From: Escherichia phage vB_EcoP-ZQ2
Length of the DNA: 64,000 nucleotides
Sequence record: NC_070874.1
Direction: 5' to 3' (one strand)
In this document: positions 1 to 64,000 of the stretch, one piece after another
Layout of the letters: each line of letters starts with the position of its first letter
How positions within the stretch are numbered: position 1 is the first letter of the stretch
Notes under the pieces: model-generated
Seen by the model: the letters and a program-made list of their open reading frames with translations, nothing else
Database searches by the model: none
What the model was told of the DNA's origin: nothing
Position numbers and translations under genes: made by a program

Positions 1-561
1 ACCACATTGCAGTAAGAACTTGTTAAGTGCCCAAGGACCACTAGCAACAGTTTCCATTACATTCTCAAAAGTCTTGAGACGAATACCTTCGCCGAATACT
101 TCTTTAGGCTTGGCTTCTGAACCATAGAACGCAGTCATAACTGCCTGCTTAGTGTCACTACGTTTAATACGTGATGCTTCACCAAGGATATCCAGCATCT
201 TGTGATAGATGACTGTATAAGCATCACGGCGTAATGGCTTACCATTCTCTCCCATGTAGTTAACTACGTTACATAGTTCAGCAGCAGAACGGTCACCAGT
301 CAGACAAGCCAGTAACTGTAAGCCAGATGATGTAGCATCTAGAGCTACGGCATAACCAATAGGCTTACCTGCTTTCATATCTTTCCATGCGTTTACACCT
401 GCAAAGAACAGAGCAGAATCTTCAGCTTCATCTACCAGATTAAGCAGGTTAGCTTCGTTCTCATCGAACCAGGCAATACGTTCATCCCATGTCTTTTTAT
501 CTAAGCCATAGTTATTGGCGATATCTACTTTCAGGTATTCACGAGCGGTTAACAGTTGCAT
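1..561 (-). CDS. T7-like RNA polymerase catalytic subunit of a split heterodimeric RNAP (N4 RNAP II gp16-like); C-terminal part lies beyond the window start
   Basis: Minus-strand ATG at 561..559 with AAGGAA RBS 6 nt upstream; frame stays open to position 1 (absent from ORF track because no stop in window). Translation MQLLTAREYLKVDIANNYGL...KPIGYAVALDATSSGLQLLACLTGD aligns with the T7 RNAP segment around KPIG...AFDGSCSGIQHFSAMLRD (motif A Asp). Confidence 0.8.
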   Translation of the reverse strand, partial: MQLLTAREYLKVDIANNYGLDKKTWDERIAWFDENEANLLNLVDEAEDSALFFAGVNAWKDMKAGKPIGYAVALDATSSGLQLLACLTGDRSAAELCNVVNYMGENGKPLRRDAYTVIYHKMLDILGEASRIKRSDTKQAVMTAFYGSEAKPKEVFGEGIRLKTFENVMETVASGPWALNKFLLQCG

Positions 562-618
562 TTTATGTTCCTTTTGCTTCTTGGCTCCCCACTATGGAGA
601 GCCTGCTTATTGGATGGA

Positions 619-858
619 TTAGCCAGCATTAAATGATGACAATACTATTCCTGGTTCCACACCTTCGGTGGCAATACCCAGATACTCAACGTGCACTTTA
701 TCAGGAGAAGAACACCAAGAGGAGTATGCACTCCATTCTCCATCTGGGTTAATAAGACGAGCCTCTTCTACGGTTTTAGCAGCTACCACAGCAGAATCGA
801 ATGTATCCCAATCTGTATTCTCTTCCTGGCTAATAAGCCATAGTTTTAATCTACTCAT
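619..858 (-). CDS. hypothetical small protein (79 aa) inserted between the two RNAP II subunit genes
   Basis: ORF track; start overlaps the stop of the upstream subunit gene by 8 nt (translational coupling); no recognisable motif. Confidence 0.4.
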   Translation of the reverse strand: MSRLKLWLISQEENTDWDTFDSAVVAAKTVEEARLINPDGEWSAYSSWCSSPDKVHVEYLGIATEGVEPGIVLSSFNAG

Positions 859-1669
859 CGTTTACTAGCTCCTTATCAGCGAACTCCAGTACAGCTTTGT
901 TGTAACTGGTTCCCTGATAGTTGATGTGGTAACCACAGGCATAGGTACGCCCACGTTTGTCGTATTTGTGGGCCAGTGAGAAGTTATTACCTTCTTTGGT
1001 CACTAACTCCATTACTTCCTTGGCTGTACGGCTGTACTTCTCAAAGGCTTTAACACGTTTCTCATAGTCCTGACGGGTTTCACCTTCTTTGGGTTTATCC
1101 ATGTTAGGACGGGAGTCTTTTACATAGTTAGCAACGTCCCAGTTAATACAGAGACGTTGATTGTTCATACGGTTGATGTGGTCAAGACAGACATCCATCT
1201 CATGATGGTTCTTCTTGAGGATGATGCTACCTCTGCTTTCATAGTAACCAGTATCACGGTTACACTTAACAGGCTTAGGAGCACTTACGATAGGCAATGG
1301 ATACTGGAATGCTTCCAGTTCCATCTGTACATCTTCACTAATCTCATAGATAACACCGAACTTGTCGATGGTAGGGTCATAGTTGAAGCAATCATTCTCT
1401 GCCATCTTATACAGACAGTCAGCGATGTACTGAGCATCATCTGAGTGACTCATGAGAGAGCCAATCATAGTCTGGATGTCAGCACGTTTATGTAGGGCAA
1501 TCTGCACCATTGCATCAATGAGCAACTTATAATCAATTTCCAAATAGGCAGCGAATGCCTTAAAGTCAATTTCTTCGGAGTCCTCGAATTCCTTCCTCAT
1601 GCGAGGCAAGAGCTGATTTTTATTGAATAGTTTTTCGAGTTGCTTCTGATGTTCAATAGATGAGTACAT
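851..1669 (-). CDS. T7-like RNA polymerase N-terminal-homolog subunit of the split RNAP (N4 RNAP II gp15-like), 272 aa
   Basis: C-terminal KYDKRGRTYACGYHINYQGTSYNKAVLEF matches T7 RNAP DWRGRVYAVSMFNPQGNDMTKGLLTLA; the homology continues in the downstream partial ORF (1..561), so the polymerase is split into two genes. Confidence 0.8.
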   Translation of the reverse strand: MYSSIEHQKQLEKLFNKNQLLPRMRKEFEDSEEIDFKAFAAYLEIDYKLLIDAMVQIALHKRADIQTMIGSLMSHSDDAQYIADCLYKMAENDCFNYDPTIDKFGVIYEISEDVQMELEAFQYPLPIVSAPKPVKCNRDTGYYESRGSIILKKNHHEMDVCLDHINRMNNQRLCINWDVANYVKDSRPNMDKPKEGETRQDYEKRVKAFEKYSRTAKEVMELVTKEGNNFSLAHKYDKRGRTYACGYHINYQGTSYNKAVLEFADKELVNDE

Positions 1670-1692
1670 CGCTTATTCTCCTAAATGTGATT

Positions 1693-1720
1693 AATAACCA
1701 AAAGCTGCGGAGCAGCTATT
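1693..1720 (-). promoter_or_regulatory. N4-type virion-RNAP hairpin promoter (leftward transcription), upstream of the RNAP II subunit gene
   Basis: CCAAA-AGCTGC(1703-1708)-GGA(1709-1711)-GCAGCT(1712-1717): 6-bp stem, 3-nt GGA loop, CC 11-12 nt from loop centre; same architecture as the copies at 5068-5084 and 5960-5974 and as the N4 P2 hairpin as I recall it (GAAGC-GGA-GCTTC after CCAAAA). Confidence 0.6.
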
Positions 1721-1722
1721 AC

Positions 1723-1995
1723 CTATCGTTTAGTCCAAAAGGCAATACGAATACTGTTCTCGTGGTCAAGGTAGTCGATGCGTACATATAAGCCATTGCC
1801 TTTAAATTCATTACCTTTCCTTTGAAAAGGCCATACTTGACTACGCATGGGAATCTTAACTAAACCAGATATGTGACCCAGCTTAGTACGGATCTTTAAC
1901 TCGTTCTGTAATGCACAATAGATGTCATGTCGTGTAAGTGCTCTGGCTCTGACTTGAGCAGACCACAGTTCTTCATATGTCATTATTAACTCCAA
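1723..1995 (-). CDS. hypothetical early protein (90 aa)
   Basis: ORF track; lies directly upstream of the hairpin promoter at 1703-1717. Confidence 0.5.
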   Translation of the reverse strand: MELIMTYEELWSAQVRARALTRHDIYCALQNELKIRTKLGHISGLVKIPMRSQVWPFQRKGNEFKGNGLYVRIDYLDHENSIRIAFWTKR

Positions 1996-2336
1996 TAGTT
2001 GTAAGCATTACCTAAGTATTTACGCCATGCTTCTGGTAATAACACGTTGCCAGTAACATTGATGAACAGGTATGGGTCCAGAAAGTCATTACTCATGACT
2101 TTGAAATCCCACTGTGGATTAGAAGATGCATAGGCAATGAAGCCTTCAATAAAGCCATAGATAGCGCCCTCTTTGATACGGTTACCATTGCCATCCTTTA
2201 CTGGAATGGCAAAGCTATTACCACAATGACCATAGGCCATACCCCAACGAGCACCATGTTTCTTATAAGCTAACTTGGCAGCAGCATTGGTATGCTGCCC
2301 TAGTGTATTGGTAGTAAATACTAAGATTTCTTTCAT
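1986..2336 (-). CDS. hypothetical early protein (116 aa), Gly-rich N-terminal segment (possible nucleotide-binding fold, unassigned)
   Basis: ORF track; N-terminus ILVFTTNTLGQHTNAAAKLAYKKHGARWGMAYGHCGNSFAIPV; compact spacing to neighbours. Confidence 0.55.
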   Translation of the reverse strand: MKEILVFTTNTLGQHTNAAAKLAYKKHGARWGMAYGHCGNSFAIPVKDGNGNRIKEGAIYGFIEGFIAYASSNPQWDFKVMSNDFLDPYLFINVTGNVLLPEAWRKYLGNAYNYWS

Positions 2337-2338
2337 GA

Positions 2339-2659
2339 TTAATCCTTTGGTTTAAGTACCTGAAATGGGAACACAGGACGTTTACTACGCCACTGGTTCA
2401 TAGCCAATTCACTAGTTTCAGAACCATCATGTAAATCATAGATGAATGAGATTACATAGTCTGGTTCTTCCGGGAAGTTCTCTGTAGAGAAAGGTAGACC
2501 TGACTCCTTAAGAATAGGAACCAGTGGAGATTCAGCATTGCAGTACAGAGTAAACTCTTCATTGAATGCTTGGCTTGTTTGAGATACATAATCAATATTA
2601 CGCATCATCTTATCTACATCAGTAAATGTAGAATCATGAACTACTAAAATAGTTTTCAT
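2339..2659 (-). CDS. hypothetical early protein (106 aa)
   Basis: ORF track; 2-nt gap to the downstream gene and 4-nt overlap with the upstream gene, same strand. Confidence 0.55.
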   Translation of the reverse strand: MKTILVVHDSTFTDVDKMMRNIDYVSQTSQAFNEEFTLYCNAESPLVPILKESGLPFSTENFPEEPDYVISFIYDLHDGSETSELAMNQWRSKRPVFPFQVLKPKD

Positions 2660-2910
2660 ACCTTTCTCAATGTCCCATAGATGTTATTATCGACAATACT
2701 CAAATCACAAAAACCAATCTCTTCTTGTCTCCCAGAGGATACCCAGATATTGTTTTCTGTTAGCTTGGGCTTCTTAGAGAATCCTATCAGTGAGGTATTA
2801 GCACTCTTATACTGCCGAGTATATAGAGCTATATACTTAACCCAATGAGGCACTTGGATAGTATGTCCCATATATTCCACGTTCTTGCCTGTAGGATATG
2901 TAATAATCAT
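2656..2910 (-). CDS. hypothetical early protein (84 aa)
   Basis: ORF track; 4-nt overlaps with both neighbours. Confidence 0.5.
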   Translation of the reverse strand: MIITYPTGKNVEYMGHTIQVPHWVKYIALYTRQYKSANTSLIGFSKKPKLTENNIWVSSGRQEEIGFCDLSIVDNNIYGTLRKV

Positions 2911-3128
2911 TTCTGGTAACCTTCTATGAAGTTAGTACGACGAATGAGCTGAGTAGATGCTTTAACAGCTGTCTTCTTGAACTCATCTTTGTGTTGGTTT
3001 TCCAATATCCTATCCCATTCTTCCTGGTTCCGTCGTTTCTGTAGAATACGACTACACTTCTTATGATTAGCAACTCCTTTACGTTTGTTACATACAGGGC
3101 AAACACCATAATCAGTTGAGTACATCAT
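2907..3128 (-). CDS. hypothetical small protein with CxxC zinc-ribbon-like motif (73 aa)
   Basis: ORF track; CPVC...HKKC near the N-terminus, basic C-terminus. Confidence 0.5.
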   Translation of the reverse strand: MMYSTDYGVCPVCNKRKGVANHKKCSRILQKRRNQEEWDRILENQHKDEFKKTAVKASTQLIRRTNFIEGYQK

Positions 3129-3129
3129 T

Positions 3130-3375
3130 TTAGTTAAATCCGTAATAGTTAAAGTAAGGAGCCTTTCTGTCTTCGGTTGATTTGATAATCACTGACTCAT
3201 CCAGAAAGTACATCTTATTATTAATACGTACTTCTCTGTAAGATAGCTTACCAAAGTTACGTATATATACCTTTCTAACATATACCTTACGGGTATGCTT
3301 TAGCATGAACCAGGCATACCCTTTGGGATTCGCTAATATTGTTTTATCTACGATGACATCACTAAGATTGTTCAC
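3130..3375 (-). CDS. hypothetical early protein (81 aa)
   Basis: ORF track; operon-like spacing. Confidence 0.5.
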   Translation of the reverse strand: MNNLSDVIVDKTILANPKGYAWFMLKHTRKVYVRKVYIRNFGKLSYREVRINNKMYFLDESVIIKSTEDRKAPYFNYYGFN

Positions 3376-3676
3376 CGAGTGCCTCCATCAGTATCTTACG
3401 AATAACATTAACATCAGATTCAGTACCAATTAAGCCAACAGGCTTACCTGTACTATCTGTTACAAAGGATGCAATCCTTTCCATCTCTGCTGTAATTAAT
3501 TTATCACCACTAATAAGACGATTACGAAGGTAAGCCTCATAAGCTACCTCTACATCTTCTACTGTGGTTCTTTCATTACGAGTGAATGGATTGCTTAACG
3601 GGAATGGTAAGTGGATACGTATATTCCGGTCAGCTATCTTAGCTGAATGAGGGAGTATACAAACAATTTCATTCAA
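3362..3676 (-). CDS. hypothetical early protein (104 aa)
   Basis: ORF track; preceded upstream (minus sense) by a terminator hairpin. Confidence 0.55.
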   Translation of the reverse strand: MNEIVCILPHSAKIADRNIRIHLPFPLSNPFTRNERTTVEDVEVAYEAYLRNRLISGDKLITAEMERIASFVTDSTGKPVGLIGTESDVNVIRKILMEALGEQS

Positions 3677-3714
3677 GGTTATTTCTCCTATTTAAATACA
3701 TATCTAACTATTCA

Positions 3715-3747
3715 AGAATAAAAAATAGAAGCCCTCCTAATGGAGGA
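3715..3747 (-). terminator. rho-independent terminator (minus strand)
   Basis: Stem CCTCC(3733-3737)/GGAGG(3742-3746) with TAAT loop; in minus sense followed by CTTCTATTTTTTATTC. Confidence 0.5.
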
Positions 3748-3867
3748 CTCCTTGTTATTTGATACACGGATGATTGAAGGTAACAATCTTACGTACTGGT
3801 TCAGACGTCTGTTTCTTAACAGCCAGACGCTCTTTCATCTTCTGTACGTCTTCTTTGGTTCCCATGA

Positions 3868-4050
3868 TTAATGATTTACGCATGATTTAGTTGTCCACAT
3901 AAAGTTAAAAGGTTTATTGTTACGTACAATTCTTACAACCATTTGATAGCCATTGAGTTGCACAACACCATAGTGTCGTTTCTGTACACCAGTGTGATAC
4001 CTACGAAAGATACATTCTTCAATGGCATCTTCTATGTTAGTGAATATCAC
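3868..4050 (-). CDS. hypothetical small protein (60 aa)
   Basis: ORF track only. Confidence 0.35.
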   Translation of the reverse strand: MIFTNIEDAIEECIFRRYHTGVQKRHYGVVQLNGYQMVVRIVRNNKPFNFMWTTKSCVNH

Positions 4051-4094
4051 TGGTTCTCCCGTAATACTGACAATTGAGCACAGGTGAATAACGT

Positions 4095-4247
4095 TTACAC
4101 ATCTCCACCTGGTTCATCTCTACCACGAGCATCACTCCCTATGACTGCAAACATACCAATAATTACACCTACAGCTAATAACCATGGAAATGCAGCTACC
4201 AGCAGTATCATTAATAAAATGCACAGAATCTCTACCAGTAGCTTCAT
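4095..4247 (-). CDS. small hydrophobic membrane protein (50 aa), not in ORF track (below its length cut-off)
   Basis: Minus-strand ATG at 4247..4245 with AAGGA RBS about 7 nt upstream; translation MKLLVEILCILLMILLVAAFPWLLAVGVIIGMFAVIGSDARGRDEPGGDV; fits tightly after the 4252..4437 gene. Confidence 0.4.
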   Translation of the reverse strand: MKLLVEILCILLMILLVAAFPWLLAVGVIIGMFAVIGSDARGRDEPGGDV

Positions 4248-4251
4248 AGCA

Positions 4252-4437
4252 TTATCCTTTGTGAAGTTTACGGATTTGTTTACGAGTAGGTTTAGCTACA
4301 AAGAAGTGGTCATAACATTGACCATTTTCATCTTTTACGGATACCTGCCAACGTGCATTCAGTGACATCTTACTGCCCCATGGTTGCAACATAACAATCA
4401 TCTTCTGTGAGTTATAACGGTTACATAATGTACGCAT
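4252..4437 (-). CDS. hypothetical small protein (61 aa)
   Basis: ORF track; the overlapping plus-strand ORF 4084..4365 is judged spurious. Confidence 0.4.
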   Translation of the reverse strand: MRTLCNRYNSQKMIVMLQPWGSKMSLNARWQVSVKDENGQCYDHFFVAKPTRKQIRKLHKG

Positions 4438-4540
4438 AATGGTTACTCCTTCATCTAATATAAATCTATATCTATCTGGTTACTGTTTCAGTACCCTTCG
4501 TCTAAAGATACTCAAAAAGTAGAAATAGCTTATCGTCTAG

Positions 4541-4572
4541 TTAAAAATAAAAGACTCCCCGAAGGGAGTCTT
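4541..4572 (-). terminator. rho-independent terminator (minus strand)
   Basis: 9-bp stem AAGACTCCC(4551-4559)/GGGAGTCTT(4564-4572), CGAA loop, followed in minus sense by TTATTTTTAA; sits just after the stop of the gene ending at 4581. Confidence 0.55.
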
Positions 4573-4580
4573 GTAGTTGA

Positions 4581-4961
4581 TTAGAAAGTCAGTTTACGAG
4601 CATATTTATTCTCGTCTGCTGGGATGTCAGCAGCCTCTGCTTTCACGCGTCTTAGCTGAACTTGCAGGTTAATGATACCCTCTTCACCTGGTTCCAGGTT
4701 CTGAGCATATGCGATTAACTGTTCCAGCAAGTCGTTCTGTGCACAACGCATAGCACGGAAGTCAGCGTTGCTGCTATTAGTAGGCAGCGGTTCCTGAGTA
4801 TCCAGTGGAATACCAGTAGGCAGTGAGATGAATTTCTCATCATCAGAGCCTTCATTAGCTACATAACCAATGTTCAGCCAGAACTGAGCTTTTGGTTTGT
4901 CAGTTTTAGCAGTGGTAGCAGCAGCGTTAGATTGACCGAAAGTGAATTTTTGAATAGCCAT
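4581..4961 (-). CDS. hypothetical early protein (about 126 aa from the internal start MAIQKF)
   Basis: ORF track gives 4581..5054, but that N-terminal extension runs into the promoter hairpin at 5068-5084 and lacks an RBS; the ATG at 4961..4959 has a GGAGAG RBS 7 nt upstream. Confidence 0.5.
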
Positions 4962-5058
4962 TTTGTACTCTCCAGATTTATGTGATTTACGGGTGAACTC
5001 GTCGGTGAGAACACCCAAACAAAGGGATAAAAGTTCAATGATTAGTGGATGCATTTAC

Positions 5059-5084
5059 ATCATCCATAAGACGCGGAGCGTCTT
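5059..5084 (-). promoter_or_regulatory. N4-type virion-RNAP hairpin promoter (leftward)
   Basis: CATCCATAA-AGACGC-GGA(5075-5077)-GCGTCTT: 7-bp stem (5068-5074/5078-5084), GGA loop, CC 11-12 nt from loop centre; intergenic between the genes ending at 5090 and starting at 4961. Confidence 0.6.
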
Positions 5085-5089
5085 TATTT

Positions 5090-5305
5090 TCAGAATGGAC
5101 AGCTTGTTTCAGCTTCAAGTTTGTCCATGAAGTAGCCTGAGTTATGCAGATAAGCATGTAATTCAACATGCCCTTGCATACGGTATTCATCGAGTAAGGA
5201 GAGAAACTCTCCATACTCTTTATCTGTAGACCTTCTTGCGTTACTGAGGTCTACGGGTTTATTACTAAAGCAACTCTCAATCATACGGATATTTTCTACA
5301 TTCAT
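5090..5305 (-). CDS. hypothetical early protein (71 aa)
   Basis: ORF track. Confidence 0.45.
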   Translation of the reverse strand: MNVENIRMIESCFSNKPVDLSNARRSTDKEYGEFLSLLDEYRMQGHVELHAYLHNSGYFMDKLEAETSCPF

Positions 5306-5359
5306 GGATGACTCCTAATTGGTTGAAATGTATCCGTAAGCTGTGGAACAGCTTAGTTT

Positions 5360-5506
5360 TTACTTATCTGATAGCAGGATGGATTTTACTTTGTGACCAT
5401 TACCATAGTCAGTGTTTACCAGAGGTTTTACAATGTGAACGGAAACCATCACAACAATTGCAAGGACACAAACAGTTAAGATAAATGCGTTTTCTAGTTT
5501 GCTCAT
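5360..5506 (-). CDS. small hydrophobic membrane protein (48 aa), not in ORF track
   Basis: Minus-strand ATG at 5506..5504; translation MSKLENAFILTVCVLAIVVMVSVHIVKPLVNTDYGNGHKVKSILLSDK with one predicted transmembrane helix; fills an otherwise empty 290-bp gap. Confidence 0.35.
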   Translation of the reverse strand: MSKLENAFILTVCVLAIVVMVSVHIVKPLVNTDYGNGHKVKSILLSDK

Positions 5507-5564
5507 AGTAGGAATCTCTTTTAACTTTTTATGCAGAATAGTTGAACTATCTAATGCCCTTAAC

Positions 5565-5586
5565 AGGAGGCTCCTAAGAGCCTCCT
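5565..5586 (-). terminator. stem-loop after the gene ending at 5594 (terminator or RNA-stability hairpin; weak U tract)
   Basis: 9-bp stem AGGAGGCTC(5565-5573)/GAGCCTCCT(5578-5586) with CTAA loop. Confidence 0.35.
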
Positions 5587-5593
5587 AATTGAG

Positions 5594-5917
5594 TTATTCT
5601 TTAGTCAGGATGTCGATGACTTTGGAATATTCTGCGTTATAGATACGAGCGTTCTCAGAATCCTTGCAGAATTCCTCGATACTTTTCTTACGCAGAGTCT
5701 CAGTCATAGCTGTTTCCTCTGCCAGTTTATTAACGAATGTATGCATTTCTAATTTAGTACGAATGGCTTGTTTCTCTGCCATAGTACTTACATATGAATT
5801 AAGCATACCTACTGCTTTAGTTGCAGTACCAAAGGTATCTGCAACAGTAGTAGCAGCTGAGTTAACAGTACCAAGCAGAGTTCCTGCGGTCATACGTACA
5901 GTAGCTTGAGTAGTCAT
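5594..5917 (-). CDS. hypothetical early protein (107 aa)
   Basis: ORF track; first gene downstream of the hairpin promoter at 5960-5974. Confidence 0.55.
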   Translation of the reverse strand: MTTQATVRMTAGTLLGTVNSAATTVADTFGTATKAVGMLNSYVSTMAEKQAIRTKLEMHTFVNKLAEETAMTETLRKKSIEEFCKDSENARIYNAEYSKVIDILTKE

Positions 5918-5949
5918 GATGATAGCTCCAATAGTTGATGATAGGACGA

Positions 5950-5975
5950 CATGTCCATAACATGCGGAGCATGTG
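5950..5975 (-). promoter_or_regulatory. N4-type virion-RNAP hairpin promoter (leftward)
   Basis: GTCCATAA-CATGC-GGA(5966-5968)-GCATG: stem 5960-5965/5969-5974, GGA loop, CC 11-12 nt from loop centre. Confidence 0.6.
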
Positions 5976-6118
5976 TAACGTGTAAGGTGGGGTAGGGTAG
6001 TGGCTACACCGTCAACATACCGGGGGGGATGGTTGAGTGTAAGGGTGTAGCCCTAGGTGTACCACTGCAGCTGTACATAGCTATGACCAAAATGGTATGC
6101 AAAAATATGATAGCTATC

Positions 6119-6445
6119 CTACTTATAAGCAGTTAAATAGGAGGAAGGAATCTGGGAGAGGATGTGGTCATAGTAATAGCAGTATGCTTCACTATTGGTA
6201 GAGTTTACAGGCATACCTATGTAGTCAAACACCCACAAACAGAAGTGGTTGAGTTCGTGGATGAGTGTATGTAAGGGTTCCATAAAGATACCGATCAATA
6301 CTCGATTACCAGAGTAAGAAGTATATCCCTTACAACCATCCAAGTCTGGCTCATACCCTTTAAGTTTCTTGTACTTTTTAATGAAGGTATCCCGGTCGAA
6401 TACTACTTCTAACTGTACCGGGTAGGGGGATGTGTTTAGTTTCAT
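6119..6445 (-). CDS. small HExxH (zincin-like) putative metallopeptidase (108 aa)
   Basis: ORF track; HTLIHELNHF contains HExxH; start overlaps the stop of upstream paralog E by 4 nt (co-transcribed). Confidence 0.5.
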   Translation of the reverse strand: MKLNTSPYPVQLEVVFDRDTFIKKYKKLKGYEPDLDGCKGYTSYSGNRVLIGIFMEPLHTLIHELNHFCLWVFDYIGMPVNSTNSEAYCYYYDHILSQIPSSYLTAYK

Positions 6446-6726
6446 TGCCTTTCCTTGTAGATTGGGGTGTTACCCTCGAAGGATAGGATGTACTTGTCTG
6501 TATTGAGATGCCAAGGACTAAAGCTACCTTGCCAGGACATAGGTGTTCCTGGTTCAAGTAAATATACTTCTGCCTTCTTATTGTATAAGAAAAGTAATCC
6601 TTGTAATTCATGCAGAGACTGCTCATCTGGAACCAAGATAAGTACATCTGCGTCTAGATTAGTTATATCTTTATGACGGTAGTAGTCATCCTCAAGTACT
6701 GCTGAATAAATTTTACTGATAACCAT
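6442..6726 (-). CDS. member E of a tandem paralogous small-protein family (94 aa)
   Basis: Shares core LILVPDEQSLHELQGLLFLYN with the four upstream ORFs; TAATG stop/start overlap with member D. Confidence 0.6.
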   Translation of the reverse strand: MVISKIYSAVLEDDYYRHKDITNLDADVLILVPDEQSLHELQGLLFLYNKKAEVYLLEPGTPMSWQGSFSPWHLNTDKYILSFEGNTPIYKERQ

Positions 6727-7046
6727 TAGAGGCTCTCGTCGCTAGATAAATATGAGGTAGATGGGTAGAGGGTAATAAGTCTCCCTGTTAGGGTAGTTAC
6801 TACCATAGGTTCATTCTCAGACAGTACGTATACACTGGTGTGTTCTGGTATTTCCATAGAATCTACTATCTTAATGAACTGGATAGGTTGCCCCAACAGC
6901 AGGCAAGTACCAATGAACACATCTGCTTCTTCACTTGGCTCATACAGGATGGTGGTAACCCTCCCTTTACCTGCCAGAATATTATCCAGTGTGTATGGGG
7001 ATAAATAACAAGTAGTGGCAAAGCTAATAAGACAATACAGATGCAT
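6726..7046 (-). CDS. member D of the tandem paralogous family (106 aa)
   Basis: Core TTILYEPSEEADVFIGTCLLLGQ, a more divergent copy of the family motif. Confidence 0.55.
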   Translation of the reverse strand: MHLYCLISFATTCYLSPYTLDNILAGKGRVTTILYEPSEEADVFIGTCLLLGQPIQFIKIVDSMEIPEHTSVYVLSENEPMVVTTLTGRLITLYPSTSYLSSDESL

Positions 7047-7049
7047 ACC

Positions 7050-7361
7050 TTACTTCCTTACGTAGTAGTAACGATACTCACCCTTCTCATAACGACTCTC
7101 CCATTGATAGCTATCAGATACCATCATGTATGGAATAGGGTCATTAGCGTTATAGTTGGTATAGACAGAAGGGGGAATAATACATACAACCTTACGGTCA
7201 TTACCTGCTAGGAAGAGTTGACCCCTTACTTCATGGTAGTCCTCTAGGGTAGGAACCAGGATTACTTGCTGAGGATTGCTGTTCATGACTTCTTCTAAAG
7301 TGAAGTCAGTTGTATACATAGGCTCTTTAGCAAAACTGGGGATAGTCATTATGAATTTCAT
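7050..7361 (-). CDS. member C of the tandem paralogous family (about 103 aa; start uncertain, 7361 or 7319)
   Basis: Core VILVPTLEDYHEVRGQLFLAGN; the track ORF 7050..7436 overlaps member B in another frame, so an internal start is preferred. Confidence 0.55.
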   Translation of the reverse strand: MKFIMTIPSFAKEPMYTTDFTLEEVMNSNPQQVILVPTLEDYHEVRGQLFLAGNDRKVVCIIPPSVYTNYNANDPIPYMMVSDSYQWESRYEKGEYRYYYVRK

Positions 7362-7725
7362 GATGGATTTTCCTTCCTTTGGGAATGGGTCTGAAGTAAA
7401 CGGAAAGTGTTTTATTAAAGAGGTTATGTTCAACAATCATTTCCCAACCGGGTACTTTATAGAACCGGATTCCAGGGAAGAATGTTTCGAAGTCTGCATA
7501 CTCAGTAAGGTCATACACCTTTGGTTCAGTAAGTATCTCAGTGTTAAGTTGCAGGTTGTATAGGAAAAAAGAACCAATAATCTCGTGTGATTCCTCGCAA
7601 TCAGGAAAGAATACTGACTGTCTTGGGGATAACATCTTACTTACTACCTCTGGTTCCTCTAGGTAATATGGTTCTTGCTTGCGTAGCATACCGGTAATAT
7701 CAATATCAAAAGCATAAATGCTCAT
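7327..7725 (-). CDS. member B of the tandem paralogous family (132 aa)
   Basis: Core SVFFPDCEESHEIIGSFFLYN; AGGAGG RBS before the ATG at 7725; preceded by a terminator. Confidence 0.6.
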   Translation of the reverse strand: MSIYAFDIDITGMLRKQEPYYLEEPEVVSKMLSPRQSVFFPDCEESHEIIGSFFLYNLQLNTEILTEPKVYDLTEYADFETFFPGIRFYKVPGWEMIVEHNLFNKTLSVYFRPIPKGRKIHHEIHNDYPQFC

Positions 7726-7740
7726 AGTTGCATACCTCCT

Positions 7741-7777
7741 GAAAAAGAAATGGGGTAGAGCCTCTCGACTCTACCCC
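7741..7777 (-). terminator. rho-independent terminator (minus strand) between paralog A and paralog B
   Basis: 9-bp stem GGGGTAGAG(7752-7760)/CTCTACCCC(7769-7777), 8-nt loop; in minus sense followed by ATTTCTTTTTC and then the AGGAGG RBS of the next gene. Confidence 0.6.
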
Positions 7778-7925
7778 TTACCGTTTTCTATCACGGGTCA
7801 GTTCATCACCCTAGATACATGTGTATCGTTAGCCTACTAGGTAGGAAAGGAGCCGGGCAACCCTGACTGTAGAAGTTACTAACTCTTTACGAGTACCGCC
7901 ACTGTCTACTAGGCGGCATGACTAA

Positions 7926-8216
7926 TCACATCGTCACCGTCATCCGAACACTGTCTTTGCTTCGCCTGACGGAGACACTATGAGGTAATTTTGTGAAGAA
8001 CACAAGAGAGGAAAATGTTTTATCTAAAGTATAAGTTTCCCTTGGTTCTTTGATGGCAATGTTAGGACGGTTCTCTAATAGCATAATTCCAGACAACTCA
8101 TGGAATGTATCATCATCGTGGGTGACTATGATGTCACCTGGGAAGAAGCCAGCCTTGGTGTGGTCTATCTCTGCGTATACATCTTTGGAGTCGTGGACTC
8201 TCATATAGATTCTCAA
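7926..8216 (-). CDS. member A of the tandem paralogous family (96 aa); probable TTG start
   Basis: Core DIIVTHDDDTFHELSGIMLLEN; AAGGAG RBS 6 nt upstream of the TTG at 8216..8214; C-terminal extent uncertain. Confidence 0.5.
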   Translation of the reverse strand: MRIYMRVHDSKDVYAEIDHTKAGFFPGDIIVTHDDDTFHELSGIMLLENRPNIAIKEPRETYTLDKTFSSLVFFTKLPHSVSVRRSKDSVRMTVTM

Positions 8217-8387
8217 AGGTTACTCCTTTTGGGAATAGGGTCATCGGAACATTACATACTATTTAGTATCATGAACTTTTTCTATATCATGACTAAAGTG
8301 TAACTGTATGGTATCGTTTCTTCAAGGGGTATCTCACCCCAAGAAAAGAATCTTCTTTAATAGACATAACTTTGTAGCGAGATAAGT

Positions 8388-9077
8388 ATGAGTGAACTAA
8401 CTAAGCAGCAGATTATTAATGCCTTACCTGCTAACTTCAAAAACAGTGTGACCCAGGAGTTGGTAGACACAATTAACAACATAACCCAAGACCAACTAGT
8501 TGCTGAGTCCTTTCGTGAAAACTTTATCTCCTACTCTGGTGTAATGAAGGAAGGTAAGTTTAAGACACAGGACTACATGAATGCAGTTCAGTATGTAACT
8601 TATAAACATATGGGCTACTCAAATAAGGAAGCCTACTTCAAAACATTCCCCAACCGACAAGCAGAACTTGTTGCACGAGGAACCAGTGAGAAAGATATTA
8701 GTGCTTATGTATCTGCTTACCACAGGGGTAAGTTAGTTAACCTCATCATGGAACAAAGTTTGGTTCCAGTGTGGATTGTGAACCAAGACAATTATCAGAA
8801 GGCAATCAACGTTCAGGTTGAACTGATGACTTCAGCAGCAAGTGAGAAAGTAAGATGTGATGCAGCTAACTCTATCCTTACTCACTTAGCTAAGCCAAAG
8901 GACCAGGTAACGAATATCAATCTGGACTTAAGAGAGAACTCCGGATTAACTGACCTCAAGGCAACACTTGCTGCATTAGCTGAACAGCAGATTAATGCAA
9001 TCAATAGTGGTGTACCTACTAAAGAGGTTGCTGGTTCTAAACTAGTACGAGCAGATGAGGACATTACAGATGTCTGA
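8388..9077 (+). CDS. first gene of the late operon, directly upstream of the large terminase (N4 gp69-like position; possible small terminase subunit)
   Basis: ORF track (229 aa); overlaps the large terminase start; function inferred from position only. Confidence 0.55.
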   Translation: MSELTKQQIINALPANFKNSVTQELVDTINNITQDQLVAESFRENFISYSGVMKEGKFKTQDYMNAVQYVTYKHMGYSNKEAYFKTFPNRQAELVARGTSEKDISAYVSAYHRGKLVNLIMEQSLVPVWIVNQDNYQKAINVQVELMTSAASEKVRCDAANSILTHLAKPKDQVTNINLDLRENSGLTDLKATLAALAEQQINAINSGVPTKEVAGSKLVRADEDITDV

Positions 9078-10659
9078 GTTAATTAAACAGGAACTAGATG
9101 AATGGCTAGACCAGGTGGATTACTCCCACCTAAACTCTTCCAACTATGTTCCCAGTCAGTTTGCTCTTACCTTTGCTAACTTTATTAAGTTGGTTAATGG
9201 CAAAGAGGGTGAGTCCAACAAAACACCTCCGGTTCACTTAAAGATGCTGGATAAAATGATTAGTCCGAACCAGTACGTAGTTAACCTATGCTTCCGTGGT
9301 GCAGGTAAGACTGCTGTATTCATGGAATACTTTACATTGTTTCTGGCAGTGTTCGGTCACTTACCTAGCTTGGGTAAAGTAGAAGGAATGATTTACGTAT
9401 CTGACTCAATGGATAACGGTGCTAAGTCTGCACGTAAGAACATTGAGTTCCGTTACAAGAATAGTGAGTTCCTTCAGCAATGGATACCTGAAGCTACCTT
9501 TACGGATAACCTATTAGAGTTTCGTAATGTAGAAGGGCATCGACTCGGAGTTAAGCTGTTTGGTGCTAAGACAGGTCTTCGTGGTACGAAGATATATGGT
9601 AAACGCCCAACACTTTGTGTACTGGATGACTTGATTAGTGATGGTGATGCTAACTCCAAGACGAGTATGGAAGCTATTAAAGATACTGTCTATAAAGGTG
9701 TGAACCATGCTCTTGACCCTACCCGTCGTAAAGTAATCTTCAACGGTACTCCCTTTAATAAGGAAGATATTATCATTGAAGCAGTTGAGTCTGGTGCATG
9801 GGATGTAAACGTATGGCCCGTTTGTGAGAAATTCCCGTGTAGTAGAGAAGAATTTCAGGGTGCATGGGATGACCGTTTCTCTTACGACTACATCAAAGCC
9901 CAATATGACATGGCAGTTAAGACCGGTAAGCTGGCAGGTTTCTATCAGGAACTTATGCTCCGTATTAGCTCTGAAGATGAGAGACTGGTTCAGGATAGTG
10001 AAATAAGATGGTATAGCAGACAGCAACTATTAAAGATGAAGTCCTGCTATAACTATTACATTACAACTGACTTTGCTACATCGGAGAAACAGACCAGTGA
10101 CTATAGTGTCATATCAGTTTGGGCTTATAGTTCTAATGGAGATTGGTTCTGGGTTGATGGTGTGGCTAATCGTCAGCTTATGGATAAAAACTTTGATGAC
10201 CTGTTCCGTCTGGTTCAGGAATACCAACCACAAAACGTTGGGGTTGAAATCACAGGACAACAAGGTGGATTCATCTCACTTCTTCAGAAGGAAATGATTA
10301 ACCGTAATGTCTTCTTTAACTTTGCATCCTCTGTGGGTGGTAAGCCAGGCATCCGTCCTGTAACCTCTAAGCTGTCACGTTTTAACCTAGTAGTTCCATG
10401 GTTCAAAGCTGGTAAGATGTACTTCCCGGAAGAGTTGAGAGATTCAACTATTATGGGTCTGTTCATGGGCCAGATTAAACTAGCTACCATTAACGGAATA
10501 AAGGGTAAGGATGACTGTATTGATACTATCTCCATGCTGGGTTATCTCAATCCTTGGAAACCACAAGCAGGTATGACTATGGTGGATAACAAAGGTGACC
10601 CAATGTGGGATGATGAAGAAGAAGATAGTGTTAACCCACTACGTTCATACATTGTGTGA
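9055..10659 (+). CDS. terminase large subunit
   Basis: 534 aa; Walker A CFRGAGKTA, Walker B-like LCVLDD, C-terminal nuclease-type acidic residues (ITTDFA, DDCIDT). Confidence 0.8.
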   Translation: MRTLQMSELIKQELDEWLDQVDYSHLNSSNYVPSQFALTFANFIKLVNGKEGESNKTPPVHLKMLDKMISPNQYVVNLCFRGAGKTAVFMEYFTLFLAVFGHLPSLGKVEGMIYVSDSMDNGAKSARKNIEFRYKNSEFLQQWIPEATFTDNLLEFRNVEGHRLGVKLFGAKTGLRGTKIYGKRPTLCVLDDLISDGDANSKTSMEAIKDTVYKGVNHALDPTRRKVIFNGTPFNKEDIIIEAVESGAWDVNVWPVCEKFPCSREEFQGAWDDRFSYDYIKAQYDMAVKTGKLAGFYQELMLRISSEDERLVQDSEIRWYSRQQLLKMKSCYNYYITTDFATSEKQTSDYSVISVWAYSSNGDWFWVDGVANRQLMDKNFDDLFRLVQEYQPQNVGVEITGQQGGFISLLQKEMINRNVFFNFASSVGGKPGIRPVTSKLSRFNLVVPWFKAGKMYFPEELRDSTIMGLFMGQIKLATINGIKGKDDCIDTISMLGYLNPWKPQAGMTMVDNKGDPMWDDEEEDSVNPLRSYIV

Positions 10660-10665
10660 GGAACC

Positions 10666-11376
10666 ATGCAGAAATTATCGGAAGTATATCGTGGCTTAGC
10701 ACTAAGTACCTTGAAGGGTACTGGTGCAGTCACGGATGACAGATTAGGCATTGAGCCAGACAGTAAGCCAGAAATATTGGCTGCTATTAATGAAGGGTTG
10801 GTACGATTGCATAGTCGTTTCCCTCTCCGAACTAATAGCTGCATTGTGGAGATGAAAGAAGGTCGTACTGACTACCCTCTTCAATCTCGGTATGCTTACT
10901 CCCGGTTTACTAAACCTACTCTTGAGATTCAATATCCATATATCATGGATGGGTTCATGAAACCTTTCCAGGATGACGTTATTAAAATCTTAAATGTGTT
11001 TGATAACTCTGGGAATCGACGTAGACTGAACGACGACTCAGACCCTAATGCAATCTTCACCCCAAGACCTGATACTATTCAATGTATGCGACCTCGACAC
11101 TTCGAGGCACTTAACGTAACTTATCAAGCTAAGCACCCAGTACTTACGGGTGATGAAGAACAGGAAGTTGACTTAGCAGACACGCTAATGACAGCACTTC
11201 ATAACTGGGTGGGTTATCGTTACCACACTGGTTTGAATACTCCGGAAGCTAATGCTAAGGCAGTAGAGTATCTGCAAACGTATGAAAGCATCTGTGGTGA
11301 GGTTGTTGATTACGACCTGGCTAATGGAAGTATTTCAATTACCGAAACTAAATTTGAACAACGAGGATGGCGATGA
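10666..11376 (+). CDS. virion structural protein (N4 gp67-like position)
   Basis: ORF track (236 aa); between terminase and tail fiber; start 7 nt after the terminase stop. Confidence 0.55.
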   Translation: MQKLSEVYRGLALSTLKGTGAVTDDRLGIEPDSKPEILAAINEGLVRLHSRFPLRTNSCIVEMKEGRTDYPLQSRYAYSRFTKPTLEIQYPYIMDGFMKPFQDDVIKILNVFDNSGNRRRLNDDSDPNAIFTPRPDTIQCMRPRHFEALNVTYQAKHPVLTGDEEQEVDLADTLMTALHNWVGYRYHTGLNTPEANAKAVEYLQTYESICGEVVDYDLANGSISITETKFEQRGWR

Positions 11377-14300
11377 ACGCACATACCCCCTTTGATGCAA
11401 ATCAGGATTGGTCTAATCCTTACTGTCAGAACAGTTCCAATGATCCTATGGTAGATGCACTACTTGGTAATGCTTACCATGTGGTTCGAACTGTTTACTG
11501 TAACTTGGGTAACCTGAAACTTATCTATGACTTCCTTAACCAGTATGGAATGGTACTTGGTGTACAGTCTGAAGCAGAACTTAAAGCACTAACAACCAAA
11601 GCTAAGTATGCACGTATCTATGGATTCTCTCGTGCAGGTGACCGTCAGGTAACTGACTACCTGTATGTGGAAGGTGATCGTACGGGTATTATTCCAGACG
11701 ATCCAAAGGCAACCGGTTCGTGGATTACTGTTGCTACTTCTGGTTCTAATAGTGGTGGTACTTCCTCTGGGGAAGGTGCTTATATTCCTTGGGTATACGA
11801 CAATGGTTCTGCTGCTGGTGGGGAAACCACAATCAACGTACCAGATGGTACGGTAGGTGTACCTTTTATCATTATTAATGGGGATATGCAGTATGTAGGA
11901 CGTGGCTTTGAATTTAATGCAGATAGCCTGTCGGTAACTCTGGCTCAACCTCTGGAAGAAGGTGATGAGGTAGTATTCCTTCTGACTGGAGTTCCTGCTG
12001 TACCAGATAATCCTAACGTTAATGACTGGGTTCAGATTAACTGGTTATATAACAATGGTGCTGCTATAGGTGGTGAGCAGGTTATTGCTATCCCTTATAC
12101 CTTCCAGTCTGTTCCTGCTGTGTATAAGAATGGGCTTCGTTTGTATAAAGGATTAGCTACTGAGTCATATACTGCTGACCCGGATAACCAACGTATACTT
12201 CTTACAGAACCACTGGCAACCAATGACCGGCTAATTGTGCAGATTGGTGGTGAAGCACAGGTACTGGAAACAGCAGACCATACCCTTCAGGAAGTTGCTC
12301 GTGCTACTAACGTTAAGGATAGTGAGGTAATTCTTAGTACAGATACTACCCAGTTCCTGAATAATAAGAAGGTTATTTATTCTGTTAGTGAGCAGAAAGC
12401 ATATGGATTACCTGTACTACCAACTAACGTATTCATTCAGTCTGTAAGCAATGGCAAGTTAATTTACTCACCTGGATCCATTGAAGTAGACCTAATCCCC
12501 GTACCCAATTCTGCAGAGAGTTTGGAACAGGCACTGTCAGCTGAAAATGGTGCATCGTTGATTGTAGATAAACTCCCGTATGCTGGAGCAGTACCAAGAA
12601 CCCAGCACGATATAAATTCACAATTTAGTAATATTCTTGACTTTCTAGGCGATGGGTATGATGGCACTACGGATGCTGCAGGAGCCTTTATCTCTGCCAA
12701 CACACTCGTTCCGAAAAGTAGAGAGATTGTTGTTCCAAGTGGGGTGTATCTTCTCAATAGTGACGTGGATTGTTCCGGTCGCCGTTTTACATTTGAGGAG
12801 CCTGTGACATTTACTGGTATTGGTAAGTTCTACCGGGCTATTGTCAATAGAATTATGCCGGATGGAACAACTCGGGTTTCTCAGTGGGCCAAACCAGGAA
12901 CTACCGAATATATGACGGCATCTGCTGTTTTCGGTGACAATGGGGCTACAGCAACTGGCATTCAGATTGGTGGAGCTGTGCCATACAATGGCACAGATGG
13001 TGTCATGATGTTTACCGATGGTAGCTCTGGGTGGTTAGGTGTTCGTGCATCTAAGTGGCCCCACCCTACGGAAATGGCGATATATCCAAGCTCTAAAGCT
13101 GGGTCATGTCAGACAATCTCAGGCAGTAATGCTGTAAAAAGACTGTCGGGTGCTAGCATTACGGCTGAAGCGATTGGGAAACCAATTTCCATCTATGATT
13201 CCCTATATACCATATCGACCATAACAGCAGATGGTTTTACTGTTAAGAATATTAATGGAACACCCGTTACTTGGGGGTCAACGGCAACTCACTCATTCAT
13301 TTTATGCTATTACAATGGTAGTGGTTTGTGCAGCGTATCTGGTACTACTGTGACACGTATTAGTGGCGACCCATTTGTAATTCCTGACCCGACAGTACCA
13401 CAAACAATGACTATAAACGGTATTGACTACCGTGTAGTGTCTTTTACAGACCCTCAACATGTTACCCTTAATTCTGCTCCAGGGGATTCAGCGTTAACGG
13501 AATATAAATTCTGGGGCACAGTCAATAGCCTTAACTCTGCTCTTAGGATTCATCGACTCAATGCTGCTGGGTTTGAGGAAAATATTAGTCTCATTGCTAA
13601 TAATGCTGGCTATTTTGCATTACACGCCGCAGCTGGTAACCCAGCCAATGAGCAGTATCCAATCTATATTGGGTCAGGTTGGGAAGATAACGGACAGATG
13701 CGTAAGAGTATTATCTCTGCAGGTAATGGAGATGTAACTCTTGGTGGGGGTTATGGAAATGGGCCGTTATACGTGCCATATAATCAAACATCTGGCCGCC
13801 CGCAAGTCATGGTGGATAACAGTACGGGTACAGCCACCATTTCGTCTACTGGCGGACCTACTCCGGATGCATCGTTAGCTATTAAAGCTAAGGGTACAGG
13901 TAGGGTTGTGTTTCACTCCGAGGTCGGGGTTAACGCTGCGATATACCCCTACATAGATAACGTTTATTCATGCGGTCAATCCGGGAATAGGTGGTCACAG
14001 ATATGGGCATCGAACGCCACCATCCAGACTTCTGATGGGACGACAAAAACTGCAGTTCAAGCATCCGACTTATCTACAGACTTTATTCTTGGTCTAAACC
14101 CTGTTTCTTATAAGAACATTGTCGGGGGAAATGTTGTAGAAGAGGTTGAAGATGGCGTAGAAGAAATTGAACGACAAGTGGTAGAAAAAGTTACTTCTTC
14201 TGAAGAAGTCCATGAACGCGTTGTTGATGGTGATGAAGTCTACTACGTTCGCAAGTTTGTTAACAAGGAAGTAGAACGACCAGTATTTCATGATGTTGAG

Positions 14301-14594
14301 CTGCGTGACGAGCTTGGCAATGTCATTGGTACAATCAAAACACCATTGATGGAAAAAGTGGTTGTTCCAAAAACTCGTCAAGTTATTACGCCAGTACCAG
14401 GGAAACGGACGCACTATGGATTTATTGCACAGGAGGTTAAAGACCTCGTAGACGAATTAGGAATTTCCGATTTCGGTGGGTACGTTGAAGGTGAAGATGG
14501 TAAACTTGGTCTTCGCTACGGTGAGTTCATCTCTCCGATAGTGTCTTGCTTGCAGGATATTATCAAGCGACTGGAACTGCTAGAGAAAAAGTAA
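11367..14594 (+). CDS. tail fiber / appendage protein with C-terminal intramolecular-chaperone (peptidase S74-like) autoproteolytic domain
   Basis: 1075 aa, Gly/Thr/Ser-rich; C-terminal IQTSDGTTK...YGFIAQEV...GLRYGEFISP resembles the SDxxxK cleavage site and conserved C-terminus of tail-fiber chaperone domains. Confidence 0.7.
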   Translation: MAMNAHTPFDANQDWSNPYCQNSSNDPMVDALLGNAYHVVRTVYCNLGNLKLIYDFLNQYGMVLGVQSEAELKALTTKAKYARIYGFSRAGDRQVTDYLYVEGDRTGIIPDDPKATGSWITVATSGSNSGGTSSGEGAYIPWVYDNGSAAGGETTINVPDGTVGVPFIIINGDMQYVGRGFEFNADSLSVTLAQPLEEGDEVVFLLTGVPAVPDNPNVNDWVQINWLYNNGAAIGGEQVIAIPYTFQSVPAVYKNGLRLYKGLATESYTADPDNQRILLTEPLATNDRLIVQIGGEAQVLETADHTLQEVARATNVKDSEVILSTDTTQFLNNKKVIYSVSEQKAYGLPVLPTNVFIQSVSNGKLIYSPGSIEVDLIPVPNSAESLEQALSAENGASLIVDKLPYAGAVPRTQHDINSQFSNILDFLGDGYDGTTDAAGAFISANTLVPKSREIVVPSGVYLLNSDVDCSGRRFTFEEPVTFTGIGKFYRAIVNRIMPDGTTRVSQWAKPGTTEYMTASAVFGDNGATATGIQIGGAVPYNGTDGVMMFTDGSSGWLGVRASKWPHPTEMAIYPSSKAGSCQTISGSNAVKRLSGASITAEAIGKPISIYDSLYTISTITADGFTVKNINGTPVTWGSTATHSFILCYYNGSGLCSVSGTTVTRISGDPFVIPDPTVPQTMTINGIDYRVVSFTDPQHVTLNSAPGDSALTEYKFWGTVNSLNSALRIHRLNAAGFEENISLIANNAGYFALHAAAGNPANEQYPIYIGSGWEDNGQMRKSIISAGNGDVTLGGGYGNGPLYVPYNQTSGRPQVMVDNSTGTATISSTGGPTPDASLAIKAKGTGRVVFHSEVGVNAAIYPYIDNVYSCGQSGNRWSQIWASNATIQTSDGTTKTAVQASDLSTDFILGLNPVSYKNIVGGNVVEEVEDGVEEIERQVVEKVTSSEEVHERVVDGDEVYYVRKFVNKEVERPVFHDVELRDELGNVIGTIKTPLMEKVVVPKTRQVITPVPGKRTHYGFIAQEVKDLVDELGISDFGGYVEGEDGKLGLRYGEFISPIVSCLQDIIKRLELLEKK

Positions 14595-14660
14595 ATAGTT
14601 CTAACGCGTCGTTGTGTATGGTTTTATGAACCTACTAGACCCAAAGTCTTAATAGCACAC

Positions 14661-14682
14661 AAACCCCTCTTCGGAGGGGTTT
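14661..14682 (+). terminator. stem-loop after the tail fiber gene (UUCG tetraloop; weak U tract)
   Basis: 9-bp stem AAACCCCTC/GAGGGGTTT with TTCG loop. Confidence 0.4.
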
Positions 14683-14705
14683 CCTAGAAAAACAAAGAGG
14701 TTGTT

Positions 14706-17057
14706 ATGAACGAAATGTTCTCACAAGGTGGTAAAGGCTCCACTGGTATACTTACCAATAAGCAAGCCATTGCCCGTAAGTTTGGTGTTAAGCAGAATGA
14801 AGTAGTCTACTTTGCTGTAGGTGTAGACTTAGGTGGTTACAAAGTAATCTATGATAAGACTACCCAGCGTGCTTACTCATTGCCCGTACTTCCTTCAGGA
14901 ACCACTGCTGTAAGTCTTAGCAACCAGGCAGTCCTGGTTCATTCAGCAGGTACAGTTGATTTAGGGGAACTGGCTGCTACATGCAGGGAGTTCGTGAACT
15001 TGTCTGACACGTTTGCTACTGGTTTGGTGGTAAATACTAGAAATGAATTACTATTTCATAATGGTATAGGTTATTCATATTTAGGTTCTCTACCTGTAAC
15101 TATTACCGCAGGAACTAACCCTGTTGGCAATGCAGACTGGAAGCCACAAACTGATCCTAATTTGAGAGAAGATTTATCTTCACCTGACCTAAATAAGGGA
15201 GCTTCTCTTGTTACTTTCCACTACTTAGGCGATACGGTGGAAAGCACATTAGGTAACATTCAATCAGTACCTTTTGAGCATTTCGGCGGCGGAACCTCAA
15301 AAACTGGGGAAGAAAACACCGCTGCTTTGAAAGCGGCTATCTCTTCACAGTTTAAGCACATTTGGTTTAATAACGGTCCCTATACTTTCTCTGGGGATAC
15401 TAATTTTACTGGAATCAATGGTAAAATTTTTGAGTCTAATACAAACGCTGCTTTTGTTTTCTCAGGTTTATTTTTTAACTTCAAATCTCCAGTGGACACC
15501 GAGTTCAGGGGGATCACGTTCAGTGCTCCTCCTACCAATACGGTGTTAAACTCCGTGACTCTTAGTAACTTCACTAATATTAAATTTACTAAGTGTAAGT
15601 TTCTTGGTTTTGGGGGAGACACTACAAATACCGCAGGTAGTGCAGCACTCATACTTTATGCTGGTGATTCCGAGACGGCCCAGTATGCTGCTGGTAGTTC
15701 TACTGGTGCTGTTCTTGATGGGTGCTATTTTGACGGCCTTCGCGACCGTTTGTGTAACTTCGCGGTTAGGGTCTACACAGAATTTACTGTGCCGACTGCA
15801 TCTATTGCAACTAATTCCAATAATAAAATCATTAACTGTGATTTTGTCGGGCATAACTGGAACGCAGTTGAAATAGCCGGGCCTAGTACCCACAGCAACA
15901 TTGTTAGTAACTGTTCAGCTACTAACCCAGGACTGTGCCCATTTGACCTGGATAAAGGGACGCACGATAACATCGTAGAAAATATTACGATACGTAATTT
16001 GAAAGGAGACCTTGGCGTAAGTGGGTTCACCCGCGCGTCGGCTGTCAACATTCAGGGTGCCACTGCTGACACCTACTTTGCATACAATAACACCGTTAGA
16101 AATGTAACATGTGTCACAACTAAGGATAATATCGACGCGTATAACGCCACCGGTTTTGGTTCCGGGTTCGCTGCTGTTAGTCTGGCATACTGCTACAACA
16201 ACTTTGTAGATAATGTCACTATGACATGTAACGGTGGTGTTCCGACCAAACCATCAAATGGCACAATGGCATTCTGTCATCTCACGTTTGAATCTATATC
16301 CGGGTGTACCGTTAATCGGGTGTCTACGGTTAACGCGTCTCATGGCATATTAATGACTTCATTCAAAAGTCAATCTATGTCGGCACTTAACGAGCCAAAT
16401 CATTTTTCCACGTTCCGTAACTCTGGGGCCAACCTAGAAGGTGAAATATTTTACGGGTATGCTACCGCAGCGGGTAGTCCATTGAAGATTATCCTCAATG
16501 ACATAGACCTAACTACATCTGGTGCTCAAAGTAACCTTACGTACAACGGACACAAATATGCAATTGTGTACCGCACAGCTGGAAGCTCTGTTAACTATTT
16601 AAGGATTGAGGAAAGCCGCATCGGATTAGCTACTGATTCTAATCTCTGGTTTGCTATGTGCACAGGGCCGCAAATTGGTTTGCGAGAGGTGCAAATCCAC
16701 GATGGCAACGGTACAGCGAATGTTAATAGTCGTTTTATGGAATCCAATGGTTTGTCATTAATAACAAATATTGCTATCGATAACGTATATGGGGATCTAG
16801 AGAGAAAACCTATCCAGATACAGACGGCGTTAGCCGGGCTGACGGGTGGTACGTTTAAACTTGTTGGTGGGATTTCGGATAGTGGGTTACCACAATCTAG
16901 ACCTGTTACGTTATTCGCCAATTCAGCAACCACATTCCCATCAGCTGCTCAGTTTGATACGAATATAATCTTACGTCGTACATCGGCTACTACGGGCCAA
17001 GCGTGGGGATGGATTAGCACAGGAACAGCGTGGGCAGCGTTAGGCTCACTGACGTAG
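14706..17057 (+). CDS. tailspike / receptor-binding protein with parallel beta-helix (pectate-lyase-like) repeats
   Basis: 783 aa; recurring NIVSNCSATN, NIVENITIRN, NNTVRNVTCV, NNFVDNVTMT segments typical of right-handed beta-helix depolymerases. Confidence 0.65.
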   Translation: MNEMFSQGGKGSTGILTNKQAIARKFGVKQNEVVYFAVGVDLGGYKVIYDKTTQRAYSLPVLPSGTTAVSLSNQAVLVHSAGTVDLGELAATCREFVNLSDTFATGLVVNTRNELLFHNGIGYSYLGSLPVTITAGTNPVGNADWKPQTDPNLREDLSSPDLNKGASLVTFHYLGDTVESTLGNIQSVPFEHFGGGTSKTGEENTAALKAAISSQFKHIWFNNGPYTFSGDTNFTGINGKIFESNTNAAFVFSGLFFNFKSPVDTEFRGITFSAPPTNTVLNSVTLSNFTNIKFTKCKFLGFGGDTTNTAGSAALILYAGDSETAQYAAGSSTGAVLDGCYFDGLRDRLCNFAVRVYTEFTVPTASIATNSNNKIINCDFVGHNWNAVEIAGPSTHSNIVSNCSATNPGLCPFDLDKGTHDNIVENITIRNLKGDLGVSGFTRASAVNIQGATADTYFAYNNTVRNVTCVTTKDNIDAYNATGFGSGFAAVSLAYCYNNFVDNVTMTCNGGVPTKPSNGTMAFCHLTFESISGCTVNRVSTVNASHGILMTSFKSQSMSALNEPNHFSTFRNSGANLEGEIFYGYATAAGSPLKIILNDIDLTTSGAQSNLTYNGHKYAIVYRTAGSSVNYLRIEESRIGLATDSNLWFAMCTGPQIGLREVQIHDGNGTANVNSRFMESNGLSLITNIAIDNVYGDLERKPIQIQTALAGLTGGTFKLVGGISDSGLPQSRPVTLFANSATTFPSAAQFDTNIILRRTSATTGQAWGWISTGTAWAALGSLT

Positions 17058-17063
17058 TAAAAT

Positions 17064-17090
17064 AAAAGGCCCATTTGGGCCTTTTCTTAT
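17064..17090 (+). terminator. rho-independent terminator after the tailspike gene
   Basis: AAAAGGCCC-ATTT-GGGCCTTTT followed by CTTAT. Confidence 0.6.
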
Positions 17091-17302
17091 ATAGAGTTTA
17101 CTGTTTGCATTACCCTAACTGATACTGCTGTTAGGGTAATTACTTGCCCAAAGATATTAAGCATACCTAGCTGAATACCATCCCCCATGTATTGATGCCA
17201 GACACTATGTCTGGATGTACCCCAACATACTAAGTATTATCTAAGAGTCATCTTATGATATGGCCCTATTGGGAATTCTAACTACACAACTACGGTAATA
17301 TT

Positions 17303-17632
17303 ATGAATGAATCAGGTGAACTGCTTCTAGTCAGACTGGAGGAACGATTGAAGACTCTGTTTGATAACCAGGCAAGAGACAGACAGGACCGTGAGAAACT
17401 AGAGGAAACTCTGGTGGAACTACGGGATTCAATCAATGACATAGGTAATAGACTAAAGAATGTGGAGGATAGCTTAGCTAAGAATGAACCTACTATTGAA
17501 GAGTTCATCACCATTAAGCATAAAGTTGTTGGTGCTGGAATTTTTGGTAAGTGGGTATGGGCTGGGGCAGGTGCAATTATTGGTGTATTGGCTGCTGCAA
17601 GACGGGAGATATTCGCATGGTTCGCAGGCTAA
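17303..17632 (+). CDS. lysis-cassette membrane protein (holin/antiholin-like; coiled-coil plus C-terminal transmembrane segment)
   Basis: 109 aa; C-terminal VVGAGIFGKWVWAGAGAIIGVLAAA hydrophobic segment; first gene of the lysis cluster. Confidence 0.4.
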   Translation: MNESGELLLVRLEERLKTLFDNQARDRQDREKLEETLVELRDSINDIGNRLKNVEDSLAKNEPTIEEFITIKHKVVGAGIFGKWVWAGAGAIIGVLAAARREIFAWFAG

Positions 17633-17877
17633 AAAGAAAAGTAGAGTTAGTACCTAACTGGAAAAGATGCTGGAAATGGGCATCCATTCAGATTAGTACA
17701 CTCGGGTTAATTATGTTTTCTGCCATAGATATCATTCAACCAATGCTGACAGGATTACCTCGTCACATCCTAGAAGATATTCCCCATGGTTCCAATATTG
17801 CAATCGCACTGTTTGCCTTAAGCATCGTAGGCAGATTAATACGATTCCGTCCGAAGGAAGATTCACATGAAAGCTAA
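17617..17877 (+). CDS. putative pinholin (two transmembrane domains)
   Basis: Start chosen at ATG 17617 (MVRRLKRK...) within track ORF 17551..17877; two hydrophobic helices; directly upstream of a SAR-type endolysin. Confidence 0.45.
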   Translation: MVRRLKRKVELVPNWKRCWKWASIQISTLGLIMFSAIDIIQPMLTGLPRHILEDIPHGSNIAIALFALSIVGRLIRFRPKEDSHES

Positions 17878-18502
17878 ACAGAAACTTGCTGCGAAAGGTG
17901 GTGCAGTGGGAGGGGTTGTCGCTGCTATCCTGGGGGCAGTGTTCTATATGGAAGGGGGATATGTAAACAATCCTCGTGACCCAGGTGGTGAAACCAATCA
18001 TGGCATTACCCAGGCAGTAGCTAAATCTCACAAAGAAGTTCTGGCTACTGAATACGGCTGGGATGGTTCTATGAAAGGTTTATCTAAAGAGATGGCTGCT
18101 GAGATATACATTGATGACTACGTACTTAAGCCTAACTTCGTAGCTTTCGCTGATATATCTCCTGCTGTAACTCATAAGCTGATAGATGCTGGTGTTAACA
18201 CTGGTGTAACTCGTCCAGCTAAGTGGTTGCAGTTATCTCTTAATGAAATGTCCCGTGATGGCAAAGACTACCCTAAAATACAGGTTGATGGTAAAGTCGG
18301 TACAAGCACTGTTAATGCATATAAAGCATTACAGAAAAAACGAGGCAAAGTTGCAGCATGTCAGGTAATGATTAAATTACTAGATGCTAAACAACTAAAC
18401 CACTACACCTCATTAAACATGCCAGACTTTACATATGGTTGGGTAGCTAACCGAATAGGCAATGTGCCACTGGAGGCGTGTAATGAAGATGCTAATCTCT
18501 AA
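17867..18502 (+). CDS. endolysin, N-acetylmuramidase (GH108-like) with N-terminal signal-anchor-release (SAR) segment
   Basis: 211 aa; N-terminal Gly/Ala-rich hydrophobic segment GGAVGGVVAAILGAVF followed by EGGYVNNPRDPGGETNHGIT. Confidence 0.8.
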   Translation: MKAKQKLAAKGGAVGGVVAAILGAVFYMEGGYVNNPRDPGGETNHGITQAVAKSHKEVLATEYGWDGSMKGLSKEMAAEIYIDDYVLKPNFVAFADISPAVTHKLIDAGVNTGVTRPAKWLQLSLNEMSRDGKDYPKIQVDGKVGTSTVNAYKALQKKRGKVAACQVMIKLLDAKQLNHYTSLNMPDFTYGWVANRIGNVPLEACNEDANL

Positions 18503-18989
18503 AGGTTGGCCTTATCTTCTGGTGGTGGTCCTGGGGGCCACCATTTACTTTTGGGGTAATTCCAATGGACAGTCTACTGTTCAAAAGAAGTGGGATGCCC
18601 AAAAGGTTGAAGACCAAAAGGCAACACAAAAATTACAGGACAAATACAATGCTCTCCAAAGAAACCATAGTTATGAAGTCGGGTTACTCACTTCCCGGTT
18701 GCAGACGGCTGAGAGTAATTACGCAAGCGAGCTTGCTCGCGTTAGCAGTGATTATGACAGCCGGATGCAACAGTCTGAAAGACGAGCATCGGTATATAAA
18801 CGTCAAGCCGAAGCCGGAACCTTTGAGTGCAGAAGTCTTGCAAGCCATGCAGCCAGACTCGACAACAGTCTTGAAGAAGGCAGACGTTTGGTTGAAGAAC
18901 TCAGGGCAACTGTTAGACTCCGTGACAGCCAACTAATTGAGTTGGGTAAACAGATTCAGGCTGACCGTAAACTTTTTGAACAGGAATAA
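18483..18989 (+). CDS. i-spanin (Rz-like)
   Basis: ATG at 18483 with GGAGG RBS 6 nt upstream; N-terminal transmembrane helix [16 protein letters not shown] then a long charged coiled-coil region. Confidence 0.65.
18673..18936 (+). CDS. o-spanin (Rz1-like outer-membrane lipoprotein) embedded in the i-spanin gene in the +1 frame
   Basis: ATG at 18673; signal peptide with lipobox [32 protein letters not shown], Pro-rich mature region; wholly inside the i-spanin ORF. Confidence 0.6.
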   Translation: MKSGYSLPGCRRLRVITQASLLALAVIMTAGCNSLKDEHRYINVKPKPEPLSAEVLQAMQPDSTTVLKKADVWLKNSGQLLDSVTAN

Positions 18990-18991
18990 CT

Positions 18992-21262
18992 ATGGAACAC
19001 CAAGACACTTTTAAGCCTTTACCAGACCCGGCTCAATCAGAGAAGTTAACGGACTGGAAAAAGGAACCAAGTATCCAATTACTGAAAGGTGATTTGGAAT
19101 CAGCCAAACCTGCTCACGATGCAATCATGGCTCAGATTCGTGAGTGGAATGACTTAATGGAAGTCAAAGGCAAGGCTAAACCCCCAAAGGTTAAAGGACG
19201 TTCACAAGTCCAACCTAGACTGGTTCGCCGTCAGGCAGAATGGCGTTATGCACCATTATCCGAACCATTCCTCTCATCCAATAAACTCTTTAAAGTAACC
19301 CCTGTTACTTTTGAAGATGAGTTAGCTGCACGTCAGAATGAACTAGTTCTTAACTACCAATTCCGTACTCAGCTTAATAAAGTAAAACTAGTAGACGATT
19401 ACGTTCACAGTGTCGTAGATGATGGTACTGGTATTGCTCGCATTGGTTGGGAACGTAAGACTGTTAAGATTAAAACAGAAACACCAGTCTTCCAGTTGTA
19501 TCCAATTGAGAACCAGGAACAAGCAGATATTCTTCAACGGGCTTTGCAGCTTCAGGCAGAGAATCCTCGTGAGTATGATGAAACAATGCCTGAAGATATT
19601 AAGGAAGCTGTTAACTACTTCAATGAAACTGGAGAAGCTACCTATGCAATCCAGACTGGAGTTACTGAAGTAGAGGTAGAGAAAGCACTGGTTAACAGAC
19701 CTACTGTTGAAATGCTTAATCCCAATAACGTAGTTATTGACCCAAGCTGTAATGGAGACTTGGACAAGGCTCTGTATGCAGTTATCTCATTTGAGACTTG
19801 CAAAGCAGACCTAATGAAGAACAAGGACCGTTACCACAACCTGGATAAGATTGACTGGGAAAGTTCTAGTCCTATGACTGACCCAGACCATGAAAGTAAA
19901 ACTCCTGGTGATTTCCAGTTTAAGGATGCACTTCGTAAGAAAGTAGTTGCTTATGAATACTGGGGATTTTATGACATTAACGATGATGGTTCACTGGAAC
20001 CAATTGTTGCTACCTGGATTGGTTCTACTCTTATCCGTATGGAGAAGAACCCATTCCCGGATGGTAAGTTACCTCTGGTAGTTGTTCCTTACATGCCACG
20101 TAAACGTGAACTCTTTGGTGAGGCTGATGCCGAACTGTTAGGAGATAACCAAGCAATTCTTGGTGCAACTATGCGTGGGATGATTGACCTGTTGGGTCGA
20201 AGTGCAAATGGTCAACGAGGGTATCCTAAAGGGATGTTAGATACTCTGAACCGACGTCGATATGATGATGGACAAGACTATGAATACAACCCAATGCAAG
20301 GCAATCCTAGTCAGGCCATTATGGAACATAAGTTCCCTGAGTTACCTCAGTCGGCAATAATAATGACTCAGATGCAAAACCAGGAAGCAGAAGCACTAAC
20401 TGGTGTTAAAGCATTTTCTGGTGGTGTAACTGGTGCAGCTTACGGAGATGTGGCTGCTGGTATTCGTGGTGCACTTGATGCAGCATCCAAACGTGAGATG
20501 GCAATCCTTCGTCGATTAGCTAAGGGTATGGCAGACATTGGTACTAAGATTTGTGCAATGAATGCTGTGTTCTTATCAGAAAAGGAAGTAGTACGTATTA
20601 CTAATGAGCAGTATGTAGAAATTAACCGTGAAGACCTTAAAGGTAATTTCGACATTGAGGTTGATATTAACACTGCTGAAATTGATAACCAGAAGTCCCA
20701 AGACTTGAGCTTCATGGTTCAAACATTAGGTAATACAGTTGACCAGACTATTACGTTATCTCTTGTAGCTAAGATTGCAGAACTTAAACGTATGCCTGAC
20801 CTTGCTCATGAATTACGTACCTGGAAACCACAGCCAGACCCTATGGAAGAACAGCTTAAGCAATTAGCAATTCAGAAAGCACAGCTTGAGAATGAAGAGT
20901 TGAAAAGTAAAATTGCACTCAATAATGCTAAGGCTAAAGAAGCTATTTCTAGTGGTGACCTTAAAGACCTGGATTATCTGGAACAGGAATCTGGTACTAA
21001 ACATGCTCGTGATATGGAAAAACAAAAAGCACAATCTCAAGGAAACCAGAACCTTCAAATAACTAAGGCGTTGACAACACCTACTAAAGAAGGTGAAACT
21101 ACCCCCAACATATCTGCTGCTGTCGGATATAACGCTTTGACTAACGGGAACTCTTTACAGGAACGTGACTTAGCTGCACAGCAAGACCCGACTTATTCAC
21201 TTAGTTCCCAGTATTATGACCCTAGCCAAGACCCAGCATCGGCTCTTGGTATGAACTTATAA
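18992..21262 (+). CDS. portal protein
   Basis: 756 aa; position between lysis cassette and scaffold/capsid genes as in N4-like phages; acidic C-terminus. Confidence 0.7.
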
Positions 21263-21275
21263 GGCAGACCTTCAC

Positions 21276-21620
21276 ATGAGTAAAGAATCAACAATCGCAG
21301 GACTGGAACATCGACTTGAAGCTGCTAAAGGTGCAGTTGCACACGCAGAAGATGTACGTAAACTTCTGGAGAATCCACTGTTCCGTAAAGTAATCCTTCG
21401 CCAGTTCTGTGTAGAAGATTGTGCACGTTACGTGCAGGAGTCTGGTGACCCACTGCTTGAACCGAATAACCGTGCAGATGCACTGAACATGGCACAAGCT
21501 GCTGGTCACTTACGTCGTTGGCTCGACCTCGCCATTCGTATGGGTGAGAATGAAGCTGACGTTATTCTTCAGGTAGAAGAAGAACTCGATGCAGTTCGTG
21601 CTGAGCCTGAAGACGAATAA
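21276..21620 (+). CDS. hypothetical head-module protein (114 aa)
   Basis: ORF track; between portal and scaffold. Confidence 0.5.
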   Translation: MSKESTIAGLEHRLEAAKGAVAHAEDVRKLLENPLFRKVILRQFCVEDCARYVQESGDPLLEPNNRADALNMAQAAGHLRRWLDLAIRMGENEADVILQVEEELDAVRAEPEDE

Positions 21621-21639
21621 TTAACCGGAGATATTTCCT

Positions 21640-22860
21640 ATGACTACGGAAGCTGCAACCACAGCTTCCGACATTCTCGCAATGTCGGATGATGAGATTC
21701 TGAATATGGAAGCCCCAGCAATTATTGCTGAGGAAGATACTTCCACTCAGAACAACCCAGAAACCAACGGCGTACAGACTCCTGATGAAGAAGTTGACAC
21801 CTCTGCTGTTGAAGACCTACCAACCGAAGAAACCTTCCCTGAAACTGAGCCAGTTGAAGATGATTCAGCAAATTCTTTAACTTCTGATAAAGTTGATGAT
21901 AAAGTTGTTGACACAGAAGTTGATAGTAACGGTAAGCCGATTACTGAAGCTGAACCTTCTACTGCTGAACCAGGCCAGGAACAGAAAGAAGAAGGCAAAC
22001 AGTCTGAAGGTCTGCCTGCTGACTTCAACTATAAGGAAGGTTATGAGAAGTTGATGGCTCCTTTTAAAGCTAACGGCAAAATGATTACTCCCCGTTCACC
22101 GGAGGAGGCCATTAGCCTGATGCAGATGGGTGCTAACTATACTCGTAAGATGCAAGAACTACAGCCGTACCGTAAGGTAATGCTGATGCTACAGAACAAC
22201 GGTTTAATGGATGAGGAAAAACTTTCTTTCCTGATTGACCTGGATAAGAAGAATCCTGAAGCCATTAAAAAGTTGTTGAAAGACTCTGGTACAGATCCTC
22301 TGGACTTTAATCCTGATGAGGAAATTAACTACCAGGGTGGCAAACACCGTGTTACAGACACCGAAGCAGATTTTGCAACCGAAATTGACGACTTAAAGTC
22401 TACTCAAGAAGGACAAGCTACATTAGGTGTTATTAGCTCGACATGGGATGCTGCCAGTAAAGATGCTCTTTATCAGAATCGTGGCTTACTCCACACCATT
22501 CACGAACAACGTGAGAATGGTATTTATGACACCATTGCTAATGAAGTGAATCGTCTTCAGGTGTTAGGTCAGATTCCGGTAGGTACTCCGTTTATTCAGG
22601 CTTATAACTACGTTGGTAACCTCCTTGCACAACAGGGAGCATTTAACCAAGTGGCTAAGCCTGAACCAGTACAAGCAGTTAAACCAGCTGTTCAGCCGGT
22701 AGTGCGTGTAGCACGGCCTAAGCAGACTCTGGCTAACAGTGAGCAAGCTAAAGCAGCTTCCCTTAATCGGGCTGCTACACGTAAAGCTACACCTATTGTA
22801 AACCCACTCGCTATGAGTGACGAAGATTTCGCTAAACTCCCAGTACCGGGTAGTCTTTAA
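21640..22860 (+). CDS. scaffolding protein
   Basis: 406 aa; highly acidic, low-complexity N-terminal half (E/D/T-rich); immediately upstream of the major capsid gene. Confidence 0.55.
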   Translation: MTTEAATTASDILAMSDDEILNMEAPAIIAEEDTSTQNNPETNGVQTPDEEVDTSAVEDLPTEETFPETEPVEDDSANSLTSDKVDDKVVDTEVDSNGKPITEAEPSTAEPGQEQKEEGKQSEGLPADFNYKEGYEKLMAPFKANGKMITPRSPEEAISLMQMGANYTRKMQELQPYRKVMLMLQNNGLMDEEKLSFLIDLDKKNPEAIKKLLKDSGTDPLDFNPDEEINYQGGKHRVTDTEADFATEIDDLKSTQEGQATLGVISSTWDAASKDALYQNRGLLHTIHEQRENGIYDTIANEVNRLQVLGQIPVGTPFIQAYNYVGNLLAQQGAFNQVAKPEPVQAVKPAVQPVVRVARPKQTLANSEQAKAASLNRAATRKATPIVNPLAMSDEDFAKLPVPGSL

Positions 22861-22876
22861 ACAGGAATGAGATGAT

Positions 22877-24079
22877 ATGTTAAACTATAACGCTCCAATT
22901 GACGGTCAGAAATCTAGCATTGATGGTGCTGGTTCCGACCAGATGAATACCTATTACTGGCTGAAGAAGGCTATTATTCAGTCCCGTAAAGACCAGTATT
23001 TCATGCCTCTGGCTAACACTGTTAACATGCCGAAGAACTACGGTAAGACTGTTAAGGTGTATGAGTACGTTCCTCTGCTCGACGATAAGAACATTAATGA
23101 CCAGGGTATTGATGCTAATGGTGCTACCATCGTTAACGGTAACCTGTATGGTTCTTCCAAAGACGTTGGTAACATTACTTCTAAACTGCCTCTGCTGTCA
23201 GAGAACGGTGGTCGTGTTAACCGTGTAGGCTTTACTCGTCTGGCTCGTGAAGGTTCTATTCATAAGTTCGGTTTCTTCTACGAATTTACCCAAGAGTCTC
23301 TGGACTTTGATTCTGATGACCAACTGAAAGAACACCTGTCTCGTGAACTGATGAACGGTGCTGTACAGTTGACTGAAGCTGTTCTCCAGAAAGACCTGCT
23401 GGCTGCTGCTGGTACTGTACTGTATGCAGGTGCTGCTGTCTCTGATGCTACCATTACTGGTGAAGGTTCTACCCCGTCTGTAGTTTCTTATAAGAACCTG
23501 ATGCGTCTTGACCAGATTCTTACTGAGAACCGTACCCCGACCCAGACTACTATCATCACTGGTTCTAAACTGACAGATACCAAAGTACTTGGTGGTACTC
23601 GTGTAATGTACGTTGGTTCTGAACTGGTTCCAGAACTGAAAGCGATGAAAGACCTGTTCGGTAACAAAGCATTCATCGAAGTTCAGCACTATGCTGATGC
23701 TGGTACTCTGATGAATGGTGAAATTGGTTGTATTGATAAGTTCCGTATTATCCAGGTTCCAGAGATGCTGCATTGGGCAGGTGCTGGTGCTCAGGTTGGC
23801 ACTAACCCAGGCTATCGTTCTTCTATGGTTGGTGGTCAGGAACACTACGACGTATTCCCGATGCTGGTAGTTGGTGATGATTCCTTCTCTACCATTGGTT
23901 TCCAGACTGATGGTAAGTCTGTTAAGTTCACCATCATGACTAAGATGCCGGGTAAAGAAACTGCTGACCGTAATGACCCGTATGGTGAAACTGGTTTCAG
24001 TTCTATCAAGTGGTACTATGGTATTCTGGTTAAACGCCCAGAACGTCTGGCTCTGATTAAGACTGTTGCTCCTCTGTAA
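22877..24079 (+). CDS. major capsid protein
   Basis: 400 aa; follows scaffold gene; biased codon usage; followed by a strong hairpin; size and position match the N4 major capsid protein. Confidence 0.75.
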
Positions 24080-24097
24080 TAGTCCGAAATAAAACAA

Positions 24098-24115
24098 GGG
24101 GGACATAAGTCCCCC
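24098..24115 (+). terminator. stem-loop after the major capsid gene (terminator/attenuator)
   Basis: GGGGGAC-ATAA-GTCCCCC followed by TCTTAATAAAA. Confidence 0.45.
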
Positions 24116-24146
24116 TCTTAATAAAACTAAATGAACCACAGGAAAT

Positions 24147-24785
24147 ATGAACATGAGCATTAACGATAAACCGACCACTGACGTAGAAGTGAACGTACAG
24201 GGCAACGAAGATACCGTTAACGATATTGCAATGCCTAGCGAACTTGAAGTTCTTAAGCAACGTGCAACGTTGATGAATATCAAGTTCTCTAACAACATTT
24301 CCGTTGAGAAGCTTCGTGAGAAGATTGAAGCTGCACAAGTAAAAGATGAACCAGTAGTAGAAGCTGCTGTTAACCCACTGGGTGCTAATCAGGAAGCAGG
24401 TGTTAAGAAGATGACCCTGGGTCAGAAGATTCGTGCAGAACAGACTCGACTGATTCGTGTACGTATCCAGAACCTTGACCCTAAGAAGAAAGATCTGCCG
24501 GGTGAGATTATCACCGTAGCTAACGAATATATGGGTACTGTACGTAAGTTTGTCCCGTTCGGTGAAGTAACCGACAATGGCTATCATATTCCGTACTGTA
24601 TCTACGAGTTCCTTAAAGAGCGTAAGTTCATCAACATTACGACTCGTAAAGGTAAGAATGGCTTACCGGACATCCGTGCAACAGAAGCACGTGAGTTCTC
24701 CATTGAAGTACTGCCTCCGTTGACTGAAGCTGAATTAGCTCAACTGGCTCAAGCACAGATTGCTGCTGGTAGCCTTAACGATTAA
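24147..24785 (+). CDS. virion protein (N4 gp55-like position)
   Basis: ORF track (212 aa); RBS-like AGGAAA before the start. Confidence 0.55.
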   Translation: MNMSINDKPTTDVEVNVQGNEDTVNDIAMPSELEVLKQRATLMNIKFSNNISVEKLREKIEAAQVKDEPVVEAAVNPLGANQEAGVKKMTLGQKIRAEQTRLIRVRIQNLDPKKKDLPGEIITVANEYMGTVRKFVPFGEVTDNGYHIPYCIYEFLKERKFINITTRKGKNGLPDIRATEAREFSIEVLPPLTEAELAQLAQAQIAAGSLND

Positions 24786-24806
24786 CGTATAAGCTACAGT
24801 TCAACA

Positions 24807-24845
24807 CGGCTCACTGGGGTAACTCCGTGGGCCGTTTCTTTTTGA
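24807..24845 (+). terminator. rho-independent terminator
   Basis: Stem CGGCTCAC/GTGGGCCG (one G-U pair) followed by TTTCTTTTTG. Confidence 0.55.
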
Positions 24846-24855
24846 ACCGAGAGGA

Positions 24856-25698
24856 ATGATTATGTCTTGTTCTGCTGAGGTAGAAGCTAACCGACTCCTA
24901 GAAGAGTTAACTAAGGGTGATGACTTTACCCTTCCTGATATTGATATGTCCGGCCCTGAATGGGATATCCCAGGTGGAGATGGTTCCCCAATCTTTGGTG
25001 CTATTACTAAGATAACCAATGAATCTCTTACTACCCGTGAAGTAGGTGGTAGTGGTACGTTTGATGCATTAATGGAATCTGCACATAATCACCTTAAAGC
25101 TGAGTTTAAGGCTAACCGTATTACAGGTGGTGAATATACCAAAGCGTATATTGCTATGATGGAATCATGCATGAGTAATGCTGTTCAGTTCTTACTTGGT
25201 CGTGACCAGGCATACTGGGCTGCTGCACTGGCACAGATTCAAGCAGTTACTGCTCGTGTTCAATTGGCAACTACTAAAGCTCAGTTTGTACTGGCTAAGA
25301 TTCAGGCACTGTCTGCTAAGAGTGAATACGCTCTTACTAAGATGAAGATTGCTACTGAATCTGAGACATATTGTGCTGCATTGTTTAACGTTAATCAGAT
25401 GTTACCTCAACAGCTTAAGCTGATTACTGAGCAAACCGAATCACAACGTGCACAGACACTGGATACTCGTACTGATGGTGCAGTAGTTAAGGGTTCTGTT
25501 GGTAAACAGAAAGAACTGTACTCTCAACAGATTACTTCTTATCAACGTGATGCAGAAGTTAAAGCATCTAAGCTGTTTACTGATGCATGGATTACTCAGA
25601 AAACTATTGATGAAGGCTTGAATCCACCAAATGGTTTCACTAACGCAAGTATTGATACCATTCTGTCCAAGCTGAAGTCTAACAACGGGCTGAACTAA
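24856..25698 (+). CDS. virion structural protein (N4 gp54-like position)
   Basis: ORF track (280 aa); helical, Q/A-rich. Confidence 0.55.
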
Positions 25699-25699
25699 T

Positions 25700-28354
25700 A
25701 TGGGTTTATTCAGTGGGAAGACTAAAGTATACGTAGCATCCTCTGTCTATAACATGGCAGGGGATATACATAAACGTCCTAACTATATGAAGACTGTAGT
25801 CATTGGCAATATTATTTCCAATACAGGATTCACTATGGCAGACACTATCTCTGATAGTTATCTGAATGGGCCTGGTATTCGTATGCGATTGTTCTCCAGC
25901 TGGAGCAAGAACCACTATGATTCAGAAGTTGGTATGGCAGGCTCTTCATTAGGTGTACTGGCTAAGATTGACCCTACTGTTATAGAAGGTCAAATTACAC
26001 CCCCTGCTGGAGAGTCTGTTTATGTTCAGGCAGCAGAGATTGGTTTTGCTGACTTTGAGCAATGGTGTGACCAGTATCTTTATGAGAATGCTCCAAGTCG
26101 AATCATGGAACGATTCGACATAGACATTAATGAAGATACTAATGAAATTACGATGACCTCTTTAGATGGAGGTTCCACTATTACATTCACACCTACTAAC
26201 TTTGAACCAGGTGCTTTATATCTCTATGCTGATTACTCTTTCTATAAGTCTCCCTCTACCAATCCACCGGTAGTAGGACCAACTACTGTCTATGATAGTG
26301 AGGGTGACTTACCCTCAACTTTGTTATGGACTACTGTCTCAAGTGATACGACAGCTAATACAGCCAATCTTACTAAGACTATACATACTCATTCCGTCTA
26401 CTCTGATGGTAGACCAGATGAAGACAGTACTGTCACCGAACCAAGTGTAGATAACTGGAACTCTTACGTTAAGGTTTACCGTAGAGGGTTTACAGAGAAA
26501 CCTAATGATGTAACTGTAGTTGTATCTGACAGAGTAATGACACATAAAAAGTTTGGTGAGATACAATCCAGTACTTCTGTAACTACCAATGTAGTTGATA
26601 TAGGTGGAGGAGTTACTCGTACTGATACAATTACTACAACCACAGAGACACTGGTTCGTAAGTACTCATCCCAGACTACTCGCACTGATACTGAGATGAC
26701 TGCTGTTGGTACACCTAAGCTGCTTATCTATAAGCAGAACTCTGGTAACGTTGCACTGGATTCACTGTTTAATACTGAGGCTACTGATAACCGATTCTAT
26801 CCATTCATTCCAATCAGGAATGATAAGCAATGGGTAGAGAACGACCCAATCTACCCACACTGTAAGAAAGCTCTTTATAAAGCTACTGGTGGTAAGCTCA
26901 ATAATGTAATGACGGAGCTTAAGAAGAATAAAGACATAGGTGATATTCAGTACATTTATGGCACATTCGGTGTATCTCTTAATTCTCCTGAAGATACTGC
27001 TAAGGAATACATTTACCGTTTCTTTCAGATGGCTACTGAAGCATTTCCACCTGACCCAACCTACCCGACTTTGGAAGCAGTAATTGCAGGTTATCAGGCA
27101 GCTAATGATGCAGTTGATGCATACGTAGAATGGTGGAACAGGACTGAAGGGCATACTATTGGAACTCCTCCACCACTGCCAGAATACCCTGTAATACCTA
27201 AACGAGAGTTTAGAGTGCATAGTAATAAGCATTATAAATATGACATGACCATTGGTTGGAACTATGTGTCTGAAACTACACATTCAGGGCAAGCATGGGC
27301 TGGGGCTAAGCAGGGACAACTACGAGCCAGGTATGCAGGTGATATTACACTTACCCGTAAGAACATAAGGACAGCTTCTAACTCCGGTTCTGCTAAGAAA
27401 CTCGAGGTAACATATACATTCTATTCAATGCAGGAGTATGAGTTACTTTGGCAGGACGGTAATAACACTTACCGTAAACTCAGAGTACTGGGCCTAAATC
27501 ACTATAACAGGGTGTATAAGAATAAGTCAGTGCACATTGATGTTGCTGGGGCAATGGGTGATGCAGAAGAGAGTGGGTTCATTATCCCACTACACACTAA
27601 CATTTATCGTTCCATGTCACTGGTTCGAAGTACTCAGCTATCCACTGCCTGTTCCTACTTAGTGATGAACTCATATAAGAAGGTTAAGAAGAAATGGTAT
27701 CAGACTGGGGCTTTTAAGATTGTTGTTGTAGTGGTCGCTGTGGTTATCTCTGTATTTACAGCTGGTGCAGGTGGTGCAGGTATACTTGGTGCATATGGTG
27801 CAGTTGGTGCATCTCTGGGTTTTGTTGGATTAGCTGCTGTGATAGTTGGTGCTGTAGCAAATGCTATTGCTGGAATGATTCTGGTATCCATTATCACTAA
27901 AGTATCCACTTCACTGTTCGGGGACAAGCTGGGCTTTATCATTGCTGCTATTGCTTCAATGGTAGCTATGAATGTTGGTACTGCTTTGTCTACTGGTACA
28001 TCCCTATCTACCCTGGCAAGTGAAATGATGAATGCCCAAAACATCATGCAGCTTACCAGTTCAGTAGGTAATGGTATTAGCCAGTATATTAATGCATCTA
28101 CGGCTGCTACTATTCAGAAAGCAGAGAAAGTAATGCAGCAGTACAATACTGATATGATGGCAATCAATAAGCAGTATGAAGAGATGTTTGGTACTGCTGG
28201 GCAGGGTGTAATTGACCCAATGCAATTCGTGTCAATGGAGTCACTGGATTCATTCTTATCACGTACTCTTATGACTGGTTCAGATATAGCTGACCTGTCC
28301 TTAGATATGATAGGTAACTTCTCTGACATGACTCTTAATACTGACTTAGTTTAA
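25700..28354 (+). CDS. large virion protein with C-terminal glycine-zipper transmembrane cluster (candidate ejection/channel protein)
   Basis: 884 aa; residues about 660-770 contain [51 protein letters not shown]. Confidence 0.6.
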
Positions 28355-28367
28355 CAGGAGAATCCCC

Positions 28368-28811
28368 ATGGATTTATCATTTTTAACAGGCAACCAAACT
28401 CCACAGCCAGCTGCTATGTCTTGGATGTCTAATAACAATCAGAACTTTAATACCCCGGCTATGAACTATAACCCTGGTGCAGCTATTGGTATGGGTACGA
28501 ATTTGGGTACATCTGCCCCTACTTCTTTCATGTCTGGTTCAGCTAATCAGTTGGGTCTGAACGTACCAACCTTCCAATTAGGACTGGGTGCACTTGGTTC
28601 ATTAGCTAATATCTATAGTGGTTTCCAGGCTAATAAGTTAGCCAAAGACCAGTTGAACTTTACTAAGAGTGTTACTAACACTAACCTGAATAATCAGATT
28701 AAGTCTTATAACACTGCACTAGAAGACCGTGCTCGTAGCCGTGCTGTTGCAGAAAACCGTGACCAGTCTTCAGCTGATGCTTACATTGCAGCTAACAAAT
28801 TAACCCGTTAA
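28368..28811 (+). CDS. virion protein (147 aa)
   Basis: ORF track; GGAG RBS before the start. Confidence 0.55.
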   Translation: MDLSFLTGNQTPQPAAMSWMSNNNQNFNTPAMNYNPGAAIGMGTNLGTSAPTSFMSGSANQLGLNVPTFQLGLGALGSLANIYSGFQANKLAKDQLNFTKSVTNTNLNNQIKSYNTALEDRARSRAVAENRDQSSADAYIAANKLTR

Positions 28812-28823
28812 TAGGAAACCATC

Positions 28824-30770
28824 ATGGCTCAGATTACATGGCGTAATGTTGATGCACCTAACTTTTCTGGAGTTGGTGACAGCATTCGCACATTTGGAAG
28901 CATGATTGGTAACGCCACCTCCGGCTTAAGTGATGCACTGGGTAACTTCCAGAACGCTGCCAAGCAGGAGGCTGGCAATGCCGTCATGATGAATGCTCTG
29001 CGGTATCAAGACCCTACTGAGTATCGTAATGCTTTGGCATCCGGTGCATTGTTTCAGGGGGTTGACCCTACACTGGTAAACCAACATACCCTCCAGAATC
29101 TGGATGAGCGAGCAGGTACTCTTCTGACTCAACAAGGTCAGCAAGGAACCAATGACTACAACGCTTATAACTTTGGTCGCTTAAAGGATGTTAACTCTGC
29201 ATTAGATAACGCATCCCCAGCTATTCGTTTACTGTCTGAGGCTTATCAGTCTGGTGACCAGAATCGTATTAATGCTGCATTGAGTCAGACTCGTGATGCA
29301 CTGTCTGCACTTCCTGCTGACCAACAACTGGATATGTTGGGTCGTCTACAAGGGCAAGGTGGTCAGGCTATTAACCAAGCACAGAACCGCTTTGATTTGG
29401 GCGTGGCTCAGCGTAATGATGCTGATTCACAAGCTGCATCCGGTATACTGACGGACATCTTCCGTAGTGCTTCCACTCCTATGGATGCACTTACACAGGC
29501 AGAGTCTGCTATGCAAAATGCTTCCCCTGGCGTACGTGCTGCAATTATGCGAGGTGTGAACGAGAGATTCCCAGGTACTTATGCCACGTCTGCTTCTGGC
29601 TCTGCTCCAGGAACTGCTGGTACTCGTTCTGGTTCTCCTTATGATGCAACCTATACCTTTGCTGCTACTGATAAGCCTATTACTGAAATGACACTGGGTG
29701 AGGTTACTAATCATCAACAGAGTATGATTAATAATCCATCACAAGGTCATTCCCCTGTAGGTGCGTTCCAGATTAATAAAGCTACTCTGGAAGACTATGC
29801 ACCTAAAGTACTTGGTTCAGACTGGCGTAATCAGCAAATGACTCCGGAAGTACAGGACAAAATCGCTGAAGCAATCTTCAATGACCGTAAGGGTGGTAAC
29901 CTTTCTAAGACTTGGGCTGCATTGCCTGACCTGGGTGTAGGTGGTTATAAGGATATGCCTTGGAGTGAGGCACGTCAGTTAATTGCACAAGCGGAGGTAG
30001 GAGCACCTCTTGATCAGCAACAGACCCAACAAGTAGTTTCAAAAATGGCAGGCAATACAGTTGCTGCACGTCAGTCTGAAGATAATACTGGAACCATTAC
30101 TGCTAACTATGCTCGTGCATTACGCGACAATTCTACTATTGGTGAAGTAGCAGATCGTCTTCTTAAGGATGCTTTTAAAGGTTCTGAGAAAGGATGGGTG
30201 ATTGCTCGACTGAATGATGTTATGCAGGAATCCGGGCAGTCTCCTGCCGTAGCTGCTGAGATTCTTAAGCAGTCTACTACTAACGTACCTGAAGGTATGA
30301 TTAGTCGAGCACTTGATGCACTTAACCCATTCATCTCTAATGAGGGTGGTGGTGGTATTCGTATTGATGATACCGTTGCCAGAGAACTAGCACGTTCAGT
30401 TCGTCGTGGGGAAGGTATTGAAGCTACTGCTCGTGATAATGTTCTTACACAGGTACAAGGTAATATTGAAAATGCTCAGAATCAGGTAAACCAGGCAGAA
30501 GCCTTGCTTATTGATACTCGCCGTCGTGTGGCTGCTGGGCAAAGAGGACTTGCTGCTACTATTCCTGCCCGTGAGGCTGAGTTAGTAAGAGCACGGGCTG
30601 CACTGGATGCTGCTGTTAATACTGTGGTAGCTAACCAGGGAAACCTGGTTCCACAGAACTTCCGTTCTAATGCTTCAGTAGAACGTGAGCGTAGTCGTGA
30701 AGACGAAGAACGGGCTAAACGTTATCGAAAATTAGCAGAGGGTTTACCTCCCTATATGCAACCTCGATAA
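28824..30770 (+). CDS. virion protein (648 aa), Q/A-rich coiled-coil; function unassigned
   Basis: ORF track; directly upstream of the virion RNAP gene; followed by a terminator. Confidence 0.55.
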   Translation: MAQITWRNVDAPNFSGVGDSIRTFGSMIGNATSGLSDALGNFQNAAKQEAGNAVMMNALRYQDPTEYRNALASGALFQGVDPTLVNQHTLQNLDERAGTLLTQQGQQGTNDYNAYNFGRLKDVNSALDNASPAIRLLSEAYQSGDQNRINAALSQTRDALSALPADQQLDMLGRLQGQGGQAINQAQNRFDLGVAQRNDADSQAASGILTDIFRSASTPMDALTQAESAMQNASPGVRAAIMRGVNERFPGTYATSASGSAPGTAGTRSGSPYDATYTFAATDKPITEMTLGEVTNHQQSMINNPSQGHSPVGAFQINKATLEDYAPKVLGSDWRNQQMTPEVQDKIAEAIFNDRKGGNLSKTWAALPDLGVGGYKDMPWSEARQLIAQAEVGAPLDQQQTQQVVSKMAGNTVAARQSEDNTGTITANYARALRDNSTIGEVADRLLKDAFKGSEKGWVIARLNDVMQESGQSPAVAAEILKQSTTNVPEGMISRALDALNPFISNEGGGGIRIDDTVARELARSVRRGEGIEATARDNVLTQVQGNIENAQNQVNQAEALLIDTRRRVAAGQRGLAATIPAREAELVRARAALDAAVNTVVANQGNLVPQNFRSNASVERERSREDEERAKRYRKLAEGLPPYMQPR

Positions 30771-30786
30771 AATCTTACATACTAAT

Positions 30787-30812
30787 AAAGCCCCATCCGG
30801 GGCTTTTCTCTT
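30787..30812 (+). terminator. rho-independent terminator
   Basis: AGCCCC-ATCC-GGGGCT followed by TTTCTCTTAC. Confidence 0.6.
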
Positions 30813-30855
30813 ACATTCACTTACTGTACAGTGAATCTTCTTATACGATATAAGT

Positions 30856-33800
30856 TTGAACAGGAATCATGCTATGTCAACATTTGACCGTCTGGCAGGT
30901 TTCGCAGACAGCATCACTACTGCTAAGCAAGTCGATGTCTCTACTGCAACCTCTCGGAAACAAGCTGAACAAGGGCAAAACCCTTTCCAATTAACCCCAC
31001 AGAACGCCTACCAGTTACAGGCAGGTCGTGCCGGTGATTTAGGTGCTGGTGCATTTGACCCAGGTTCTATTCAGGCAGATTTTACTAATGCCTCTCCTCT
31101 TGAAATCATAAACAAGTATGGCAATGAGCAAGGAATGGACATTCTTAATGCTCGTGTCAATGCAGCTAATGCTGTTCGTCGTGATTTAACTAAGAGTCGT
31201 ACATATGGTGAAGCACTTGGTGATACCCTTTCTGGTGTTGGTCTTGGTGTTGCTAATACCCTTGGGGGCATTGCTGCTCTTGGCACAGGCTTGGTCAATG
31301 ATAATGCCGGGGCATCCATTGCTTCCGGTCTTGACTGGTTGAACAAAGGTGTACACAACCTACAGTCTGATGCACTGAATGCTCGTCGTAATGTAGTACA
31401 GAACCAGAACGTAATATCTGCACAGGAAAACGAAAAACAATATAAGCAGGATATTGATAAAGGAGAAAGTGAACTCGTTGCTTCCTTGTCTCGTATTGGT
31501 CGGGATGCTTACGATTCAGTTGCTAATACTTTGTCCAATGGCATGGCTGCTACAGATGGTATTGCTGAAGGTGTTGGTTCACTGTTTACTGGTGGTCCAC
31601 TTATCCGTGGTGTATCTGCACTTGGTAAAGTAATGGTAGGTGGGGATAAAGCTGTTAAGGGTATTACCTTAGCTGCTGAATTAGGTTATCGTCCTGCACG
31701 TATTGCACAGACTGCTGGTCGTGTTGCTGCACCTGCTATAGCAATTGGTGGTATGGAAGCTGGTGGTGCATACCAACAGACTGCTAATGAAATTATGGAA
31801 ATGCCATTCAGTGAACTGGCTGCTAAATCTCCTGTATACCAACAACATATTAAAGATGGTTTAACTCCTGAAGAAGCACGACGTCAGACTGCATCTGAAA
31901 CAGGTATCACTGCTGCTGGCTTAACCGCCCCAGTTGCTGCTCTCACTGGTCCACTGGTATCCAAGTTTGAACTTAACCCACTTAAGGTAGGTTCACTGGC
32001 TGGTGCTGGTTCTAACATGCTACGTGAGACTGTGGAGGAAGGTATTCAATCCGGTTTCGGTCAATTCGCACAGAACAAAGCAATTCAGGGTAACGTGGAT
32101 GCTAATCGTGATTTGCTTAAAGGTGTAGGTGAACAAACTGGTCTAGGTGCATTGTATGGCTTTGGTTCTGCTGGGGTTGCTCAAGCTCCTGGTGTAACTG
32201 CTAAGACTGCCGTTGCTGCCGTTGGTCCTGCTGTACGTACTACCCTGGCTGGTGCTTCTCTGGCTGGTAAGGCACTAGCAAAAGTAGCTTCTCCTATTAC
32301 TAACATTCTGGTTCAGCGTGGAGAAGAAGTTGCTAAGCGAAATGAGCAAGCATCTCCTGTATCAGACGTTACGGTTAATGCTGCTGCACAAGAAGCTACT
32401 GCTCAGGCAGAACAGGCTCAAGCAACTGTTCAGGAAGCAGTAGATGCAATGGACATTTCTCCAGAAGAGAAAGCTGCTGCTACTCAGTATGCTGCTGACT
32501 TAACTCAGGCAATGAAGTTTGACCCAGTAGAACTGGAACAAGCTAGTCCAGCAATCCGTGAAGCTGTTTCTGGTTCCACTAACCGTGTTGAAGCTATTCA
32601 GAAGATGGCTGACCTGGTTAATACTGCCGAAGATCCTAACGTTCAAATGGAAGCTGCAATCCAGATGTATGACAACATCATGTCTATGGATAGCTTCATT
32701 AACCGTGACCCAGGTGCATTAGCTAATCTGGAACAGGGTTCTCCTGCTGCTAATATTGTTGACCAGTTCTCCGGTCTGATGGCTAACGTTCAGAATACAC
32801 CGAAGGTACTTCGTGCATTCCGTGCCATCCATTCCATGATTCAGGAACAGGCAGAAGCAGGTAAACTGAAGGCTACTGAAGAAGCTAACCAAGCCCAAGC
32901 AAACAACATTGCTATGGCTGCTGATATGTCTCCAGAAGTACTGGATGCTGATTCAGTGAACATGGTTCTGAAACACGCAAGTGAAGGTAAGATTACGCTG
33001 GGGAATCGTCAGCGTGCTGCCCTGCAATCTGCTGCTGCTCTATTGCAAGGAGCACGAGAATTTGATGCTAAAGCAGAAGAGCTAGGCTTACGTCCTCAAG
33101 ACATTGTTAGTAAACAAATTAAAACCGACGAATCTCGTTCTAATGAAGGCCAGTACTCTGCGTTGCAACATGCTAAACGCATTCGTTCTGCGTATAACTC
33201 TGGTAACTTCGATTTGGCTTCCGCTTATCTCGATGACTTTATGAAGTTCGCCCAGCACATGCAGAATAAGGTCGGAGCGTTGAATGAGCATTTGATTTCT
33301 GGGAATGCGGATAAGAATAAGTCTGTCCATTATCAGGCTCTTACTCCCTCCCGTGAATGGGTACGTAGTCGTACTGGCCTCGGTGTTAATCCGTATGATA
33401 CCAAGTCTGTTAAGTTTGCCCAGCAAGTAGGACTGGAAGCCAAGACCGTAGCTGATATTGCTAACGCACTTGCTACGGCTTACCCGGAGCTTAATGTTTC
33501 TCATGTGAAAGTTACCTCATTGGATTCACGTCTGGACAAGCCTGCTGCCCAGGTAGTTAAAGAGTTCCGTCAGGGCAATCTTGACGCTGCTCAATCCCAA
33601 CAGACTAATGAACCAGTGAATCAGGTTGATGAAACTCCTGTTACAAAACAGGAACCAGTTACCCCTACTGTACAGACTAAACCCTCTGTTAGTGAAGCTG
33701 TTAAAACAGAACCCACTATTAAAGAGTCTAAACCACAGTCTGTAAAAGAACCTGAGAACCAGTCTGAAAAACAGGATACCGTTGATCAGTCTACTGAATC

Positions 33801-36800
33801 TGAAAGGGATGCTTATGTAAAAGAGAATACTATTTCTCAAGATACTCTTAATAAGTATGGCGACCGTAAAGAGAGTCCATGGCTCTTTGCTGATGGTACT
33901 GTTGTTGGTTCTAATGGTGACCACATTAGCTTGTCCGATGTATTTGGACATGATGGTTATCGTGATATGTCACTAGATACAGGTGCTATTCGCTCTACCT
34001 TCTACAAAGGAAGCGAGCAACCATTTGTATCATTGCAACTGTTTGATAATCAGAAACTGACTACTGAACAGTTCAATACTGTTCAATCATTCGTAGAAGC
34101 AAACAATGCACTGATTCAGATTGGTGTAGATACATCTGGGCTTAATACCAATAACGTTGAGAAAGAAGAAGTATCACTGGCTCAATTGAAAGCAGACTAT
34201 ACCGTTGGTGGTAAACCTCTATCTCAAATGGAAACAGTGTTCCCTGTCTATAACAATGAAAAGACACCGAACCAGTTCCTTAAAGCATTCTCTCTACCGG
34301 AAGAACCTAAGTCCCGTACCATTGGTTCTGAATCTCCTTTGACTGATGTTAAGAAAGCACTGTCTTCTGTTGCTCGCTTTGAATCATTCACTCAAAAAGA
34401 AAATAACGCTCTCACAAGTGATGTGATTAAGCGTTACCAGGACTTATTTGATTTTGGTGAAACTCTGAAGACTACTCTGTCTGACCGTCTGGCTAAGTTC
34501 CTTGCTAACAAGAATGTTGGTAAACGTTTTGCAGAAGGTACTGAGGCTAACCGTTGGGTAGGTGGTAAATTACTTAACATCGTAGAGAAAGACGGAGATA
34601 CCTTTAAGTTCAATGACCAGTTGTTAGAGACTGCTGTACTTGCTGGTCTGCAATGGCGACTGACTGCTACACAGAATGCTGCCATTAAAGACATGCAGGA
34701 TGTGGCTGCAATTACTGGTGTAAATGCTTCCTTGTTACCAGAAGGTATCCTTGCAGAGTTTGAGAATGCTCAAACCTTAGTAGAAGCTACTAACTCACTG
34801 GCTCAAAAGATTGAATCTTATTGGGGTCTTAACCGCAATGCTGATGCACCTCTGGGCTATACCAAAGGTATCCCGATGGCAATGGCTACAGAGATTCTGT
34901 CTTCCCTTATTGAGATGGGTGAAGTTAAAGAGTCCATGTTGGATGTGTCTGAAATTGACTCAGAATCTAATAAGACCATTGGCCTGTATACCATTGAGAA
35001 GCTGGATGATACCGACGCCATTAACAAATTCCCTACTGCTATTGAGGAAGCTGTCCTCATAGAACCAGAAGAGAAACTGTACCTGGGTGATGACATTCCT
35101 TCCGTGGCTCCTACTCAGTTACGTAACCCAGCTGTTCGTAATACCCCAGAACAGAAAGCTGCTCTTAAAGCAGAACAGGCTACAGAGTTCTTTGTACATA
35201 CCCCAATGGTTCAGTTCTATGAGGCGTTAGGTAAAGACCGTATCCTCGAACTGATGGGTGCTGGTACTCTGAATAAAGAATTACTTAACGAGAACCACGC
35301 TAAATCGCTGGAAGGTAAGAACCGTTCAGTAGAAGACTCTTATAACCAATTGTTCTCTGTTATTGAACAGGTAAGAGCACAGAGTGAAGACATCTCTTCT
35401 GTGCCTATTCATTATGCATACAATATGACCCGTGTCGGTCGTATGCAGATGTTAGGTAAATATACCCCCCAATCAGCTAAGCTGGTTCGTGAGGCTATCT
35501 TACCTACCAAAGCTACCCTGGATTTATCGAACCAGAACAACGAGGACTTCTCGGGCTTCCAGCTTGGACTGGCTCAGGCATTGGGTATCAAAGTTCATAA
35601 AATGACTCGTGAAACTATGTCAGAAGAACTTACCAAAGCTCTGGAAGGTAAGCTGAAACCTGCTGTAGATATGATGGTTGAGTTTGATAAGTCTGGATAC
35701 TTACCTACTGATGCAGTGGATATCTTGAGAACATCTCTGGGTAATGATAAGTCCTTTGTAGCTCTCATGGCTCTTATGGAGTATGCCCGTTACCTTAACA
35801 GTGATGACCGTGCCAACTTTAATACTCCTCTGTACGTTGAAGCTGATGGTGTAACCAACGGACCAATCAACGCAATGGTATTAATGACAGGTGGTAAGTT
35901 CACTCCAAACTGGATTAAGAATACTGCCAAAGGTGGTTTGTTCTTCGGTAAAGCCGGTAAGACTATGAATGAGCATCATACTCAGGATGATAGTGTTGAC
36001 CTGTATGAAGCATCTACCAATAGTCTGCAATTCCATCTGAATGAATTACGTAATACTTATAGTAAGAATATTCCTGTTATAAACCAGATGGACCATCTCC
36101 AGAAGTTAATGGACCTGTTCATCAAAGACTTCAATCTTAATGAAGATGGTACTCTGGACCTGAAACGTGGTATCGCTAAAAACCCACTAACCATTACTAT
36201 CTATGGTTCTGGTGCTCGTGGTATTGCAGGCAAAATGGTAAGTGCAATTACTGATACCATCTACGAGCGTCTAAGCGACGTTCTGAAAGCCCGTGCTGCT
36301 GACCCTAACATTTCCCCAGCTATGGCGATGTTTGGTAAGGAGGCTGCGTCTGAAGCCGATGCTCAGGCTAAGCTGGATACTTTCCTTACTTCTATGAAAG
36401 AACTGACTGGCAAGATTCCAGCCAAACGTAAAGGTAGGTTATTTATTAAGGAAGTAGAAGGTGCTCTGACTGGCAAGTTAAATCCTCAGAAGTTTACCGT
36501 ATCAGGGGATGCTCTGAAGAACTTACAAGAGAATATGCTGCACTTCTTTGTTGAGCCAATGAGACAAGGTATTCGGTTTACTGTTGGTGAAGGATTAATG
36601 CACTCTACTGAGAACTTGCAGAAGGCTACCCAGATTCAATCTCTGGTATTGCAGGATATGTTCCAGCAAGCAGTACAGGCTAAGCTGGCAGAAAAAGAAA
36701 AAGACCCAACATGGAAGAAAGGTGATTTCTTAACACAGAAAGAACTGAATGAAATTCAGAATAGCTTAGCTCCTCTGGCTCCAATGATTAAAACTGGTTC

Positions 36801-39800
36801 GCAGACTTTCTACATTGCTGGTAGTGAGAATACTGATGTTGCTAACCAAGTATTGGCTACTAACTTAGATGACCGTATGCGTGTACCAATGAGCATCTAT
36901 GCTCCTTCGCAAGCAGGTGTTGCAGGTATTCCATTTATGACCATCGGTACTGGTGATGGCATGATGATGCAGACTCTTTCTACTATGAAAGGTGCTCCGA
37001 AGAATACCCTGAAAATCTTTGATGGTATGAACATTGGTATTAATGACATTACTGATGCAAGCCGTAAAGCTAATGAGGCTGTATATACTTCCTGGCAGGG
37101 TAACCCTATCAAGAATGTATATGAGTCTTTCTCTAAGTTTGTTAAGAATGTTGATTTAAATAAGCTGTCCGATTCAGCAATAGATGCTATTGCAAAGTCT
37201 GCTTTAGACTTTGAGCAGCGTGCTCATATTGCCAGGGTAGATGGTGATAGAGATTATAAAATTTCTATGATTAGAGATTCTGGTATTGCATTAATTGAGC
37301 GTAACCTACGTAACATTGCTTTGGGTGTAGATATTCGTCACAAGGTAATGGACCAGGTACAAGTCACTGTTGACCAGATGGCTGCTGTAGGTGCTCCTTA
37401 TGTGAACAACGGTAAAATCTCTCTGGAAGGTCTGACTATAGACCAGCAAGTAGCCAAGCTGAACGAACTGTTTGATGCTGAATTAAACAAGCGTCGTGAT
37501 GCAGTACGTGCTGCTAAAGCGGAACCAACGAAGGCAGAACCAGTGAAGGAAGTGCCGGTGAAAGTTGTACCAGCTATGGAGAAGGTAGGTCGTGTACTGA
37601 AGTCTGGTGTACGTCTGCTGTCTAATACTGCTATCACTAAGCTGGCTAAAGAAATGACCCCTGATCAGCAAGCAGTATTGAAAGAAATACAGAAATCCCT
37701 TGCTGCTAAAGACTATAAGGTTGTTTACGGTACACCTTCTCAACTGGATGCTTATGCCATTGAGAAGAATATTACTCGCCCAGCACCGGAAGATATTGAA
37801 GCTGCTGAAGCTGGTAATGCATACGGCTGGACTAACTTTGAAGATAAGACCATCTACTTAGTTACCCCTTCCTTAGAGACTCTGGTTCATGAATTAGTAC
37901 ATGCCTCTACTTTTGAATCTGTGCTGGCTCACTACGAGGGTACTCCTAATGAAGCAGTCCAGAATATTGAAGACTTGATGAACCAGTTCCTTACTCTGGA
38001 TGTTAAGGATGAATCTCCGGCAGTACGTGAAGCGTATGCCGATGCACTGAATACCATTAATGGTCACCTGTCTAATGGCTTCATTGAACCAGCAATGGCT
38101 AAAGCTGCTGCTCTGAATGAGTACATGGCTTGGGGTTTAACCAACCGTGAACTTATTAGTAAGCAGAAGAAAACCACTGCACTTAAAACTATGGTTCAGG
38201 CTGTATATGAAGCAATCAAACGTCTGGTATTTGGGCGTAAGAAAGCTCCAGCTAATGCAGATGATATGTTCTCAGGCTTACTGTTTAACTCTGCTGTAGT
38301 AATGCGTGGGCAGGCTCCTACTGCTGCTGTAGCTAAAGACACTACTCTGTTCCATAACAAAGCATACGGTAACAATACTCGTCTGGAAGAGTTAGGTAAG
38401 ACCTTCGATAAACTAATTACTGACTACATTGGTTCAGAACCAGTACAGCAAGTAATTCGTAAAGGTAAGTTCTCTGATGCAGTAGTGAATGCAACTAAAG
38501 TAACTCGTGATGTTCAGGCTCATGGCTTCACCATGAATATGCAGGAACAGCGTCTATTTACTAACATTGTTGCTGCACTTGCTACTGAGGCTGCTATTAA
38601 CCCAGCAGCCATGGCTCGTGCACAGGAATACTACACGCATGTTACTAAGAACTTGACCGTTGAAGCGTTCATGGCTGACCCAGATAGTACTAACCCTGCT
38701 GACCGTTACTATGCACAACAGAAGTTCGACACCATCATGGGTGCTAACAACATTGAGTTTGATGCACAAGGTCGTTCTTCCTTACTGCCTACCTTTGTTG
38801 GTCTGGCAATGGTAAGTGAAGAGGTACGTAAGGTACTGGCTGATATTCCTGTTATGAAAGCAGATAAGAAATCAGGTAATACTGTTGACGCAATGCTGAC
38901 TAACATCGGTACTGCTGCAATGGTTAGTCTGAATGCTCGTGTAGCAGGTGATACTAAAGCCACTAACGTGCGGGAAGGTATGGATGCACTGGCTCAGACA
39001 ATTATGGAGACTAGCCTTAATGCACAATCTTTCTATGATTCCGTTGCTACCCCTACTGGTAATGCTATCGACCGTGCTAACCAATATCTGGTGGATTCTA
39101 TTGATGTACTGTCTACTCGTACTTTGGAAGGTGCTCGTGAAGTTGCAGCTAATACCAAGAACCCACTAGTTAAAGGTGCTGCTCATGCTGCACAATTGGT
39201 AGCTGCTATTGCTACAGAGAAAAATGGTGCAATTGTAGCTGAGGGTGTTATGGCTGCAATGAACCAGGGTAAAGTATGGCAACCGTTCCATGACCTGGTT
39301 AATGACATAATCGGTCGTACTAAGAGCAATGCTTCTGTATACGATTTGATTAAAGCAGTACGTGCACAGGTGCAAGCTGACCGTCAACAGTTCCGTGAGC
39401 ATTTGCCTACCACTATCGCATCTAAGTTCAGCCGTAAGCTGACTAATGATGAGTGGAAAGCAATGCATACCGGTATGGGTAAAACTGACTTAGCTGTTCT
39501 TCGTGACACTATGTCTCTGGCTGAAATCCGTGACCTGTTGACTGACCAGAAGATTGTTGACCGTGAGGTTAATAAACTGGAAGCAGATTTGCAGAAGCAA
39601 GCCGGACGTAACTGGCCTCTGATTAGTCGTAAGTCTAAGCAACTGGCTCAGTACATGATTAATGGTACAGTCGGTAATAACCTGCTGCGTAATGCTACTG
39701 CAATTTCTCGTTTACTGGGTGAACGTAAGACTACACGTTCTGTTGTAGATGTAGCACAACTGGATAAATTGATTACCCTGTATGCACTGGAAGCAATGAA

Positions 39801-46827: not shown

Positions 46828-47580
46828 TTAAGCGTAGTATTCAGCCAGATGGTCTAAGAGTTTCTGGGCATCGTTATCAATGTAAGTCTCGGACTTATCA
46901 AACATACCCATTGGGGAACGAAGTCGTTTACCAACCGACTTCTTAGTTGGACGGGTTTGGAATACGTGCTTATATCCTAAGTCACGTTCTTCTTCCGTAA
47001 TTTCAAGCATCTTGTTTCCATACTTCTCCAGTTCTTTAATGTCTACACGCTCTGCATAAACCACTGTAGAGAAGTAGGCTTCAAGCCCGTTATTTTTAAG
47101 AGAACCTTTTACTGGGATGAATGTTTTCATCACACCGGCAGCTTCATCAAGTTCGTCTTTAGCATGAGCAGTAATGATTACTGGCTTACCAAACTTAACG
47201 ACTTTCTGTTGCAGCAGTATCTTAAAGAACTGTGCAAAATCCCCCCATGCTTTCTGCGTGTTTGCAGAAGGCAATACGTACTGGGATTCCAGCATATCCA
47301 TCATGAAGGTTGCTGAGTCAATGATGATACCATCAACATCATCTGCCATTTCTCCACCAGGAGATGCAACATCAAATGCTTCCCAGATTTGATACGGGTC
47401 TTCAATGTTGTAGGTATTGAACTTGTTACGGAAAGGCAGACGCTTACCTGCTTCAGTATTCAGATAGAGCCAGCGTTCCTGGTTCCTGATGTTACGCAGT
47501 GATGCTGATTTACCACTCGCTGAGAATCCTGCAATCAGGATTAGCTGAGTGTTAATATCATTGGGAATTACTTCGGACAT
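46828..47580 (-). CDS. P-loop ATPase (Sak4/RecA-like or AAA-type; replication/recombination accessory)
   Basis: 250 aa; Walker A ILIAGFSASGKS near the N-terminus; Walker B-like GIIIDSAT. Confidence 0.4.
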   Translation of the reverse strand: MSEVIPNDINTQLILIAGFSASGKSASLRNIRNQERWLYLNTEAGKRLPFRNKFNTYNIEDPYQIWEAFDVASPGGEMADDVDGIIIDSATFMMDMLESQYVLPSANTQKAWGDFAQFFKILLQQKVVKFGKPVIITAHAKDELDEAAGVMKTFIPVKGSLKNNGLEAYFSTVVYAERVDIKELEKYGNKMLEITEEERDLGYKHVFQTRPTKKSVGKRLRSPMGMFDKSETYIDNDAQKLLDHLAEYYA

Positions 47581-47636
47581 TATTTTTCCTCATTTAATTT
47601 AGGAGTCCTTCAAACCAAAGAAAGACTCCTGTTTGC

Positions 47637-49790
47637 TTACTTGCCAGCGAAGCGTTTAGCCACGGTGACCATTACGGTTGCATTCAATTCATCATCTGGT
47701 AATGGATTAGCCAGTTTCTTATTGAATGAGTGGACGGCTTGCTGTACTTGGGCAAAGTCCCAACCACTGTCAACCAATGCCAGTGCGTACTTAATCATTT
47801 GATTATTACGATTACCGGTAGCAATACGACTAGCGAACCAACGCTCCAGATTATCCAACGACTGTACTTCCTTCATCTGGTTCCGGAACTGCTCGTTCTT
47901 ACTAGTACGAGGAATAAAGTCACGCACGTCCAACAGATTTGCTTCAAGATTGTAATGATAGGAACCAGTCTCACAGGACATCCATTTCTTGGCTCGTTGG
48001 TTAGCAGATTCATCCGTTTCGAACGGTAGCCAAGACATAACGTTATTCATGAACTCTTTGTATTCCTCGGTGTCGAGGTGTAACTCATAGTTCATTGGAA
48101 TAATCAGTCGGAATCGGTTCTCTTCATCAGAATGACGCTTAGTGGTATAGGTCATGAACTTATATTCCTTCATCAGTTCATGGCACGTATGCAGTGGTAC
48201 TCCACCATCACAGTCAATAACAATCATGTTAAATCCTGGAATAACGTTCTCTTCGGAACGATGGCCATTTTTCATGTGATGGTTTACCCAGTGCATACCG
48301 GGAGCTTGGGTTAATACATGCAACTGGTCGAACGGTACACGTTCACCAATGTAGTCATAAGCAAAGCTATCACTATATGCCACTATCATCTCATTGATGT
48401 CAGTCTCTTTCAGAGTTTCCCCACGGAAGAACTCAATACCTTCATTGAAGGTTTTCTTAATGATGATGTGCTGTTTGTAACCCCATGCTGTAGCAAGGGT
48501 CATCATCTCATTACGGGCTGCATTACCACTCTTATAGAACGGCAATGACTCCAACAAATCAGCATGAGTCACTTCTTTACCTACAGAGGCAATGTACTTA
48601 GCCAGCTTCACATAGGCTTTCTCACGATTGAGAATACCCTGGAATGCTGCCCCGGATTCCTCTACAAGCAGGATTGCTTGTTTAAGGTGAGACATCTCAA
48701 TGAATGAACTCTGGTCAACAAATGCCAGTGCCCCAGCCAGTTTAAGTGCTTTGAAGTAACGGTGTTTTATTTCATTTTTACGGATTTCTTCATGGTCTGA
48801 CATAGCTGCTGCTTGTTTATCACAGTCAACTTTATAGGCCATTGCTGCAATGCCTACATCGTCTTCTACAACCATCCTATAACCGAATAAGTTTGGGTCA
48901 GCTAAATCATGAAATTTATTTGCCCATTTACTAACAGTAATATTGTTATCCGTTTTAATGAGATTTCTGTAAATTTCTTCTGGAGTCATACTCACAAAAG
49001 CTTGTTGGTCTACTTGACCAATTGCAAATAAGCAACGGCGAGCATAACCAGTATCCAGAAAATCATAGAATTGGTCTTCGATTTGACCACCATCTAACAG
49101 CTTACTTGGTGTACCAAAAAGTAGCAGATTAGTAGGAGTCTTACCGTCCAGTTCTTCCCCTCGCTGGCTCTCGGCAGTGTTCTTGGTCAGCTTCTGTTTA
49201 ACCTTACCCTGGTCATATAATTCCAGGAACAGAGTTAATACGTCTGTGTTGGCCAACAGGTTTGAACCAATTTCATCAATCTGAAGGTTGATTGAACCAC
49301 ACCCAGCCATTAACAACTTGTGACGTAATTGTTTAACTGCTGGTGGAGTACCAGAGTCAAACGTAAACGGATATGCCCCAGCACGTTTATATTCTGCTTC
49401 AACTTTATCAAACTCATCATTCTGGTCTGTACCCTGACGAGCAGCACGTTCGTTGGCAATCTTCCATAGGCGGTCATTTGCAATGACGGGCATGGTGTCT
49501 TCCATAAAACGTTTACGGAATCCAGACATAAACCCGTCTTCAATGATATTTACTGAGTGACCTTTACCGAAACCAGATGTAGCCAACGCAATAGCGTAGA
49601 TGTTTACCGGCAGGTCACCACGGTCTTTAGTTACAATGGTTGCACCCATGCAGGATGCCATTTTAGCCAAGAAGTAGGCTACTTCGACACGGAAAAATCC
49701 CCGGTCATTATTCTGGGTTTTATTGCAGAGCACATCTACGATTTCTTCAATCGCCGGATGGTGACTGATGCCAGTAAGGTCGATACTCAT
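47637..49790 (-). CDS. DNA primase (primase-polymerase-like)
   Basis: 717 aa; C-terminal half has an hhhDhD-type motif (NMIVIDCDGG) typical of archaeo-eukaryotic-type primase domains; position between DNA polymerase and SSB. Confidence 0.5.
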   Translation of the reverse strand: MSIDLTGISHHPAIEEIVDVLCNKTQNNDRGFFRVEVAYFLAKMASCMGATIVTKDRGDLPVNIYAIALATSGFGKGHSVNIIEDGFMSGFRKRFMEDTMPVIANDRLWKIANERAARQGTDQNDEFDKVEAEYKRAGAYPFTFDSGTPPAVKQLRHKLLMAGCGSINLQIDEIGSNLLANTDVLTLFLELYDQGKVKQKLTKNTAESQRGEELDGKTPTNLLLFGTPSKLLDGGQIEDQFYDFLDTGYARRCLFAIGQVDQQAFVSMTPEEIYRNLIKTDNNITVSKWANKFHDLADPNLFGYRMVVEDDVGIAAMAYKVDCDKQAAAMSDHEEIRKNEIKHRYFKALKLAGALAFVDQSSFIEMSHLKQAILLVEESGAAFQGILNREKAYVKLAKYIASVGKEVTHADLLESLPFYKSGNAARNEMMTLATAWGYKQHIIIKKTFNEGIEFFRGETLKETDINEMIVAYSDSFAYDYIGERVPFDQLHVLTQAPGMHWVNHHMKNGHRSEENVIPGFNMIVIDCDGGVPLHTCHELMKEYKFMTYTTKRHSDEENRFRLIIPMNYELHLDTEEYKEFMNNVMSWLPFETDESANQRAKKWMSCETGSYHYNLEANLLDVRDFIPRTSKNEQFRNQMKEVQSLDNLERWFASRIATGNRNNQMIKYALALVDSGWDFAQVQQAVHSFNKKLANPLPDDELNATVMVTVAKRFAGK

Positions 49791-50302
49791 TTGATTAATC
49801 CTACGCTCTTATTAGTGACGGCATATTCTCCGAAGTATTTTACGGCAGCTAAGTCATACGCTTTGGCTGCTTCAATTGCTTCCAGGAATACACCTAAATG
49901 AATTGATTTACGGTTTACTTTGATTTTGGCTAAGTAGTTACCCCTGAACTTAGTAACACCCATAAAACCACTGGTATTGTTTTTATTCAGTCCACGGTTA
50001 GCACCATTGGTGCTTTTATCCGCTTCTCTTAGATTGTCTATCCAGTTGTGGTGACGTATGGTGTCTTTATGGTCTATTAAACCAGTAGGCCACATACCGT
50101 ACACGTACAACCAAGCTAACCTATGAGCAGCTTCCCGTTTGGAATCAACTGTTATGTAGAGATAACCGTCACTGTTATTGAGCGACCCAGCAACACTACC
50201 GACAGGTGTTCGGTTACTGAGGGAGATGCGGCGAGTAAATATCCCAGTAAGTGGGTCATAATGCAGCAACTCTTTTAGCCGTTGCTGAGTCAGCTTAATC
50301 AT
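49787..50302 (-). CDS. HNH homing endonuclease with C-terminal AP2 domain (second copy)
   Basis: Start taken at internal ATG 50302 (MIKLTQQRL); HNH_3-like HRLAWLYVYGMWPTGLIDHKDTIRHHNWIDNLREA; AP2-like SGFMGVTKFRGNYLAKIKVNRKSIHLGVFLEAIEAAKAYDLAAVKYFGEYA; ATGA-type overlaps with both neighbouring genes. Confidence 0.75.
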   Translation of the reverse strand: MIKLTQQRLKELLHYDPLTGIFTRRISLSNRTPVGSVAGSLNNSDGYLYITVDSKREAAHRLAWLYVYGMWPTGLIDHKDTIRHHNWIDNLREADKSTNGANRGLNKNNTSGFMGVTKFRGNYLAKIKVNRKSIHLGVFLEAIEAAKAYDLAAVKYFGEYAVTNKSVGLIK

Positions 50303-51279
50303 GATGGAAAATATCTCTCTCTTTGTTTGCAAATGGACGCGACAGGGCAGTATAGACAACGCTTAACCTGCCCCTCCACGACCTTGATAGCACCCTTGCC
50401 ACCTTTTTCAGCCATGAAGATACGAGCAGATGCCATATCGTCAAAGTTTTTAGTACTTCTGGCTCCAGGTACATCTACCTTAGAAGCATCAGAGAAGTAT
50501 TTGAACTGTGGTTCTGTTCGCCACAACTCCTCGTCAGTACATTCAGGAATTTCCTCTTCAGGTGCATTCCAATACTTCTCAATGAGGTGAATCTTCTCTT
50601 CTACCCAACGTTCAGTCTTATCGACAGACAGCAACGGAATATCCTTATGCATAATACGATTAGCAGGATAGTTCGGATTGCTATTAGCCATATGCTTCAT
50701 GAAGTCAGTGAAGATGTAGTTAATACGGATTACATCCTCGGTAATGATGTCGTTGTGAATCCAACGGTACAAGCTGCCTTGCATCTTGTGTTCATCATCA
50801 CGGGAACCAGCAACCCAGGAATAGGTTGAGGTGGACTTAAAGTCTTGCAACAGACCCTCTGTTACGATGTCGAACTTACCACCGATAGTCCAACCCTTAA
50901 CTACCCTGGTTCCACGCTGTTCAATGTAGATTGGGATAAGGTCAGGGTTAGCATCAAAGTCTGCTTTGGTTGGGTTAATGACTACTGCATCAATTACTCG
51001 CTGGGAATAACCTAGCTTCTTCAATGCAGTCTTATGACCCAGCTTCCAGGCTTTCTCGATAGAATCATGTAAACCAGTACCCATTGATGTGGAGACAAAA
51101 TCCATAACATCAATTGACTGGTCACTGAGGTCTACACGATGTTTCATGACGATTTGCTTAATAGGCTTAAGCAATGTGGTAACAGACAGGTACTTAGGAT
51201 TGTCTACGTAATCATACTCATCATGTAGTAGCCATACAGCCAGAGCCAGTGAGACATCATGATTGTTGGTTATCTTCAT
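50299..51279 (-). CDS. putative PD-(D/E)XK-family nuclease (RecB/Cas4-like) with C-terminal Cys cluster
   Basis: 326 aa; C-terminal CLYCPVASIC; central GGKFDIVTEG...DFKS resembles a D...E-x-K active site; lies in the replication module. Confidence 0.4.
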   Translation of the reverse strand: MKITNNHDVSLALAVWLLHDEYDYVDNPKYLSVTTLLKPIKQIVMKHRVDLSDQSIDVMDFVSTSMGTGLHDSIEKAWKLGHKTALKKLGYSQRVIDAVVINPTKADFDANPDLIPIYIEQRGTRVVKGWTIGGKFDIVTEGLLQDFKSTSTYSWVAGSRDDEHKMQGSLYRWIHNDIITEDVIRINYIFTDFMKHMANSNPNYPANRIMHKDIPLLSVDKTERWVEEKIHLIEKYWNAPEEEIPECTDEELWRTEPQFKYFSDASKVDVPGARSTKNFDDMASARIFMAEKGGKGAIKVVEGQVKRCLYCPVASICKQRERYFPS

Positions 51280-51541
51280 TGTAAGCCTTTTTCAATATGC
51301 GATTGGCATAGTGCACAATCTTCTCTGAGTCGTACACCGAAGAGTTTCCAGGTTTACCATTACCCATACGGGCAGCAGCATTTCGCCATAGAGCTTTAAA
51401 GGCACAACCTTCATCGAAGGTCATGCCCAGTGCTTGGATAATATCCTCACACTCTGCTTGATATGGCTCTTGCTCTTTCCGCTGGGGATTCTTAATTAGA
51501 ACTACATAGTAGTTGTTAAGACCACCGGAGAGCTTAGTCAT
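51257..51541 (-). CDS. hypothetical protein (94 aa)
   Basis: ORF track; overlaps neighbours on the same strand. Confidence 0.45.
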   Translation of the reverse strand: MTKLSGGLNNYYVVLIKNPQRKEQEPYQAECEDIIQALGMTFDEGCAFKALWRNAAARMGNGKPGNSSVYDSEKIVHYANRILKKAYNEDNQQS

Positions 51542-51846
51542 TACTTATCCTTTGGAATCATGTTTGCCTGGAACTCTGGTTCAGACATCAGACCCAGATT
51601 GCTAAGAGACAGATAAACAATGTCTTTCAGGTCAACTGAGGTGTCGAAACGTTGATCCAGACTAATCTTCAGTGAGTGATTGGCACGAGCCAAATCTTTA
51701 TAAGTCACATAAGGTTCATCAGTGAGCAACATTGTGTTCATGGTAAGCAGGGAACCATCATCAACTTTAGGAAGTTGGAAGACTACCTGTGCTGCTACCA
51801 TCCAATGATATTTTCTGACTACAGTTTCTTTAGTACTTTTGGTCAT
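51541..51846 (-). CDS. hypothetical protein (101 aa)
   Basis: ORF track; 4-nt overlap with the DNA polymerase gene stop. Confidence 0.5.
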   Translation of the reverse strand: MTKSTKETVVRKYHWMVAAQVVFQLPKVDDGSLLTMNTMLLTDEPYVTYKDLARANHSLKISLDQRFDTSVDLKDIVYLSLSNLGLMSEPEFQANMIPKDK

Positions 51847-54422
51847 GCGAATGCCTTTTGAATTATTTGATGAACTTCTTCTGGGGTAGCGTGATTTGGA
51901 ATTTCAATCTCGTTAGCCCACGTTGGGTAAAACAAGGATAGTTCCCCACCCAAACCAACTTCTGGATGAGCAATATCAGGATGGTCTTGCCAGTTAACGG
52001 CCTCAACCAAGTGCTTGTTCGTGAATTGCAAAGTATCCATGTTGTCACGAATCATGAAGTACTGAGCATCGTGAATGTGAATACTAGGACGAATATCTAA
52101 CCTGAACTCACTGGCTCTGACTTTACGCATAAATTCTGAACCAGCACGGTTATTCAGTAGACACCAGCTTTGCCCTAAAGCATTACCAGCAGTTCTGCCT
52201 TCTGCTTCTGCTTCATACGGAGTCTTACATGTCCCACGTAATACTTGAGCCAGTAAAGGAGTACGCACTCTCAAACCGAATGCGGCAGTAACATAACCAG
52301 TTTTGGCAGCTTCGTCTAGCTTAGCCTGAACCCATCTGTCACTAACTACATAGAGATCGTGATAACGTTTCTCTGTAGTTTTAGCCTTCTCTTCAGAGAA
52401 GCCACAGTTTTTCATTAAGCCCATATAAGTACCACCATAGGTAAGCAGGAAGGTTGGAGCCTTCGAGTCACTACGCAATGATTTGTACTTATGCTGGATG
52501 GAGTTAATGGATTCTACCGTATCTTCAATGTCTGGCATCTGCTCACCAAAGTAAGCATACGCACGAAGACTGTGACCATCATAACCATCGGTATACACCT
52601 TAAGCTTCTGTGGGTCTTTGGTAGTTAAAGCTGAGATACGGTCTTCAAGGCTCGCAAAGTCCAGTCCACAAAATATCCAACCCGGTGGTGCTTCGAAGCA
52701 TTTCTTAATCTTCTTGGCGTATTTGGAGCCAGATGGAATGGTTTGCAGGTTTGGTTCAGAGGCAGATAATCTACCAGAAACCGTTCCCCCCAAATTGAGG
52801 TTGCCGAATAGGTAGTGCCATCCATCCGGCCCAGGTTGGGCATTTCTAAAGGCCGGTATGAAGCTAGTGATAATCTTATCCACGAGCTTATAGTCGATAA
52901 GTGCATTGAGCAGTTCCTTAACATCGTCACTCTGCGTATGCGTACGCAGTGCTTTAATAGTGTCACCGTCAGTAGCAGGTTGCTTGCTCTTAGTGAGTCC
53001 AAGAACCGGTAAGCCAATATAATCAAATAATAATTTCTGTAACTGTGGACCGGAGTTAGGATTAAACTCGATGTCACAGTCAGCAAGTGTTACTTGTTTC
53101 TTCTTGAGCTTAGCATTCTTATCATCTACCCATTCCTGACGAAGCATCAGGGTGAAGTTCTTCATGAGCTTGGACTCACGAATAGTTTTCAGAGCCTGGT
53201 TCCTGTCAGTTTCCATCTCCTTAGCTACTTGGTTAACGGTATCCATATTCATGGGCATACCGGTTAACTGCATCTGAATGATGTCTTCACAGGCTGGCTT
53301 AAAGATGTTGTTGTAAACATCCAGTTGGTCATCAGCAATGAGGGTATCCCAGTGCTTCTCGTAGGTATACCACGTACATAAACCGTCAATAAGGTTGTAG
53401 CGTAACAATTGCTCATTAGGAATAAGACGAATGTCTTTAATATCATCCTGAGCATAGTTACCAGCATACTCCTGAGCCTGGTCTTTCAGACTAAGGTGAT
53501 TACCGGCACAGCTGTTAGTAGCTAAGTAGGTGATTAGCTTAGTGCAATCCCAGTTACGTAGCATGATATCCATGCCATGCAATAAGCCTTCTGTATCAAT
53601 CAGGTTATCCATGAATAACTGATAGATAAGCACGTACACGTCATAGCTAATGTTGTGATACATCTGTCGTTGTGTGTACTTAATGAAGAACTCACGGAGA
53701 AGATTTCGAACAATATCATTTCTGTTTATACGCCCGTATGGTGCTTCAGTAGCCCCAGGAATTGGCTCGTAGTCCACATTAAAGGCTATGCCTTGTGTCT
53801 TACTCCAACAGAATGTAATTGTCCCTATACCGGCGTTATAATGCTTTAAACCGAATGCTTCGATGTCTATAGCCAAAGGCTTATTCATCTCAAGCAACTG
53901 GTCTAGCCAGGCTTTAATCTTCTCTGGAGTATCCGGGTAGGCTTCAAACTCAATGATTCCTTGACCTGGTTCAGCATACTGACCACGTATGTGGTTAAGT
54001 AATGCATCCATACCCTGAGCAATCTTGGCTTTTACTACAGGTGGGTCATAGAAGACCTGCCTGTAGCTGGGTGTATAGATAACCTTCTGTTTACCCCATA
54101 CTGAGTCACAAACATAGCCGAGGTTAGCCTCTGCTTTAGCTTCTTTAGTCAGTATTTTGAAGTAATCAGAATCGGTACAGATAATGTACTGAGTTTCTGC
54201 ATCATCCAGTACTTGTTGCAGTTCCTGCTGTATGAACTCTTTAATTTCCCTTGCAGGAGTCTTCTTCTTGCCTGGGGCAGAATGAAGTTCAATGAAGATG
54301 AAATCTTCCATGCTTAGGTCATTAGGCAGCAGGTAGGTTTTAATCATCTCCTCCCTTCGGATTTGATGACCGAGGATAGCAATAGGATACTTACCCGTAT
54401 CCTGAGAGGTGATGTAACGCAT
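51843..54422 (-). CDS. DNA polymerase, family A (Pol I-like) with 3'-5' exonuclease domain
   Basis: 859 aa; exo motif AIDIEAFGL; motif A CGLDFASLEDRI; motif B KAPTFLLTYGGTYMG; motif C IHIHDAQYF. Confidence 0.9.
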   Translation of the reverse strand: MRYITSQDTGKYPIAILGHQIRREEMIKTYLLPNDLSMEDFIFIELHSAPGKKKTPAREIKEFIQQELQQVLDDAETQYIICTDSDYFKILTKEAKAEANLGYVCDSVWGKQKVIYTPSYRQVFYDPPVVKAKIAQGMDALLNHIRGQYAEPGQGIIEFEAYPDTPEKIKAWLDQLLEMNKPLAIDIEAFGLKHYNAGIGTITFCWSKTQGIAFNVDYEPIPGATEAPYGRINRNDIVRNLLREFFIKYTQRQMYHNISYDVYVLIYQLFMDNLIDTEGLLHGMDIMLRNWDCTKLITYLATNSCAGNHLSLKDQAQEYAGNYAQDDIKDIRLIPNEQLLRYNLIDGLCTWYTYEKHWDTLIADDQLDVYNNIFKPACEDIIQMQLTGMPMNMDTVNQVAKEMETDRNQALKTIRESKLMKNFTLMLRQEWVDDKNAKLKKKQVTLADCDIEFNPNSGPQLQKLLFDYIGLPVLGLTKSKQPATDGDTIKALRTHTQSDDVKELLNALIDYKLVDKIITSFIPAFRNAQPGPDGWHYLFGNLNLGGTVSGRLSASEPNLQTIPSGSKYAKKIKKCFEAPPGWIFCGLDFASLEDRISALTTKDPQKLKVYTDGYDGHSLRAYAYFGEQMPDIEDTVESINSIQHKYKSLRSDSKAPTFLLTYGGTYMGLMKNCGFSEEKAKTTEKRYHDLYVVSDRWVQAKLDEAAKTGYVTAAFGLRVRTPLLAQVLRGTCKTPYEAEAEGRTAGNALGQSWCLLNNRAGSEFMRKVRASEFRLDIRPSIHIHDAQYFMIRDNMDTLQFTNKHLVEAVNWQDHPDIAHPEVGLGGELSLFYPTWANEIEIPNHATPEEVHQIIQKAFA

Positions 54423-54431
54423 AGCCTTACC

Positions 54432-54962
54432 TTAGAAAATCAGATGGGAAGCTGCATAGTACTCAATAGAGGGAAGAATCTTCTCATACTGTTTTATTGC
54501 CATAGGATCACCAGCAAGTGTCCAGGCTGCTTCACGAGTACGTGGCAGTTCCTTGTACTTACCAGTCTGGTCTTGGGCCACCAGACACTCAGGCAGAGCA
54601 TCACGTACATCCTGATAGGACATACAACCGCGAACCAGGCGATATACAGTCTGGTTCACAAGGTGTACTTCCATAATCAGACGACTGGAGGCTTTCAGAT
54701 ACTTGTCCATTGCAGGCCAAAGTTCTGGATTAAGTGTTAATCGTTCACCGTAGGTTGGAGGTCTGGAAGCATTAGAACGCTGATAGAACTCACCTTGATA
54801 AAGGAATCCAGCCGATACATCAATACCATTGATACGGTCGTTCTTATCAATGATGCCGTTTAACACACTATCAAGACGAACCAGTTCTGCTAAGAACAGG
54901 TGTTTGACTATCTCACTGCTATTGGCAACTTGACCAATAGTTGCTGAACCAATCTGAGGCAT
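54432..54962 (-). CDS. hypothetical protein (176 aa)
   Basis: ORF track; between helicase and polymerase genes. Confidence 0.5.
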   Translation of the reverse strand: MPQIGSATIGQVANSSEIVKHLFLAELVRLDSVLNGIIDKNDRINGIDVSAGFLYQGEFYQRSNASRPPTYGERLTLNPELWPAMDKYLKASSRLIMEVHLVNQTVYRLVRGCMSYQDVRDALPECLVAQDQTGKYKELPRTREAAWTLAGDPMAIKQYEKILPSIEYYAASHLIF

Positions 54963-54972
54963 ATATCCTCCC

Positions 54973-56283
54973 TTAGAAAGTTAGACCACCATACTTACTG
55001 GCAAGATTGCCATAGAACACTACTCGCTTACGGGCACGAGACACAGCGACGTAAAGCAAACGGGCAACCATATCAGGTTGGCGACAGCTTGAGAGGTCAT
55101 TTGCATCAATGAAGATTGTGTCGTAAGTAGAGCCTTGTGATTTATGGACAGTACATGCGTGAGTAGCACGTAGGTCTGGAATGGTTTCTTTAAGACGGAA
55201 GTAAGGTTCCCAGTTCTTCTCCTTACCCAACCACTTAACCAAACGGTTGAAGTATTCTGGGTCGGTAGGAACTGGAACTTCACTTACAATACCACCATAA
55301 CCAAGGTCCAGAGTACTATCACGAACTTCCAGTTCCAGGTCGCCTGTAACTGGAATCATGCGAGTACTGCTATCCTGGTCAATGAGTTTTACGTCTTGCT
55401 CGATAGACAGACGGTCTTCCACCCCTAAGCGAACAGCAGAGTTAGAAACTAACTGTTCACCGATGGAGTACTCACCTACATAGCCATTAGCTTCACGAAT
55501 GTAGTTATTGTAATTAATAACCTGGTCATTCGTATAAGCAACAATACGGCTATTGGTAGGTTGAGTGAAGTGACTGAGAACCAGTTTCTCCATCTCTTCT
55601 CCCTGTACCCAATCAATGATGCCTGGAATACACTTAATAGGCAGGAAGCCTGTCTTACCTTCCACGGTATCACGCAATTGCTGGTGCAATGCTTTGAGTT
55701 CCGGTGCATCGGTACGCATCTGTTCAGTCAGATAGTGTGTTGGGATATTACCTGCATACACTGGAGACTTATTCTCTTTAACAGGCAGAAGCTGAGAAGC
55801 ATCTCCTACGAATACCAGTTTGCACTGGTGAGTACCTTCACGAGCATACTTAAGCAACTGACGGTCAATCATGGATGCTTCATCTACGAAGATGATTTTG
55901 TTCTTCTTAATATTGAATGATTTAGACGGCACTACGTTAGCTTCACCAGTCTTAAAGTCATTCTTAACAATCAGTCCCTGAAAGGAATGATAGGTAGATG
56001 TAGGACGTCCAGTAGCCTGAGCCAGAACTTCAGCAGCTTTGTTCGTGGTCGCAGTCATAACGACTTCGTTATACAAGGGCTTGGTTCCCATAAGGGAGCA
56101 AGTTTCCATATATGCAGGCATAGTGTCATCAATGAGGTGCGACATTAGGAATGTCTTGCCAGTTCCCCCTGGGCCACTAATATTGAATTCGGTAGCATTA
56201 GGGTCGAGCAGGAAGTCGAAGAACTCCTTCGCAACCGCTTCTTGCCCCTTGTTCAGTGGGGCTTTGGTAGGTTTGGAAAACAT
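54973..56283 (-). CDS. SF1 DNA helicase (Dda/RecD-like)
   Basis: 436 aa; Walker A GPGGTGKTF; Walker B IIFVDEASM; C-terminal VHKSQGSTYDTIFID and LLYVAVSRA motifs. Confidence 0.85.
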   Translation of the reverse strand: MFSKPTKAPLNKGQEAVAKEFFDFLLDPNATEFNISGPGGTGKTFLMSHLIDDTMPAYMETCSLMGTKPLYNEVVMTATTNKAAEVLAQATGRPTSTYHSFQGLIVKNDFKTGEANVVPSKSFNIKKNKIIFVDEASMIDRQLLKYAREGTHQCKLVFVGDASQLLPVKENKSPVYAGNIPTHYLTEQMRTDAPELKALHQQLRDTVEGKTGFLPIKCIPGIIDWVQGEEMEKLVLSHFTQPTNSRIVAYTNDQVINYNNYIREANGYVGEYSIGEQLVSNSAVRLGVEDRLSIEQDVKLIDQDSSTRMIPVTGDLELEVRDSTLDLGYGGIVSEVPVPTDPEYFNRLVKWLGKEKNWEPYFRLKETIPDLRATHACTVHKSQGSTYDTIFIDANDLSSCRQPDMVARLLYVAVSRARKRVVFYGNLASKYGGLTF

Positions 56284-56316
56284 TAAAATCTCCAGTAAAA
56301 AACCCTCCGTAGAGGG

Positions 56317-56775
56317 TTAGATGTAAGGGGTTAAATCCGGGGGAGTATAGTCTTTCCCTTTCATAACTTTCATATTCTCATTGAAGACAGGTTCTCCATC
56401 TTCAAACTTAGAATAGTTAGAGCGATTGACTTCAGCCAATGCTCCAGGGACATTCATCCCAAGGAAAGTACCGACGCCAGTTGCTGTAACAATCTGGTCT
56501 GCCAGCGAATCCAGTAGTTCTACTGAATCTTTTATAACAATACTGTTATCTTTTTTGAGCAGATTGCCCACATGGTCAATTGCTGCCCGTAATGCATCAA
56601 TTTGTGAGGCACGTTCCGGGCTTTTACTGGTAATAGCGTTTAGCATTTCTGCTACTTCTTCCAGATGGCAACCAATCTGGGTACTAATGTTCTTACTCGT
56701 CGGATTCGGTACGGCTTTTAGAAACCATTGCCGTGTGTTTTCCAGCGTACAAACGGATGAACTTGTCATGCTCAC
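56317..56775 (-). CDS. hypothetical protein, possibly MazG-like all-alpha nucleotide pyrophosphohydrolase (start uncertain)
   Basis: ORF track (152 aa); LEEVAEMLNAI resembles the EExxE metal-binding helix of MazG-type enzymes; overlaps the upstream ORF by 83 nt, so the true start may be internal. Confidence 0.35.
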   Translation of the reverse strand: MSMTSSSVCTLENTRQWFLKAVPNPTSKNISTQIGCHLEEVAEMLNAITSKSPERASQIDALRAAIDHVGNLLKKDNSIVIKDSVELLDSLADQIVTATGVGTFLGMNVPGALAEVNRSNYSKFEDGEPVFNENMKVMKGKDYTPPDLTPYI

Positions 56776-57088
56776 TCTCTTGGTTAAGGTGGCGATTGTT
56801 ATATGCCTCCAGAATTAAGTCTCTTACATATGAGCGAATCTCATAAGCAGGACCAACTTGTTCTGATAGCCAATCAGCCACATGGGTTGGTAAAGGACGT
56901 AATACGTTTTCCATGAACGTCCGACGTGTGTCGGCTGGTTCAATGTTTAGAGAACGCAATCGCAAAGTAACAGTAGTTGGGTGAACCCCCAACGTCTTAG
57001 CGATAGTTGCGAGGGACAGACCAACAGCATTCATACGAATGATGTCTTCATCAGTTGCTTTGCGATTACTTCTGAATACTTTAGACAT
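56693..57088 (-). CDS. helix-turn-helix DNA-binding protein (131 aa)
   Basis: ORF track; LSLATIAKTLGVHPTTVTLRL is a canonical HTH. Confidence 0.45.
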   Translation of the reverse strand: MSKVFRSNRKATDEDIIRMNAVGLSLATIAKTLGVHPTTVTLRLRSLNIEPADTRRTFMENVLRPLPTHVADWLSEQVGPAYEIRSYVRDLILEAYNNRHLNQESEHDKFIRLYAGKHTAMVSKSRTESDE

Positions 57089-57147
57089 AGCTTATTTCCT
57101 CTTCAAAGATAGCCTCACTTTATTATAAGTGAGGCTATTTGAACAGG

Positions 57148-57315
57148 CTAGGACTGGTTCTTATACCATTCCCCGAACTCTTTCATCGCATCTTCTAGAG
57201 ACAAGCCTTCAAAGAATTGACTAAAGTGTCCGTTGTACGTCACACAAATCCTTGTAACGGTTTGCTTTAAGGGTGTGATTACTTCCCGTATATCCACCTT
57301 ATCAATACTAACCAT
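57148..57315 (-). CDS. small ORF (55 aa) translationally coupled to the rIIB-like gene, not in ORF track
   Basis: ATG at 57315..57313 overlaps the rIIB stop (TAATG); translation MVSIDKVDIREVITPLKQTVTRICVTYNGHFSQFFEGLSLEDAMKEFGEWYKNQS; followed by an 11-bp stem hairpin (57106-57135). Confidence 0.3.
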   Translation of the reverse strand: MVSIDKVDIREVITPLKQTVTRICVTYNGHFSQFFEGLSLEDAMKEFGEWYKNQS

Positions 57316-59351
57316 TACTTAGCAGCCTTAACTAGTTTGGTAGCTAACTTAGCTTCTTCTTCGGTCAGGCTCATTGCAGTGAATGACTTCTTAGCATGGC
57401 GCTTATAGTCTTGCAGAGCATGGCCTTTCTGATAGTCGGAATACGACGTATCATTCAGGATGCTACGCAGATTATCAGCGTGTGTTCCATTAATTGGTTT
57501 AGGGGCAGTTTTAACAGGTTTGCTTACCTTCACCGGTTTAGCTTTTGGTGCAGGAATGCGAGTACTACGGATAGTAGCAATAGCATCTACTACATCACTA
57601 CCTACGTCGAATGCACCCCAAGGCTTACGAGCTTTACCACGCAGTTCTACTAGAAGGTCAGCAGCAGCTAACTTATCTTCTGGTGTTGTTGCAGTGAGGA
57701 ACTCTTTTACCAGTTCCTGAATTTGTTCTTTCACAGTAGGAGCCTTCTTAATAATAGGTTTAAGGTCAGTAGCTTTCACTGGTTCAGCAGCTACAGCTTC
57801 ATTCAGCGACTCTTCCATATTCAGTGCTTCTTTACTAGCAACTGTACGGAATTGTTCTACAGAACCAGATGTGAGATTAGTGTATTTGAGATTAGTACCA
57901 CGATGTCCACCAACCATAATAAGTGTGGTAGGTGAACTATGGTTCCCAACGATGGCATCATTAAGCAACTTCTTACCTACTTCTGTCTTAGACAGGTAGA
58001 TACCATTGTTAACGTTATTACGTTCCTCTTCCGGTAGTTCAGCAATAATATGATATGCAGATACACGCATCTTATTGGTGCTGTACTGAGGAACAGCAAA
58101 CACATCTTCTGGTGCTACTTTACCAAGGATAGTTACGTCACCACCGAAGCTACGGATATAGCTCATGGATGCTACGTGTAGTCCATTAGAGCAGTCCTGG
58201 CGACGGTCAGGGTCTACCAGGTCTTCACGTACCTGCACTTTACAACCTACCCATTGACGAATGTTACCCGAGTGACAGTCAACGAATATACGTTTACCAT
58301 TCTCTGCGTCTTTATACTTCAGACGTTTCAGGAACAGGATTGAACCATCATCAGCAATAGGTAGTTCAGCAGTTTCCATGAACTTCATCAGGTCTTCCAC
58401 TGAGTGCAGACGATCTTTAATAACCGGAGCCAGACGCTCAAGGAACTTAGTAAAGCCCTTGTAGTCTTTTAGCTTGGCTGACTGACGTAAGTGACGCTGC
58501 AAGTTTTCAACTCCTGGGATAACCCCATTATTGGTAACAGCAACAACTACCTCATCTTCCTTCACATCAGTGTGGAAGTTAGCATCATCAGTACTAATAG
58601 CTCCCAATGCAGCCAACTTTTCAGAAGCAGCAGCTAGCTTATCCTGGTTCGTAGTTTTAGTTACTTCAATGTAAGGTGGTGGGGTATGTTTACGGCTGGT
58701 GAATACAATGTGTACTCCTTTGATGTGCTTGGCTTGTTTAGCAAACTCACTCATTTCATCATCGGATACTGCACGAATTGCAATAGGCCATTCCTGTTTA
58801 AGAGTACGGTCGGTATGGGCATAACCCCAACACAATACATCGTTAATAAAGCGAACCAGTGCAGGATGGTTATGGTCCTTATCCCAGCCAGTAACCCACA
58901 TCAAGTTGTCACGTCTGTCGTAGAAACCGTCTGCTACCGTTACTTCTGGTTCATTAGCCTGTACAGCCAGGAAAGTATCCATAGCTTTAGACACTAATGT
59001 TTTGGTTGGATTACCTAGCTTAATATCTGAGACGATACGGTCAGGTTGAGTACCCGTACCATCTTGAAAGAACTCTTTCAGTTTAGCTTTAGCTACCTTG
59101 AAGAAACGGACGAATCCGTTAGTATTCTTCTCTGCTTCCAGATATTCAGTACGCAGGTTTACCTCTGGTGCAATGTTTACTTCTATCTGGTCTTTAGTAG
59201 TTCCCAGACCTTTGGTTTGTGCTTCAGATACAATGCGAGCAACCCGTGGGTCGCTCTGAGGATATACAACCGTGGAGCCGTCAGGCTTCCACAATGTTAG
59301 GTTTCGACTGTCAACTGCCAGTGCGATGATAGAAATCAGTTCGATTTTCAT
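57315..59351 (-). CDS. rIIB: rIIB-like protein
   Basis: 678 aa; immediately downstream of, and 4 nt from, the rIIA-like gene; Lys/Ala-rich C-terminus; assignment by synteny with rIIA. Confidence 0.5.
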   Translation of the reverse strand: MKIELISIIALAVDSRNLTLWKPDGSTVVYPQSDPRVARIVSEAQTKGLGTTKDQIEVNIAPEVNLRTEYLEAEKNTNGFVRFFKVAKAKLKEFFQDGTGTQPDRIVSDIKLGNPTKTLVSKAMDTFLAVQANEPEVTVADGFYDRRDNLMWVTGWDKDHNHPALVRFINDVLCWGYAHTDRTLKQEWPIAIRAVSDDEMSEFAKQAKHIKGVHIVFTSRKHTPPPYIEVTKTTNQDKLAAASEKLAALGAISTDDANFHTDVKEDEVVVAVTNNGVIPGVENLQRHLRQSAKLKDYKGFTKFLERLAPVIKDRLHSVEDLMKFMETAELPIADDGSILFLKRLKYKDAENGKRIFVDCHSGNIRQWVGCKVQVREDLVDPDRRQDCSNGLHVASMSYIRSFGGDVTILGKVAPEDVFAVPQYSTNKMRVSAYHIIAELPEEERNNVNNGIYLSKTEVGKKLLNDAIVGNHSSPTTLIMVGGHRGTNLKYTNLTSGSVEQFRTVASKEALNMEESLNEAVAAEPVKATDLKPIIKKAPTVKEQIQELVKEFLTATTPEDKLAAADLLVELRGKARKPWGAFDVGSDVVDAIATIRSTRIPAPKAKPVKVSKPVKTAPKPINGTHADNLRSILNDTSYSDYQKGHALQDYKRHAKKSFTAMSLTEEEAKLATKLVKAAK

Positions 59352-59355
59352 CAGA

Positions 59356-61923
59356 TTAGTTACCTTTCAGTTTATTTAGACGATTACGGTAGAGGGACTT
59401 AAACCCAGGAATATCCTCTGGATTCTTCTTGAGGTGTTTAACCAAACTACCTAAGTCCAGCGACTGTAGGATGTCATTTTTATTCCAGCTATAGCTGAAT
59501 AATCCTTTGTAATCATTAAGTATTTGGAAATACTTATGATTGCGCGGATTAACCATCATTGTATATGGCTCTAAGTCATTAACTGACTTAATACAACCCA
59601 TTTCAACAAGTTTTTCTTTGTTGTCATGTGGTCGATTTCGTAGAAAGTCATATGCCCATTCATACTCTGGTTTAAAAATCAGATTCTGTAATGGTTTGAA
59701 GGTTAGACCCAGTATGTCTAGAATTTCCCAATACTCTCTGTCATCCAGTCCTACGTATTCCAGAATACCAATACGGTGTTCAGTGACATACTTCTTGAAG
59801 CCTTTACTGGTAATAACTGGCATCAGCTCCATAAAGCGAACATCATCAATGTGGATAGCACCTCGTCGTTTGGCCTTGTTAGCCTCGATTTGATTGCGAC
59901 AGACAACAGTTTCTGCTTTCATCTCATCAGATAACTCATACCATTTCCACATGGTTCCAATCCGAGCAGTTACAGGGCTACCAGCACCAACCTGATTAGC
60001 CAGTACATAGTACTTAGGCTGTTCTACCTCAACGAAACCATATTTCTCATGGAAGCTCGGGTCAGCAAAACCTTTGTCAATGTATGGCTTAGATACCAAA
60101 TCACCATTTTTATCCCGTGCAGGAGTAGTACCAAGAACTGCATTCAATGAAATCAGAGCATTGGTTTTACCCCCTGCTTTAGTTTTATTGGCAGCTATTG
60201 TCTTAGCTCGTTTCTCAGCAGCTAACTTAGCCTGTTCTCTACGGAAGTTAGTTGGTTTGTCCCACTCATTATATTGAGTAAGGTCAATTACCCGATAACC
60301 CATAGCAGTGAACTTAGCTACAGCCTCTTCTGCTGCACCCTTCTTAGGACCAACGACATGAACAAAAGCTGTACGCTCCAGGTCACCTCGGTTGTATTCA
60401 GGGAAATACGAGAAAGAGTCTGCACAATCAGACAAACGCCGGGTAACTACAACATTCTTGGTAGTGAATATGCCAATACCCTGATGGGAGTTAGGGAATG
60501 CTCTAAAGTAGTCAATAAGCTTACCTTTTACCAAGTCAACACTGTTACCTTGGTTCACTATGTAACCAGACCATTTAATACCCGTAGCTTTTAAAGCAGC
60601 AAGATGGGGTAAGTGCAGATGACGATATACTAATTTCTTGAATGGAGAGCATGTACTCTCTTCACGAGTATCCTTAAGAGCACGCATAGCTTTACCATAC
60701 AGTTTCTTAAGACCTGCATATTCAGGACGAGCCAATAATGCCTTATCGGATAAGTTACGCCAGTGTTTAATGTGATGCTTACGTTGCTTAGCCCATAAAC
60801 TAGAGGACATATAACGTTGAACAATAGGGTCTGTAACAGCAAGTAGGAAAGACGGATATTCCCAAAAGCGGGTAGAGGATTTAGAAGCATATTCTTCAAC
60901 CTGCTTAATAGCTTCAGGAATCTTAGCCTTAATCTCTTTCTCCATACGATCTACTAAATCTACACACAGAGTAGTAATACCATCATCAGTTAACTTCTGG
61001 TTAGATAGAGTTTCTCGGCTAGGAGCAATAGCTAGGGTATCTGGTGCAGCCTGAACTACTAGATTAGAAGCACCAATGATATTCATAAAGTTTAGGATAA
61101 GACCTACAGCCTCTTCACTAGCAGGGCTGGATACAATTGGGTACATTACATTGCCGTAACGAACGAATATGTTACTGTTACCCATATAACCCTTATACCA
61201 GCTATCAGACATATCATATGAACCAGGTTCAAATGACATGCCCAGTGTATCCAACAGAGTGTAGTCGCCTTGCTGAATACTAATGCCTTCTTCTGTTTTA
61301 ACGAGTTTAGTAGTACTAAGCTCGGCTTTAATTTCACCGTTAAACACAATTGATTTGATGTAGTGAATAAAGGTATTTAAATCATGTTTGCCTAACTGGA
61401 ATTTAACTTCCAGACCAGATTCCTCAGTAGGAATACCAGTAACAATGGGAACAATACCAGGCTTACCATCATTCTCAATCGCAGCCTTAGCCACGTTATA
61501 TACCGACATTTTTCCCTGGTTCCATGAAGTAACCTGGAAGCTATCTGTATAAGCGAATGGAGATTTACATCCCAGACCAAAGCCACCAGTAACACTACTG
61601 TTGGCCTTCTTAGTAGATGCACCATAGACACCATAAATGGAACCAATGAGTTCATCCGGGATTCCGTTACCGTAGTCTCGGAAGGTAATAAAGTTGTCTT
61701 TATCAATAGTGATGCGAATAGGAGTATCAGTCTTACCTGCTTCAATATGAGCATCCCAACTGTTACAGATAGTCTCACGAACTACTGCCAGAGTAGGATT
61801 GTTATATAGGGAAGTACTTAATACATGGAAGAATGCCGGGTCATCAGAGATGCCAAAGGCAATTGTTTCTTTGCCACCCAATGTCGCTGAGGTAGCTACT
61901 TCATTGGTATCTGCAACTAACAT
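59356..61923 (-). CDS. rIIA: rIIA-like protein with N-terminal GHKL (histidine-kinase-like) ATPase domain
   Basis: 855 aa; Bergerat-fold motifs ETICNSWDA (N box), RDYGNGIP (G1), GGFGLGCKS (G2). Confidence 0.7.
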   Translation of the reverse strand: MLVADTNEVATSATLGGKETIAFGISDDPAFFHVLSTSLYNNPTLAVVRETICNSWDAHIEAGKTDTPIRITIDKDNFITFRDYGNGIPDELIGSIYGVYGASTKKANSSVTGGFGLGCKSPFAYTDSFQVTSWNQGKMSVYNVAKAAIENDGKPGIVPIVTGIPTEESGLEVKFQLGKHDLNTFIHYIKSIVFNGEIKAELSTTKLVKTEEGISIQQGDYTLLDTLGMSFEPGSYDMSDSWYKGYMGNSNIFVRYGNVMYPIVSSPASEEAVGLILNFMNIIGASNLVVQAAPDTLAIAPSRETLSNQKLTDDGITTLCVDLVDRMEKEIKAKIPEAIKQVEEYASKSSTRFWEYPSFLLAVTDPIVQRYMSSSLWAKQRKHHIKHWRNLSDKALLARPEYAGLKKLYGKAMRALKDTREESTCSPFKKLVYRHLHLPHLAALKATGIKWSGYIVNQGNSVDLVKGKLIDYFRAFPNSHQGIGIFTTKNVVVTRRLSDCADSFSYFPEYNRGDLERTAFVHVVGPKKGAAEEAVAKFTAMGYRVIDLTQYNEWDKPTNFRREQAKLAAEKRAKTIAANKTKAGGKTNALISLNAVLGTTPARDKNGDLVSKPYIDKGFADPSFHEKYGFVEVEQPKYYVLANQVGAGSPVTARIGTMWKWYELSDEMKAETVVCRNQIEANKAKRRGAIHIDDVRFMELMPVITSKGFKKYVTEHRIGILEYVGLDDREYWEILDILGLTFKPLQNLIFKPEYEWAYDFLRNRPHDNKEKLVEMGCIKSVNDLEPYTMMVNPRNHKYFQILNDYKGLFSYSWNKNDILQSLDLGSLVKHLKKNPEDIPGFKSLYRNRLNKLKGN

Positions 61924-61966
61924 TTATTTACTCTCCAGATTAAATGTTGCTTCTCGGATGTGACTA

Positions 61967-62233
61967 TTAAGAATCTAATGCTGATTTACAGGCTTCGAAG
62001 ATTACTTTACGCATTTCCCGTTCTTTTTCCGGTTCCTCATGGGGACTGTAACCAAAAGGACTGTTTTGCATAAAACTAGCCAGAATTAGTAAATCTTCTT
62101 TAGATAGTTCATCAATAGTGATGGAGTATTGGTTTTTGCTTTTCACTGTAGCGTTAGCCATTGCGTTTACCTGCCATTGCTTGAAGGACAAATACAGCCA
62201 GATCTGCTGCTTGGTCATCACTAACTGGATCAT
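61967..62233 (-). CDS. hypothetical protein (88 aa)
   Basis: ORF track. Confidence 0.4.
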   Translation of the reverse strand: MIQLVMTKQQIWLYLSFKQWQVNAMANATVKSKNQYSITIDELSKEDLLILASFMQNSPFGYSPHEEPEKEREMRKVIFEACKSALDS

Positions 62234-62531
62234 TACCGTGCCCTAATTGAATGTGACCTTCATCATCCCATTCATCAAGCATACGCTGTACTTCGGACAA
62301 ACCGGCCTGAATCATTTCCTTGGTTGGTTCCAACCATAACTTACGTTCTTCTGCTAGTGCAGCAATGCACATGCATAGAGAGGCAATGTTTGCTGGGCAA
62401 GCAGCAATATCACCAGTTACTGCAATCTCACTAAGTGGGACAGCCTTACCGGTTTTACTATGAATTACTTCAGGATTGATCATGAATTTGCTCCAGGTTA
62501 TGGGCAGGAATAGGGAAGCATGGATAGTCAC
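62154..62531 (-). CDS. hypothetical protein (125 aa; start uncertain, overlaps neighbours)
   Basis: ORF track. Confidence 0.4.
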   Translation of the reverse strand: MTIHASLFLPITWSKFMINPEVIHSKTGKAVPLSEIAVTGDIAACPANIASLCMCIAALAEERKLWLEPTKEMIQAGLSEVQRMLDEWDDEGHIQLGHGNDPVSDDQAADLAVFVLQAMAGKRNG

Positions 62532-62688
62532 CGGTGGGGTCCAGTGTTACTGACACATGCAGTATATTGGTCATTTGAGTTAGCATTTGAGCAGCATTGA
62601 AATCATCCTGAACACAAGCGTATACAATGTCACCCTTCTCACCTTCACACATTACAGGTGTGTCTTTGATACGGTATTTAGCAGGCAT
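62470..62688 (-). CDS. hypothetical protein (72 aa)
   Basis: ORF track. Confidence 0.4.
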   Translation of the reverse strand: MPAKYRIKDTPVMCEGEKGDIVYACVQDDFNAAQMLTQMTNILHVSVTLDPTGDYPCFPIPAHNLEQIHDQS

Positions 62689-62697
62689 ATTGTTTCC

Positions 62698-62952
62698 TTA
62701 TTTTTTACTAATAATGGGGTTTTTGTAATTCCAGGCTTTACTAAGTTTTTCCAATTTAAACCCTGAATACCCATATTCTTTAGACAGAATCTCTTCAGCA
62801 GTATCCATTGCATTAATCTTGCTTAAACGCCCATCTATACAGATGTTTTTAAAACTGCCTGTGGATTCTCTGTATATTCCATTGGAATCTTTCTCCAACA
62901 TGGTTGCATACCAACTTGCCATAAGTCCTCCTGGGACAGTTATTGAAACCAA
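62698..62952 (-). CDS. hypothetical protein (84 aa)
   Basis: ORF track; followed by a hairpin AAGACCTCC-CGGA-GGAGGTCTT at 62966-62987. Confidence 0.45.
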   Translation of the reverse strand: MVSITVPGGLMASWYATMLEKDSNGIYRESTGSFKNICIDGRLSKINAMDTAEEILSKEYGYSGFKLEKLSKAWNYKNPIISKK

Positions 62953-62981
62953 AAAAAGACCTCCCGGAGGAGGTCTTAGGT

Positions 62982-63218
62982 TTACTTACTATTCTCTTCA
63001 ATGAAGCGTCTCATACGTTCCTTTGCTTCATCATGTTCCTTAATGGCTACATAGTCCCGTGCATAATAATATACACACCATAGGCCAATAGCACATGCAG
63101 AGAAGCGAGCCACTACGAAGAACATCTCTTCCAGGCTCTGAGCATTGTGTAATGAAAATACAAATTCCAGGACCAGGATTATATTTATAATCATTGCCTG
63201 GATAGCTAGTTTTTTCAT
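62982..63218 (-). CDS. small membrane protein (78 aa, two predicted transmembrane helices)
   Basis: ORF track; MIINIILVLEFVF and VARFSACAIGLWCVYYY hydrophobic segments; 4-nt overlap with the upstream gene. Confidence 0.5.
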   Translation of the reverse strand: MKKLAIQAMIINIILVLEFVFSLHNAQSLEEMFFVVARFSACAIGLWCVYYYARDYVAIKEHDEAKERMRRFIEENSK

Positions 63219-63997
63219 TCAGTAATAGTCTCACCAGGGATTAACTTACGGAATTGGATAAAGTGAAGCAGGTTACCTGAGTACAGATTCCCTTCTTTAT
63301 CCATGGATGTAACACCTTGTTCCCATGTAACTGGGTTCATGTTATTCACGTACTTCTCACTAAGGTTCATAGGCGTAGCCTGATGTTCCGTTGGGGAAGC
63401 ATGAATAGGTTGGTTTTCTACTAACTTAGCAAATAAGCCAAGGTCTTCTTCGATAGTAGATGGGAGTCCTTCAAAATTGTTATAAGAAGCACGAGCACAG
63501 CGTGCAGCACTTACTTTAAGAAGTAGGCCATGTACTTCTGCATCACTTGGTTCATCGCGTGCAACTCGATTACGTTTGCAGAAATTGTAAGCCCCAACAC
63601 GGTCAATATGAGCAATGTACGGCAGATGCCATTGTCCATATGGTAATGCTCTTGGTGTACTTTCTTCATGTGCCTTACGCATTGCTTGAGCCAGTTCACG
63701 AATCTCTGGTTGTGCATCTTTGTGGTCACGCAGTCCATAGAAGTTAGCCCAGCTAGTTGAAGTTACCACTACACGGATATGTGTGAAGGGTTCCAGAATA
63801 CGGTTAACAATCTGCTTATGTACTTGCCCACGACGCAACATTTCTGCATATGTAGCAACACTGGATGCAGCCTGTTCCCAGATAAAAATTGCATCACTGC
63901 GTTGGTCTTCAGATAATTCTTCAAATGCCTGCATACCTTTCTGGTTCTTGCCCCAGTGACTTGGCATCACTGGTTCATTACGAACCTGTTCAATCAA
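63215..63997 (-). CDS. hypothetical protein (260 aa)
   Basis: ORF track; no confident motif assignment. Confidence 0.5.
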   Translation of the reverse strand: MIEQVRNEPVMPSHWGKNQKGMQAFEELSEDQRSDAIFIWEQAASSVATYAEMLRRGQVHKQIVNRILEPFTHIRVVVTSTSWANFYGLRDHKDAQPEIRELAQAMRKAHEESTPRALPYGQWHLPYIAHIDRVGAYNFCKRNRVARDEPSDAEVHGLLLKVSAARCARASYNNFEGLPSTIEEDLGLFAKLVENQPIHASPTEHQATPMNLSEKYVNNMNPVTWEQGVTSMDKEGNLYSGNLLHFIQFRKLIPGETITE

Positions 63998-64000
63998 CTT

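Follow-up and report, generated by a model that had tools for sequence, protein, structure and literature searches.

A PHROG 5444 gene in the variable RNA polymerase II subunit spacer of an N4-like coliphage

We analyzed a 79-aa ORF that lies between two RNA polymerase subunit genes of Escherichia phage vB_EcoP-ZQ2 (NC_070874.1). The whole stretch of DNA that was analyzed, 64,000 nucleotides in length, is referred to as the window. The features of the locus are given below in window coordinates, with the basis of each assignment in brackets.

1..561, minus strand: RNAPII large subunit, homologue of N4 gp16, N-terminal 187 codons (RNA_pol and phrog_2051)
568..573, minus strand: Shine-Dalgarno sequence AAGGAA of the large-subunit gene (sequence reading)
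583..603, minus strand: hairpin GGCTCTCC-ATAGT-GGGGAGCC in the large-subunit leader (RNAfold, alignment A3)
604..618, minus strand: conserved right-hand junction TCCATCCAATAAGCA (alignment A3 and spacer sequences of relatives)
619..858, minus strand: 79-aa ORF, member of PHROG 5444 (phrog_5444 match, homologues, dN/dS)
851..858, minus strand: start/stop overlap ATGAGTAG (sequence reading; ATG inside the last codons of the small subunit)
851..1669, minus strand: RNAPII small subunit, homologue of N4 gp15, 272 aa (phrog_2166, E=7e-118)
869..874, minus strand: Shine-Dalgarno sequence AAGGAG of the 79-aa ORF (within the small-subunit codons for ...DKEL...)

Reading of the sequence placed the ATG of the ORF at 858-856 and its TAA at 621-619, with 79 codons. 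The TAG of the small-subunit gene (853-851) lies inside ATGAGTAG and gives an 8-nt overlap with the ORF, and a 57-nt gap (618-562) separates the ORF from the large-subunit gene, which starts with an ATG at 561-559 and is truncated at the window start. The original prediction had described the same arrangement, with an overlap of this size upstream and a gap of this size downstream, and our coordinates reproduce it. The AAGGAG stands 10 nt upstream of the ATG of the ORF. Because this ATG sits inside the last small-subunit codons, translation of the ORF is probably coupled to that of the small-subunit gene. For the 60-nt leader of the large-subunit gene, RNAfold gave a folding energy of -16.3 kcal/mol. 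The hairpin at 583-603 was invariant in alignment A3 and was also retained in relatives with an empty spacer; no T-run followed its stem.

Over its first 3 kb, the window shared 92-94% identity with members of the genus Gamaleyavirus, among them Escherichia phages IME11, ECBP1, Bp4, and G7C. It belongs to this genus (Schitoviridae, Enquatrovirinae) and is an N4-like coliphage; Gamaleyavirus records annotate the two flanking genes as RNAP1 and RNAP2. The small subunit matched phrog_2166, which is described as 'N4-like RNA polymerase', and the large subunit matched phrog_2051 (E=5e-84), with a further match of the large-subunit piece to Pfam RNA_pol (E=3e-13). In the translations, we found a DX2GR-type motif, YDKRGRTY, in the small subunit and the motif-A region (KPIGYAVALDATSSGLQ), with VALDATSSGLQ, in the large subunit; motifs B and C of the large subunit fall outside the window edge. 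Identity to N4 was 66% for the small subunit (gp15, 269 aa) and 75% for the large subunit (gp16, 404 aa), and gene order and neighbors were the same as in N4, including a DUF4326 gene upstream. These comparisons identify the flanking genes as homologues of gp15 and gp16 of N4 RNAPII. On the phrog_414 profile (816 positions), the small subunit aligned to 227-424 and the large subunit to 429-596, adjoining without overlap. The claim that the two flanking ORFs together cover contiguous T7-RNAP homology, so that nothing of the polymerase is missing, is borne out by this alignment. RNAPII of N4, the one phage for which an active heterodimer of the two proteins is known, is a gp15-gp16 heterodimer that serves as the middle-gene polymerase, with gp1 and gp2 as cofactors (PMC4496689). 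In contrast to the window, the N4 spacer is 47 nt long and holds no ORF between gp15 and gp16, and the cofactors gp1 and gp2 are encoded elsewhere in N4 and are unrelated to the 79-aa protein.

The 79-aa ORF matched phrog_5444 with E=1.2e-24, its residues 4-79 aligning to profile positions 1-82 of 82. A word-indexed search returned 77 close homologues, all of them unnamed, and near-identical GenBank genomes list the ORF as a hypothetical protein. A profile search with PHROG 5444 over 1.84 billion cluster representatives (clusters at 50% identity) revealed 6,303 representatives at E<=0.001 and 3,740 at E<=1e-10. Nearly all matches were 78-110 aa long, with the domain at the C-terminus. On comparing nine Gamaleyavirus copies by the Nei-Gojobori method, dN/dS was 0.13 for the 79-aa ORF, 0.058 for the small subunit, and 0.038 for the large subunit. 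An absence of selective constraint, which the original prediction had named as evidence that would speak against it, was not found in these nine copies. Taken together, the sequence comparisons argue that the 79-aa ORF is a genuine, intact protein-coding gene under purifying selection. Divergence was uneven along the ORF: its last 60 nt (window 619-680) were far less divergent than its middle among the nine copies, with a mean pairwise difference of 0.03-0.07 versus 0.17-0.22 mid-ORF, and 0.19 versus 0.33 at third codon positions. This low divergence could stem from mosaic recombination close to the right junction or from an overlapping constraint at the nucleotide level.

The spacer between the subunit genes was classified in 41 distinct Gamaleyavirus genomes from the tblastn coordinates of both subunits, and the sequences of representatives were read. 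Spacer length was measured between the final small-subunit codon and the large-subunit start. The following classes were observed.

58-59 nt: no ORF (EC1-UPM, phi G17); 2 genomes
160 nt: 36-aa ORF (CU10EC); 1 genome
200-211 nt: 53-aa ORF, MKTNIGSYELW...; 14 genomes
292-294 nt: 79/80-aa ORF alone; 6 genomes (plus the window)
441 nt: 38-aa ORF and 80-aa ORF (E20, F22); 2 genomes
470 nt: 53-aa ORF and 79-aa ORF (IME11, 24-32N); 2 genomes
515 nt: two other ORFs (Jgk1); 1 genome
553-674 nt: three or four different homing-endonuclease genes (HNH_3+AP2, NUMOD1); 13 genomes

The 79-aa ORF was carried by 10 of the 41 sequenced Gamaleyaviruses. This comparison with related genomes had been proposed together with the prediction, and it revealed that the ORF is missing from 31/41 Gamaleyaviruses and from N4. 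Presence or absence of the ORF makes no difference to the polymerase subunits: nithesis and St11Ph5, both of which lack the ORF, were 100% identical to the window over the first 187 large-subunit residues, and the small subunit was 99.3% identical in ECBP1, which does not have the 79-aa ORF. We further sampled 80 diverse N4-like viral contigs, with large-subunit identities of 30-100%. Their spacers ranged from -1 to about 2,400 nt, the two genes being adjacent in approximately 15 contigs, and a spacer ORF of at least 30 aa was present in 60 of the 80. The 138 spacer ORFs of these contigs fell into 96 clusters, 71 of them singletons. A PHROG 5444 member was found in the spacer of IME11 only (1/80). 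Among Klebsiella N4-like records, 2 of 29 had a member; in the Klebsiella N4-like phages JZBo1 and VLCpiP4b, the spacer consists of a 98-aa ORF and an 83-aa PHROG 5444 member. The spacer of the metagenomic N4-like contig L024 holds an 81-aa ORF and a 79-aa member.

For the G7C-type organization, zero to eight 'spacing genes' have been described between RNAP1 and RNAP2 (Amgarten et al. 2017, PMC5418858), and G7C itself has an HNH endonuclease in this spacer (PMC5418858). Module swapping has also been reported for G7C-like phages, together with endonuclease-containing, intron-like insertions in g16 (10.1101/542787). The genus of the window includes G7C, and the likeness lies in subunit genes that are split by at least one unrelated ORF; as an unrelated ORF between RNAP1 and RNAP2, the window ORF is a spacer gene of this type. 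It differs in that it is a PHROG 5444 member and not an endonuclease. The junction anatomy described below (embedded Shine-Dalgarno sequence and ATG, right border, and duplication in IME11) comes from the present analysis and not from PMC5418858. Since the N4-like subunit spacer was already known to vary, an ORF between the RNAPII subunit genes is an ordinary, already described arrangement in N4-like phages. The relatives show that the spacer is a recombination hotspot: some have nothing in it, others have unrelated ORFs or homing endonucleases there. A second spacer family, with proteins of 81-103 aa and the motif GGMG.L..G.DG..LY.A.D...G..VTV.L, recurred next to the small-subunit gene in several Enquatrovirinae lineages (L011 2194-2490, L023 2700-2996, L024 4756-5001, L016, which is Jgk1, and L115-L121); it had no Pfam match.

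At the left border, all spacer ORFs of the relatives start with an ATG inside the last small-subunit codons, with AAGGAG before it in the codons for ...DKEL.... Relatives with an occupied spacer have GATAAGGAG at the Shine-Dalgarno site, whereas the empty-spacer phages EC1-UPM and phi G17 have GATAAAGAA, with AAAGAA instead of AAGGAG and no ATG. The last three residues of the small subunit vary with the occupant and read NED, NDE, or NND. At the right border, the stop codon of the occupant is followed directly by TC(C)ATCCAATAAGCAGG, the hairpin, and the ribosome-binding site of the large subunit, and the elements of this border are all present in the empty-spacer phage EC1-UPM. In IME11, a second copy of the left junction, ATAAGGAGCTAGTAAACGATGAGTAG, stands between the 53-aa ORF and the 79-aa ORF. 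The spacers of ECBP1 and PhAPEC5 (L002, L007) were compared with that of IME11 (L004) for traces of deletion. The ECBP1-type 53-aa ORF ends in ...ACTGGCTAA and the 79-aa ORF in ...GCTGGCTAA; the final codon and stop of the 53-aa ORF (CTGGCTAA) are those of the 79-aa ORF in alignment A3. The CTGGCTAA end of the 53-aa ORF is what would remain if the 79-aa ORF were deleted from an arrangement like that of IME11. It implies that the lineages of the 14 Gamaleyaviruses with the 53-aa ORF had the 79-aa ORF until a deletion of 259 nt removed it. The 79-aa-type ORF adjoined the large-subunit gene in 4/4 two-ORF arrangements seen. Border, duplication, deletion, and ORF order together indicate that whole ORFs are probably gained and lost precisely, by recombination at short conserved junctions.

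The spacer of one locus, L005 (IMGVR_UViG_3300006879_000003, 4817-5555), carries, in this order, an HNH_3+AP2 gene, a duplication of the last 21 codons of the small subunit, and a 38-aa ORF. Such an arrangement is the footprint of an insertion that was associated with an endonuclease and took place where the small-subunit gene has its 3' end. New material would enter at that end. When related phages co-infect a cell, recombination through the conserved polymerase flanks and short repeats at the junctions would add or remove units, and homing endonucleases with the spacer site as their target would probably promote the exchange. Friedrich et al. in 2007, cited in PMC5418858, reportedly treated free-standing homing endonucleases and 'genes in pieces' in T4-like phages. 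Free-standing homing endonuclease genes have been described at the boundaries of genetic exchange in T4-like phages, along with 'genes in pieces' (PMC2988022, PMC10448857). Our locus resembles these systems in having an intergenic site within an essential, conserved gene set where HNH and NUMOD genes are repeatedly present, in the duplication of flanks (L005, IME11), and in the mosaic exchange of neighboring small ORFs. It differs in that the 79-aa ORF encodes no nuclease and would at most be a passenger of such exchange.

Outside this spacer, members of PHROG 5444 were widely distributed. A split RNAP was not present nearby in 79 of 80 viral contigs encoding a member, IME11 being the exception. 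No gene recurred as a neighbor within three genes on either side in 56 PHROG 5444 loci; the neighbors included SNF2 and UvsW helicases, C5 and N6 methylases, RecT, a dCTP deaminase, a RecD-like helicase, and an amidoligase cluster. GenBank matches came from jumbo phages of Erwinia, Salmonella, Serratia, and Aeromonas, from T5-like Pectobacterium phages, and from Rhizobium, Acinetobacter, Vibrio, and cyanobacterial phages. In cellular genomes, 15 loci were detected among the genomes of 185,579 species, mostly on short, phage-like MAG contigs, so that they offer no cellular setting for comparison. Co-occurrence with a split RNAP, as for an RNAPII cofactor, was not observed in these samples (10/41, 2/29, and 1/80 spacers with a member; 79/80 loci without RNAPII). 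Within the RNAPII spacer, members were found in three Enquatrovirinae lineages, namely Gamaleyavirus, two Kaypoctavirus-like Klebsiella phages, and the metagenomic contig L024, and in each case the member directly preceded the large-subunit gene. Compared with L024, the window was 73% identical in the ORF and 66% and 72% identical in the subunits. The Klebsiella copy was only 42% identical to the window or L024 copy, with its subunits at 71-78%. Either PHROG 5444 would have resided in the spacer for long and been lost many times, or it would have been captured more than once. Because the same spacer is occupied in three lineages and the ORF is as conserved as the subunits in L024, long residence, and hence some functional link to the operon, is possible.

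Several explanations of the ORF were weighed against these results. In 8/9 close copies, the plus strand has a frame that stays open over the full length of the ORF, so that the true gene could be this antisense frame or the 79-aa ORF a product of chance. However, the antisense and sense frames share wobble positions, phage E20 has the antisense frame interrupted, just 3/89 distant homologues have it open, and the sense protein is kept in thousands of homologues. For these reasons we regard the antisense frame as an artefact and ruled it out as a second gene; the probability that the ORF is not the true gene is negligible. The original prediction had also offered the ORF as a remnant of an insertion. 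A decayed, functionless fragment of a homing endonuclease, intron, or intein would be in keeping with the HNH_3+AP2 and NUMOD1 genes that occupy the same spacer in relatives, with the endonuclease gene and the 21 duplicated small-subunit codons in L005, and with the intron-like insertions in g16 of G7C-like phages (10.1101/542787). The ORF, however, matches phrog_5444 from end to end and has a dN/dS of 0.13, and the family comprises thousands of intact stand-alone genes of the same length. A search of the ORF for nuclease motifs (HNH, GIY-YIG, LAGLIDADG), intein motifs, or a degraded frame found none, and neither Pfam nor NCBIfam scans gave a match. That part of the suggestion which sees inserted, exchangeable material in a hotspot stands, whereas decay into a remnant is extremely unlikely for an intact gene under constraint.

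The other suggestion, a small accessory factor of the polymerase, would make the 79-aa protein a third subunit of the heterodimeric RNAPII or an accessory factor dedicated to it. The ORF does lie inside the polymerase operon with its start overlapping the small-subunit stop, three N4-like lineages have a member just before the large-subunit gene, and the ORF equals the subunits in conservation between the window and L024. Moreover, the N4 literature still posits a promoter-melting factor 'X' that has not been identified (PMC4496689). Yet the purified gp15-gp16 heterodimer of N4 is active (PMC4496689; Willis et al. 2002 cited there), and N4 lacks the gene, which speaks against a requirement of the ORF for RNAPII. 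The ORF is likewise missing from 31/41 Gamaleyaviruses and 79/80 diverse N4-like contigs, and subunits 99-100% identical occur in phages without it. Members of the family are found in jumbo phages, T5-like phages, and others, and 79/80 of the loci are in phages with no split RNAP nearby. Close relatives and N4 do without the ORF; the polymerase-accessory suggestion fails on this point, and we consider such a role very unlikely. We conclude, with a probability of roughly 0.8, that the 79-aa ORF is an accessory gene, intact but optional, and that its site between the RNAPII subunit genes is a variable spacer.

The window protein is acidic (pI 4.25, net charge -8), as is the family (median pI 4.4, median net charge -6). 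It is a PHROG 5444 member that shares the full profile, length, and motifs of the family, with no difference from it. The conserved motifs LWLISQ..N, YDT(Y/F)DSAVVA, W..SPDKV, and C-terminal SFNAG are all present in it. The C-terminus was exactly (F/Y)NAG in 94% of 209 members and SFNAG in 183/209, and the window protein ends in ...SFNAG. In alignment A1, S22, V25, A27, A33, and W48 were invariant and 21 columns nearly invariant, all of which are kept in the window. An AF2 model built with 52 homologues (pLDDT 88, pTM 0.78) predicted a beta-beta-alpha-beta-beta topology, in which the conserved polar and aromatic residues S10, Q11, N14, D18, T19, D21, S22, W42, W48, P52, and N77 cluster in loops. 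The predicted fold matched no solved structure. The sole PDB match of the family profile, 6xi1, was the sum of four repeats in a repeat protein, each worth about 7 bits, and was rejected because no single stretch was significant. A literature search for phrog_5444 found no papers, and neither a Pfam or NCBIfam model nor a solved structure of the family was found. In BFVD, uncharacterized proteins of jumbo phages, chimallivirus-type phages included (201phi2-1, Noxifer, Phabio, Psa21, Aeromonas D3, and Erwinia jumbo phages), share the predicted fold, frequently with several copies in one genome; with lower scores, the fold is also found in the metagenomic giant viruses Marseillevirus LCMAC101 and Pithovirus LCPAC101. 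One family protein, P0090 (168 aa), has a tandem duplication of the domain in one polypeptide; its single-sequence AF2 model reached a pLDDT of 35. Because of this duplication, single-domain PHROG 5444 proteins may act as dimers.

The optional accessory gene probably encodes a protein that works on its own and not with the polymerase, and it would be expressed early through translational coupling to the small-subunit gene. A tentative reading is that of an autonomous, early-expressed, small acidic binding protein with a broadly conserved target. The target may be a host factor, a defense component, or a small ligand in the early or DNA-metabolism phase of infection, and the invariant free C-terminus would belong to the functional site. 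A rival reading, in which the protein is an antitoxin-like or anti-defense neutralizer that counters, for instance, a MazF-type endoribonuclease or some other effector of abortive infection, starts from P0169 (236 aa, metagenomic). There, apparent read-through of the stop codon (..SFNAD-RRKVN-M..) joins the domain to a PemK/MazF-like toxin, which puts the domain gene directly upstream of MazF, the usual position of an antitoxin; a small, acidic protein among early genes would also be in keeping with it. However, just one of the 150 representatives that were inspected has the MazF fusion, no toxin gene recurs as a neighbor in 56 loci, and the family is nearly absent from cellular genomes. As to type II antitoxins, the gene downstream of the window ORF is the RNAP large subunit, and 15 loci were found in the genomes of 185,579 species. 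We consider this reading unlikely. Another proposal is that peptide or amide ligases modify the C-terminus of the protein, which would serve as their substrate or as a tag. It draws on the exact (F/Y)NAG-COOH end of 94% of members and on P0033, which is encoded between Amidoligase_2 and RimK-like ATP-grasp genes, beside GATase and COOH-NH2 ligase genes. This ligase context is one case, however, and no ligase gene lies near the ORF in the window or the 56 other loci, leaving the proposal highly improbable. The P0033 locus (64% identical; L025, L026, 3720-3953) belongs to a phage that is not N4-like, and its amidoligase context is odd given the free C-terminus.

More speculatively, and with a rather low probability, PHROG 5444 might represent a new class of viral effector, such as a sponge that takes up a conserved small-molecule immune signal, or an inhibitor of a widespread factor of host defense or DNA metabolism. 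If this were true, its repeated placement directly upstream of the Enquatrovirinae large-subunit gene would guarantee very early co-expression. PHROG 5444 is among the larger wholly uncharacterized small-protein families of lytic phages and is nearly exclusive to phages. Since its predicted fold is unmatched, the family is a reasonable candidate for anti-defense or host take-over screens. The remaining interest lies in this large uncharacterized protein family. The spacer is, for its part, a cleanly delimited natural cassette site in an essential early operon, and it could serve as a neutral, early-expressed insertion site for the engineering of N4-like therapeutic phages.

The leader of the large-subunit gene was compared among the window, N4 (L010), Klebsiella phages (L011 and L023), and L109-L129. 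A hairpin approximately 20 nt upstream of the large-subunit ribosome-binding site was kept across Enquatrovirinae with differing stem sequences: GGCTCTCC/GGGGAGCC or GAGCC/GGCTC in Gamaleyavirus, AGCC/GGCT in N4, and GGGC/GCCC in the Klebsiella phages. These stem differences look like compensatory change, and the hairpin may act in RNA processing, translational control, or pausing. A hairpin before the large-subunit gene was present in many more distant N4-like contigs as well.

Follow-up and report, generated by a model that had tools for sequence, protein, structure and literature searches.

The early promoters P1-P3 of phage N4 are experimentally mapped initiation sites that were characterized by Haynes and Rothman-Denes in 1985, Glucksmann in 1992, Dai in 1998, Davydova in 2007 and Gleghorn in 2008, as summarized in a review (PMC4496689). 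According to this review, the determinants recognized by the virion RNA polymerase (vRNAP) are a GC-rich heptamer centred at -11, flanking inverted repeats and a C:G closing pair, together with a 5' G and a 3' A in the loop, -11A/G, -10G, -8G, +1C and an A-tract that acts as a ruler. The stem is 5-7 bp long, and its non-conserved bases are free to vary if pairing is kept. The closing C:G pair was found necessary for hairpin extrusion, and residue D901 of the polymerase contacts -9C (PMC4496689). DNA of the type d(GCGNAGC) forms extraordinarily stable mini-hairpins (Hirao; PMC13037366), and for GCGGAGC mini-hairpins with a GGA loop the KD of mini-vRNAP binding is about 2 nM (PMC13037366). The middle promoters of N4 are sequence motifs starting with T and not hairpins (PMC9163698).

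In the N4-like Pseudomonas phage LUZ7, hairpin early promoters were confirmed by mapping of transcription start sites (TSS) with ONT-cappable-seq (PMC9163698; prediction in PMC3715699). They are vRNAP-dependent and resemble the sites described below in having a stem of at least 4 bp, a conserved 3-nt loop and an initiating G, but LUZ7 is more distant, infects a different host and has nine early TSSs, which lie 13-14 nt from the hairpin centre and not 11 as predicted here. For Klebsiella phage KP8, a member of a sister genus, four putative early promoters P1-P4, predicted by similarity only, are annotated ('early promoter' features in NC_048700; PMC6950046, Table 1). The GenBank records of G7C and SP5M carry no promoter features, and a literature search on early promoters specifically in G7C-group phages found no paper. 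Here we describe the predicted early promoter hairpins of Escherichia phage vB_EcoP-ZQ2 (NC_070874.1), a G7C-like, N4-type coliphage with a Gamaleyavirus genome; the window is the whole stretch of 64,000 nt that was analysed. The defining promoter features were taken from PMC4496689 and PMC13037366.

Genome setting

The early region occupies positions 1-6056 of the window in reversed orientation, with the physical left end at approximately 6053-6058. In relatives, the records end at positions that correspond to 5660 and about 6056, and positions 6-411 of N4 (NC_008720) align to 6053-5660. The segment equivalent to the terminal repeat (5660..6056) is present as a single collapsed copy; a second copy was looked for in the window and none was found. 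Four hairpins were located, all on the + strand, which is the template for the minus-sense early genes, with loop centres approximately 90 bp (P1-type site), 710 bp (fourth hairpin, hp4), 980 bp (P2-type site) and 4350 bp (P3-type site) from the left end at about 6056. As in N4, the P1-, P2- and P3-type sites all fall in the genome's leftmost 10%.

The three canonical hairpins

A preceding sequence-only reading had reported three + strand hairpins at 1698-1717, 5064-5084 and 5955-5974, with stems of 6-7 bp, GGA loops and a CC dinucleotide whose distance from the loop centre, on the 5' side, is 11-12 nt. It had placed all three between genes, each of them upstream of a gene in minus sense. Sequence reading and hairpin scan agree that these hairpins are real, and each of the other features was recovered at all three sites, the ORFs in question being 851..1669, 4581..5054 (or 4961) and 5594..5917. 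The count of three proved incomplete, in that a fourth copy of the same geometry lies on the same strand at 5334-5355.

The predicted P1-type promoter (5955..5974, +), identified by sequence, hairpin scan, motif count, orthology to N4 P1 and end mapping, has a 6-bp stem (5960-5965/5969-5974), the loop GGA at 5966-5968 with its centre at 5967, and CC at 5955-5956. It is situated within the terminal-repeat segment, upstream of the gene for the 107-aa gp1 homolog (5594..5917, -), which is 67% identical to N4 gp1 and would be the first gene of the P1 transcript; RNA synthesis is predicted to start at template C5956 and to proceed leftward, in minus sense. The predicted P2-type promoter (5064..5084, +), supported by sequence, hairpin scan, motif count and orthology to N4 P2, has a 7-bp stem (5068-5074/5078-5084), the loop GGA at 5075-5077 with its centre at 5076, CC at 5064-5065 and a predicted start at C5065. 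It lies upstream of the gp2 homolog (4581..5054, -), which has 67% identity to N4 gp2, an RNAPII cofactor, over the full length; the long form of this gene starts at 5054, an alternative start with a ribosome binding site (RBS) is located at 4961, and relatives are annotated either way. The predicted P3-type promoter (1698..1717, +), supported by sequence, hairpin scan, motif count and near-identity to N4 P3, has a 6-bp stem (1703-1708/1712-1717), the loop GGA at 1709-1711 with its centre at 1710, and CC at 1698-1699; its predicted start, C1699, is 29 nt upstream of the start codon (ATG) of the gene for the 272-aa homolog of the RNAPII small subunit, N4 gp15 (851..1669, -).

The heptamer GCGGAGC with the C:G loop-closing pair (-9C:-13G) is found at 1707-1713, 5073-5079 and 5964-5970. 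It is the N=G member of d(GCGNAGC), with a heptamer Tm of 73 °C, although the latter mini-hairpin is a structural motif and not a promoter family. The loop is GGA in all four hairpins, i.e. a central purine at -11 flanked by a 5' G (-10) and a 3' A (-12); -8G is located at 1707, 5073, 5343 and 5964, +1C at 1699, 5065, 5335 and 5956. The 4-nt spacers read AAAA (1698 site), ATAA (5064 site), GTAA (5334 site) and ATAA (5955 site).

Comparison with N4 (NC_008720) bore out the proposed N4 early promoter architecture: the three sites are positional orthologs of P1, P2 and P3, and every determinant listed in PMC4496689 is present. N4 P1 (acatgtCCATAAGTTGC-GAA-GCAACgtgtaacg, upstream of gp1) corresponds to 5955-5974 of the window (acatgtCCATAACATGC-GGA-GCATGTgtaacg), N4 P2 (catCCAAAAGAAGC-GGA-GCTTCTT, upstream of gp2) to 5064-5084, and N4 P3 (ttaCCAAAAGCTGC-GGA-GCAGCTT, upstream of gp15) to the near-identical 1698-1717 (taaCCAAAAGCTGC-GGA-GCAGCT). 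Both phages share the GCG(G/A)AGC core at -11, -8G, +1C/+2C, a 4-nt A/T spacer and a 5-7 bp stem with variable but complementary outer bases, as well as the strand, the downstream genes (gp1, gp2, gp15), the distances from the left end and the position of P1 inside the terminal repeat. They differ in the P1 loop, which is GGA in the window and GAA in N4, in compensatory changes of the stems (P1, ACATGC in the window versus GTTGC in N4; P2, AAGACGC versus AAGAAGC), and in the extra site between gp1 and gp2 in the window, which N4 does not have.

Occurrence and conservation

As the sequence-only reading had proposed, the motif was counted against shuffled sequence. Across the 64-kb window CCN7GCGGAGC has three matches where 0.07 are expected (0 of 100 shuffles reach three), and GCGGAGC itself occurs only three times on both strands, each time at a canonical site. 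For the full motif, defined by at least 5 bp of stem, a GRA loop and CC, four occurrences were counted against a mean of 0.2, and 0 of 300 shuffles reach four. Only the combined geometry is enriched: the heptamer by itself is not (3 observed, 2.49 expected), and GRA-loop hairpins without the CC requirement are enriched only mildly (9 versus 4.1; 11 of 300 shuffles reach nine). No further sites with the promoter determinants were found when the 64-kb window was scanned. In DNA folding the P1 site with its flanks is indistinguishable from shuffles (z = -0.8), because a neighbouring ACATGT palindrome competes.

For covariation, instances were chosen by sequence alone (CCN7GCGRAGC), without a stem requirement, in 543 kb of related loci from 13 related genomes. 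The early template strand carries every one of the 42 matches, and in all 42 three further Watson-Crick pairs form outside the heptamer. The stem covaries strongly, with 96.1% of cells paired and five of the six pairs changed on both sides; the score was reached by 0 of 500 shuffles, and slid controls were 12-52% paired. The -8G and +1C columns are invariant in 34 distinct instances, and the hairpins are orthologous in every relative compared. A search for related loci by the gp15 homolog yielded 8 close IMG/VR loci only.

The virion RNA polymerase

The enzyme predicted from sequence to read the hairpins is encoded at 30856..41691 (+), where the longest ORF comprises 3611 aa, is similar to N4 gp50 and is annotated as 'virion RNA polymerase' in relatives. 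Its identity to N4 gp50 amounts to 68% for the protein as a whole and to 73% within the mini-vRNAP domain. Ten of 11 promoter-contact and catalytic residues are kept (K114, R119, W129, K268, K849, K850, D901, R904, D559 and D951). The exception, K267, is N in the window enzyme; in N4 it is one of the two vRNAP lysines that melt the stem base, and its substitution counts against the early-promoter reading.

Proposed mode of action

On the evidence observed (sequence and geometry of the sites, motif statistics, orthology to N4, covarying stems and conserved polymerase contact residues), the three canonical hairpins serve this N4-like phage, with a probability of roughly nine in ten, as early promoters for the injected, virion-encapsidated RNA polymerase. 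Promoter function is assigned by orthology. Initiation itself and its dependence on gyrase and SSB are carried over from N4. By that analogy the left genome end would enter the cell first, and host gyrase would supercoil the entered DNA, so that the inverted repeats extrude as hairpins. The GCGGAGC core of the template (+) strand would form an unusually stable mini-hairpin, with a C:G closing pair and a sheared G:A loop pair, which would survive SSB binding. The vRNAP would recognize -11G, -10G, -8G and +1C, melt the stem base, use the 4-nt A/T spacer as a ruler and start with G opposite the C located 11 nt from the loop centre. Minus-sense 5' ends are predicted at 5956 for the gp1 homolog, 5065 for the gp2 homolog and 1699 for the RNAPII gp15 homolog; the sequence-only reading had placed them likewise 11 nt from the loop centre, in accord with N4 numbering.

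A fourth, non-canonical hairpin

The fourth hairpin, hp4 (5334..5355, +), was detected by hairpin scan and reads CC-GTAA-GCTGT-GGA-ACAGC, with an 8-bp stem (5337-5344/5348-5355) in the window and 5-7 bp in relatives. It retains -8G, -10G, -11G, -12A, +1C and the spacing. Its closing pair is T:A (-9T:-13A) as against the canonical C:G, the core being GTGGAAC at 5343-5349, outside the d(GCGNAGC) class; because it lacks the C:G closing pair, hp4 is classed as a variant and not as a canonical member. The change from C:G to T:A is compensatory, with pairing kept, and DNA folding gives z = -3.3. The predicted start, C5335, is 30 nt upstream of the ATG of a 71-aa ORF (orf71, G7C gp1.2 homolog; 5090..5305, -).

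The hp4 core and the whole leader up to the RBS form 37 contiguous columns that are invariant in 8 genomes of two genera. Of the 92 columns that precede them, which are mostly coding sequence of orf71, 24 vary in the same genomes; indels occur in this alignment just past -17. A hairpin is always present at this distance from orf71: it is canonical in St11Ph5, and hp4 is kept in CU10EC despite a different upstream cassette. In KP8 the promoters follow the same order as in the window, before the gp1 homolog, a 71-aa ORF, the gp2 homolog and the RNAPII small subunit, with GGA loops and CC starts. The second KP8 promoter, upstream of the 71-aa gp004, is canonical (AAGACGC-GGA-GCGTCTT), in contrast to the T:A-closed hairpin of the window; tblastn did not detect gp004 as an orf71 homolog, and KP8 P4 precedes an extra small ORF ahead of the gp15 homolog. 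A scan of IMG/VR for the hp4 pattern gave matches in G7C and pSb-1 only; the wider hp4 survey drew on GenBank phage records.

Alternative explanations

That the hairpins are functionless chance inverted repeats in AT-rich intergenic DNA has a negligible probability. The unenriched heptamer and the mild enrichment of GRA-loop hairpins would suit it, but it is refuted by the counts of the combined and full motifs, the strand-restricted, sequence-selected matches and the covarying stems of orthologs in every relative; moreover, every copy is intergenic, on one strand and no further than 4.3 kb from the end of the genome. Intrinsic (rho-independent) terminators or attenuators, acting on antisense + strand transcripts at the 5064 site and hp4 and on minus-strand read-through at the 1698 site, are very improbable as the main function. 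A simple terminator scan does flag three of the hairpins together with the sequence after them: 5068-5084 (+) with TATTTTCAGA, 5337-5355 (+) with GTTTTTACTT and 1717-1703 (-) with TTTGGTTATT. In relatives, a T-run regularly comes after the internal hairpins on the template strand. Terminators, however, do not need the invariant GGA loop, -8G/-9C or CC at a fixed distance of 11-12 nt, the P1-type site has no T-run, and the ORF list contains no + strand genes in the hairpin region to be terminated. The minus strand carries stronger canonical terminators at 4572-4551 and 3752-3727, and at the N4 orthologs initiation has been mapped by experiment (PMC4496689). A secondary terminator or attenuator role may exist beside promoter function. 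Middle (RNAPII) promoters were rejected because those of N4 are non-hairpin and the window sites match the vRNAP definition.

For hp4 the weighing is closer. It probably works like the other three, serving the 71-aa ORF from position 5335, but with the T:A closing pair it would be expected to extrude and to be bound less strongly. The fuller reading, which we hold tentatively and at slightly less than even odds, is that hp4 is a working, T:A-closed vRNAP promoter, selectively maintained in at least 8 Gamaleyavirus and Moovirus genomes. In that case either the C:G pair and the GCGNAGC mini-hairpin would be dispensable in vivo, or weaker extrusion would set another timing or another supercoiling threshold for the 71-aa ORF; in a related proposal, hairpin promoters would act as recombination joints of small early-gene cassettes. 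A decayed copy, or a structural or recombination relic riding with the orf48-orf71 cassette, is a serious possibility at about two chances in five. Such a non-promoter would agree with -9T in place of -9C, since in N4 extrusion and stability require the closing pair and D901 contacts -9C (PMC4496689), with the position of hp4 outside the mini-hairpin class and with mosaic breakpoints that fall at its edges. Against it stand the invariant core and leader next to variable columns, the compensatory nature of the change with all other determinants kept, the constant presence of a hairpin before orf71 and the folding score.

Implications

The three canonical sites are expected biology, with nothing new beyond counterparts of N4 P1-P3; the fourth, slightly off-consensus copy is the sole mild surprise, and it is an element of a known kind, as KP8 already has four annotated. 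A reader of raw sequence can recover the unusual hairpin promoters that N4-like phages form in single-stranded DNA, and the precise predicted early starts (minus-strand 5956, 5335, 5065 and 1699) are usable for annotating this G7C-like genome, whose relatives are mostly without promoter annotation. That hairpins and mosaic junctions coincide is a hint as to how these phages exchange early-gene cassettes. The conserved, T:A-closed hp4 offers a natural test that separates features of polymerase recognition from those of DNA extrusion: if it works as a promoter, the closing C:G pair and the GCGNAGC mini-hairpin would be dispensable in vivo, although both are regarded as necessary for extrusion in N4.

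Genome layout and early genes

The early region of Escherichia phage vB_EcoP-ZQ2 (NC_070874.1) is ~88-94% identical to that of Gamaleyavirus (G7C-like, N4-type) coliphages, and the gene of the virion RNA polymerase (vRNAP), the enzyme injected with the DNA, is at most 94% identical to those of pSb-1, St11Ph5 and EC1-UPM; these identities make the phage a member of Gamaleyavirus. The record ends of many relatives map to window position ~6056, others start at ~5660, and window 6053-5660 aligns to N4 positions 6-411. Segment 5660-6056 is therefore equivalent to the terminal repeat, with the physical left end at ~6056; the record is permuted and runs in reverse orientation, its repeat collapsed to a single copy. 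The last ~80 bp of this segment (5980-6060) are G-rich (gggtagggtag, ggggggg) and ~76% conserved with the N4 left end.

Leftward from 6056 the early gene order is that of N4: the gp1 homolog (5594-5917), two small ORFs, the gp2 homolog (4581-5054), about 12 small ORFs and the homolog of gp15, the small subunit of RNAPII (851-1669), with the three named homologs on the minus strand. It is ambiguous where the gp2 homolog starts (4961-5054), and relatives are annotated with either the long or the short form. The long-form start at 5054 is 10 nt away from the start predicted for P2, with no obvious RBS, and a second ATG at 4961 is preceded by GGAGAG; the 31-aa extension is similar in N4 (in the comparison of the window with N4, a 20-letter stretch against MHPILYEILTFCLGLLTDK). 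Strong intrinsic-terminator-like hairpins occur on the early (minus) strand at 4551-4572, after the gp2 homolog, and at 3727-3752, and after the gp1 homolog, at 5565-5590, there is a GC-rich hairpin that has no clear U-run. A single tRNA, tRNA-Ile with anticodon AAT, was predicted in the middle-gene region at 43103-43177 (minus strand).

Predicted hairpin promoters of the early region

The sequence-only reading had reported three plus-strand hairpins with a GGA loop and an upstream CC, and the sequence is exactly as given there: ACATGC-GGA-GCATGT at 5960-5974 (P1-type, CC at 5955-5956), AAGACGC-GGA-GCGTCTT at 5068-5084 (P2-type, hp2, CC at 5064-5065) and AGCTGC-GGA-GCAGCT at 1703-1717 (P3-type, hp1, CC at 1698-1699). 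Their intergenic placement was likewise borne out, each being flanked by minus-strand ORFs. The count of three was short by one, as a search of the entire window for GGA loops on perfect stems of 5 bp or more found six sites on both strands, four of them on the plus strand within 1703-5974; the fourth, hp4, is TAAGCTGT-GGA-ACAGCTTA at 5337-5355 with CC at 5334-5335, upstream of the 71-aa ORF orf71 (5090-5305, minus strand). The small orf48 (5360-5506) lacks a dedicated hairpin promoter, and its expression would rely on read-through from P1.

N4 promoters are conserved from -17 to +1 and carry a GC-rich heptamer centred at -11 between inverted repeats; extrusion and stability need a C:G loop-closing pair with a 5' G and a 3' A in the loop, the specifically recognised bases are -11A/G, -10G, -8G and +1C, and an A-tract ruler sets the start eight nucleotides from -8 (PMC4496689). 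All these features are present at the three reported sites, where setting the loop centre as -11 places the template +1C at 1699, 5065 and 5956; the 5' ends predicted earlier, ~11 nt from the loop centre, agree with these positions. GCGGAGC belongs, as the form with N=G, to the d(GCGNAGC) mini-hairpins, which are extraordinarily stable; for binding of GGA-loop promoters by mini-vRNAP, the polymerase domain, PMC13037366 gives a KD of ~2 nM.

An identical scan of N4 (NC_008720) recovered three template-strand sites, ccataaGTTGC-GAA-GCAAC at 90-102 upstream of gp1, ccaaAAGAAGC-GGA-GCTTCTT at 557-573 upstream of gp2 and ccaaAAGCTGC-GGA-GCAGCTT at 4546-4562 upstream of gp15, which are positional orthologs of window 5955-5974, 5064-5084 and 1698-1717, respectively. 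The flanks are conserved between the two phages and the stem differences are compensatory. The P1 loop is GAA in N4 (95-97) and GGA in the window (5966-5968) and most relatives. The proposed N4 early-promoter architecture is thus supported by both features and position.

The 3611-aa vRNAP ORF (30856-41691) shares 68% identity with N4 gp50, rising to 73% within the mini-vRNAP domain. It retains K114, R119, W129, K268, K849, K850, D901 and R904 as well as the catalytic D559 and D951; of the residues compared only K267 differs, being N (mini-vRNAP numbering; residue 1372 of the vRNAP encoded here). K267 belongs to a pair of lysines that reportedly melt the stem base of the N4 promoter. The longest ORF begins with TTG and, when aligned, extends ~108 residues beyond the N terminus of N4 gp50; a different start and an N-terminal insertion are both compatible with this.

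Chance, termination and covariation

Chance inverted repeats are excluded by motif enrichment, by stems found at sites selected on sequence only, and by stem covariation. The GCGGAGC heptamer is confined to the three reported sites, a count not in itself above chance in the window (3 against 2.49 expected), but CCN7GCGGAGC occurs three times against 0.07 expected and the relaxed CCN7GYGGARC four times against 0.89. In the comparison with shuffled sequence that had been proposed as a check, the complete motif, with CC, GRA loop and a stem of 5 bp or more, was found four times against a mean of 0.2, and 0 of 300 dinucleotide shuffles reached four; relaxing the loop or allowing one stem mismatch gave no credible further site in the window. 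Across 13 related genomes (N4, KP8, Moo19, G7C, SP5M and eight IMG/VR or GenBank relatives) the early regions each carry 3-4 template-strand hairpins at the same gene junctions. When instances were selected by CCN7GCG(G/A)AGC alone, with no stem required, all 42 matches in 543 kb fell on the early template strand and all 42 had three extra Watson-Crick pairs outside the heptamer. Over 34 distinct instances, pairing in the 6-pair helix reaches 96.1%, with both-side changes in five pairs and a covariation score reached by 0 of 500 shuffles; sliding the partner by 1-3 columns lowers pairing to 12-52%. Single-stranded DNA folding gave three of the four sites as predicted (z between -3 and -4); the P1 site is not distinct (z = -0.8) because a neighbouring ACATGT palindrome competes.

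The hairpins could also be read as intrinsic terminators, since hp2 and hp4 on the plus strand and hp1 on the minus strand were picked up by a terminator scan, and in relatives a template-strand T-run typically comes after the internal hairpins. P2, the extra promoters and hp4 are followed by such runs (tattttca, gtttttac, ggtttttaag; window 5085-5092, 5356-5363), which are terminator-like in the opposite direction. P1 and P3, however, have no template-strand T-run, a terminator role leaves the invariant loop, -8G/-9C and the CC unexplained, and the N4 orthologs are mapped start sites. The T-runs may reflect a secondary terminator role or AT-rich flanks that aid extrusion. Read in the RNA sense, P3 is followed by UUUGGUUAUU.

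The fourth hairpin

Hairpin hp4 (5334-5355) keeps -8G, -10G, -11G, -12A, +1C and the correct spacing, with the closing pair -9T:-13A instead of C:G. By the N4 rules it retains the polymerase-recognition bases and lacks the extrusion closing pair and -9C, the contact of D901. The core GCTGT-GGA-ACAGC precedes the 71-aa ORF in eight genomes that represent two genera, namely the window, pSb-1, EC1-UPM, G7C, E20, F22, CU10EC and, from the other genus, Moo19. Aligned, the eight show no change over 37 columns that run from the leader through -17; in the 92 columns before these, 24 vary, and indels occur just beyond -17. In St11Ph5 the ORF and leader are shared but the hairpin is canonical, aataGAAGC-GGA-GCTTC, and CU10EC keeps hp4 with orf71 despite a different upstream cassette. 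A hairpin thus accompanies the ORF in every case, at a constant distance, and hp4 has the look of a selected element, not a decayed one; the odds are somewhat in favour of hp4 being a working promoter, probably weaker or differently regulated.

Standing and implications

The GenBank record of KP8 lists four "early promoter" features, described in its paper as P1-P4 and found via similarity to N4, and these follow the layout of the four sites in the window. LUZ7, LIT1 and PEV2 have predicted early promoters of the hairpin kind (PMC3715699); for LUZ7 they were confirmed by mapping of start sites, which lie 13-14 nt from the hairpin centre (PMC9163698). No promoters are annotated in the G7C and SP5M records, and our literature search found no paper on hairpin early promoters in the G7C group. 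At the three canonical sites the sequence-only reading correctly recognised an already well-known element in a new relative, with hp4 a modest variation on that known promoter type. Homology between the window and St11Ph5 stops exactly at the +1/+2 CC (window 5335; St11Ph5 L022 895-1010), and that with CU10EC just past the 3' arm (window 5354-5356; CU10EC L021 895-1010). Such mosaic breakpoints exactly at the hairpin edges suggest that hairpin promoters act as junctions at which small early-gene cassettes located between gp1 and gp2 can be exchanged.

Follow-up and report, generated by a model that had tools for sequence, protein, structure and literature searches.

Two small genes and their annotation

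The window, a stretch of 64,000 nucleotides, belongs to an N4-like Gamaleyavirus, a coliphage of the G7C type, and carries in its early region two short reading frames, referred to below as ORF A and ORF B (Table 1). Both had been proposed in an initial annotation made from the letters of the sequence; the frames are present and their translations reproduce exactly the two peptides quoted there. Both lie on the minus strand, a detail that the initial annotation had not given.

The ORF A peptide is 100% identical to YP_010659949.1 (PP768_gp12) and the ORF B peptide to YP_010659953.1 (PP768_gp16), each a hypothetical protein of phage vB_EcoP-ZQ2. Each also aligns with a PHROG family over its entire length (ORF A with PHROG 34326 at E = 2e-31, residues 1-50 on profile positions 1-50 of 50; ORF B with PHROG 26357 at E = 5e-33, residues 1-48 on profile positions 1-48 of 48). 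Homologs are annotated as CDS in G7C (gp2.3 and gp1.1), pSb-1, Moo19, EC1-UPM, E20 and F22. The two genes had been described as unannotated. This is wrong, since they are identical to the annotated gp12 and gp16 and homologous to G7C gp2.3 and gp1.1; both are already known as catalogued hypothetical proteins of a well-sampled phage genus. No experimental or functional data on either protein were found in the literature on ZQ2, the G7C early genes, DUF7279 and accessory-gene screens.

Table 1. ORFs A and B and the neighbouring features of the early region (window coordinates)
Feature	Position	Strand	Remarks
P1-type hairpin ACATGC-GGA-GCATGT, flank ..ATGTCCATA	5960..5974	+ (template strand)	Counterpart of N4 early promoter P1, upstream of gp1
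GC-rich hairpin after gp1	5565..5586	-	Conserved; annotated terminator in phage SP5M; no U-tract in the window
Shine-Dalgarno-like AAGAG of ORF B	5516..5520	-	Weak; 9 nt 5' of the ATG
ORF B	5360..5506	-	48 aa; vB_EcoP-ZQ2 gp16; homologous to G7C gp1.1 (PHROG 26357)
Extra GGA-loop hairpin	5337..5355	+ (template strand)	Between ORF B and gp1.2; conserved in relatives
P2-type hairpin AAGACGC-GGA-GCGTCTT	5068..5084	+ (template strand)	Counterpart of N4 P2, upstream of gp2
Intrinsic terminator (hairpin and T-run) after gp2	4551..4572	-	
gp2.2 homolog (DUF7279, PF23945)	4252..4437	-	Directly 5' of ORF A
Shine-Dalgarno AAGGA of ORF A	4255..4259	-	7 nt before the ATG
ORF A	4095..4247	-	50 aa; vB_EcoP-ZQ2 gp12; homologous to G7C gp2.3 (PHROG 34326)
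Intrinsic terminator after the gp6 homolog	3727..3752	-	Closes the ORF A operon
P3-type hairpin AGCTGC-GGA-GCAGCT	1703..1717	+ (template strand)	Counterpart of N4 P3

Promoters, terminators and translation signals

That the genes lie in the early region, as had been proposed, is borne out by two features: the region is syntenic with gp1 and gp2 of N4, and N4-type hairpin promoters occur at about 5967, 5076 and 1710. When compared with the promoter architecture of N4 (PMC4496689), each of the three agrees with its N4 equivalent (P1, P2 or P3) in the stem, the GGA loop and the flanking sequence. The two ORFs are on the transcribed strand between the P1 and P3 counterparts, the location of N4-type early genes, and the position of the P3 counterpart puts the pair within the part of the genome that the virion RNA polymerase transcribes. 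The distance from the left genome end to the start of ORF B is about 550 nt; in the G7C record its homolog appears twice, inside a feature annotated as containing the terminal repeat. Judged by promoter location, the two genes are positioned for very early expression.

The ORF B transcript likely starts at the P1-type hairpin, from which expression would need read-through of the terminator-like hairpin after gp1. The extra hairpin between ORF B and gp1.2 is a candidate for a fourth virion-RNA-polymerase promoter. ORF A belongs to an operon (gp2.2, ORF A, gp2.4 and gp6) downstream of the terminator that follows gp2. No hairpin promoter was found between this terminator and gp2.2, so transcription of ORF A probably relies either on read-through or on a promoter that was not recognised.

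The AAGGA ribosome-binding site reported for ORF A is present, and the stop codon of gp2.2 (4252-4254) falls within its spacer, a layout characteristic of translationally coupled genes. The GGATAATGCT-ATG junction is retained even with a different upstream gene. A DUF7279 gene adjoins ORF A in distant N4-like contigs also. The AAGAG of ORF B is conserved in all relatives, within a highly conserved AT-rich leader.

Evidence that the frames encode proteins

The initial annotation had made the two ORFs depend on conservation of their frames in related genomes. The frames are conserved, without indels or stops in the seven genomes compared for each ORF, and the ORFs are not refuted. About 40 clusters of homologous sequences were collected for ORF A and about 93 for ORF B, nearly all of the same length and on contigs of about 70-75 kb; in metagenomic contigs the genes had been called independently.

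Hydrophobicity by itself is weak evidence that such a frame is a gene, since 12 ATG ORFs of at least 40 aa within the window reach a KD19 of at least 2.4, and the majority of these are out-of-frame ORFs within long genes. Only ORFs A and B, among these 12, occupy otherwise empty slots on the coding strand.

We weighed the reading that the two are chance or decaying frames that give no protein, their conservation being due to an overlapping DNA or RNA element. Both ORFs are short, the ribosome-binding site of ORF B is weak, its frame is shifted in KKP3715 and its leader is strongly conserved as DNA, all of which speak for such a reading. Against it, frame and length are maintained in all relatives other than KKP3715. 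Synonymous changes exceed non-synonymous changes per site, with dN/dS mostly 0.1-0.5 (below 1) for ORFs A and B and a Fisher P of 3e-4 to 1.4e-2 for the synonymous excess in six of the seven pairs tested. Codons of the invariant tail columns described below also show synonymous changes. Codon usage backs the called frame only: its log-likelihood per codon is +0.32 and +0.29 for the two ORFs, nearly all other frames scoring -0.3 to -1.3, and a positive score is limited to the called frame in both. Distant homologs keep the protein motif although their DNA has diverged. A search of Rfam with positions 3300-6300 gave no match, and thus no known RNA explains the conservation. A non-coding origin is scarcely credible on this evidence, and ORFs A and B can soundly be regarded, from comparative data, as real conserved early-region genes under purifying selection.

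A helix and a conserved tail

Each peptide has, as proposed, a single hydrophobic stretch (best 19-residue Kyte-Doolittle means 2.86 and 2.88). AlphaFold2 models built from the family alignments consist of a single helix each (residues 2-42 and 3-46), with low confidence in both tails (pLDDT 55-60), and were judged uninformative. With one segment of bilayer-spanning length and predicted insertion, both would qualify as single-pass membrane proteins. Neither a lipobox nor an AxA cleavage site was seen on reading the two sequences. The possibility that ORF B is a lipoprotein or has a cleavable signal peptide was rejected, since Cys13 is not conserved, a Val precedes it and there is no AxA-type site.

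The two proteins distribute their conservation differently. The hydrophobic helix of ORF A, about 31 residues long, has an invariant core (ILLVAAFPWLLAVG), which includes FPW, and a G27xxxG31 motif. Residues 33-38 form a hypervariable hinge, followed by the invariant tail ARGRDEPGG, then D or E, then a hydrophobic C-terminus. In ORF B the helix (about residues 8-26) is hydrophobic and variable, and the tail, KPLVNTDYGNG(Q/H)KVKSILL..K, is nearly invariant, with the invariant sequence KPLVNTDYGNGQKVKSILL; the tail columns average 0.18 bits of entropy, the helix columns 0.78 bits. The invariance of both tails is found at the level of protein, with synonymous codon change in the tail columns. A conserved helical face, measured as a variability moment at 100 degrees, was not significant in either helix, and a specific helix-packing face is thus not supported. 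Mimicry by the tails of another protein encoded in the window was also considered and set aside: only matches of 4-9 residues were found, consistent with chance.

Charge distribution weakly favours a cytoplasmic tail (N-out, C-in), which we give as a soft prediction. Longer relatives of the A type have four K/R directly after the helix against one before it, and ORF B has three to four K after the helix against one to two before. This positive-inside lean is strong in the Jgk1 and KP8 relatives and weak in the proteins of the window; the tail of ORF A itself has a net negative charge, and the ORF B versions of G7C and Moo19 carry two N-terminal lysines.

In size and layout (about 50 aa, an N-terminal helix and a short charged tail) the peptides resemble type I toxins. 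This counts in favour of their being membrane-active toxins or pore formers (Hok/Gef-like or holin/viroporin-like), in which the helix would mediate oligomerisation and the inner membrane would be depolarised or made permeable, and the invariant core and G27xxxG31 of the ORF A helix could support self-association. The purpose of such an activity might be, for example, host shutdown or non-specific exclusion of competitors. The variable helix and invariant tail of ORF B point instead to specific protein recognition rather than to action on lipids, and neither Pfam nor NCBIfam gave a match at E <= 0.1 to a toxin family, Hok and holins included. Both genes belong to the early region, at a great distance from the lysis cassette. 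Moreover, N4 genome entry and the early promoters depend on gyrase activity and on the energy state of the cell, and early depolarisation would harm a phage with such requirements (PMC4496689). We consider a toxin or pore former quite unlikely.

Relatives and distribution

Both families are confined to N4-like enterobacterial phages, in which their distribution is patchy. The closest orthologs (G7C gp2.3/gp1.1, ZQ2 gp12/gp16, pSb-1 gp43/gp38 and Moo19 gp13/gp9) belong to the same families, with 79-100% identity over their full length, occupy the same positions after gp2.2 and after gp1, and show no difference of substance; all are annotated as hypothetical only.

More distant relatives of the A type are KP8 gp008 (annotated as 'putative helical domain containing protein'), a 63-aa ORF of Jgk1 and the metagenomic 54-aa proteins P0135 and P0137. 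In common with ORF A they have a long hydrophobic helix with a central Pro/Gly, the same operon place after the DUF7279 gene, and a tail that follows the pattern RG(R)D(E/Q)(P)GG(D) and finishes with a hydrophobic residue. The differences from ORF A are almost unrelated helix sequences and a longer, more basic spacer behind the helix. The A-type tail is thus kept on a different helix in Jgk1, P0137 and, more loosely, KP8 gp008, whose tail is degenerate (SRGDQGDF); the tail of P0135 is different (GGEPRDGDM).

A profile of the A family run against 1.84 billion representative proteins brought up no more than three additional proteins, all of them short and from phages. For the B family, a search of 5.8 billion proteins returned only 48-aa orthologs and nothing between E = 1e-22 and E = 10. 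These searches therefore gave no distant characterised relatives. The back-translated ARGRDEPGG pattern was found in IMG/VR in G7C, pSb-1 and one other N4-like contig; three further matches, in frames of high-GC contigs that have no hydrophobic helix, look like chance.

ORFs A and B assort independently among near-identical phages, and the slot of ORF A holds an unrelated small membrane protein (PHROG 13158) in SP5M, E20, F22, KKP3715, EC1-UPM and nithesis. The idea that the DUF7279 gene and ORF A co-evolve as a pair was examined too and is weakened by independent recombination of their alleles: a gp2.2 that is 92% identical occurs without A, and gp2.2 genes of 59-67% identity occur with A of 86-90% identity.

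Patchiness, independent assortment and replacement of a cassette among near-identical phages are typical of accessory anti-defence genes, and the position of the two genes would suit very early expression. The peptides might thus be counter-defence factors that neutralise a membrane-associated abortive-infection or exclusion effector of some host strains. PADLOC gave no match, however, and there is no homology to known anti-defence proteins; an accessory-gene screen study makes no mention of G7C or Schitoviridae, and nothing links the peptides to any particular defence system. We consider counter-defence unlikely.

A further possibility is that the peptides are structural tethers for machinery of the phage itself, which would fix the virion RNA polymerase, the gp2-DNA complex or RNA polymerase II at the cytoplasmic membrane while transcription draws the genome into the cell. 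In N4 the components of middle transcription and gp2-DNA are tightly associated with the membrane (PMC4496689), and the gene order puts ORF B between gp1 and gp2 and ORF A in the operon that directly follows gp2. N4, the source of these membrane data, nevertheless has neither gene, nor any membrane-grade hydrophobic ORF among gp1-gp14, and gp2 has a conserved hydrophobic N-terminus of its own. Many Gamaleyaviruses are without A or B, so the two cannot be core machinery. We regard a tethering role as very unlikely.

Possible function

Searches of Pfam, NCBIfam, PADLOC and PDB sequences, made with the peptides and with the family profiles, gave no significant match, and none to superinfection-exclusion, holin, toxin or defence-related families. 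The initial annotation suggested superinfection exclusion or inhibition of the host envelope. This is a reasonable guess, drawn from architecture and context since there is no homology to any characterised protein. Early position, patchiness, cassette replacement and invariant tails are a circumstantial fit to an accessory role in competition or host takeover; the same features do not discriminate among possible targets.

The explanation that we prefer, with a probability of roughly 0.55 as a whole, is that ORFs A and B encode non-essential early accessory peptides which are tethered to the membrane, bind a partner through the tail and interfere at the inner membrane. From the features described above we infer membrane insertion, topology, tail-mediated binding and the biological role. 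The genes would be translated, dispensable and accessory in a G7C-type N4-like coliphage, and the peptides would be produced in the first minutes of infection, from the DNA that enters the cell ahead of the rest. Each, about 50 residues long, would cross the inner membrane once, with its hydrophobic helix as an anchor; in ORF A the invariant FPW core and G27xxxG31 suggest that the helix may double as a packing surface. The C-terminal tail, weakly predicted to be cytoplasmic, would serve as a tethered linear motif for recognition of a specific partner at the membrane, and the peptides would interfere with a process associated with the inner membrane, to the advantage of the phage. In order of preference, the process might be genome entry or establishment of a second N4-like phage, which would be blocked in superinfection exclusion, host envelope function or division, which would be inhibited, or a host defence, which would be countered. 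The position of ORF A behind an intrinsic terminator, and of ORF B behind a terminator-like hairpin, counts against this explanation.

Bacterial single-helix proteins of 30-50 aa, among them the regulators AcrZ, MgrB and SgrT and type I toxins such as Hok, obtain their specificity from a membrane protein partner, or oligomerise. They are chromosomal, not phage-encoded, and have no sequence relationship to ORFs A and B. Small early phage membrane proteins are known to block host division or cell-wall synthesis; SPO1 Gp56 is an example. Another is PhiNM1 Gp11 in Staphylococcus aureus (PMC11237401). As is proposed here for ORFs A and B, PhiNM1 Gp11 and SPO1 Gp56 are small early membrane products that bind host membrane proteins; they act in Gram-positive hosts and have no homology to ORFs A and B.

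T4 Imm and Sp are small early phage inner-membrane proteins that act at the membrane in the role first proposed for ORFs A and B. Both are larger (Imm has two helices and Sp a periplasmic domain), and such proteins usually act through periplasmic parts. They show no sequence similarity to ORFs A and B (no Pfam match), and their mostly periplasmic action differs from the tails of ORFs A and B, predicted, weakly, to be cytoplasmic. This counts against an exclusion role. Among the genes of N4-like phages none is known to give an exclusion phenotype, and the superinfection-exclusion system of N4-type phages is stated to be not yet identified (PMC12642591).

ORFs A and B, together with the unrelated proteins that occupy the A slot, might represent the superinfection-exclusion or entry-control system of G7C-type N4-like phages, a proposal that we rate as improbable. 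The peptides would be short linear motifs, tethered to the membrane and made from the kilobase of DNA that enters first. When a second phage arrives, the cytoplasmic tails would block its ejection and transcription complex, docked at the membrane, or else a host factor needed by that complex. Under this proposal the place behind the DUF7279 gene would serve as a 'membrane effector' cassette whose content can be exchanged.

Significance

ORFs A and B are not unannotated novelties, and the first impression is corrected in this respect: the finding is sound but ordinary. The two genes are reasonable candidates for experiment because in N4-like phages neither superinfection exclusion nor early targeting of the envelope has been assigned as a function (PMC12642591), because peptides of this size are easily synthesised or expressed, and because the invariant tails offer clear starting points for mutagenesis and pull-downs. 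Were a target identified, the host-takeover tools of therapeutic-type coliphages would gain a mechanism based on membrane-tethered peptides.

Identity and annotation

The two short hydrophobic early frames, ORF A (50 amino acids) and ORF B (48 amino acids), were recovered at their original positions with exact translations, both on the minus strand. They do fall below the ORF-track cut-off, as the initial annotation described, but they do not lack annotation: ORF A is an exact match to PP768_gp12 (YP_010659949.1) and ORF B to PP768_gp16 (YP_010659953.1), both annotated in Escherichia phage vB_EcoP-ZQ2 (72,231 bp), so the window comes from that phage or from one sharing both genes unchanged. 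The observation is therefore correct except for the word 'unannotated', since homologs are already annotated CDSs (for example, G7C gp2.3/gp1.1, pSb-1 gp43/gp38 and Moo19 gp13/gp9, for A/B respectively) and are grouped in PHROG 34326 (ORF A) and PHROG 26357 (ORF B). By sequence match, both belong to catalogued but uncharacterised families of unknown function. Using megablast, window 3500-6500 matched 82 phage records at about 90-94% identity, nearly all N4-like phages of Escherichia, Shigella and Klebsiella (Schitoviridae, mainly Gamaleyavirus).

Evidence that the frames are genes

Hydrophobic ORFs of this size also arise by chance. The window contains 12 ATG ORFs of at least 40 amino acids with a Kyte-Doolittle mean over 19 residues (KD19) of at least 2.4, mostly out of frame within long genes. 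ORF A and ORF B occupy otherwise empty coding-strand slots. Their codon-usage log-likelihood per codon in the called frame is +0.32 and +0.29, respectively (neighbouring genes, 0.16-0.64), and is below zero in nearly all other frames. Conservation in related genomes was also borne out: each frame is kept without indel or stop in seven genomes. dN/dS is mostly 0.1-0.5, with a significant synonymous excess in six of the seven tested pairs. The invariant codons of the tail (the short C-terminal part after the helix) carry synonymous substitutions, so the constraint there acts at the protein level. Wider searches gave 40 homolog clusters of A and 93 of B on contigs of about 70-75 kb, nearly all with a protein length of exactly 50 or 48 amino acids, respectively; independent gene callers predicted both genes on metagenomic contigs.

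We regard it as nearly certain that both are real genes. That they are non-coding is scarcely credible given the codon usage, the low dN/dS, the synonymous change in tail codons and the absence of any Rfam match across window 3300-6300. The sole frame exception is phage KKP 3715, where a frameshift close to the end of ORF B joins it to the following ORF. At this locus (547-909) the frameshift comes after residue 41 and the downstream ORF is DUF7279-like, the two being annotated as a single 120-amino-acid CDS; the cause would be a sequencing error or else a natural loss of the final eight tail residues.

Antisense to both ORF A and gp2.2 there is a GTG ORF of 93 amino acids, probably non-coding, since antisense frames over ORF A have codon-usage scores near zero or negative (+0.1 at best).

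Gene order and expression signals

The window is antiparallel to the G7C record (G7C ~7 corresponds to window ~6053). This puts the early genes on the minus strand and the genome's physical left end near 6050. As the G7C left end maps inside the window (~6040-6060), the assembly is circularly permuted relative to virion DNA, presumably with a collapsed terminal repeat. The distance from the left end to the start of ORF B is about 550 nt. The G7C record has the ORF B homolog twice and places it within a feature annotated as containing the terminal repeat.

Features of the early region, with the order of genes and terminators from the left genome end
Feature	Position	Strand	Order	Remark
gp1	5594-5917	-	1	
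ORF B	5360-5506	-	2	
gp1.2	5090-5305	-	3	
gp2	4581-5054	-	4	
Terminator	4551-4572	-	5	
gp2.2	4252-4437	-	6	DUF7279 protein
ORF A	4095-4247	-	7	
gp2.4	3868-4050	-	8	
gp6	3755-3883	-	9	
Terminator	3727-3752	-	10	
Hairpin promoter counterpart	5967	template strand		5' of gp1
Hairpin promoter counterpart	5076	template strand		5' of gp2
Hairpin promoter counterpart	1710	template strand		position match to N4 P3
Fourth GGA-loop hairpin	5337-5355	template = +		between ORF B stop and gp1.2 start
ORF B leader	5507-5560	-		
gp2 N-terminal extension	4962-5054	-		
Antisense GTG ORF	4084-4365	+		
DUF7279 gene with its 3' slot	4095-4437			

N4 early promoter architecture has been reviewed (PMC4496689). Scanned for template-strand hairpins whose 3-nt loop is purine-centred, the N4 sequence yields its three known early promoters (96, 565 and 4554); the last of the window counterparts in the table corresponds to P3, which in N4 is 5' of the RNA polymerase II gene. 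All three match in stem, GGA loop and flank. They uphold the early-region placement and put both ORFs within the stretch that the virion RNA polymerase would transcribe. A conserved terminator-like hairpin lies between gp1 and ORF B, and ORF A is preceded by an intrinsic terminator with no hairpin promoter recognisable between them in the scan. Expression therefore needs read-through or unrecognised promoters.

The fourth hairpin (TAAGCTGT-GGA-ACAGCTTA, flank GTATCCG) is kept in G7C, pSb-1, Moo19, CU10EC, EC1-UPM, E20 and F22. It resembles N4 virion RNA polymerase promoters, but has T instead of C as the loop-adjacent base. It may be an extra early promoter, absent from N4 itself. The KP8 record annotates an 'early promoter' 5' of the gene preceding KP8 gp2.

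The proposed ribosome-binding site of ORF A, AAGGA, is present 7 nt 5' of the ATG. The spacer holds the TAA stop of the preceding gene, a layout typical of translational coupling. For ORF B the corresponding motif is only a weak AAGAG, 9 nt 5' of its ATG; all relatives keep it together with the entire AT-rich leader. This leader (about 55 nt, ending ..TAGATAGTTCAACTATTCTGCATAAAAAGTTAAAAGAGATTCCTACT-ATG) is more conserved than the ORF B helix codons and holds a small hairpin in which relatives show one compensatory base-pair change. Possible roles of the leader are as a middle-polymerase promoter or as a translational or processing element.

The gp2 N-terminal extension (31 conserved, hydrophobic or amphipathic residues) also occurs in N4 gp2, KP8, Jgk1 and one metagenomic contig. 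Several GenBank records give gp2 only as a short 126-amino-acid form from an internal ATG (4961). The extension might explain why the gp2-DNA complex is reported to be membrane-associated.

Protein architecture

Each protein has one strongly hydrophobic stretch (KD19 maxima 2.86 for ORF A and 2.88 for ORF B), and AlphaFold2 agrees with the initial annotation in giving each a single helix (residues 2-42 and 3-46, respectively). The ORF A helix has pLDDT > 90 to about residue 35; both tails are of low confidence. The products are very probably inserted in the membrane.

The A family has an essentially invariant helix core, I14-G27 (ILLVAAFPWLLAVG), and a hypervariable hinge at residues 33-38; in the tail G42-G47 are invariant and A40, R41, G48 and D49 nearly so. 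When 1.84 billion representative proteins were searched in full with an HMM, only three short ones were added. These, with Jgk1 and KP8 gp008, make up a wider A-type family with a hydrophobic helix of about 30 residues that has Pro/Gly at its centre, then a spacer, then a tail patterned RG(R)D(E/Q)(P)GG(D) whose last residue is hydrophobic. In most members the tail is more conserved than the helix. The ORF B family helix varies by conservative hydrophobic changes (mean column entropy 0.78 bits), and its tail K27-L45 is nearly invariant (0.18 bits). The A-type relatives from Jgk1 and KP8 have four K/R directly after the helix versus one before, and in ORF B three or four lysines follow the helix and one or two precede it. 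Such counts would favour an N-out, C-in topology, a weak prediction for the window proteins themselves.

Distribution and the exchangeable slot

Only N4-like phages of Escherichia, Shigella and Klebsiella carry the two families, which are patchy and assort independently: both occur in ZQ2, G7C, pSb-1 and Moo19, A without B in CU10EC, AN24P2 and VTCCBPA_322, B without A in EC1-UPM, E20, F22 and KKP3715, and neither in SP5M and nithesis. N4 has no A, B or DUF7279 gene, and its gp1-gp14 contain no membrane-grade hydrophobic segment. A role in tethering the phage's entry and transcription machinery is quite improbable because N4 does without both genes.

In all A-bearing genomes examined, including distant contigs, A or an A-type gene is the first or second gene after the DUF7279 gene; in A-less phages the same slot holds an unrelated membrane protein of 62-72 amino acids (PHROG 13158). 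As gp2.2 and ORF A alleles recombine independently, the link is read as positional, through an exchangeable slot, and not as that of a co-evolving pair. Sister phages carry alternative, unrelated small membrane proteins at equivalent loci: A-type, the 'MLDFIAF...KRNQ' protein of PHROG 13158, and extra hydrophobic ORFs of 26-31 amino acids (Moo19 gp14 and KP8 gp009).

Possible functions

No functional match was found in Pfam, NCBIfam, PADLOC or PDB sequences, and literature searches found no functional report on these proteins. The KP8 authors had already marked the corresponding ORFs as coding for helical or transmembrane proteins (PMC6950046). In architecture, ORF A and ORF B are like other small early phage membrane proteins (T4 Imm and Sp, PhiNM1 Gp11 (PMC11237401) and SPO1 Gp56) and like bacterial small membrane regulators and type I toxins, but their sequences place them in none of these groups. 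Action as a depolarising toxin is unlikely, and counter-defence, which we keep as a separate alternative, is rather unlikely.

We favour accessory effectors (probability about 0.55) in which the hydrophobic helix would be a membrane anchor and the short tail, invariant at the protein level, would benefit the phage by binding a specific partner located at the inner membrane. This tethered-peptide reading best accounts for the membrane anchor, invariant tail, very early position, dispensability and cassette-like turnover. Within it, superinfection exclusion ranks first, although doubtful overall, with host envelope or division inhibition close behind. The functions initially proposed (exclusion or host envelope inhibition) are plausible candidates. 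A recent N4 lysis study notes that N4 has no characterised exclusion system (PMC12642591). Since N4 has neither gene, these proteins cannot be a family-wide exclusion solution. In G7C-type phages they are ordinary components of the early region's accessory gene set, and provide two compact candidates with defined invariant tails for exclusion and host-takeover searches in N4-like phages.

Follow-up and report, generated by a model that had tools for sequence, protein, structure and literature searches.

In lytic phages, tandemly amplified and diversifying families of accessory genes are known as counter-defence or host-takeover islands. Accessory genes of the N4-like phages are largely unexplored. 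These phages, Gamaleyavirus among them, are reported to show notable resistance against restriction-modification systems (PMC11990801). In N4, it is only the left genome end that enters the cell first, and full entry depends on transcription by vRNAP and then by RNAPII (PMC4496689). Host RNA polymerase serves the late, leftward transcripts: N4-type late genes lie in the right half, have leftward polarity and are read by the host sigma-70 RNA polymerase together with N4SSB (PMC4496689).

The window analysed here is a stretch of 64,000 nucleotides from Escherichia phage vB_EcoP-ZQ2 (NC_070874.1). An earlier note had described five consecutive minus-strand reading frames with a common motif, and all five were found in place and carrying it (A to E, Table 1). 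Their closest described counterparts are gp70 and gp71 of N4 (YP_950548, YP_950549) and the four orthologous genes of G7C, which share position, orientation and spacer with A to D. The public records of both phages label these genes 'hypothetical protein' or 'gp70' and do not state any paralogy among them. A search of the published literature on N4 gp70/gp71 function, N4-like transcriptomes, gene essentiality and N4 small RNAs revealed nothing specific. The array resembles the known islands in consisting of small, tandem and strongly diverged genes, in varying in copy number and alleles between close relatives, and in sharing a genome end with other accessory genes, F among them. In contrast to them, it lies in the part of the genome that enters last rather than first and has no homology to known inhibitors.

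Table 1. Coordinates of the array and its neighbourhood in the window
Feature	Position	Strand	Description
gp69/A intergenic region	8217..8387	.	presumed promoter region for A and the late operon
Member A	7926..8216	-	96 aa; TTG start; orthologue of N4 gp70 and G7C gp70 (phrog_7213)
Structured RNA	7742..7925	-	about 185 nt; covariance model R1; ends in an intrinsic terminator
Member B	7327..7725	-	132 aa; orthologue of N4 gp71 and G7C gp71 (phrog_9160)
Member C	7050..7361	-	103 aa; orthologue of G7C gp71.1 (phrog_11661)
Member D	6726..7046	-	106 aa; orthologue of G7C gp71.2 (phrog_12099)
Member E	6442..6726	-	94 aa; phrog_16338
F	6119..6445	-	108 aa; HExxH motif (HELNH); phrog_1365
Hairpin promoters, N4-type, GGA loops	5960-5974, 5337-5355, 5068-5084	-	ahead of gp1 (5594-5917) and gp2

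Relationship and evolution of the array proteins

Judged by sequence comparison, A to E form a single lineage-specific family, the family of N4 gp70 and gp71, with D as a diverged member. In Smith-Waterman alignments scored against 1000 shuffles, the similarity exceeded chance for A, B, C and E (z = 7.0 for A-E, 7.3 for B-C, 8.1 for C-E and 4.9 for B-E), whereas D reached significance with no other single member. Shallow profile-profile comparison linked A-E, B-C and C-E at P values of about 3e-6 to 1e-5. E holds a 'central' position with significant similarity to A, B and C, and its alignment with C spans 76 columns, indicating that homology reaches past the motif. D, the furthest diverged of the five, was recovered by profiles. 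An iterated HMM built without D found 10 of 10 D orthologues (E = 2.6e-5 to 0.017; 9e-4 for the D of the window), and hhalign placed the D profile on the remaining family exactly at the motif (P = 6.3e-6), with a score of 31.9 against a column-shuffle null of 10.0 +/- 1.9 (maximum 18.9 in 300 trials; z about 11). Leave-one-cluster-out HMMs regained every excluded subfamily, with best E values of about 4e-8 to 1e-7 for the A, B and C/E groups. PHROGs lists five unrelated families of unknown function (7213, 9160, 11661, 12099 and 16338), each matched end to end by its own member (E = 1e-41 to 1e-65) with only weak cross-hits between members (E = 2e-4 to 0.2). These five families are joined here as one superfamily; the relatives of gp70 and gp71 from a classic model phage had been filed as five unrelated 'hypothetical' groups.

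All five members have the hallmarks of expressed genes: they carry Shine-Dalgarno sequences, are under purifying selection and have orthologues in numerous phages. For instance, AAGGAG lies 6 nt before the TTG start of A, which aligns with the ATG of N4, and A was found by tblastn in 85 N4-like phage records, each of them labelled hypothetical. The genes are closely packed: the 3' end of B overlaps C by 35 nt, 3 nt separate the stop of C from the start of D, and the start of E overlaps the stop of D in TAATG.

The family HMM, which the earlier note had proposed as a check, converged on 105 ORFs from 25 of 83 N4-like sources. In all 25 loci these ORFs are arranged in tandem, in one to six copies, with a polarity opposite to that of gp69 and a location between this gene and the right terminal repeat, an arrangement shared by the five genes of the window; a sixth member was not found elsewhere in its 64 kb. 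All phages concerned are N4-like, with Escherichia, Shigella, Klebsiella or Achromobacter as hosts. When 1.84 billion proteins were scanned exhaustively with HMMER, 19 family clusters emerged among the 1.84e9 representatives and nothing credible outside the N4-like group. One hit, a protein of 1380 aa with eight matched stretches (P0127), was judged spurious, as it consists of proline-rich tandem repeats with about 38 residues matched per repeat.

Tandem duplication has enlarged the family at the right end of N4-type genomes. N4 carries two copies, G7C, which has no E, four, vB_EcoP-ZQ2 five, and relatives up to six, some of them from subfamilies that this phage does not have. Both the number of copies (0-6) and the set of alleles differ even among otherwise nearly identical phages, in line with the description of the array as a set of strongly diverged, diversifying tandem paralogues in the earlier note. 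Amino-acid identity is 65-85% for the array versus 98% for gp68/gp69, and dN/dS is 0.13-0.22 versus 0.02-0.03. D alleles are 56-92% identical in phages that share 97-100% identity in gp69. The dN/dS values are well under 1 and thus no proof of positive selection.

The members are soluble, mostly acidic proteins (pI 4.3-6.5) of about 95-130 aa with a single alpha/beta domain according to the model. Membrane segments and signal peptides were not found in any of them; the Kyte-Doolittle maximum over 19 residues exceeded 1.6 only in D and only marginally. The structure prediction suggested in the earlier note gave a confident small alpha/beta domain for E (AlphaFold with a family alignment of 22 sequences; pLDDT 87.7, pTM 0.78). 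The model consists of an N-terminal beta-hairpin, a strand-helix-strand unit with the H-E-x-x-G motif and a C-terminal beta-hairpin. B-type and C-type paralogues in BFVD superpose on it at 17-19% identity and TM 0.6-0.76, and a Foldseek search of BFVD returned proteins of N4-like phages only. Prediction of D from its own shallow alignment was uninformative (pLDDT 48) because the D orthologues used were 86-97% identical. The sole invariant residue of the family is a glycine, and the histidine and glutamate are missing in some members, which favours a scaffold over an enzyme.

Sequence search of the PDB with the family profile gave no match at E <= 10, and Foldseek against the PDB none better than E 0.27. 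Scans of the 22 family members with Pfam, NCBIfam and PADLOC produced scattered sub-threshold matches, none of them recurring; among the five members, the only PADLOC match was a weak one for C (E 0.022, 12.8 bits). Thus, known defence and anti-defence proteins were matched neither in sequence nor in fold (PADLOC, PDB, Foldseek PDB). The succession of hydrophobic strand, acidic turn and helix is reminiscent of the strand-helix-strand units of CheY-like receivers, PBP-type and Toprim-like proteins. Membership in these folds is unsupported on present evidence, as the Foldseek matches to such domains span just 30-60 residues (best E 0.27, probability <=0.38, query-normalised TM <=0.35) with zero Pfam hits. 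The family is confined to one phage lineage, and no solved counterpart was found for its confidently predicted structure.

The structured RNA between A and B

The earlier note had placed a terminator between A and the other members. This terminator is real, an 11-bp stem at 7777-7752 followed by a T-run. Comparative analysis identifies the A-B spacer as more than that: it encodes a conserved structured RNA with strong covariation, which begins 8 nt past the stop codon of A. The covariance model covers at least 19 loci, with 97.1% of cells paired and compensatory changes in 34 of 41 pairs. For the spacer alignment across genera the covariance-model version was used, the MAFFT version being misleading. 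Further features of the RNA are a CUCC element and a single-stranded block, AAUAAC...CAG, that is invariant. Its strong terminator abuts the ribosome-binding site of B, whose ATG lies 17 nt beyond the T-run.

Conservation of the RNA is wider than that of the array proteins and extends over N4-like phages of gamma- and beta-proteobacteria. In every locus holding both, A directly precedes the RNA. Four loci (L013, L027, L035 and L053) have the RNA without the protein family, at the same place adjoining gp1. Conversely, an Achromobacter phage locus (L012) with six copies of the protein gene has no R1 match. A scan of window positions 1-12000 returned no Rfam family at E <= 1, and neither a tRNA nor a tmRNA was found. 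This strongly covarying RNA, absent from Rfam, could prove more widely relevant than the array proteins themselves.

Genome position and transcription

The window is a circular permutation of the genome, and the array is located at the far right end of the linear molecule beside the terminal repeat. In the G7C record, which has defined ends, the array is found at the extreme right, adjoining the terminal repeat. If G7C is taken as a guide, the physical left end of vB_EcoP-ZQ2 would fall near position 6061, in the gap that separates F from the first hairpin. The earlier note was right that the array adjoins the divergent gp69/gp68 late operon. Its placement upstream of the three hairpin promoters is true of the circularly permuted assembly only and does not hold in linear virion DNA, as seen from the G7C record.

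In its position and polarity the array differs from both N4-type early and N4-type late genes. It does not lie downstream of the hairpins in the left end that is injected first, and its polarity is opposite to that of gp69/gp68 and the late operon. This polarity is that of an early or middle transcript, not of a late one. The intergenic region between gp69 and A is conserved from Gamaleyavirus to the Achromobacter phages and contains the hairpin GGGGTGAGATACCCC and an invariant block, GTTA[CG]ACTTTAG (8293-8304). Upstream of A, this region shows no convincing sigma-70 consensus. The invariant block was considered as a repeated promoter consensus and rejected: the window holds one exact copy, and counts with mismatches stay under chance.

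Possible roles of the array

We favour, with a probability of about 0.4, a role of the array proteins as accessory binders that are directed at host or defence targets, expressed in the middle or late phase and partly dependent on read-through. A and the RNA would together make up the main transcription unit, which the conserved gp69-A intergenic region would drive once the whole genome is inside, in the middle phase or later. B to E and F, translationally coupled, would be produced at a lower level by read-through of the terminator. We propose, as the least certain step, that in the middle or late phase the proteins bind or inhibit host or defence proteins stoichiometrically. One shared scaffold of strand, acidic turn, H-E-x-x-G helix and strand might display diversified surfaces, so that separate copies cover separate target variants. 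An anti-defence or host-takeover role, as suggested in the earlier note, is plausible. Several points speak against the binder proposal. The proteins match no defence or anti-defence models and no entries of Pfam, NCBIfam or the PDB. Genes that enter last cannot shield incoming DNA, so that fewer defences could be countered. Furthermore, A (gp70) is widely conserved and linked to a conserved RNA, so that a core phage function is conceivable instead. A single expandable family provides a small and tractable set of targets for studying the last-entering genome end of N4-like phages.

Such a core function might be found at the genome end. The family, or at least A/gp70, could work with the adjacent RNA or the terminal repeat, for instance as an RNA-binding protein or chaperone, in processing of concatemer ends or packaging together with gp69/gp68, or in replicating the right genome end. 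The constant location next to gp69/gp68 and the right terminal repeat would fit, as would the conserved RNA that directly follows A wherever both occur and keeps its place by gp1 in relatives devoid of the protein family. However, RNA and proteins each occur without the other, the RNA in the four loci named above and the proteins in the six-copy Achromobacter phage. Moreover, a range of 0-6 copies with rapid allele turnover is atypical of core factors in replication or packaging, and acidic proteins are poor nucleic-acid binders. We regard this role as possible, if on the unlikely side.

A more elaborate scheme would combine the two components. The right end could be a module of an ancient RNA of about 185 nt and an expandable protein array, in which the terminator of the RNA gates the paralogues or the RNA acts in trans, and the paralogues form a new class of inhibitors that act on host immunity in mid or late infection, with sensors triggered by late proteins as one conceivable target. 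In this specific form the scheme is unlikely.

Superinfection exclusion, or another late accessory role such as lysis timing or an effect on host physiology, would explain the same accessory signature of variable copy number and fast evolution without counter-defence, and expression after full entry would suit functions in mid or late infection. Most known exclusion proteins, however, act at the envelope, and the array proteins are devoid of membrane segments and signal peptides. We thus consider such a role quite improbable.

The earlier note had envisaged an immediate-early unit for host takeover or anti-defence, transcribed by host RNA polymerase before the hairpin promoters for vRNAP fire. 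The order of elements on the permuted assembly and the small, acidic, diversifying proteins would agree with it. Related records with defined ends nevertheless place the array at the right terminus by the terminal repeat, and this position in linear virion DNA, at the end that enters last, makes an immediate-early unit very unlikely. The left end of N4 enters first and its host polymerase serves late leftward transcripts (PMC4496689), and a good sigma-70 promoter is lacking above A.

That the motif is a chance or compositional resemblance, or that some of the reading frames are not genes, is effectively refuted: the lack of significant similarity between D and any other member at the single-sequence level and the five separate PHROGs families would fit, but the shuffle, profile and leave-one-out tests contradict it, dN/dS is well under 1 for every member, the family alignment gives a confident fold prediction for E on which B-type and C-type paralogues superpose, and the control protein F only reaches the null level.

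F itself sits within the array in relatives, yet outside the gp70/gp71 family. It was considered as a diverged member, and the family as a degenerate zincin; both ideas were rejected, as the F profile scored 12.0 against the family, inside the shuffle null of 9.8 +/- 1.9. The motif of A to E is H-E-x-x-G and not HExxH, which also argues against a zincin-like membership. Homologues of F are restricted to the same N4-like phages, and none has been named. In the window, F is translationally coupled to E via an ATGA overlap.

Common ancestry and distribution of the array proteins

The array is established as a single family of small alpha/beta proteins, confined to one lineage and expanded in tandem, that is located at the last-entering genome end and split by a conserved RNA and a terminator. 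The five ORFs A to E, together with the quoted core motifs (hydrophobic strand, acidic stretch, H-E-x-x-G), which the earlier note had read as paralogues, were confirmed at their coordinates (see table), and shuffle, profile, leave-out HMM and hhalign tests bore out their common ancestry. In Smith-Waterman comparisons against 1000 shuffles, similarity was significant for A-E (z = 7.0), B-C (7.3), C-E (8.1) and B-E (4.9); F, the neighbour gene 3′ of E, and gp1 behaved as the negative controls they were. Profiles built from orthologues of 13 related loci gave P values of approx. 3e-6 to 1e-5 for A-E, B-C and C-E, the last over 76 columns. D was not significant against any other single member in the Smith-Waterman test with 1000 shuffles. 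An HMM built without any D sequence and iterated over the full ORF set of 83 N4-like sources still ranked 10 of 10 D orthologues at the top (E 2.6e-5 to 0.017), and hhalign aligned 72 D sequences on the motif with the D-free family profile (P 6.3e-6). The score was 31.9; 300 column shuffles gave 10.0 ± 1.9 and at most 18.9, and the alignment in reverse gave 10.6. Thus, pairwise, profile and D-specific tests show that A-E are all homologous, D being the most diverged member. A chance resemblance of the motif, compatible with the pairwise result for D alone, is exceedingly improbable for the set.

The region is 85-91% identical in nucleotide sequence to G7C-like N4-like coliphages (Gamaleyavirus, Schitoviridae), and E has a 100% identical counterpart in Escherichia phage vB_EcoP-ZQ2. 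From 82 fetched loci around gp69 homologues, a family HMM iterated until convergence recovered 105 ORFs in 25 sources, all adjacent to gp69 on the opposite strand and forming at least seven subfamilies by single-linkage clustering. N4 carries two copies, G7C four, the window five and several other Gamaleyavirus loci six, including subfamilies absent from the window; Achromobacter N4-like phages carry two to six and more distant N4-like loci none. The high-GC Achromobacter phage vB_AxyP_19-32_Axy10 (locus L012) has six tandem members with overlapping ends. G7C gp70, gp71, gp71.1 and gp71.2, the equivalents of the array genes, lie at 70.2-71.7 kb of the 72.9-kb linear genome, flanked by gp69/gp68 on the side of the terminase and by a region annotated as having the terminal repeat. 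N4 has gp70, gp71 and the 43-aa gp72 at the equivalent place.

Among 1.84 billion cluster representatives searched exhaustively with HMMER, no more than 19 clusters reached E ≤ 0.001, and these were small proteins of the family type bar one repeat protein. This match (P0127, 1380 aa, E 2.9e-9) was judged spurious, since eight repeated matches of ~38 residues each, VVKECLDEPQGSILLHGTDLH, add up in this proline-rich tandem-repeat protein. An E-type protein (P0069), 80% identical to the E of the window, comes from a 2.76-Mb contig that its record assigns to Enterococcus faecium, probably through phage contamination or chimeric assembly.

Features in the window and in related loci (L-numbers, loci fetched around gp69 homologues)
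Feature	Location	Strand	Description
A	7926-8216	minus	array member
B	7327-7725	minus	array member
C	7050-7361	minus	array member
D	6726-7046	minus	array member
E	6442-6726	minus	array member
F	6119-6445	minus	108 aa, motif HExxH (LIHELNHF), translation coupled to that of E
gp1	5594-5917		phrog_5020
Hairpin, GGA loop	5960-5974		perfect 6-bp stem, ahead of gp1
Hairpin, GGA loop	5337-5355		perfect 8-bp stem, ahead of gp1.2
Hairpin, GGA loop	5068-5084		perfect 7-bp stem, ahead of gp2
gp69/A intergenic region	8217-8387		divergent
Structured RNA candidate	7742-7925	minus	~185 nt, eight helices, intrinsic terminator at end
Structured RNA candidate, other loci	L014 5365-5556; L022 1842-2011; L025 4565-4741; L027 4686-4854; L035 4365-4533; L013 2854-3033; L053 1521-1682		
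Axy10 array	L012 1-2800		six family members
F relative	L007 3689-4003		embedded among family members

Genome position and gene arrangement

The window is a circular permutation, whose orientation and physical left end are fixed by three GGA-loop hairpins that match the promoter type of the N4 virion RNA polymerase (vRNAP). As gp1 of G7C begins 145 nt from the left genome end, the physical end in the window lies, by analogy, at about position 6061, just past F, which places the array at the extreme right end of virion DNA. The position upstream of the hairpin promoters, reported earlier, thus holds for the assembled sequence and not for virion DNA. N4 genome entry finishes only once the middle transcription machinery has been made, and late transcripts are produced by host polymerase with N4SSB, leftward and opposite to early and middle transcription (PMC4496689). 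The array is oriented rightward and is therefore neither an early nor a typical late unit. Transcription by host polymerase as an immediate-early unit, as the order on the assembled sequence had suggested, was not borne out and is very unlikely: the array lies at the last-entering end, runs rightward, and no convincing sigma-70 promoter was found in the gp69-A intergenic region. This region is conserved as far as Axy10. In it, a T-run precedes a hairpin, GGGGTGAGATACCCC, that has compensatory variants in relatives, and there is an invariant block, GTTA[CG]ACTTTAG, without a second copy in the window. Divergent promoters or the site of a regulator probably lie here.

Past A, which starts with TTG aligned with the ATG of N4, come a 200-nt spacer and the terminator already proposed between A and B-E, which proved to be intrinsic and strong; its T-run ends 17 nt upstream of the ATG of B. 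Shine-Dalgarno sequences are clear for A to D and weak for E (GAGAG). The last 11 codons of B overlap the first 11 of C in another frame (35 nt, 7327-7361), as annotated likewise for G7C gp71/gp71.1; this overlap is longer than usual coupling overlaps. D starts 3 nt past the stop of C, the start of E overlaps the stop of D (TAATG), and F overlaps E in ATGA. From the terminator and the packed or overlapping genes behind it, we infer that B-F are produced only by terminator read-through.

A conserved structured RNA between A and B

The spacer folds better than its shuffles (z approx. −2.7) and is conserved in Gamaleyavirus, N4 and Achromobacter phages, with invariant single-stranded blocks AAUAAC, CAG and CUCC. 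A covariance model of five sequences and eight helices matched all loci with A-type genes except L012. Among 19 distinct sequences, 97.1% of cells were paired as opposed to 69.7% after shuffling and 35-51% with slid partners, the fitting of the alignment by the model inflating pairing; in the same model-fitted alignment, 34 of 41 pairs showed compensatory changes. RNAalifold independently recovered six of the helices, and compensation was seen at 27 of 31 pairs. The strand of the array is indicated as the functional one by G-U pairs and by the T-run. The RNA matched no Rfam family and no tRNA. It may be an independent RNA or one derived from a 3′UTR; it may instead gate read-through into B-F, or serve as a single-strand signal close to the end of the genome.

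The candidate is kept in N4-like phages of Escherichia, Klebsiella and Achromobacter, and metagenomic relatives that have no gp70 family also carry it; its place in distant N4-like loci lacking the proteins is immediately upstream of the gp1/terminal-repeat region. Conversely, L012 gave no match to the RNA model, the gap after its gp70-type gene being just 59 nt, so that the proteins can occur without the RNA. The main alternative for the array proteins, a phage-internal role connected with this RNA or with packaging and the processing of ends, would suit their place beside the RNA and gp69/gp68. Their variable copy number and the separability of RNA and proteins speak against it, and we consider it unlikely, though a serious contender.

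Predicted fold, divergence and possible function

AlphaFold2 confidently modelled E from a 22-sequence family alignment, with a pLDDT of 87.7 and a pTM of 0.78, as a β-hairpin (2-20), a strand (28-32), a helix (35-47), a strand (52-56), a loop and a second β-hairpin (79-92); D modelled alone gave low confidence. In this model the motif falls on the central strand, the acidic turn and the helix. The mid-helix glycine is the sole invariant residue, and the His-Glu pair is missing from D and some Achromobacter members, which argues against a catalytic site. Foldseek found no counterpart of the E model among solved structures (best E 0.27, TM ≤ 0.35) and, in BFVD, only uncharacterised N4-like phage proteins, with paralogues at 17-19% identity and TM 0.6-0.76. 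The array proteins, whose pI is 4.3-6.5, are soluble and lack a clear membrane segment.

Compared with Gamaleyavirus relatives, gp69 and gp68 are ~98% identical (dN/dS 0.02-0.03), whereas the array members are only 65-85% identical, with higher dS and a dN/dS of 0.13-0.22; the D alleles vary between 56% and 92% identity. Purifying selection at this level shows that the genes are real. Their much faster change than the core is consistent with accessory genes swapped or diversified among close relatives. The array proteins may be accessory factors that bind or inhibit proteins of the host or of its defences midway through or late in infection, with different paralogues covering different target variants. 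To the explanation as a whole, expression of the array included, we tentatively assign a probability of about 0.4; this binder role is its last and least certain step, with a lower probability.

The genes are already in public records as hypothetical proteins. A matched 85 phage records (Escherichia, Shigella, Klebsiella, Achromobacter and two labelled Pseudomonas), all annotated in this way; PHROGs places A-E in five separate families without known function and with weak cross-hits, and no member matched Pfam, NCBIfam, PADLOC or PDB sequences. Neither the shared origin and distribution of the family nor its predicted structure and true place in the genome were found in the literature or records. 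As a family it is new; its kind, the diversifying accessory genes of lytic phages, is familiar, and interest in it is raised somewhat by N4 being a model phage and by the undescribed associated RNA.

F is not homologous to the family, even though in relatives it is embedded among its members. E and F form an insertion relative to G7C. Homologues of F, without Pfam domain or name, occur only in ~70-kb Gamaleyavirus-like contigs; F could be a minimal metallopeptidase.

Follow-up and report, generated by a model that had tools for sequence, protein, structure and literature searches.

Among the closest described relatives of the locus analyzed here is the gp66/gp63.1 pair of phage G7C (Prokhorov et al. 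2017; PDB 4QNL). The N-terminal anchor of G7C gp66, which the literature calls a tailspike, attaches that protein to the particle, while gp63.1 binds not the particle but gp66 residues 138-294 (PMC6872550), and this binding requires domain XD3 (PMC8825819). The two homologous proteins of Shigella phage B2, gp48 and gp49, co-purify, and their structure was determined as a single complex (PMC11654681).

The 64,000-nucleotide stretch of Escherichia phage vB_EcoP-ZQ2 studied here (NC_070874.1; hereafter the window) is ~93% identical at the nucleotide level to genomes of the genus Gamaleyavirus (N4-like, Schitoviridae) and encodes a 3611-aa virion RNA polymerase. TerL, gp67, gp66, gp63.1, gp63, holin, endolysin, spanin, and portal follow the same order as in G7C. 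An earlier note had picked out two open reading frames as a fiber and a tailspike, and both are present on the plus strand, at 11367..14594 (1075 aa) and 14706..17057 (783 aa, 83.2 kDa). They are already annotated in vB_EcoP-ZQ2 as "tail protein / Peptidase S74 domain-containing protein" and "tail spike protein," respectively. We consider the pair likely to specify the anchor-branched receptor-binding complex of an N4-type podophage similar to G7C; in this complex the fiber would cleave itself, the spike would dock on the fiber, and a glycan would probably be cleaved. This overall design is a known architecture, and the uncharacterized part is confined to the particular receptor-binding modules.

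Conserved anchor and docking modules

Immediately upstream of the fiber gene, in the position of G7C gp67, lies a gene for a 236-aa gp67-like virion structural/adaptor protein (10666..11376, plus strand), which matches phrog_2125 "virion structural protein" at 4.7e-91 and scores 26.7 bits against PF24175 SU10_adaptor (cut-off, 27). Its stop overlaps the probable start of the fiber (ATGA). Because of this overlap, a GAGG 6 nt upstream, and the annotated starts of both G7C gp66 and RefSeq YP_010659964.1, the true start is probably the second ATG, at 11373, giving a fiber of 1073 aa and 115.2 kDa. From M3 onward the product is an exact match to YP_010659964.1 (vB_EcoP-ZQ2). This fiber, or long tailspike, is an allele of G7C gp66, with 72% identity over aa 3-399.

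Its first module is a virion-anchor domain (about aa 3-135; 11373..11771, plus strand) that aligns with Moo19 gp82 (PDB 9d80_D) and B2 gp49 (9d83_D) and would fix the trimerized fiber to the tail. Two T4-gp10-like domains follow, XD2 (about aa 139-215) and XD3 (about aa 222-300), together spanning 11781..12266 on the plus strand. They are supported both by PDB matches to the region (6w4q over aa 139-399, 7rej CBA120 TSP4-N over aa 96-210, and 7xy1) and by an internal duplication score of 103, compared to 25.7 +/- 4.9 for shuffled sequences. Beyond them lies a tailspike "head" domain (about aa 301-391; 12267..12539, plus strand) homologous to the N terminus of the spike, with 38% identity and E=6e-11 between fiber aa 308-374 and spike aa 20-86. 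Conservation of the fiber within the genus ends with the head, nucleotide similarity across the genus breaking off near nt 1100 of the fiber gene.

The spike is an allele of G7C gp63.1, 61% identical to it over aa 1-166. Its N-terminal docking/head domains (aa 1-165; 14706..15200, plus strand) match G7C gp63.1 (4qnl, 6e-54), CBA120 TSP2 (4oj5, 6e-53), and B2 gp48 (9d84_A, 1e-50). In the B2 partners solved by cryo-electron microscopy (9d83/9d84), both proteins find a counterpart, the fiber N terminus at 6e-140 and the spike N terminus at 1e-50. By homology, we infer that XD2/XD3 form a docking platform on which the N-terminal ~165 residues of the spike would sit, most likely at XD3, so that the spike would not be bound directly to the virion. 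The earlier note read the pair as dual adhesins; two receptor-binding proteins at a host-range locus are indeed found, but a branched complex is more likely than independent attachment. Nothing specific speaks for separate attachment of fiber and spike to the tail, apart from the two gp10-like domains, one of which is without a known partner in G7C. The spike has no anchor domain and begins directly with a gp63.1/TSP-type docking domain, and the homologous B2 proteins behave as one complex, which makes this alternative most improbable.

Between the two genes lies a conserved GC-rich stem-loop (AAACCCCTC/GAGGGGTTT; 14661..14682, plus strand). In G7C this position is likewise occupied by a stem, with compensatory changes; the element has reportedly been called a terminator-like structure and a possible recombination boundary (bioRxiv 10.1101/542787). 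A terminator-like hairpin is also present directly 3' of the spike gene (17058..17091, strand not assigned).

The exchanged fiber module and its chaperone

Downstream of the head, the fiber carries a receptor-binding module (about aa 392-789; 12540..13733, plus strand) that opens with a pectate-lyase-type β-helix cap and continues in an uncharacterized β-rich fold. From nt 12600 to the fiber stop, the gene is 83.5% identical at the nucleotide level to Kuravirus phages 1-6af and FH3, and the module was acquired by swapping. Within the genus, conservation is limited to the N-terminal docking modules, the receptor-binding modules of both the fiber and the spike having been swapped in.

The cap bears on the pairing, in the earlier note, of a fiber with a glycan-degrading spike: the S74-type fiber stands, but a fiber that has a β-helix cap, and whose G7C allele is termed a tailspike, may be enzymatic too. 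A fiber acting as a depolymerase or glycan-modifying tailspike would give the appendage two enzymatic heads, a refinement compatible with the branched complex. Sf6 tailspike 2vbe (1e-12), phiAB6 tailspike, and GH55 match the module profile, on the cap only, and hhalign aligns the module with the spike family at 92% probability across 73 columns. The homologues P0136 and P0145 pass PF12708, with P0151 just under its cut-off (25.5 versus 27 bits), and charged residues (D551, E569, D611, D668, R727, H729, R730, E737, E738, H753) are conserved. In addition, the gp66 slot of phage UE-S5a, of the same genus, is occupied by a genuine endosialidase with an S74 domain. On the other hand, the match to β-helix proteins covers only about 100 residues, no relative with a known function could be detected for the rest of the module, and the strands predicted there (7-11 residues) are long and do not resemble β-helix rungs. 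AF2 modeled the monomer poorly (pLDDT 63, pTM 0.30), and no convincing Foldseek match emerged from the model, endoNF being matched with a TM-score of only about 0.1. We therefore regard an enzymatic fiber as possible but doubtful.

The module is followed by a stalk, presumably a triple β-helix (about aa 790-888; 13734..14030, plus strand), which contains Arg875 and ends at Thr888. Support comes from a sub-threshold match to PF12219 End_tail_spike (21.2 bits; cut-off, 25) and from T5 pb1 (4uw8), which aligns over aa 805-903. The last 187 residues form a C-terminal intramolecular chaperone, or Peptidase_S74 domain (aa 889-1075, 20.9 kDa; 14031..14591, plus strand). The three motifs named in the earlier note lie at aa 886-894 (IQTSDGTTK; nt 14022-14048), 1017-1024 (YGFIAQEV; nt 14415-14438), and 1048-1057 (GLRYGEFISP; nt 14508-14537), and its assignment of an S74-type chaperone is borne out by PF13884, which scores 27.4 bits with the whole fiber and 32.5 bits with the C-terminal 226 aa, above the curated cut-off of 22. 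The family profile of the domain also matches the solved chaperones 6eu4 (4e-16), T5 pb1 4uw8 (3e-13), GA-1 gp12 3gud (1e-8), and K1F endoNF 3gw6 (2e-7).

The catalytic dyad, Ser889 (14031-14033) and Lys894 (14046-14048, plus strand), is intact. Among homologues, S889 is kept in 32/32, K894 in 31/32, and R875, which aligns with endoNF "SNRF," in 29/32. The spacing is that of endoNF, where R897 precedes the serine of the S911/K916 dyad by 14 residues (PMC8326128). Mature chains 4hiz, 4uw7, and 5aq5 stop at the column of Thr888, and the released GA-1 domain (3gud) begins at that of Ser889. Self-cleavage is thus predicted between Thr888 and Ser889. Judging from these alignments, the fiber very probably sheds its folding chaperone by self-cleavage: the domain would nucleate folding of the trimeric stalk, after which Ser889 and Lys894 would catalyze the cut, assisted by Arg875, leaving a mature virion fiber of ~94 kDa.

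A Glu/Val-rich insertion of about 92 aa (about aa 925-1012; 14139..14402, plus strand) interrupts the domain, and because of it Pfam aligns only the last third of its S74 profile (positions 37-57). Such a large and highly charged insertion, together with that restricted alignment, could mean that the domain is a disabled relic, remaining uncleaved as a distal knob on the fiber. We consider this very unlikely, since Ser, Lys, and the upstream Arg are almost invariant in relatives with and without the insertion, the insertion sits at the place of the endoNF β-hairpin tentacle, away from the dyad (PMC8326128), and confidence in the model of the domain is good (pLDDT about 70-89), down to the terminal helix formed by aa 1051-1074. 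The insertion occurs in about two-thirds of the family and is missing from 134-aa versions. AF2 models it as long β-hairpins with strands of 7-17 residues (pLDDT about 80). In an active chaperone, as we prefer to read the domain, it probably lengthens the tentacle embracing the stalk, as described for endoNF (PMC8326128).

A predicted β-helix tailspike as candidate depolymerase

The spike and UniProt A0A8F3HKK5, "Tail spike protein [vB_EcoP-ZQ2]," show 100% identity over 623 columns. The C-terminal ~600 residues of the spike are predicted to form a right-handed parallel β-helix, with the body at about aa 187-720 (15264..16865, plus strand). The AF2 model of aa 161-783 (pLDDT 74, pTM 0.79) shows short strands in a regular stack, and Foldseek matches it with probability 1.0 to β-helix lyases and tailspikes, including RbmB lyase, phi92 colanidase, the P22/HK620/Sf6 tailspikes, and K5 lyase, although TM-scores to solved β-helices are modest (0.2-0.45) at 8-14% identity. 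The sequence family is small, with 30 representative clusters at E<=1e-30, and the β-helix found zero matches among the 50,697 phage records searched. No Pfam family was recognized in the spike at E<=0.01, but two homologues, 34-36% identical, pass PF12708. The term "pectate-lyase-like," applied to the spike in the earlier note, holds at the level of fold only, the hydrolase or lyase class not being assignable.

The proposal that the spike is a candidate depolymerase gains support from conserved acidic residues. E389 (15870-15872) and D416 (15951-15953), with K417 (15954-15956, plus strand), are kept in 31/31 family members, and both acidic residues fall in strands that are modeled with high confidence. 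The two are 27 residues apart, a spacing that by the modeled strand pattern corresponds to roughly one rung. The candidate active site consists of E389 and D416, stacked on neighboring rungs, and the adjoining K417. The P22, Sf6, and HK620 endorhamnosidases use carboxylate pairs, which this spacing recalls.

Alternatively, the spike might be a non-catalytic β-helix adhesin that binds a glycan or protein without cutting it, like pneumococcal PfbA (4mr0), which is among the Foldseek matches; the lack of a catalytic Pfam family and of an assignable chemistry would fit such a role. Against it, a charged cluster (K260, R348, R355, E389, D416, K417, E580) is near-invariant at family identities of 19-36%, and tested or annotated alleles at the gp63.1 slot are enzymes: the G7C esterase, the UE-S5a protein annotated as a K5 lyase, and the Alt63 allele, reportedly a depolymerase (bioRxiv 10.1101/542787). 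On balance, this alternative is unlikely. We favor a trimeric β-helix that would bind, and most likely cleave, a polysaccharide of the cell surface, either O-antigen or capsule. The final ~63 residues (16866..17054, plus strand), at pLDDT 25-33 in the monomer model but with T742 and W776 conserved, presumably form a trimerization or receptor-contact tip. Each tail appendage would then present two different receptor-binding heads, which would determine host range.

Relation to known systems

The window shares its genus, gene order, and inter-gene stem-loop with G7C, and the N-terminal parts of both proteins (about 380 aa of the fiber and about 165 aa of the spike) are conserved between them at the identities given above. 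In contrast, neither C-terminal receptor-binding part is related to its G7C counterpart: there, gp66 lacks an S74 chaperone, and gp63.1 is an SGNH esterase rather than a β-helix. UE-S5a (Gamaleyavirus) has the same layout, placing an S74-ended enzyme, annotated as an endosialidase, on the gp66 anchor and a β-helix enzyme, annotated as a K5 lyase, as the docked spike. However, its fiber has an endosialidase β-propeller, a barrel, and a full PF12219 stalk, whereas the fiber in the window lacks the propeller domains and its stalk match is sub-threshold. Similarly, our spike has no detectable sequence similarity to K5 lyase, 2x3h being a fold-level match only, at 12% identity.

Structures of Moo19 gp82 and B2 gp49/gp48 (PDB 9D80-9D84; PMC11654681) share the anchor and gp10-like module with the fiber (E=1.6e-156 and 6e-140, respectively), and the solved N terminus of the docked B2 spike is the part matched by ours. 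Unlike the fiber, B2 gp49 is a 410-aa adapter without a receptor-binding head, and in both B2 and Moo19 the spike is an esterase. CBA120 TSP2/TSP4 (PDB 6W4Q, 7REJ, 4OJ5) have the same gp10-like XD2/XD3 branching domains and TSP head domain, but within a myovirus baseplate complex of four spikes with another anchor domain.

The Ser-x4-Lys dyad is common to the fiber and to K1F endoNF (3GW6), T5 pb1 (4UW8), GA-1 gp12 (3GUD), and MyRF (PMC8326128). With these chaperones the fiber further shares the Arg 14 residues upstream of Ser, the HxGxIAQE motif, the terminal helix, and the cleavage position, although identity outside the motifs is low and the fiber adds about 92 residues between its PVSYK and HYGFIAQ motifs. 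The nearest relatives of the exchanged part are the 1040-aa fibers of Kuravirus (Escherichia phages 1-6af and FH3), with 86% amino acid identity over aa about 412-1075, a stretch that takes in all of the receptor-binding module, the stalk, and the chaperone. Their N-terminal virion-attachment part is entirely unlike that of the fiber, and they belong to Gordonclarkvirinae, in contrast to the Schitoviridae phage described here.

Gene order and noncoding elements of the adhesin locus

In the window, the fiber gene (11367 to 14594, + strand, 1,075 aa) and the spike gene (14706 to 17057, + strand, 783 aa) are adjacent and, as in the G7C type, are flanked by a gp67-like gene encoding a 236-aa structural protein (10666 to 11376) on one side and by a Gamaleyavirus lysis cassette on the other. 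The large terminase gene (9055 to 10659) lies upstream of the pair, the lysis cassette and portal gene lie downstream, and the genes run in the G7C order: gp68 (TerL), gp67, gp66, gp63.1, gp63, holin, endolysin, spanin, and portal. The window is ~92 to 94% identical at the nucleotide level to Gamaleyavirus genomes (pSb-1, Bp4, PGN829.1, and others). A 3,611-aa open reading frame with a TTG start (30856 to 41691) encodes a giant virion-encapsidated RNA polymerase, an enzyme typical of N4-like phages. Gamaleyavirus identity and the virion polymerase gene therefore identify the source as a G7C-like, N4-type podophage.

The fiber probably starts at the second ATG (11373, within the start region 11363 to 11376), giving a product of 1,073 aa, because this codon overlaps the stop of the upstream gene as ATGA, because the GAGG that abuts the first ATG (11367) sits 6 nt before it, and because both G7C gp66 and the RefSeq ZQ2 fiber begin at the second Met. 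The fiber sequence from Met3 onward matches exactly YP_010659964.1, a "tail protein" of Escherichia phage vB_EcoP-ZQ2 that UniProt names "Peptidase S74 domain-containing protein"; for the spike, UniProt lists a 100% identical protein, A0A8F3HKK5 ("Tail spike protein [vB_EcoP-ZQ2]"). Both genes were thus already public in RefSeq and UniProt, annotated essentially as the earlier note proposed when it described a fiber with a self-cleaving chaperone next to a β-helix tailspike.

A 9-bp perfect GC-rich stem-loop (AAACCCCTC / GAGGGGTTT; 14661 to 14682) lies between the two genes, and G7C carries a stem at the equivalent site with compensatory base changes (CCCCGC/GCGGGG). Published work describes this inter-gene stem-loop as resembling a terminator and as a boundary at which recombination might swap modules (bioRxiv 10.1101/542787). 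The spike gene is followed by 245 nt of noncoding sequence (17058 to 17302) with three hairpins, the first terminator-like (17058 to 17091), the second with 11-bp perfect arms (17109 to 17140), and the third at 17198 to 17214. At the position equivalent to 17058 to 17302, the related phages nithesis and pSb-1 have a gene on the reverse strand (208 aa); because this gene is missing from the window, the interval may be the scar of a deletion or of recombination.

N-terminal domains and proposed attachment to the particle

The fiber is an allele of G7C gp66: its residues 3 to 399 share 72% identity with that protein, and the two are unrelated past aa 399. In the PDB, the fiber N-terminus matches Moo19 gp82 (9d80; E = 1.6e-156), B2 gp49 (9d83; 6e-140), a 927-aa tail fiber (6w4q; 6e-30), and a tailspike fragment of 341 aa (7rej/7rfo; 6.5e-13) that we take to be CBA120 TSP4-N. 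An anchor (about aa 3 to 135) is followed by two T4-gp10-like domains, XD2 (about aa 139 to 215) and XD3 (about aa 222 to 300), the arrangement that a G7C-type complex demands of its first protein. These two domains are a significant internal duplication (11781 to 12266; score of 103 versus 25.7 ± 4.9 in shuffles). The head domain that comes after them (aa 308 to 374; 12288 to 12488) is homologous to spike aa 20 to 86 (14763 to 14963) at 38% identity (E = 6e-11). With its duplicated domains and spike-like head, the fiber therefore resembles a complete tailspike to which an anchor-plus-branching module has been fused. The spike, an allele of G7C gp63.1, has no anchor, as expected of the second partner in the G7C type, and begins directly at a gp63.1/TSP-type docking domain: its first 165 residues match G7C gp63.1 (4qnl; 6e-54, 61% identity) and a 776-aa tailspike (4oj5) that is presumably CBA120 TSP2, and its N-terminus also matches B2 gp48 (9d84_A; 1e-50).

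According to PMC6872550 and PMC8825819, G7C gp66 is fixed on the particle via its N-terminal anchor and binds gp63.1 through residues 138 to 294 (gp10-like D2/D3), with XD3 required for binding and gp63.1 making no particle contact of its own; PMC6872550, citing Prokhorov 2017, also describes the gp66 and gp63.1 trimers as a 1:1 complex. In B2, the homologous gp48 and gp49 form a physical complex solved by cryo-EM (PMC11654681, to which the 9d80-type PDB entries were tied by protein names and N-terminal sequence); the proposed docking of spike on fiber has a direct structural precedent in this complex. We consider an anchor-branched architecture likely, in which each tail appendage would comprise a fiber trimer anchored on the tail and a spike trimer carried on its gp10-like platform. 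The alternative, that fiber and spike attach independently of each other, is highly improbable.

Receptor-binding module and chaperone of the fiber

Beyond its N-terminal part, the fiber has a different history. The first ~1,100 nt of the gene match Gamaleyaviruses only; from nt 12600 to the stop, the gene shares 83.5% nucleotide identity with the tail-fiber gene of Kuravirus 1-6af and FH3, members of a different phage family. This shared module, comprising the receptor-binding region, stalk, and chaperone (window 12600 to 14594; 6001 to 7992 in the Kuravirus fiber locus L001), stops matching exactly at the fiber stop codon. Judged from these alignments, the module is the product of a relatively recent cross-family transfer involving Gamaleyavirus and Kuravirus. 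Genome records of Pantoea, Lelliottia, and E. coli, which are possibly prophages, also contain it at about 50% amino acid identity, and metagenomic proteins carry it behind TSP-type N-termini.

The module begins with a pectate-lyase-fold cap ("DFxGDG...TD...A"). Its profile matches the Sf6 tailspike at 1e-12, as well as the phiAB6 tailspike, GH55, and rhamnogalacturonase A; it aligns to the spike family by hhalign with 92% probability over 73 columns, and PF12708 is passed by two fiber homologues (P0136 and P0145). Beyond the cap, no recognizable relative of the module was found, and the monomer model is unreliable in that part: apart from the chaperone and two short segments, the AlphaFold2 model of fiber aa 380 to 1075 is poor (pLDDT of 63, pTM of 0.30). 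Foldseek matches of this model (endoNF, 3gw6) were dropped as evidence of fold, with TM-scores of about 0.1, and a candidate internal repeat (aa 571 to 648 against 649 to 725) scored no better than shuffled sequences (30 versus 27.7 ± 5.7). We propose that the fiber head would engage a second ligand, distinct from that of the spike. Several charged residues are conserved in the module; that the fiber is itself an enzyme is compatible with the anchor-branched architecture, though less likely than not.

The three motifs on which the earlier note had based an S74-type chaperone are all present, at fiber aa 886 to 894, 1017 to 1024, and 1048 to 1057. PF13884 (cutoff of 22 bits) scores 27.4 bits with the full-length fiber, rising to 32.5 bits when its C-terminal 226 aa are taken alone, and it is matched by all of the aligned family members (14/14; best E = 8e-15). 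The alignment in the fiber is confined to profile positions 37 to 57 (21 residues in the last third of the profile) because of an insertion of ~92 residues. This Glu/Val-rich insertion (aa ~925 to 1012; window 14139 to 14402) lies between the PVSYK and HYGFIAQ motifs and is present in about two-thirds of the chaperone family, the remainder being compact 134-aa domains. AlphaFold2 models the chaperone domain with a pLDDT of about 70 to 89 and a terminal helix (aa 1051 to 1074), and renders the insertion as very long β-hairpins; on this model, it is probably an elongated "tentacle" embracing a longer stalk.

When 34 homologues are aligned, Ser889 is present in all 32 occupied rows; Lys894 is kept in 31/32 and Arg875 in 29/32. 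The Ser889/Lys894 dyad sits in TSDGTTK, with Ser889 in the column of the Ser that is mutated in 4uw8 and 3gw6, and Arg875, 14 residues before Ser889, aligns with "SNRF" of endoNF. In the published Ser-Lys dyad, Lys lies five residues past Ser (endoNF S911/K916, MyRF S587/K592), and endoNF R897, which precedes Ser by 14 residues and lies in the stalk, assists cleavage (PMC8326128); both spacings are identical in endoNF and the fiber. The profile of the chaperone-domain family (A4) matches the solved chaperone domains 6eu4 (4e-16), 7y5s (2e-14), and T5 pb1 4uw8 (3e-13), and also GA-1 gp12 3gud (1e-8), endoNF 3gw6 (2e-7), and MyRF 7dc3 (0.03). A chance S74 match, considered because the Pfam alignment is partial, was rejected on the strength of these profile-level matches and the conservation of the dyad.

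Thr888 falls in the column where the processed chains 4hiz, 4uw7, and 5aq5 terminate, and Ser889 in the column where the released GA-1 domain 3gud starts. As predicted from these alignments, the fiber very likely cuts itself between Thr888 and Ser889, and the predicted products would very probably be a 94.4-kDa mature fiber and a 20.9-kDa released chaperone. That the chaperone is instead a relic that is no longer cleaved is quite unlikely. We propose that the fiber stalk would fold with the aid of the C-terminal chaperone, which would subsequently be cut off. In the stalk (aa 790 to 888), presumably a trimeric triple β-helix, PF12219 scores 21.2 bits, below its cutoff of 25, and T5 pb1 aligns with the stalk region at fiber aa 805 to 903; the pLDDT of the stalk is <50 in the monomer AlphaFold2 model, in which its fold is not visible.

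The predicted spike β-helix body and comparison with known phages

The ~620 residues that follow the N-terminal part of the spike bear no relation to the G7C gp63.1 esterase. Pfam returned no family on the spike at E ≤ 0.01, β-helix and pectate-lyase families included; two homologues, P0121 and P0122 (34 to 36% identical to the spike), pass PF12708 at 28.2 and 28.5 bits (cutoff of 27) through the N-terminal cap only. Searching the PDB with the spike-family profile found nothing beyond a cap motif of about 30 to 40 residues, and tblastn of the body found no match at E ≤ 1e-5 in 50,697 phage records, a collection that seems to lack the source record itself. A word-indexed search of 5.8 billion proteins recovered five relatives of the body (97, 94, 73, 36, and 34% identity), and a profile search run exhaustively over 1.84 billion representatives recovered 30 clusters at E ≤ 1e-30; weaker matches, among those listed, were numerous and mainly on the cap. 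The spike body family is small and entirely uncharacterized.

The 73% identical copy lies at the end of a tail-gene block in a 43-kb phage-like contig (L004, 8001 to 10250), behind a different N-terminus (MSSGCGDVL...), so the spike module is mobile too. This contig, which carries tail proteins of 743 and 850 aa, DUF1833, and DNA polymerase A, is tentatively siphovirus-type.

Structure prediction bears out the β-helix that had been suggested for the spike: AlphaFold2 models aa 161 to 783 as a β-helix strand stack (pLDDT of 74, pTM of 0.79) whose short stacked strands are typical of a right-handed β-helix. Foldseek returned 66 PDB matches at E ≤ 1e-3, the best 50 of which are almost all β-helix enzymes, tailspikes, and adhesins; the matches include RbmB polysaccharide lyase, phi92 gp150 colanidase, the P22, HK620, and Sf6 tailspikes, and K5 lyase, at a probability of 1.0 with modest TM-scores (0.2 to 0.5) and 8 to 14% identity. 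In BFVD there were 155 matches at E ≤ 1e-3, and the named ones among the best 50 are mostly tail spikes or pectate-lyase and β-helix proteins; many viral "pectate lyase superfamily" proteins figure among the structural matches.

Eight residues (K260, R348, R355, N386, E389, D416, K417, and E580) are near-invariant among 32 spike-family members of 19 to 36% identity, with E389, D416, K417, R348, and R355 kept in 30 to 31 of 31. E389 and D416 both lie in high-confidence strands 27 residues apart, approximately one rung by the strand pattern of the model, which suggests stacked carboxylates as in endoglycosidase tailspikes at this candidate active site; a Lys/Arg-based lyase mechanism is equally possible. 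We favor the reading that the spike is an enzyme, with reasonable though not strong confidence, and consider a non-catalytic spike unlikely. The spike would engage a surface polysaccharide, either O-antigen or capsule, and probably degrade it. More speculatively, the spike could be a depolymerase of undescribed glycan specificity or catalytic arrangement and the fiber module, a cap plus an unknown fold, a second enzyme of a new type. Such a pairing is possible rather than probable; if true, one branched podophage appendage would bear two novel enzymatic heads.

The locus determines which hosts this lytic E. coli phage infects, and Gamaleyavirus, the genus in which ZQ2 is placed, is used in phage-therapy collections. 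For head swapping, the fiber has its module boundary at about nt 12480 to 12600 and the spike at about nt 15165; spike aa 161 to 783 is a construct for expression as a candidate depolymerase. For engineering, the useful elements are these swap boundaries, the predicted Thr888/Ser889 processing site, and a spike that would ride on the fiber.

In UE-S5a, of the same genus, the gp66 slot (L007, 1507 to 5154) holds a genuine K1-type endosialidase with all five endosialidase Pfam domains, including S74, and the gp63.1 slot (L007, 5339 to 7055) holds a gene annotated as a K5 lyase. A gp66 allele terminated by S74 is therefore an established variant, and the gp66/gp63.1 scaffold is also used for capsule-specific heads. 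The architecture, the chaperone mechanism, and C-terminal module exchange in G7C-like phages have already been published (PMC6872550; bioRxiv 10.1101/542787), and what is new is only that these receptor-binding modules, above all the rare spike β-helix family, have never been characterized before. The locus raises no new question; mosaicism is well documented for G7C-like adsorption modules, and this further case adds a cross-family exchange with Kuravirus in the fiber and, in the spike, one with a 43-kb phage-like contig.
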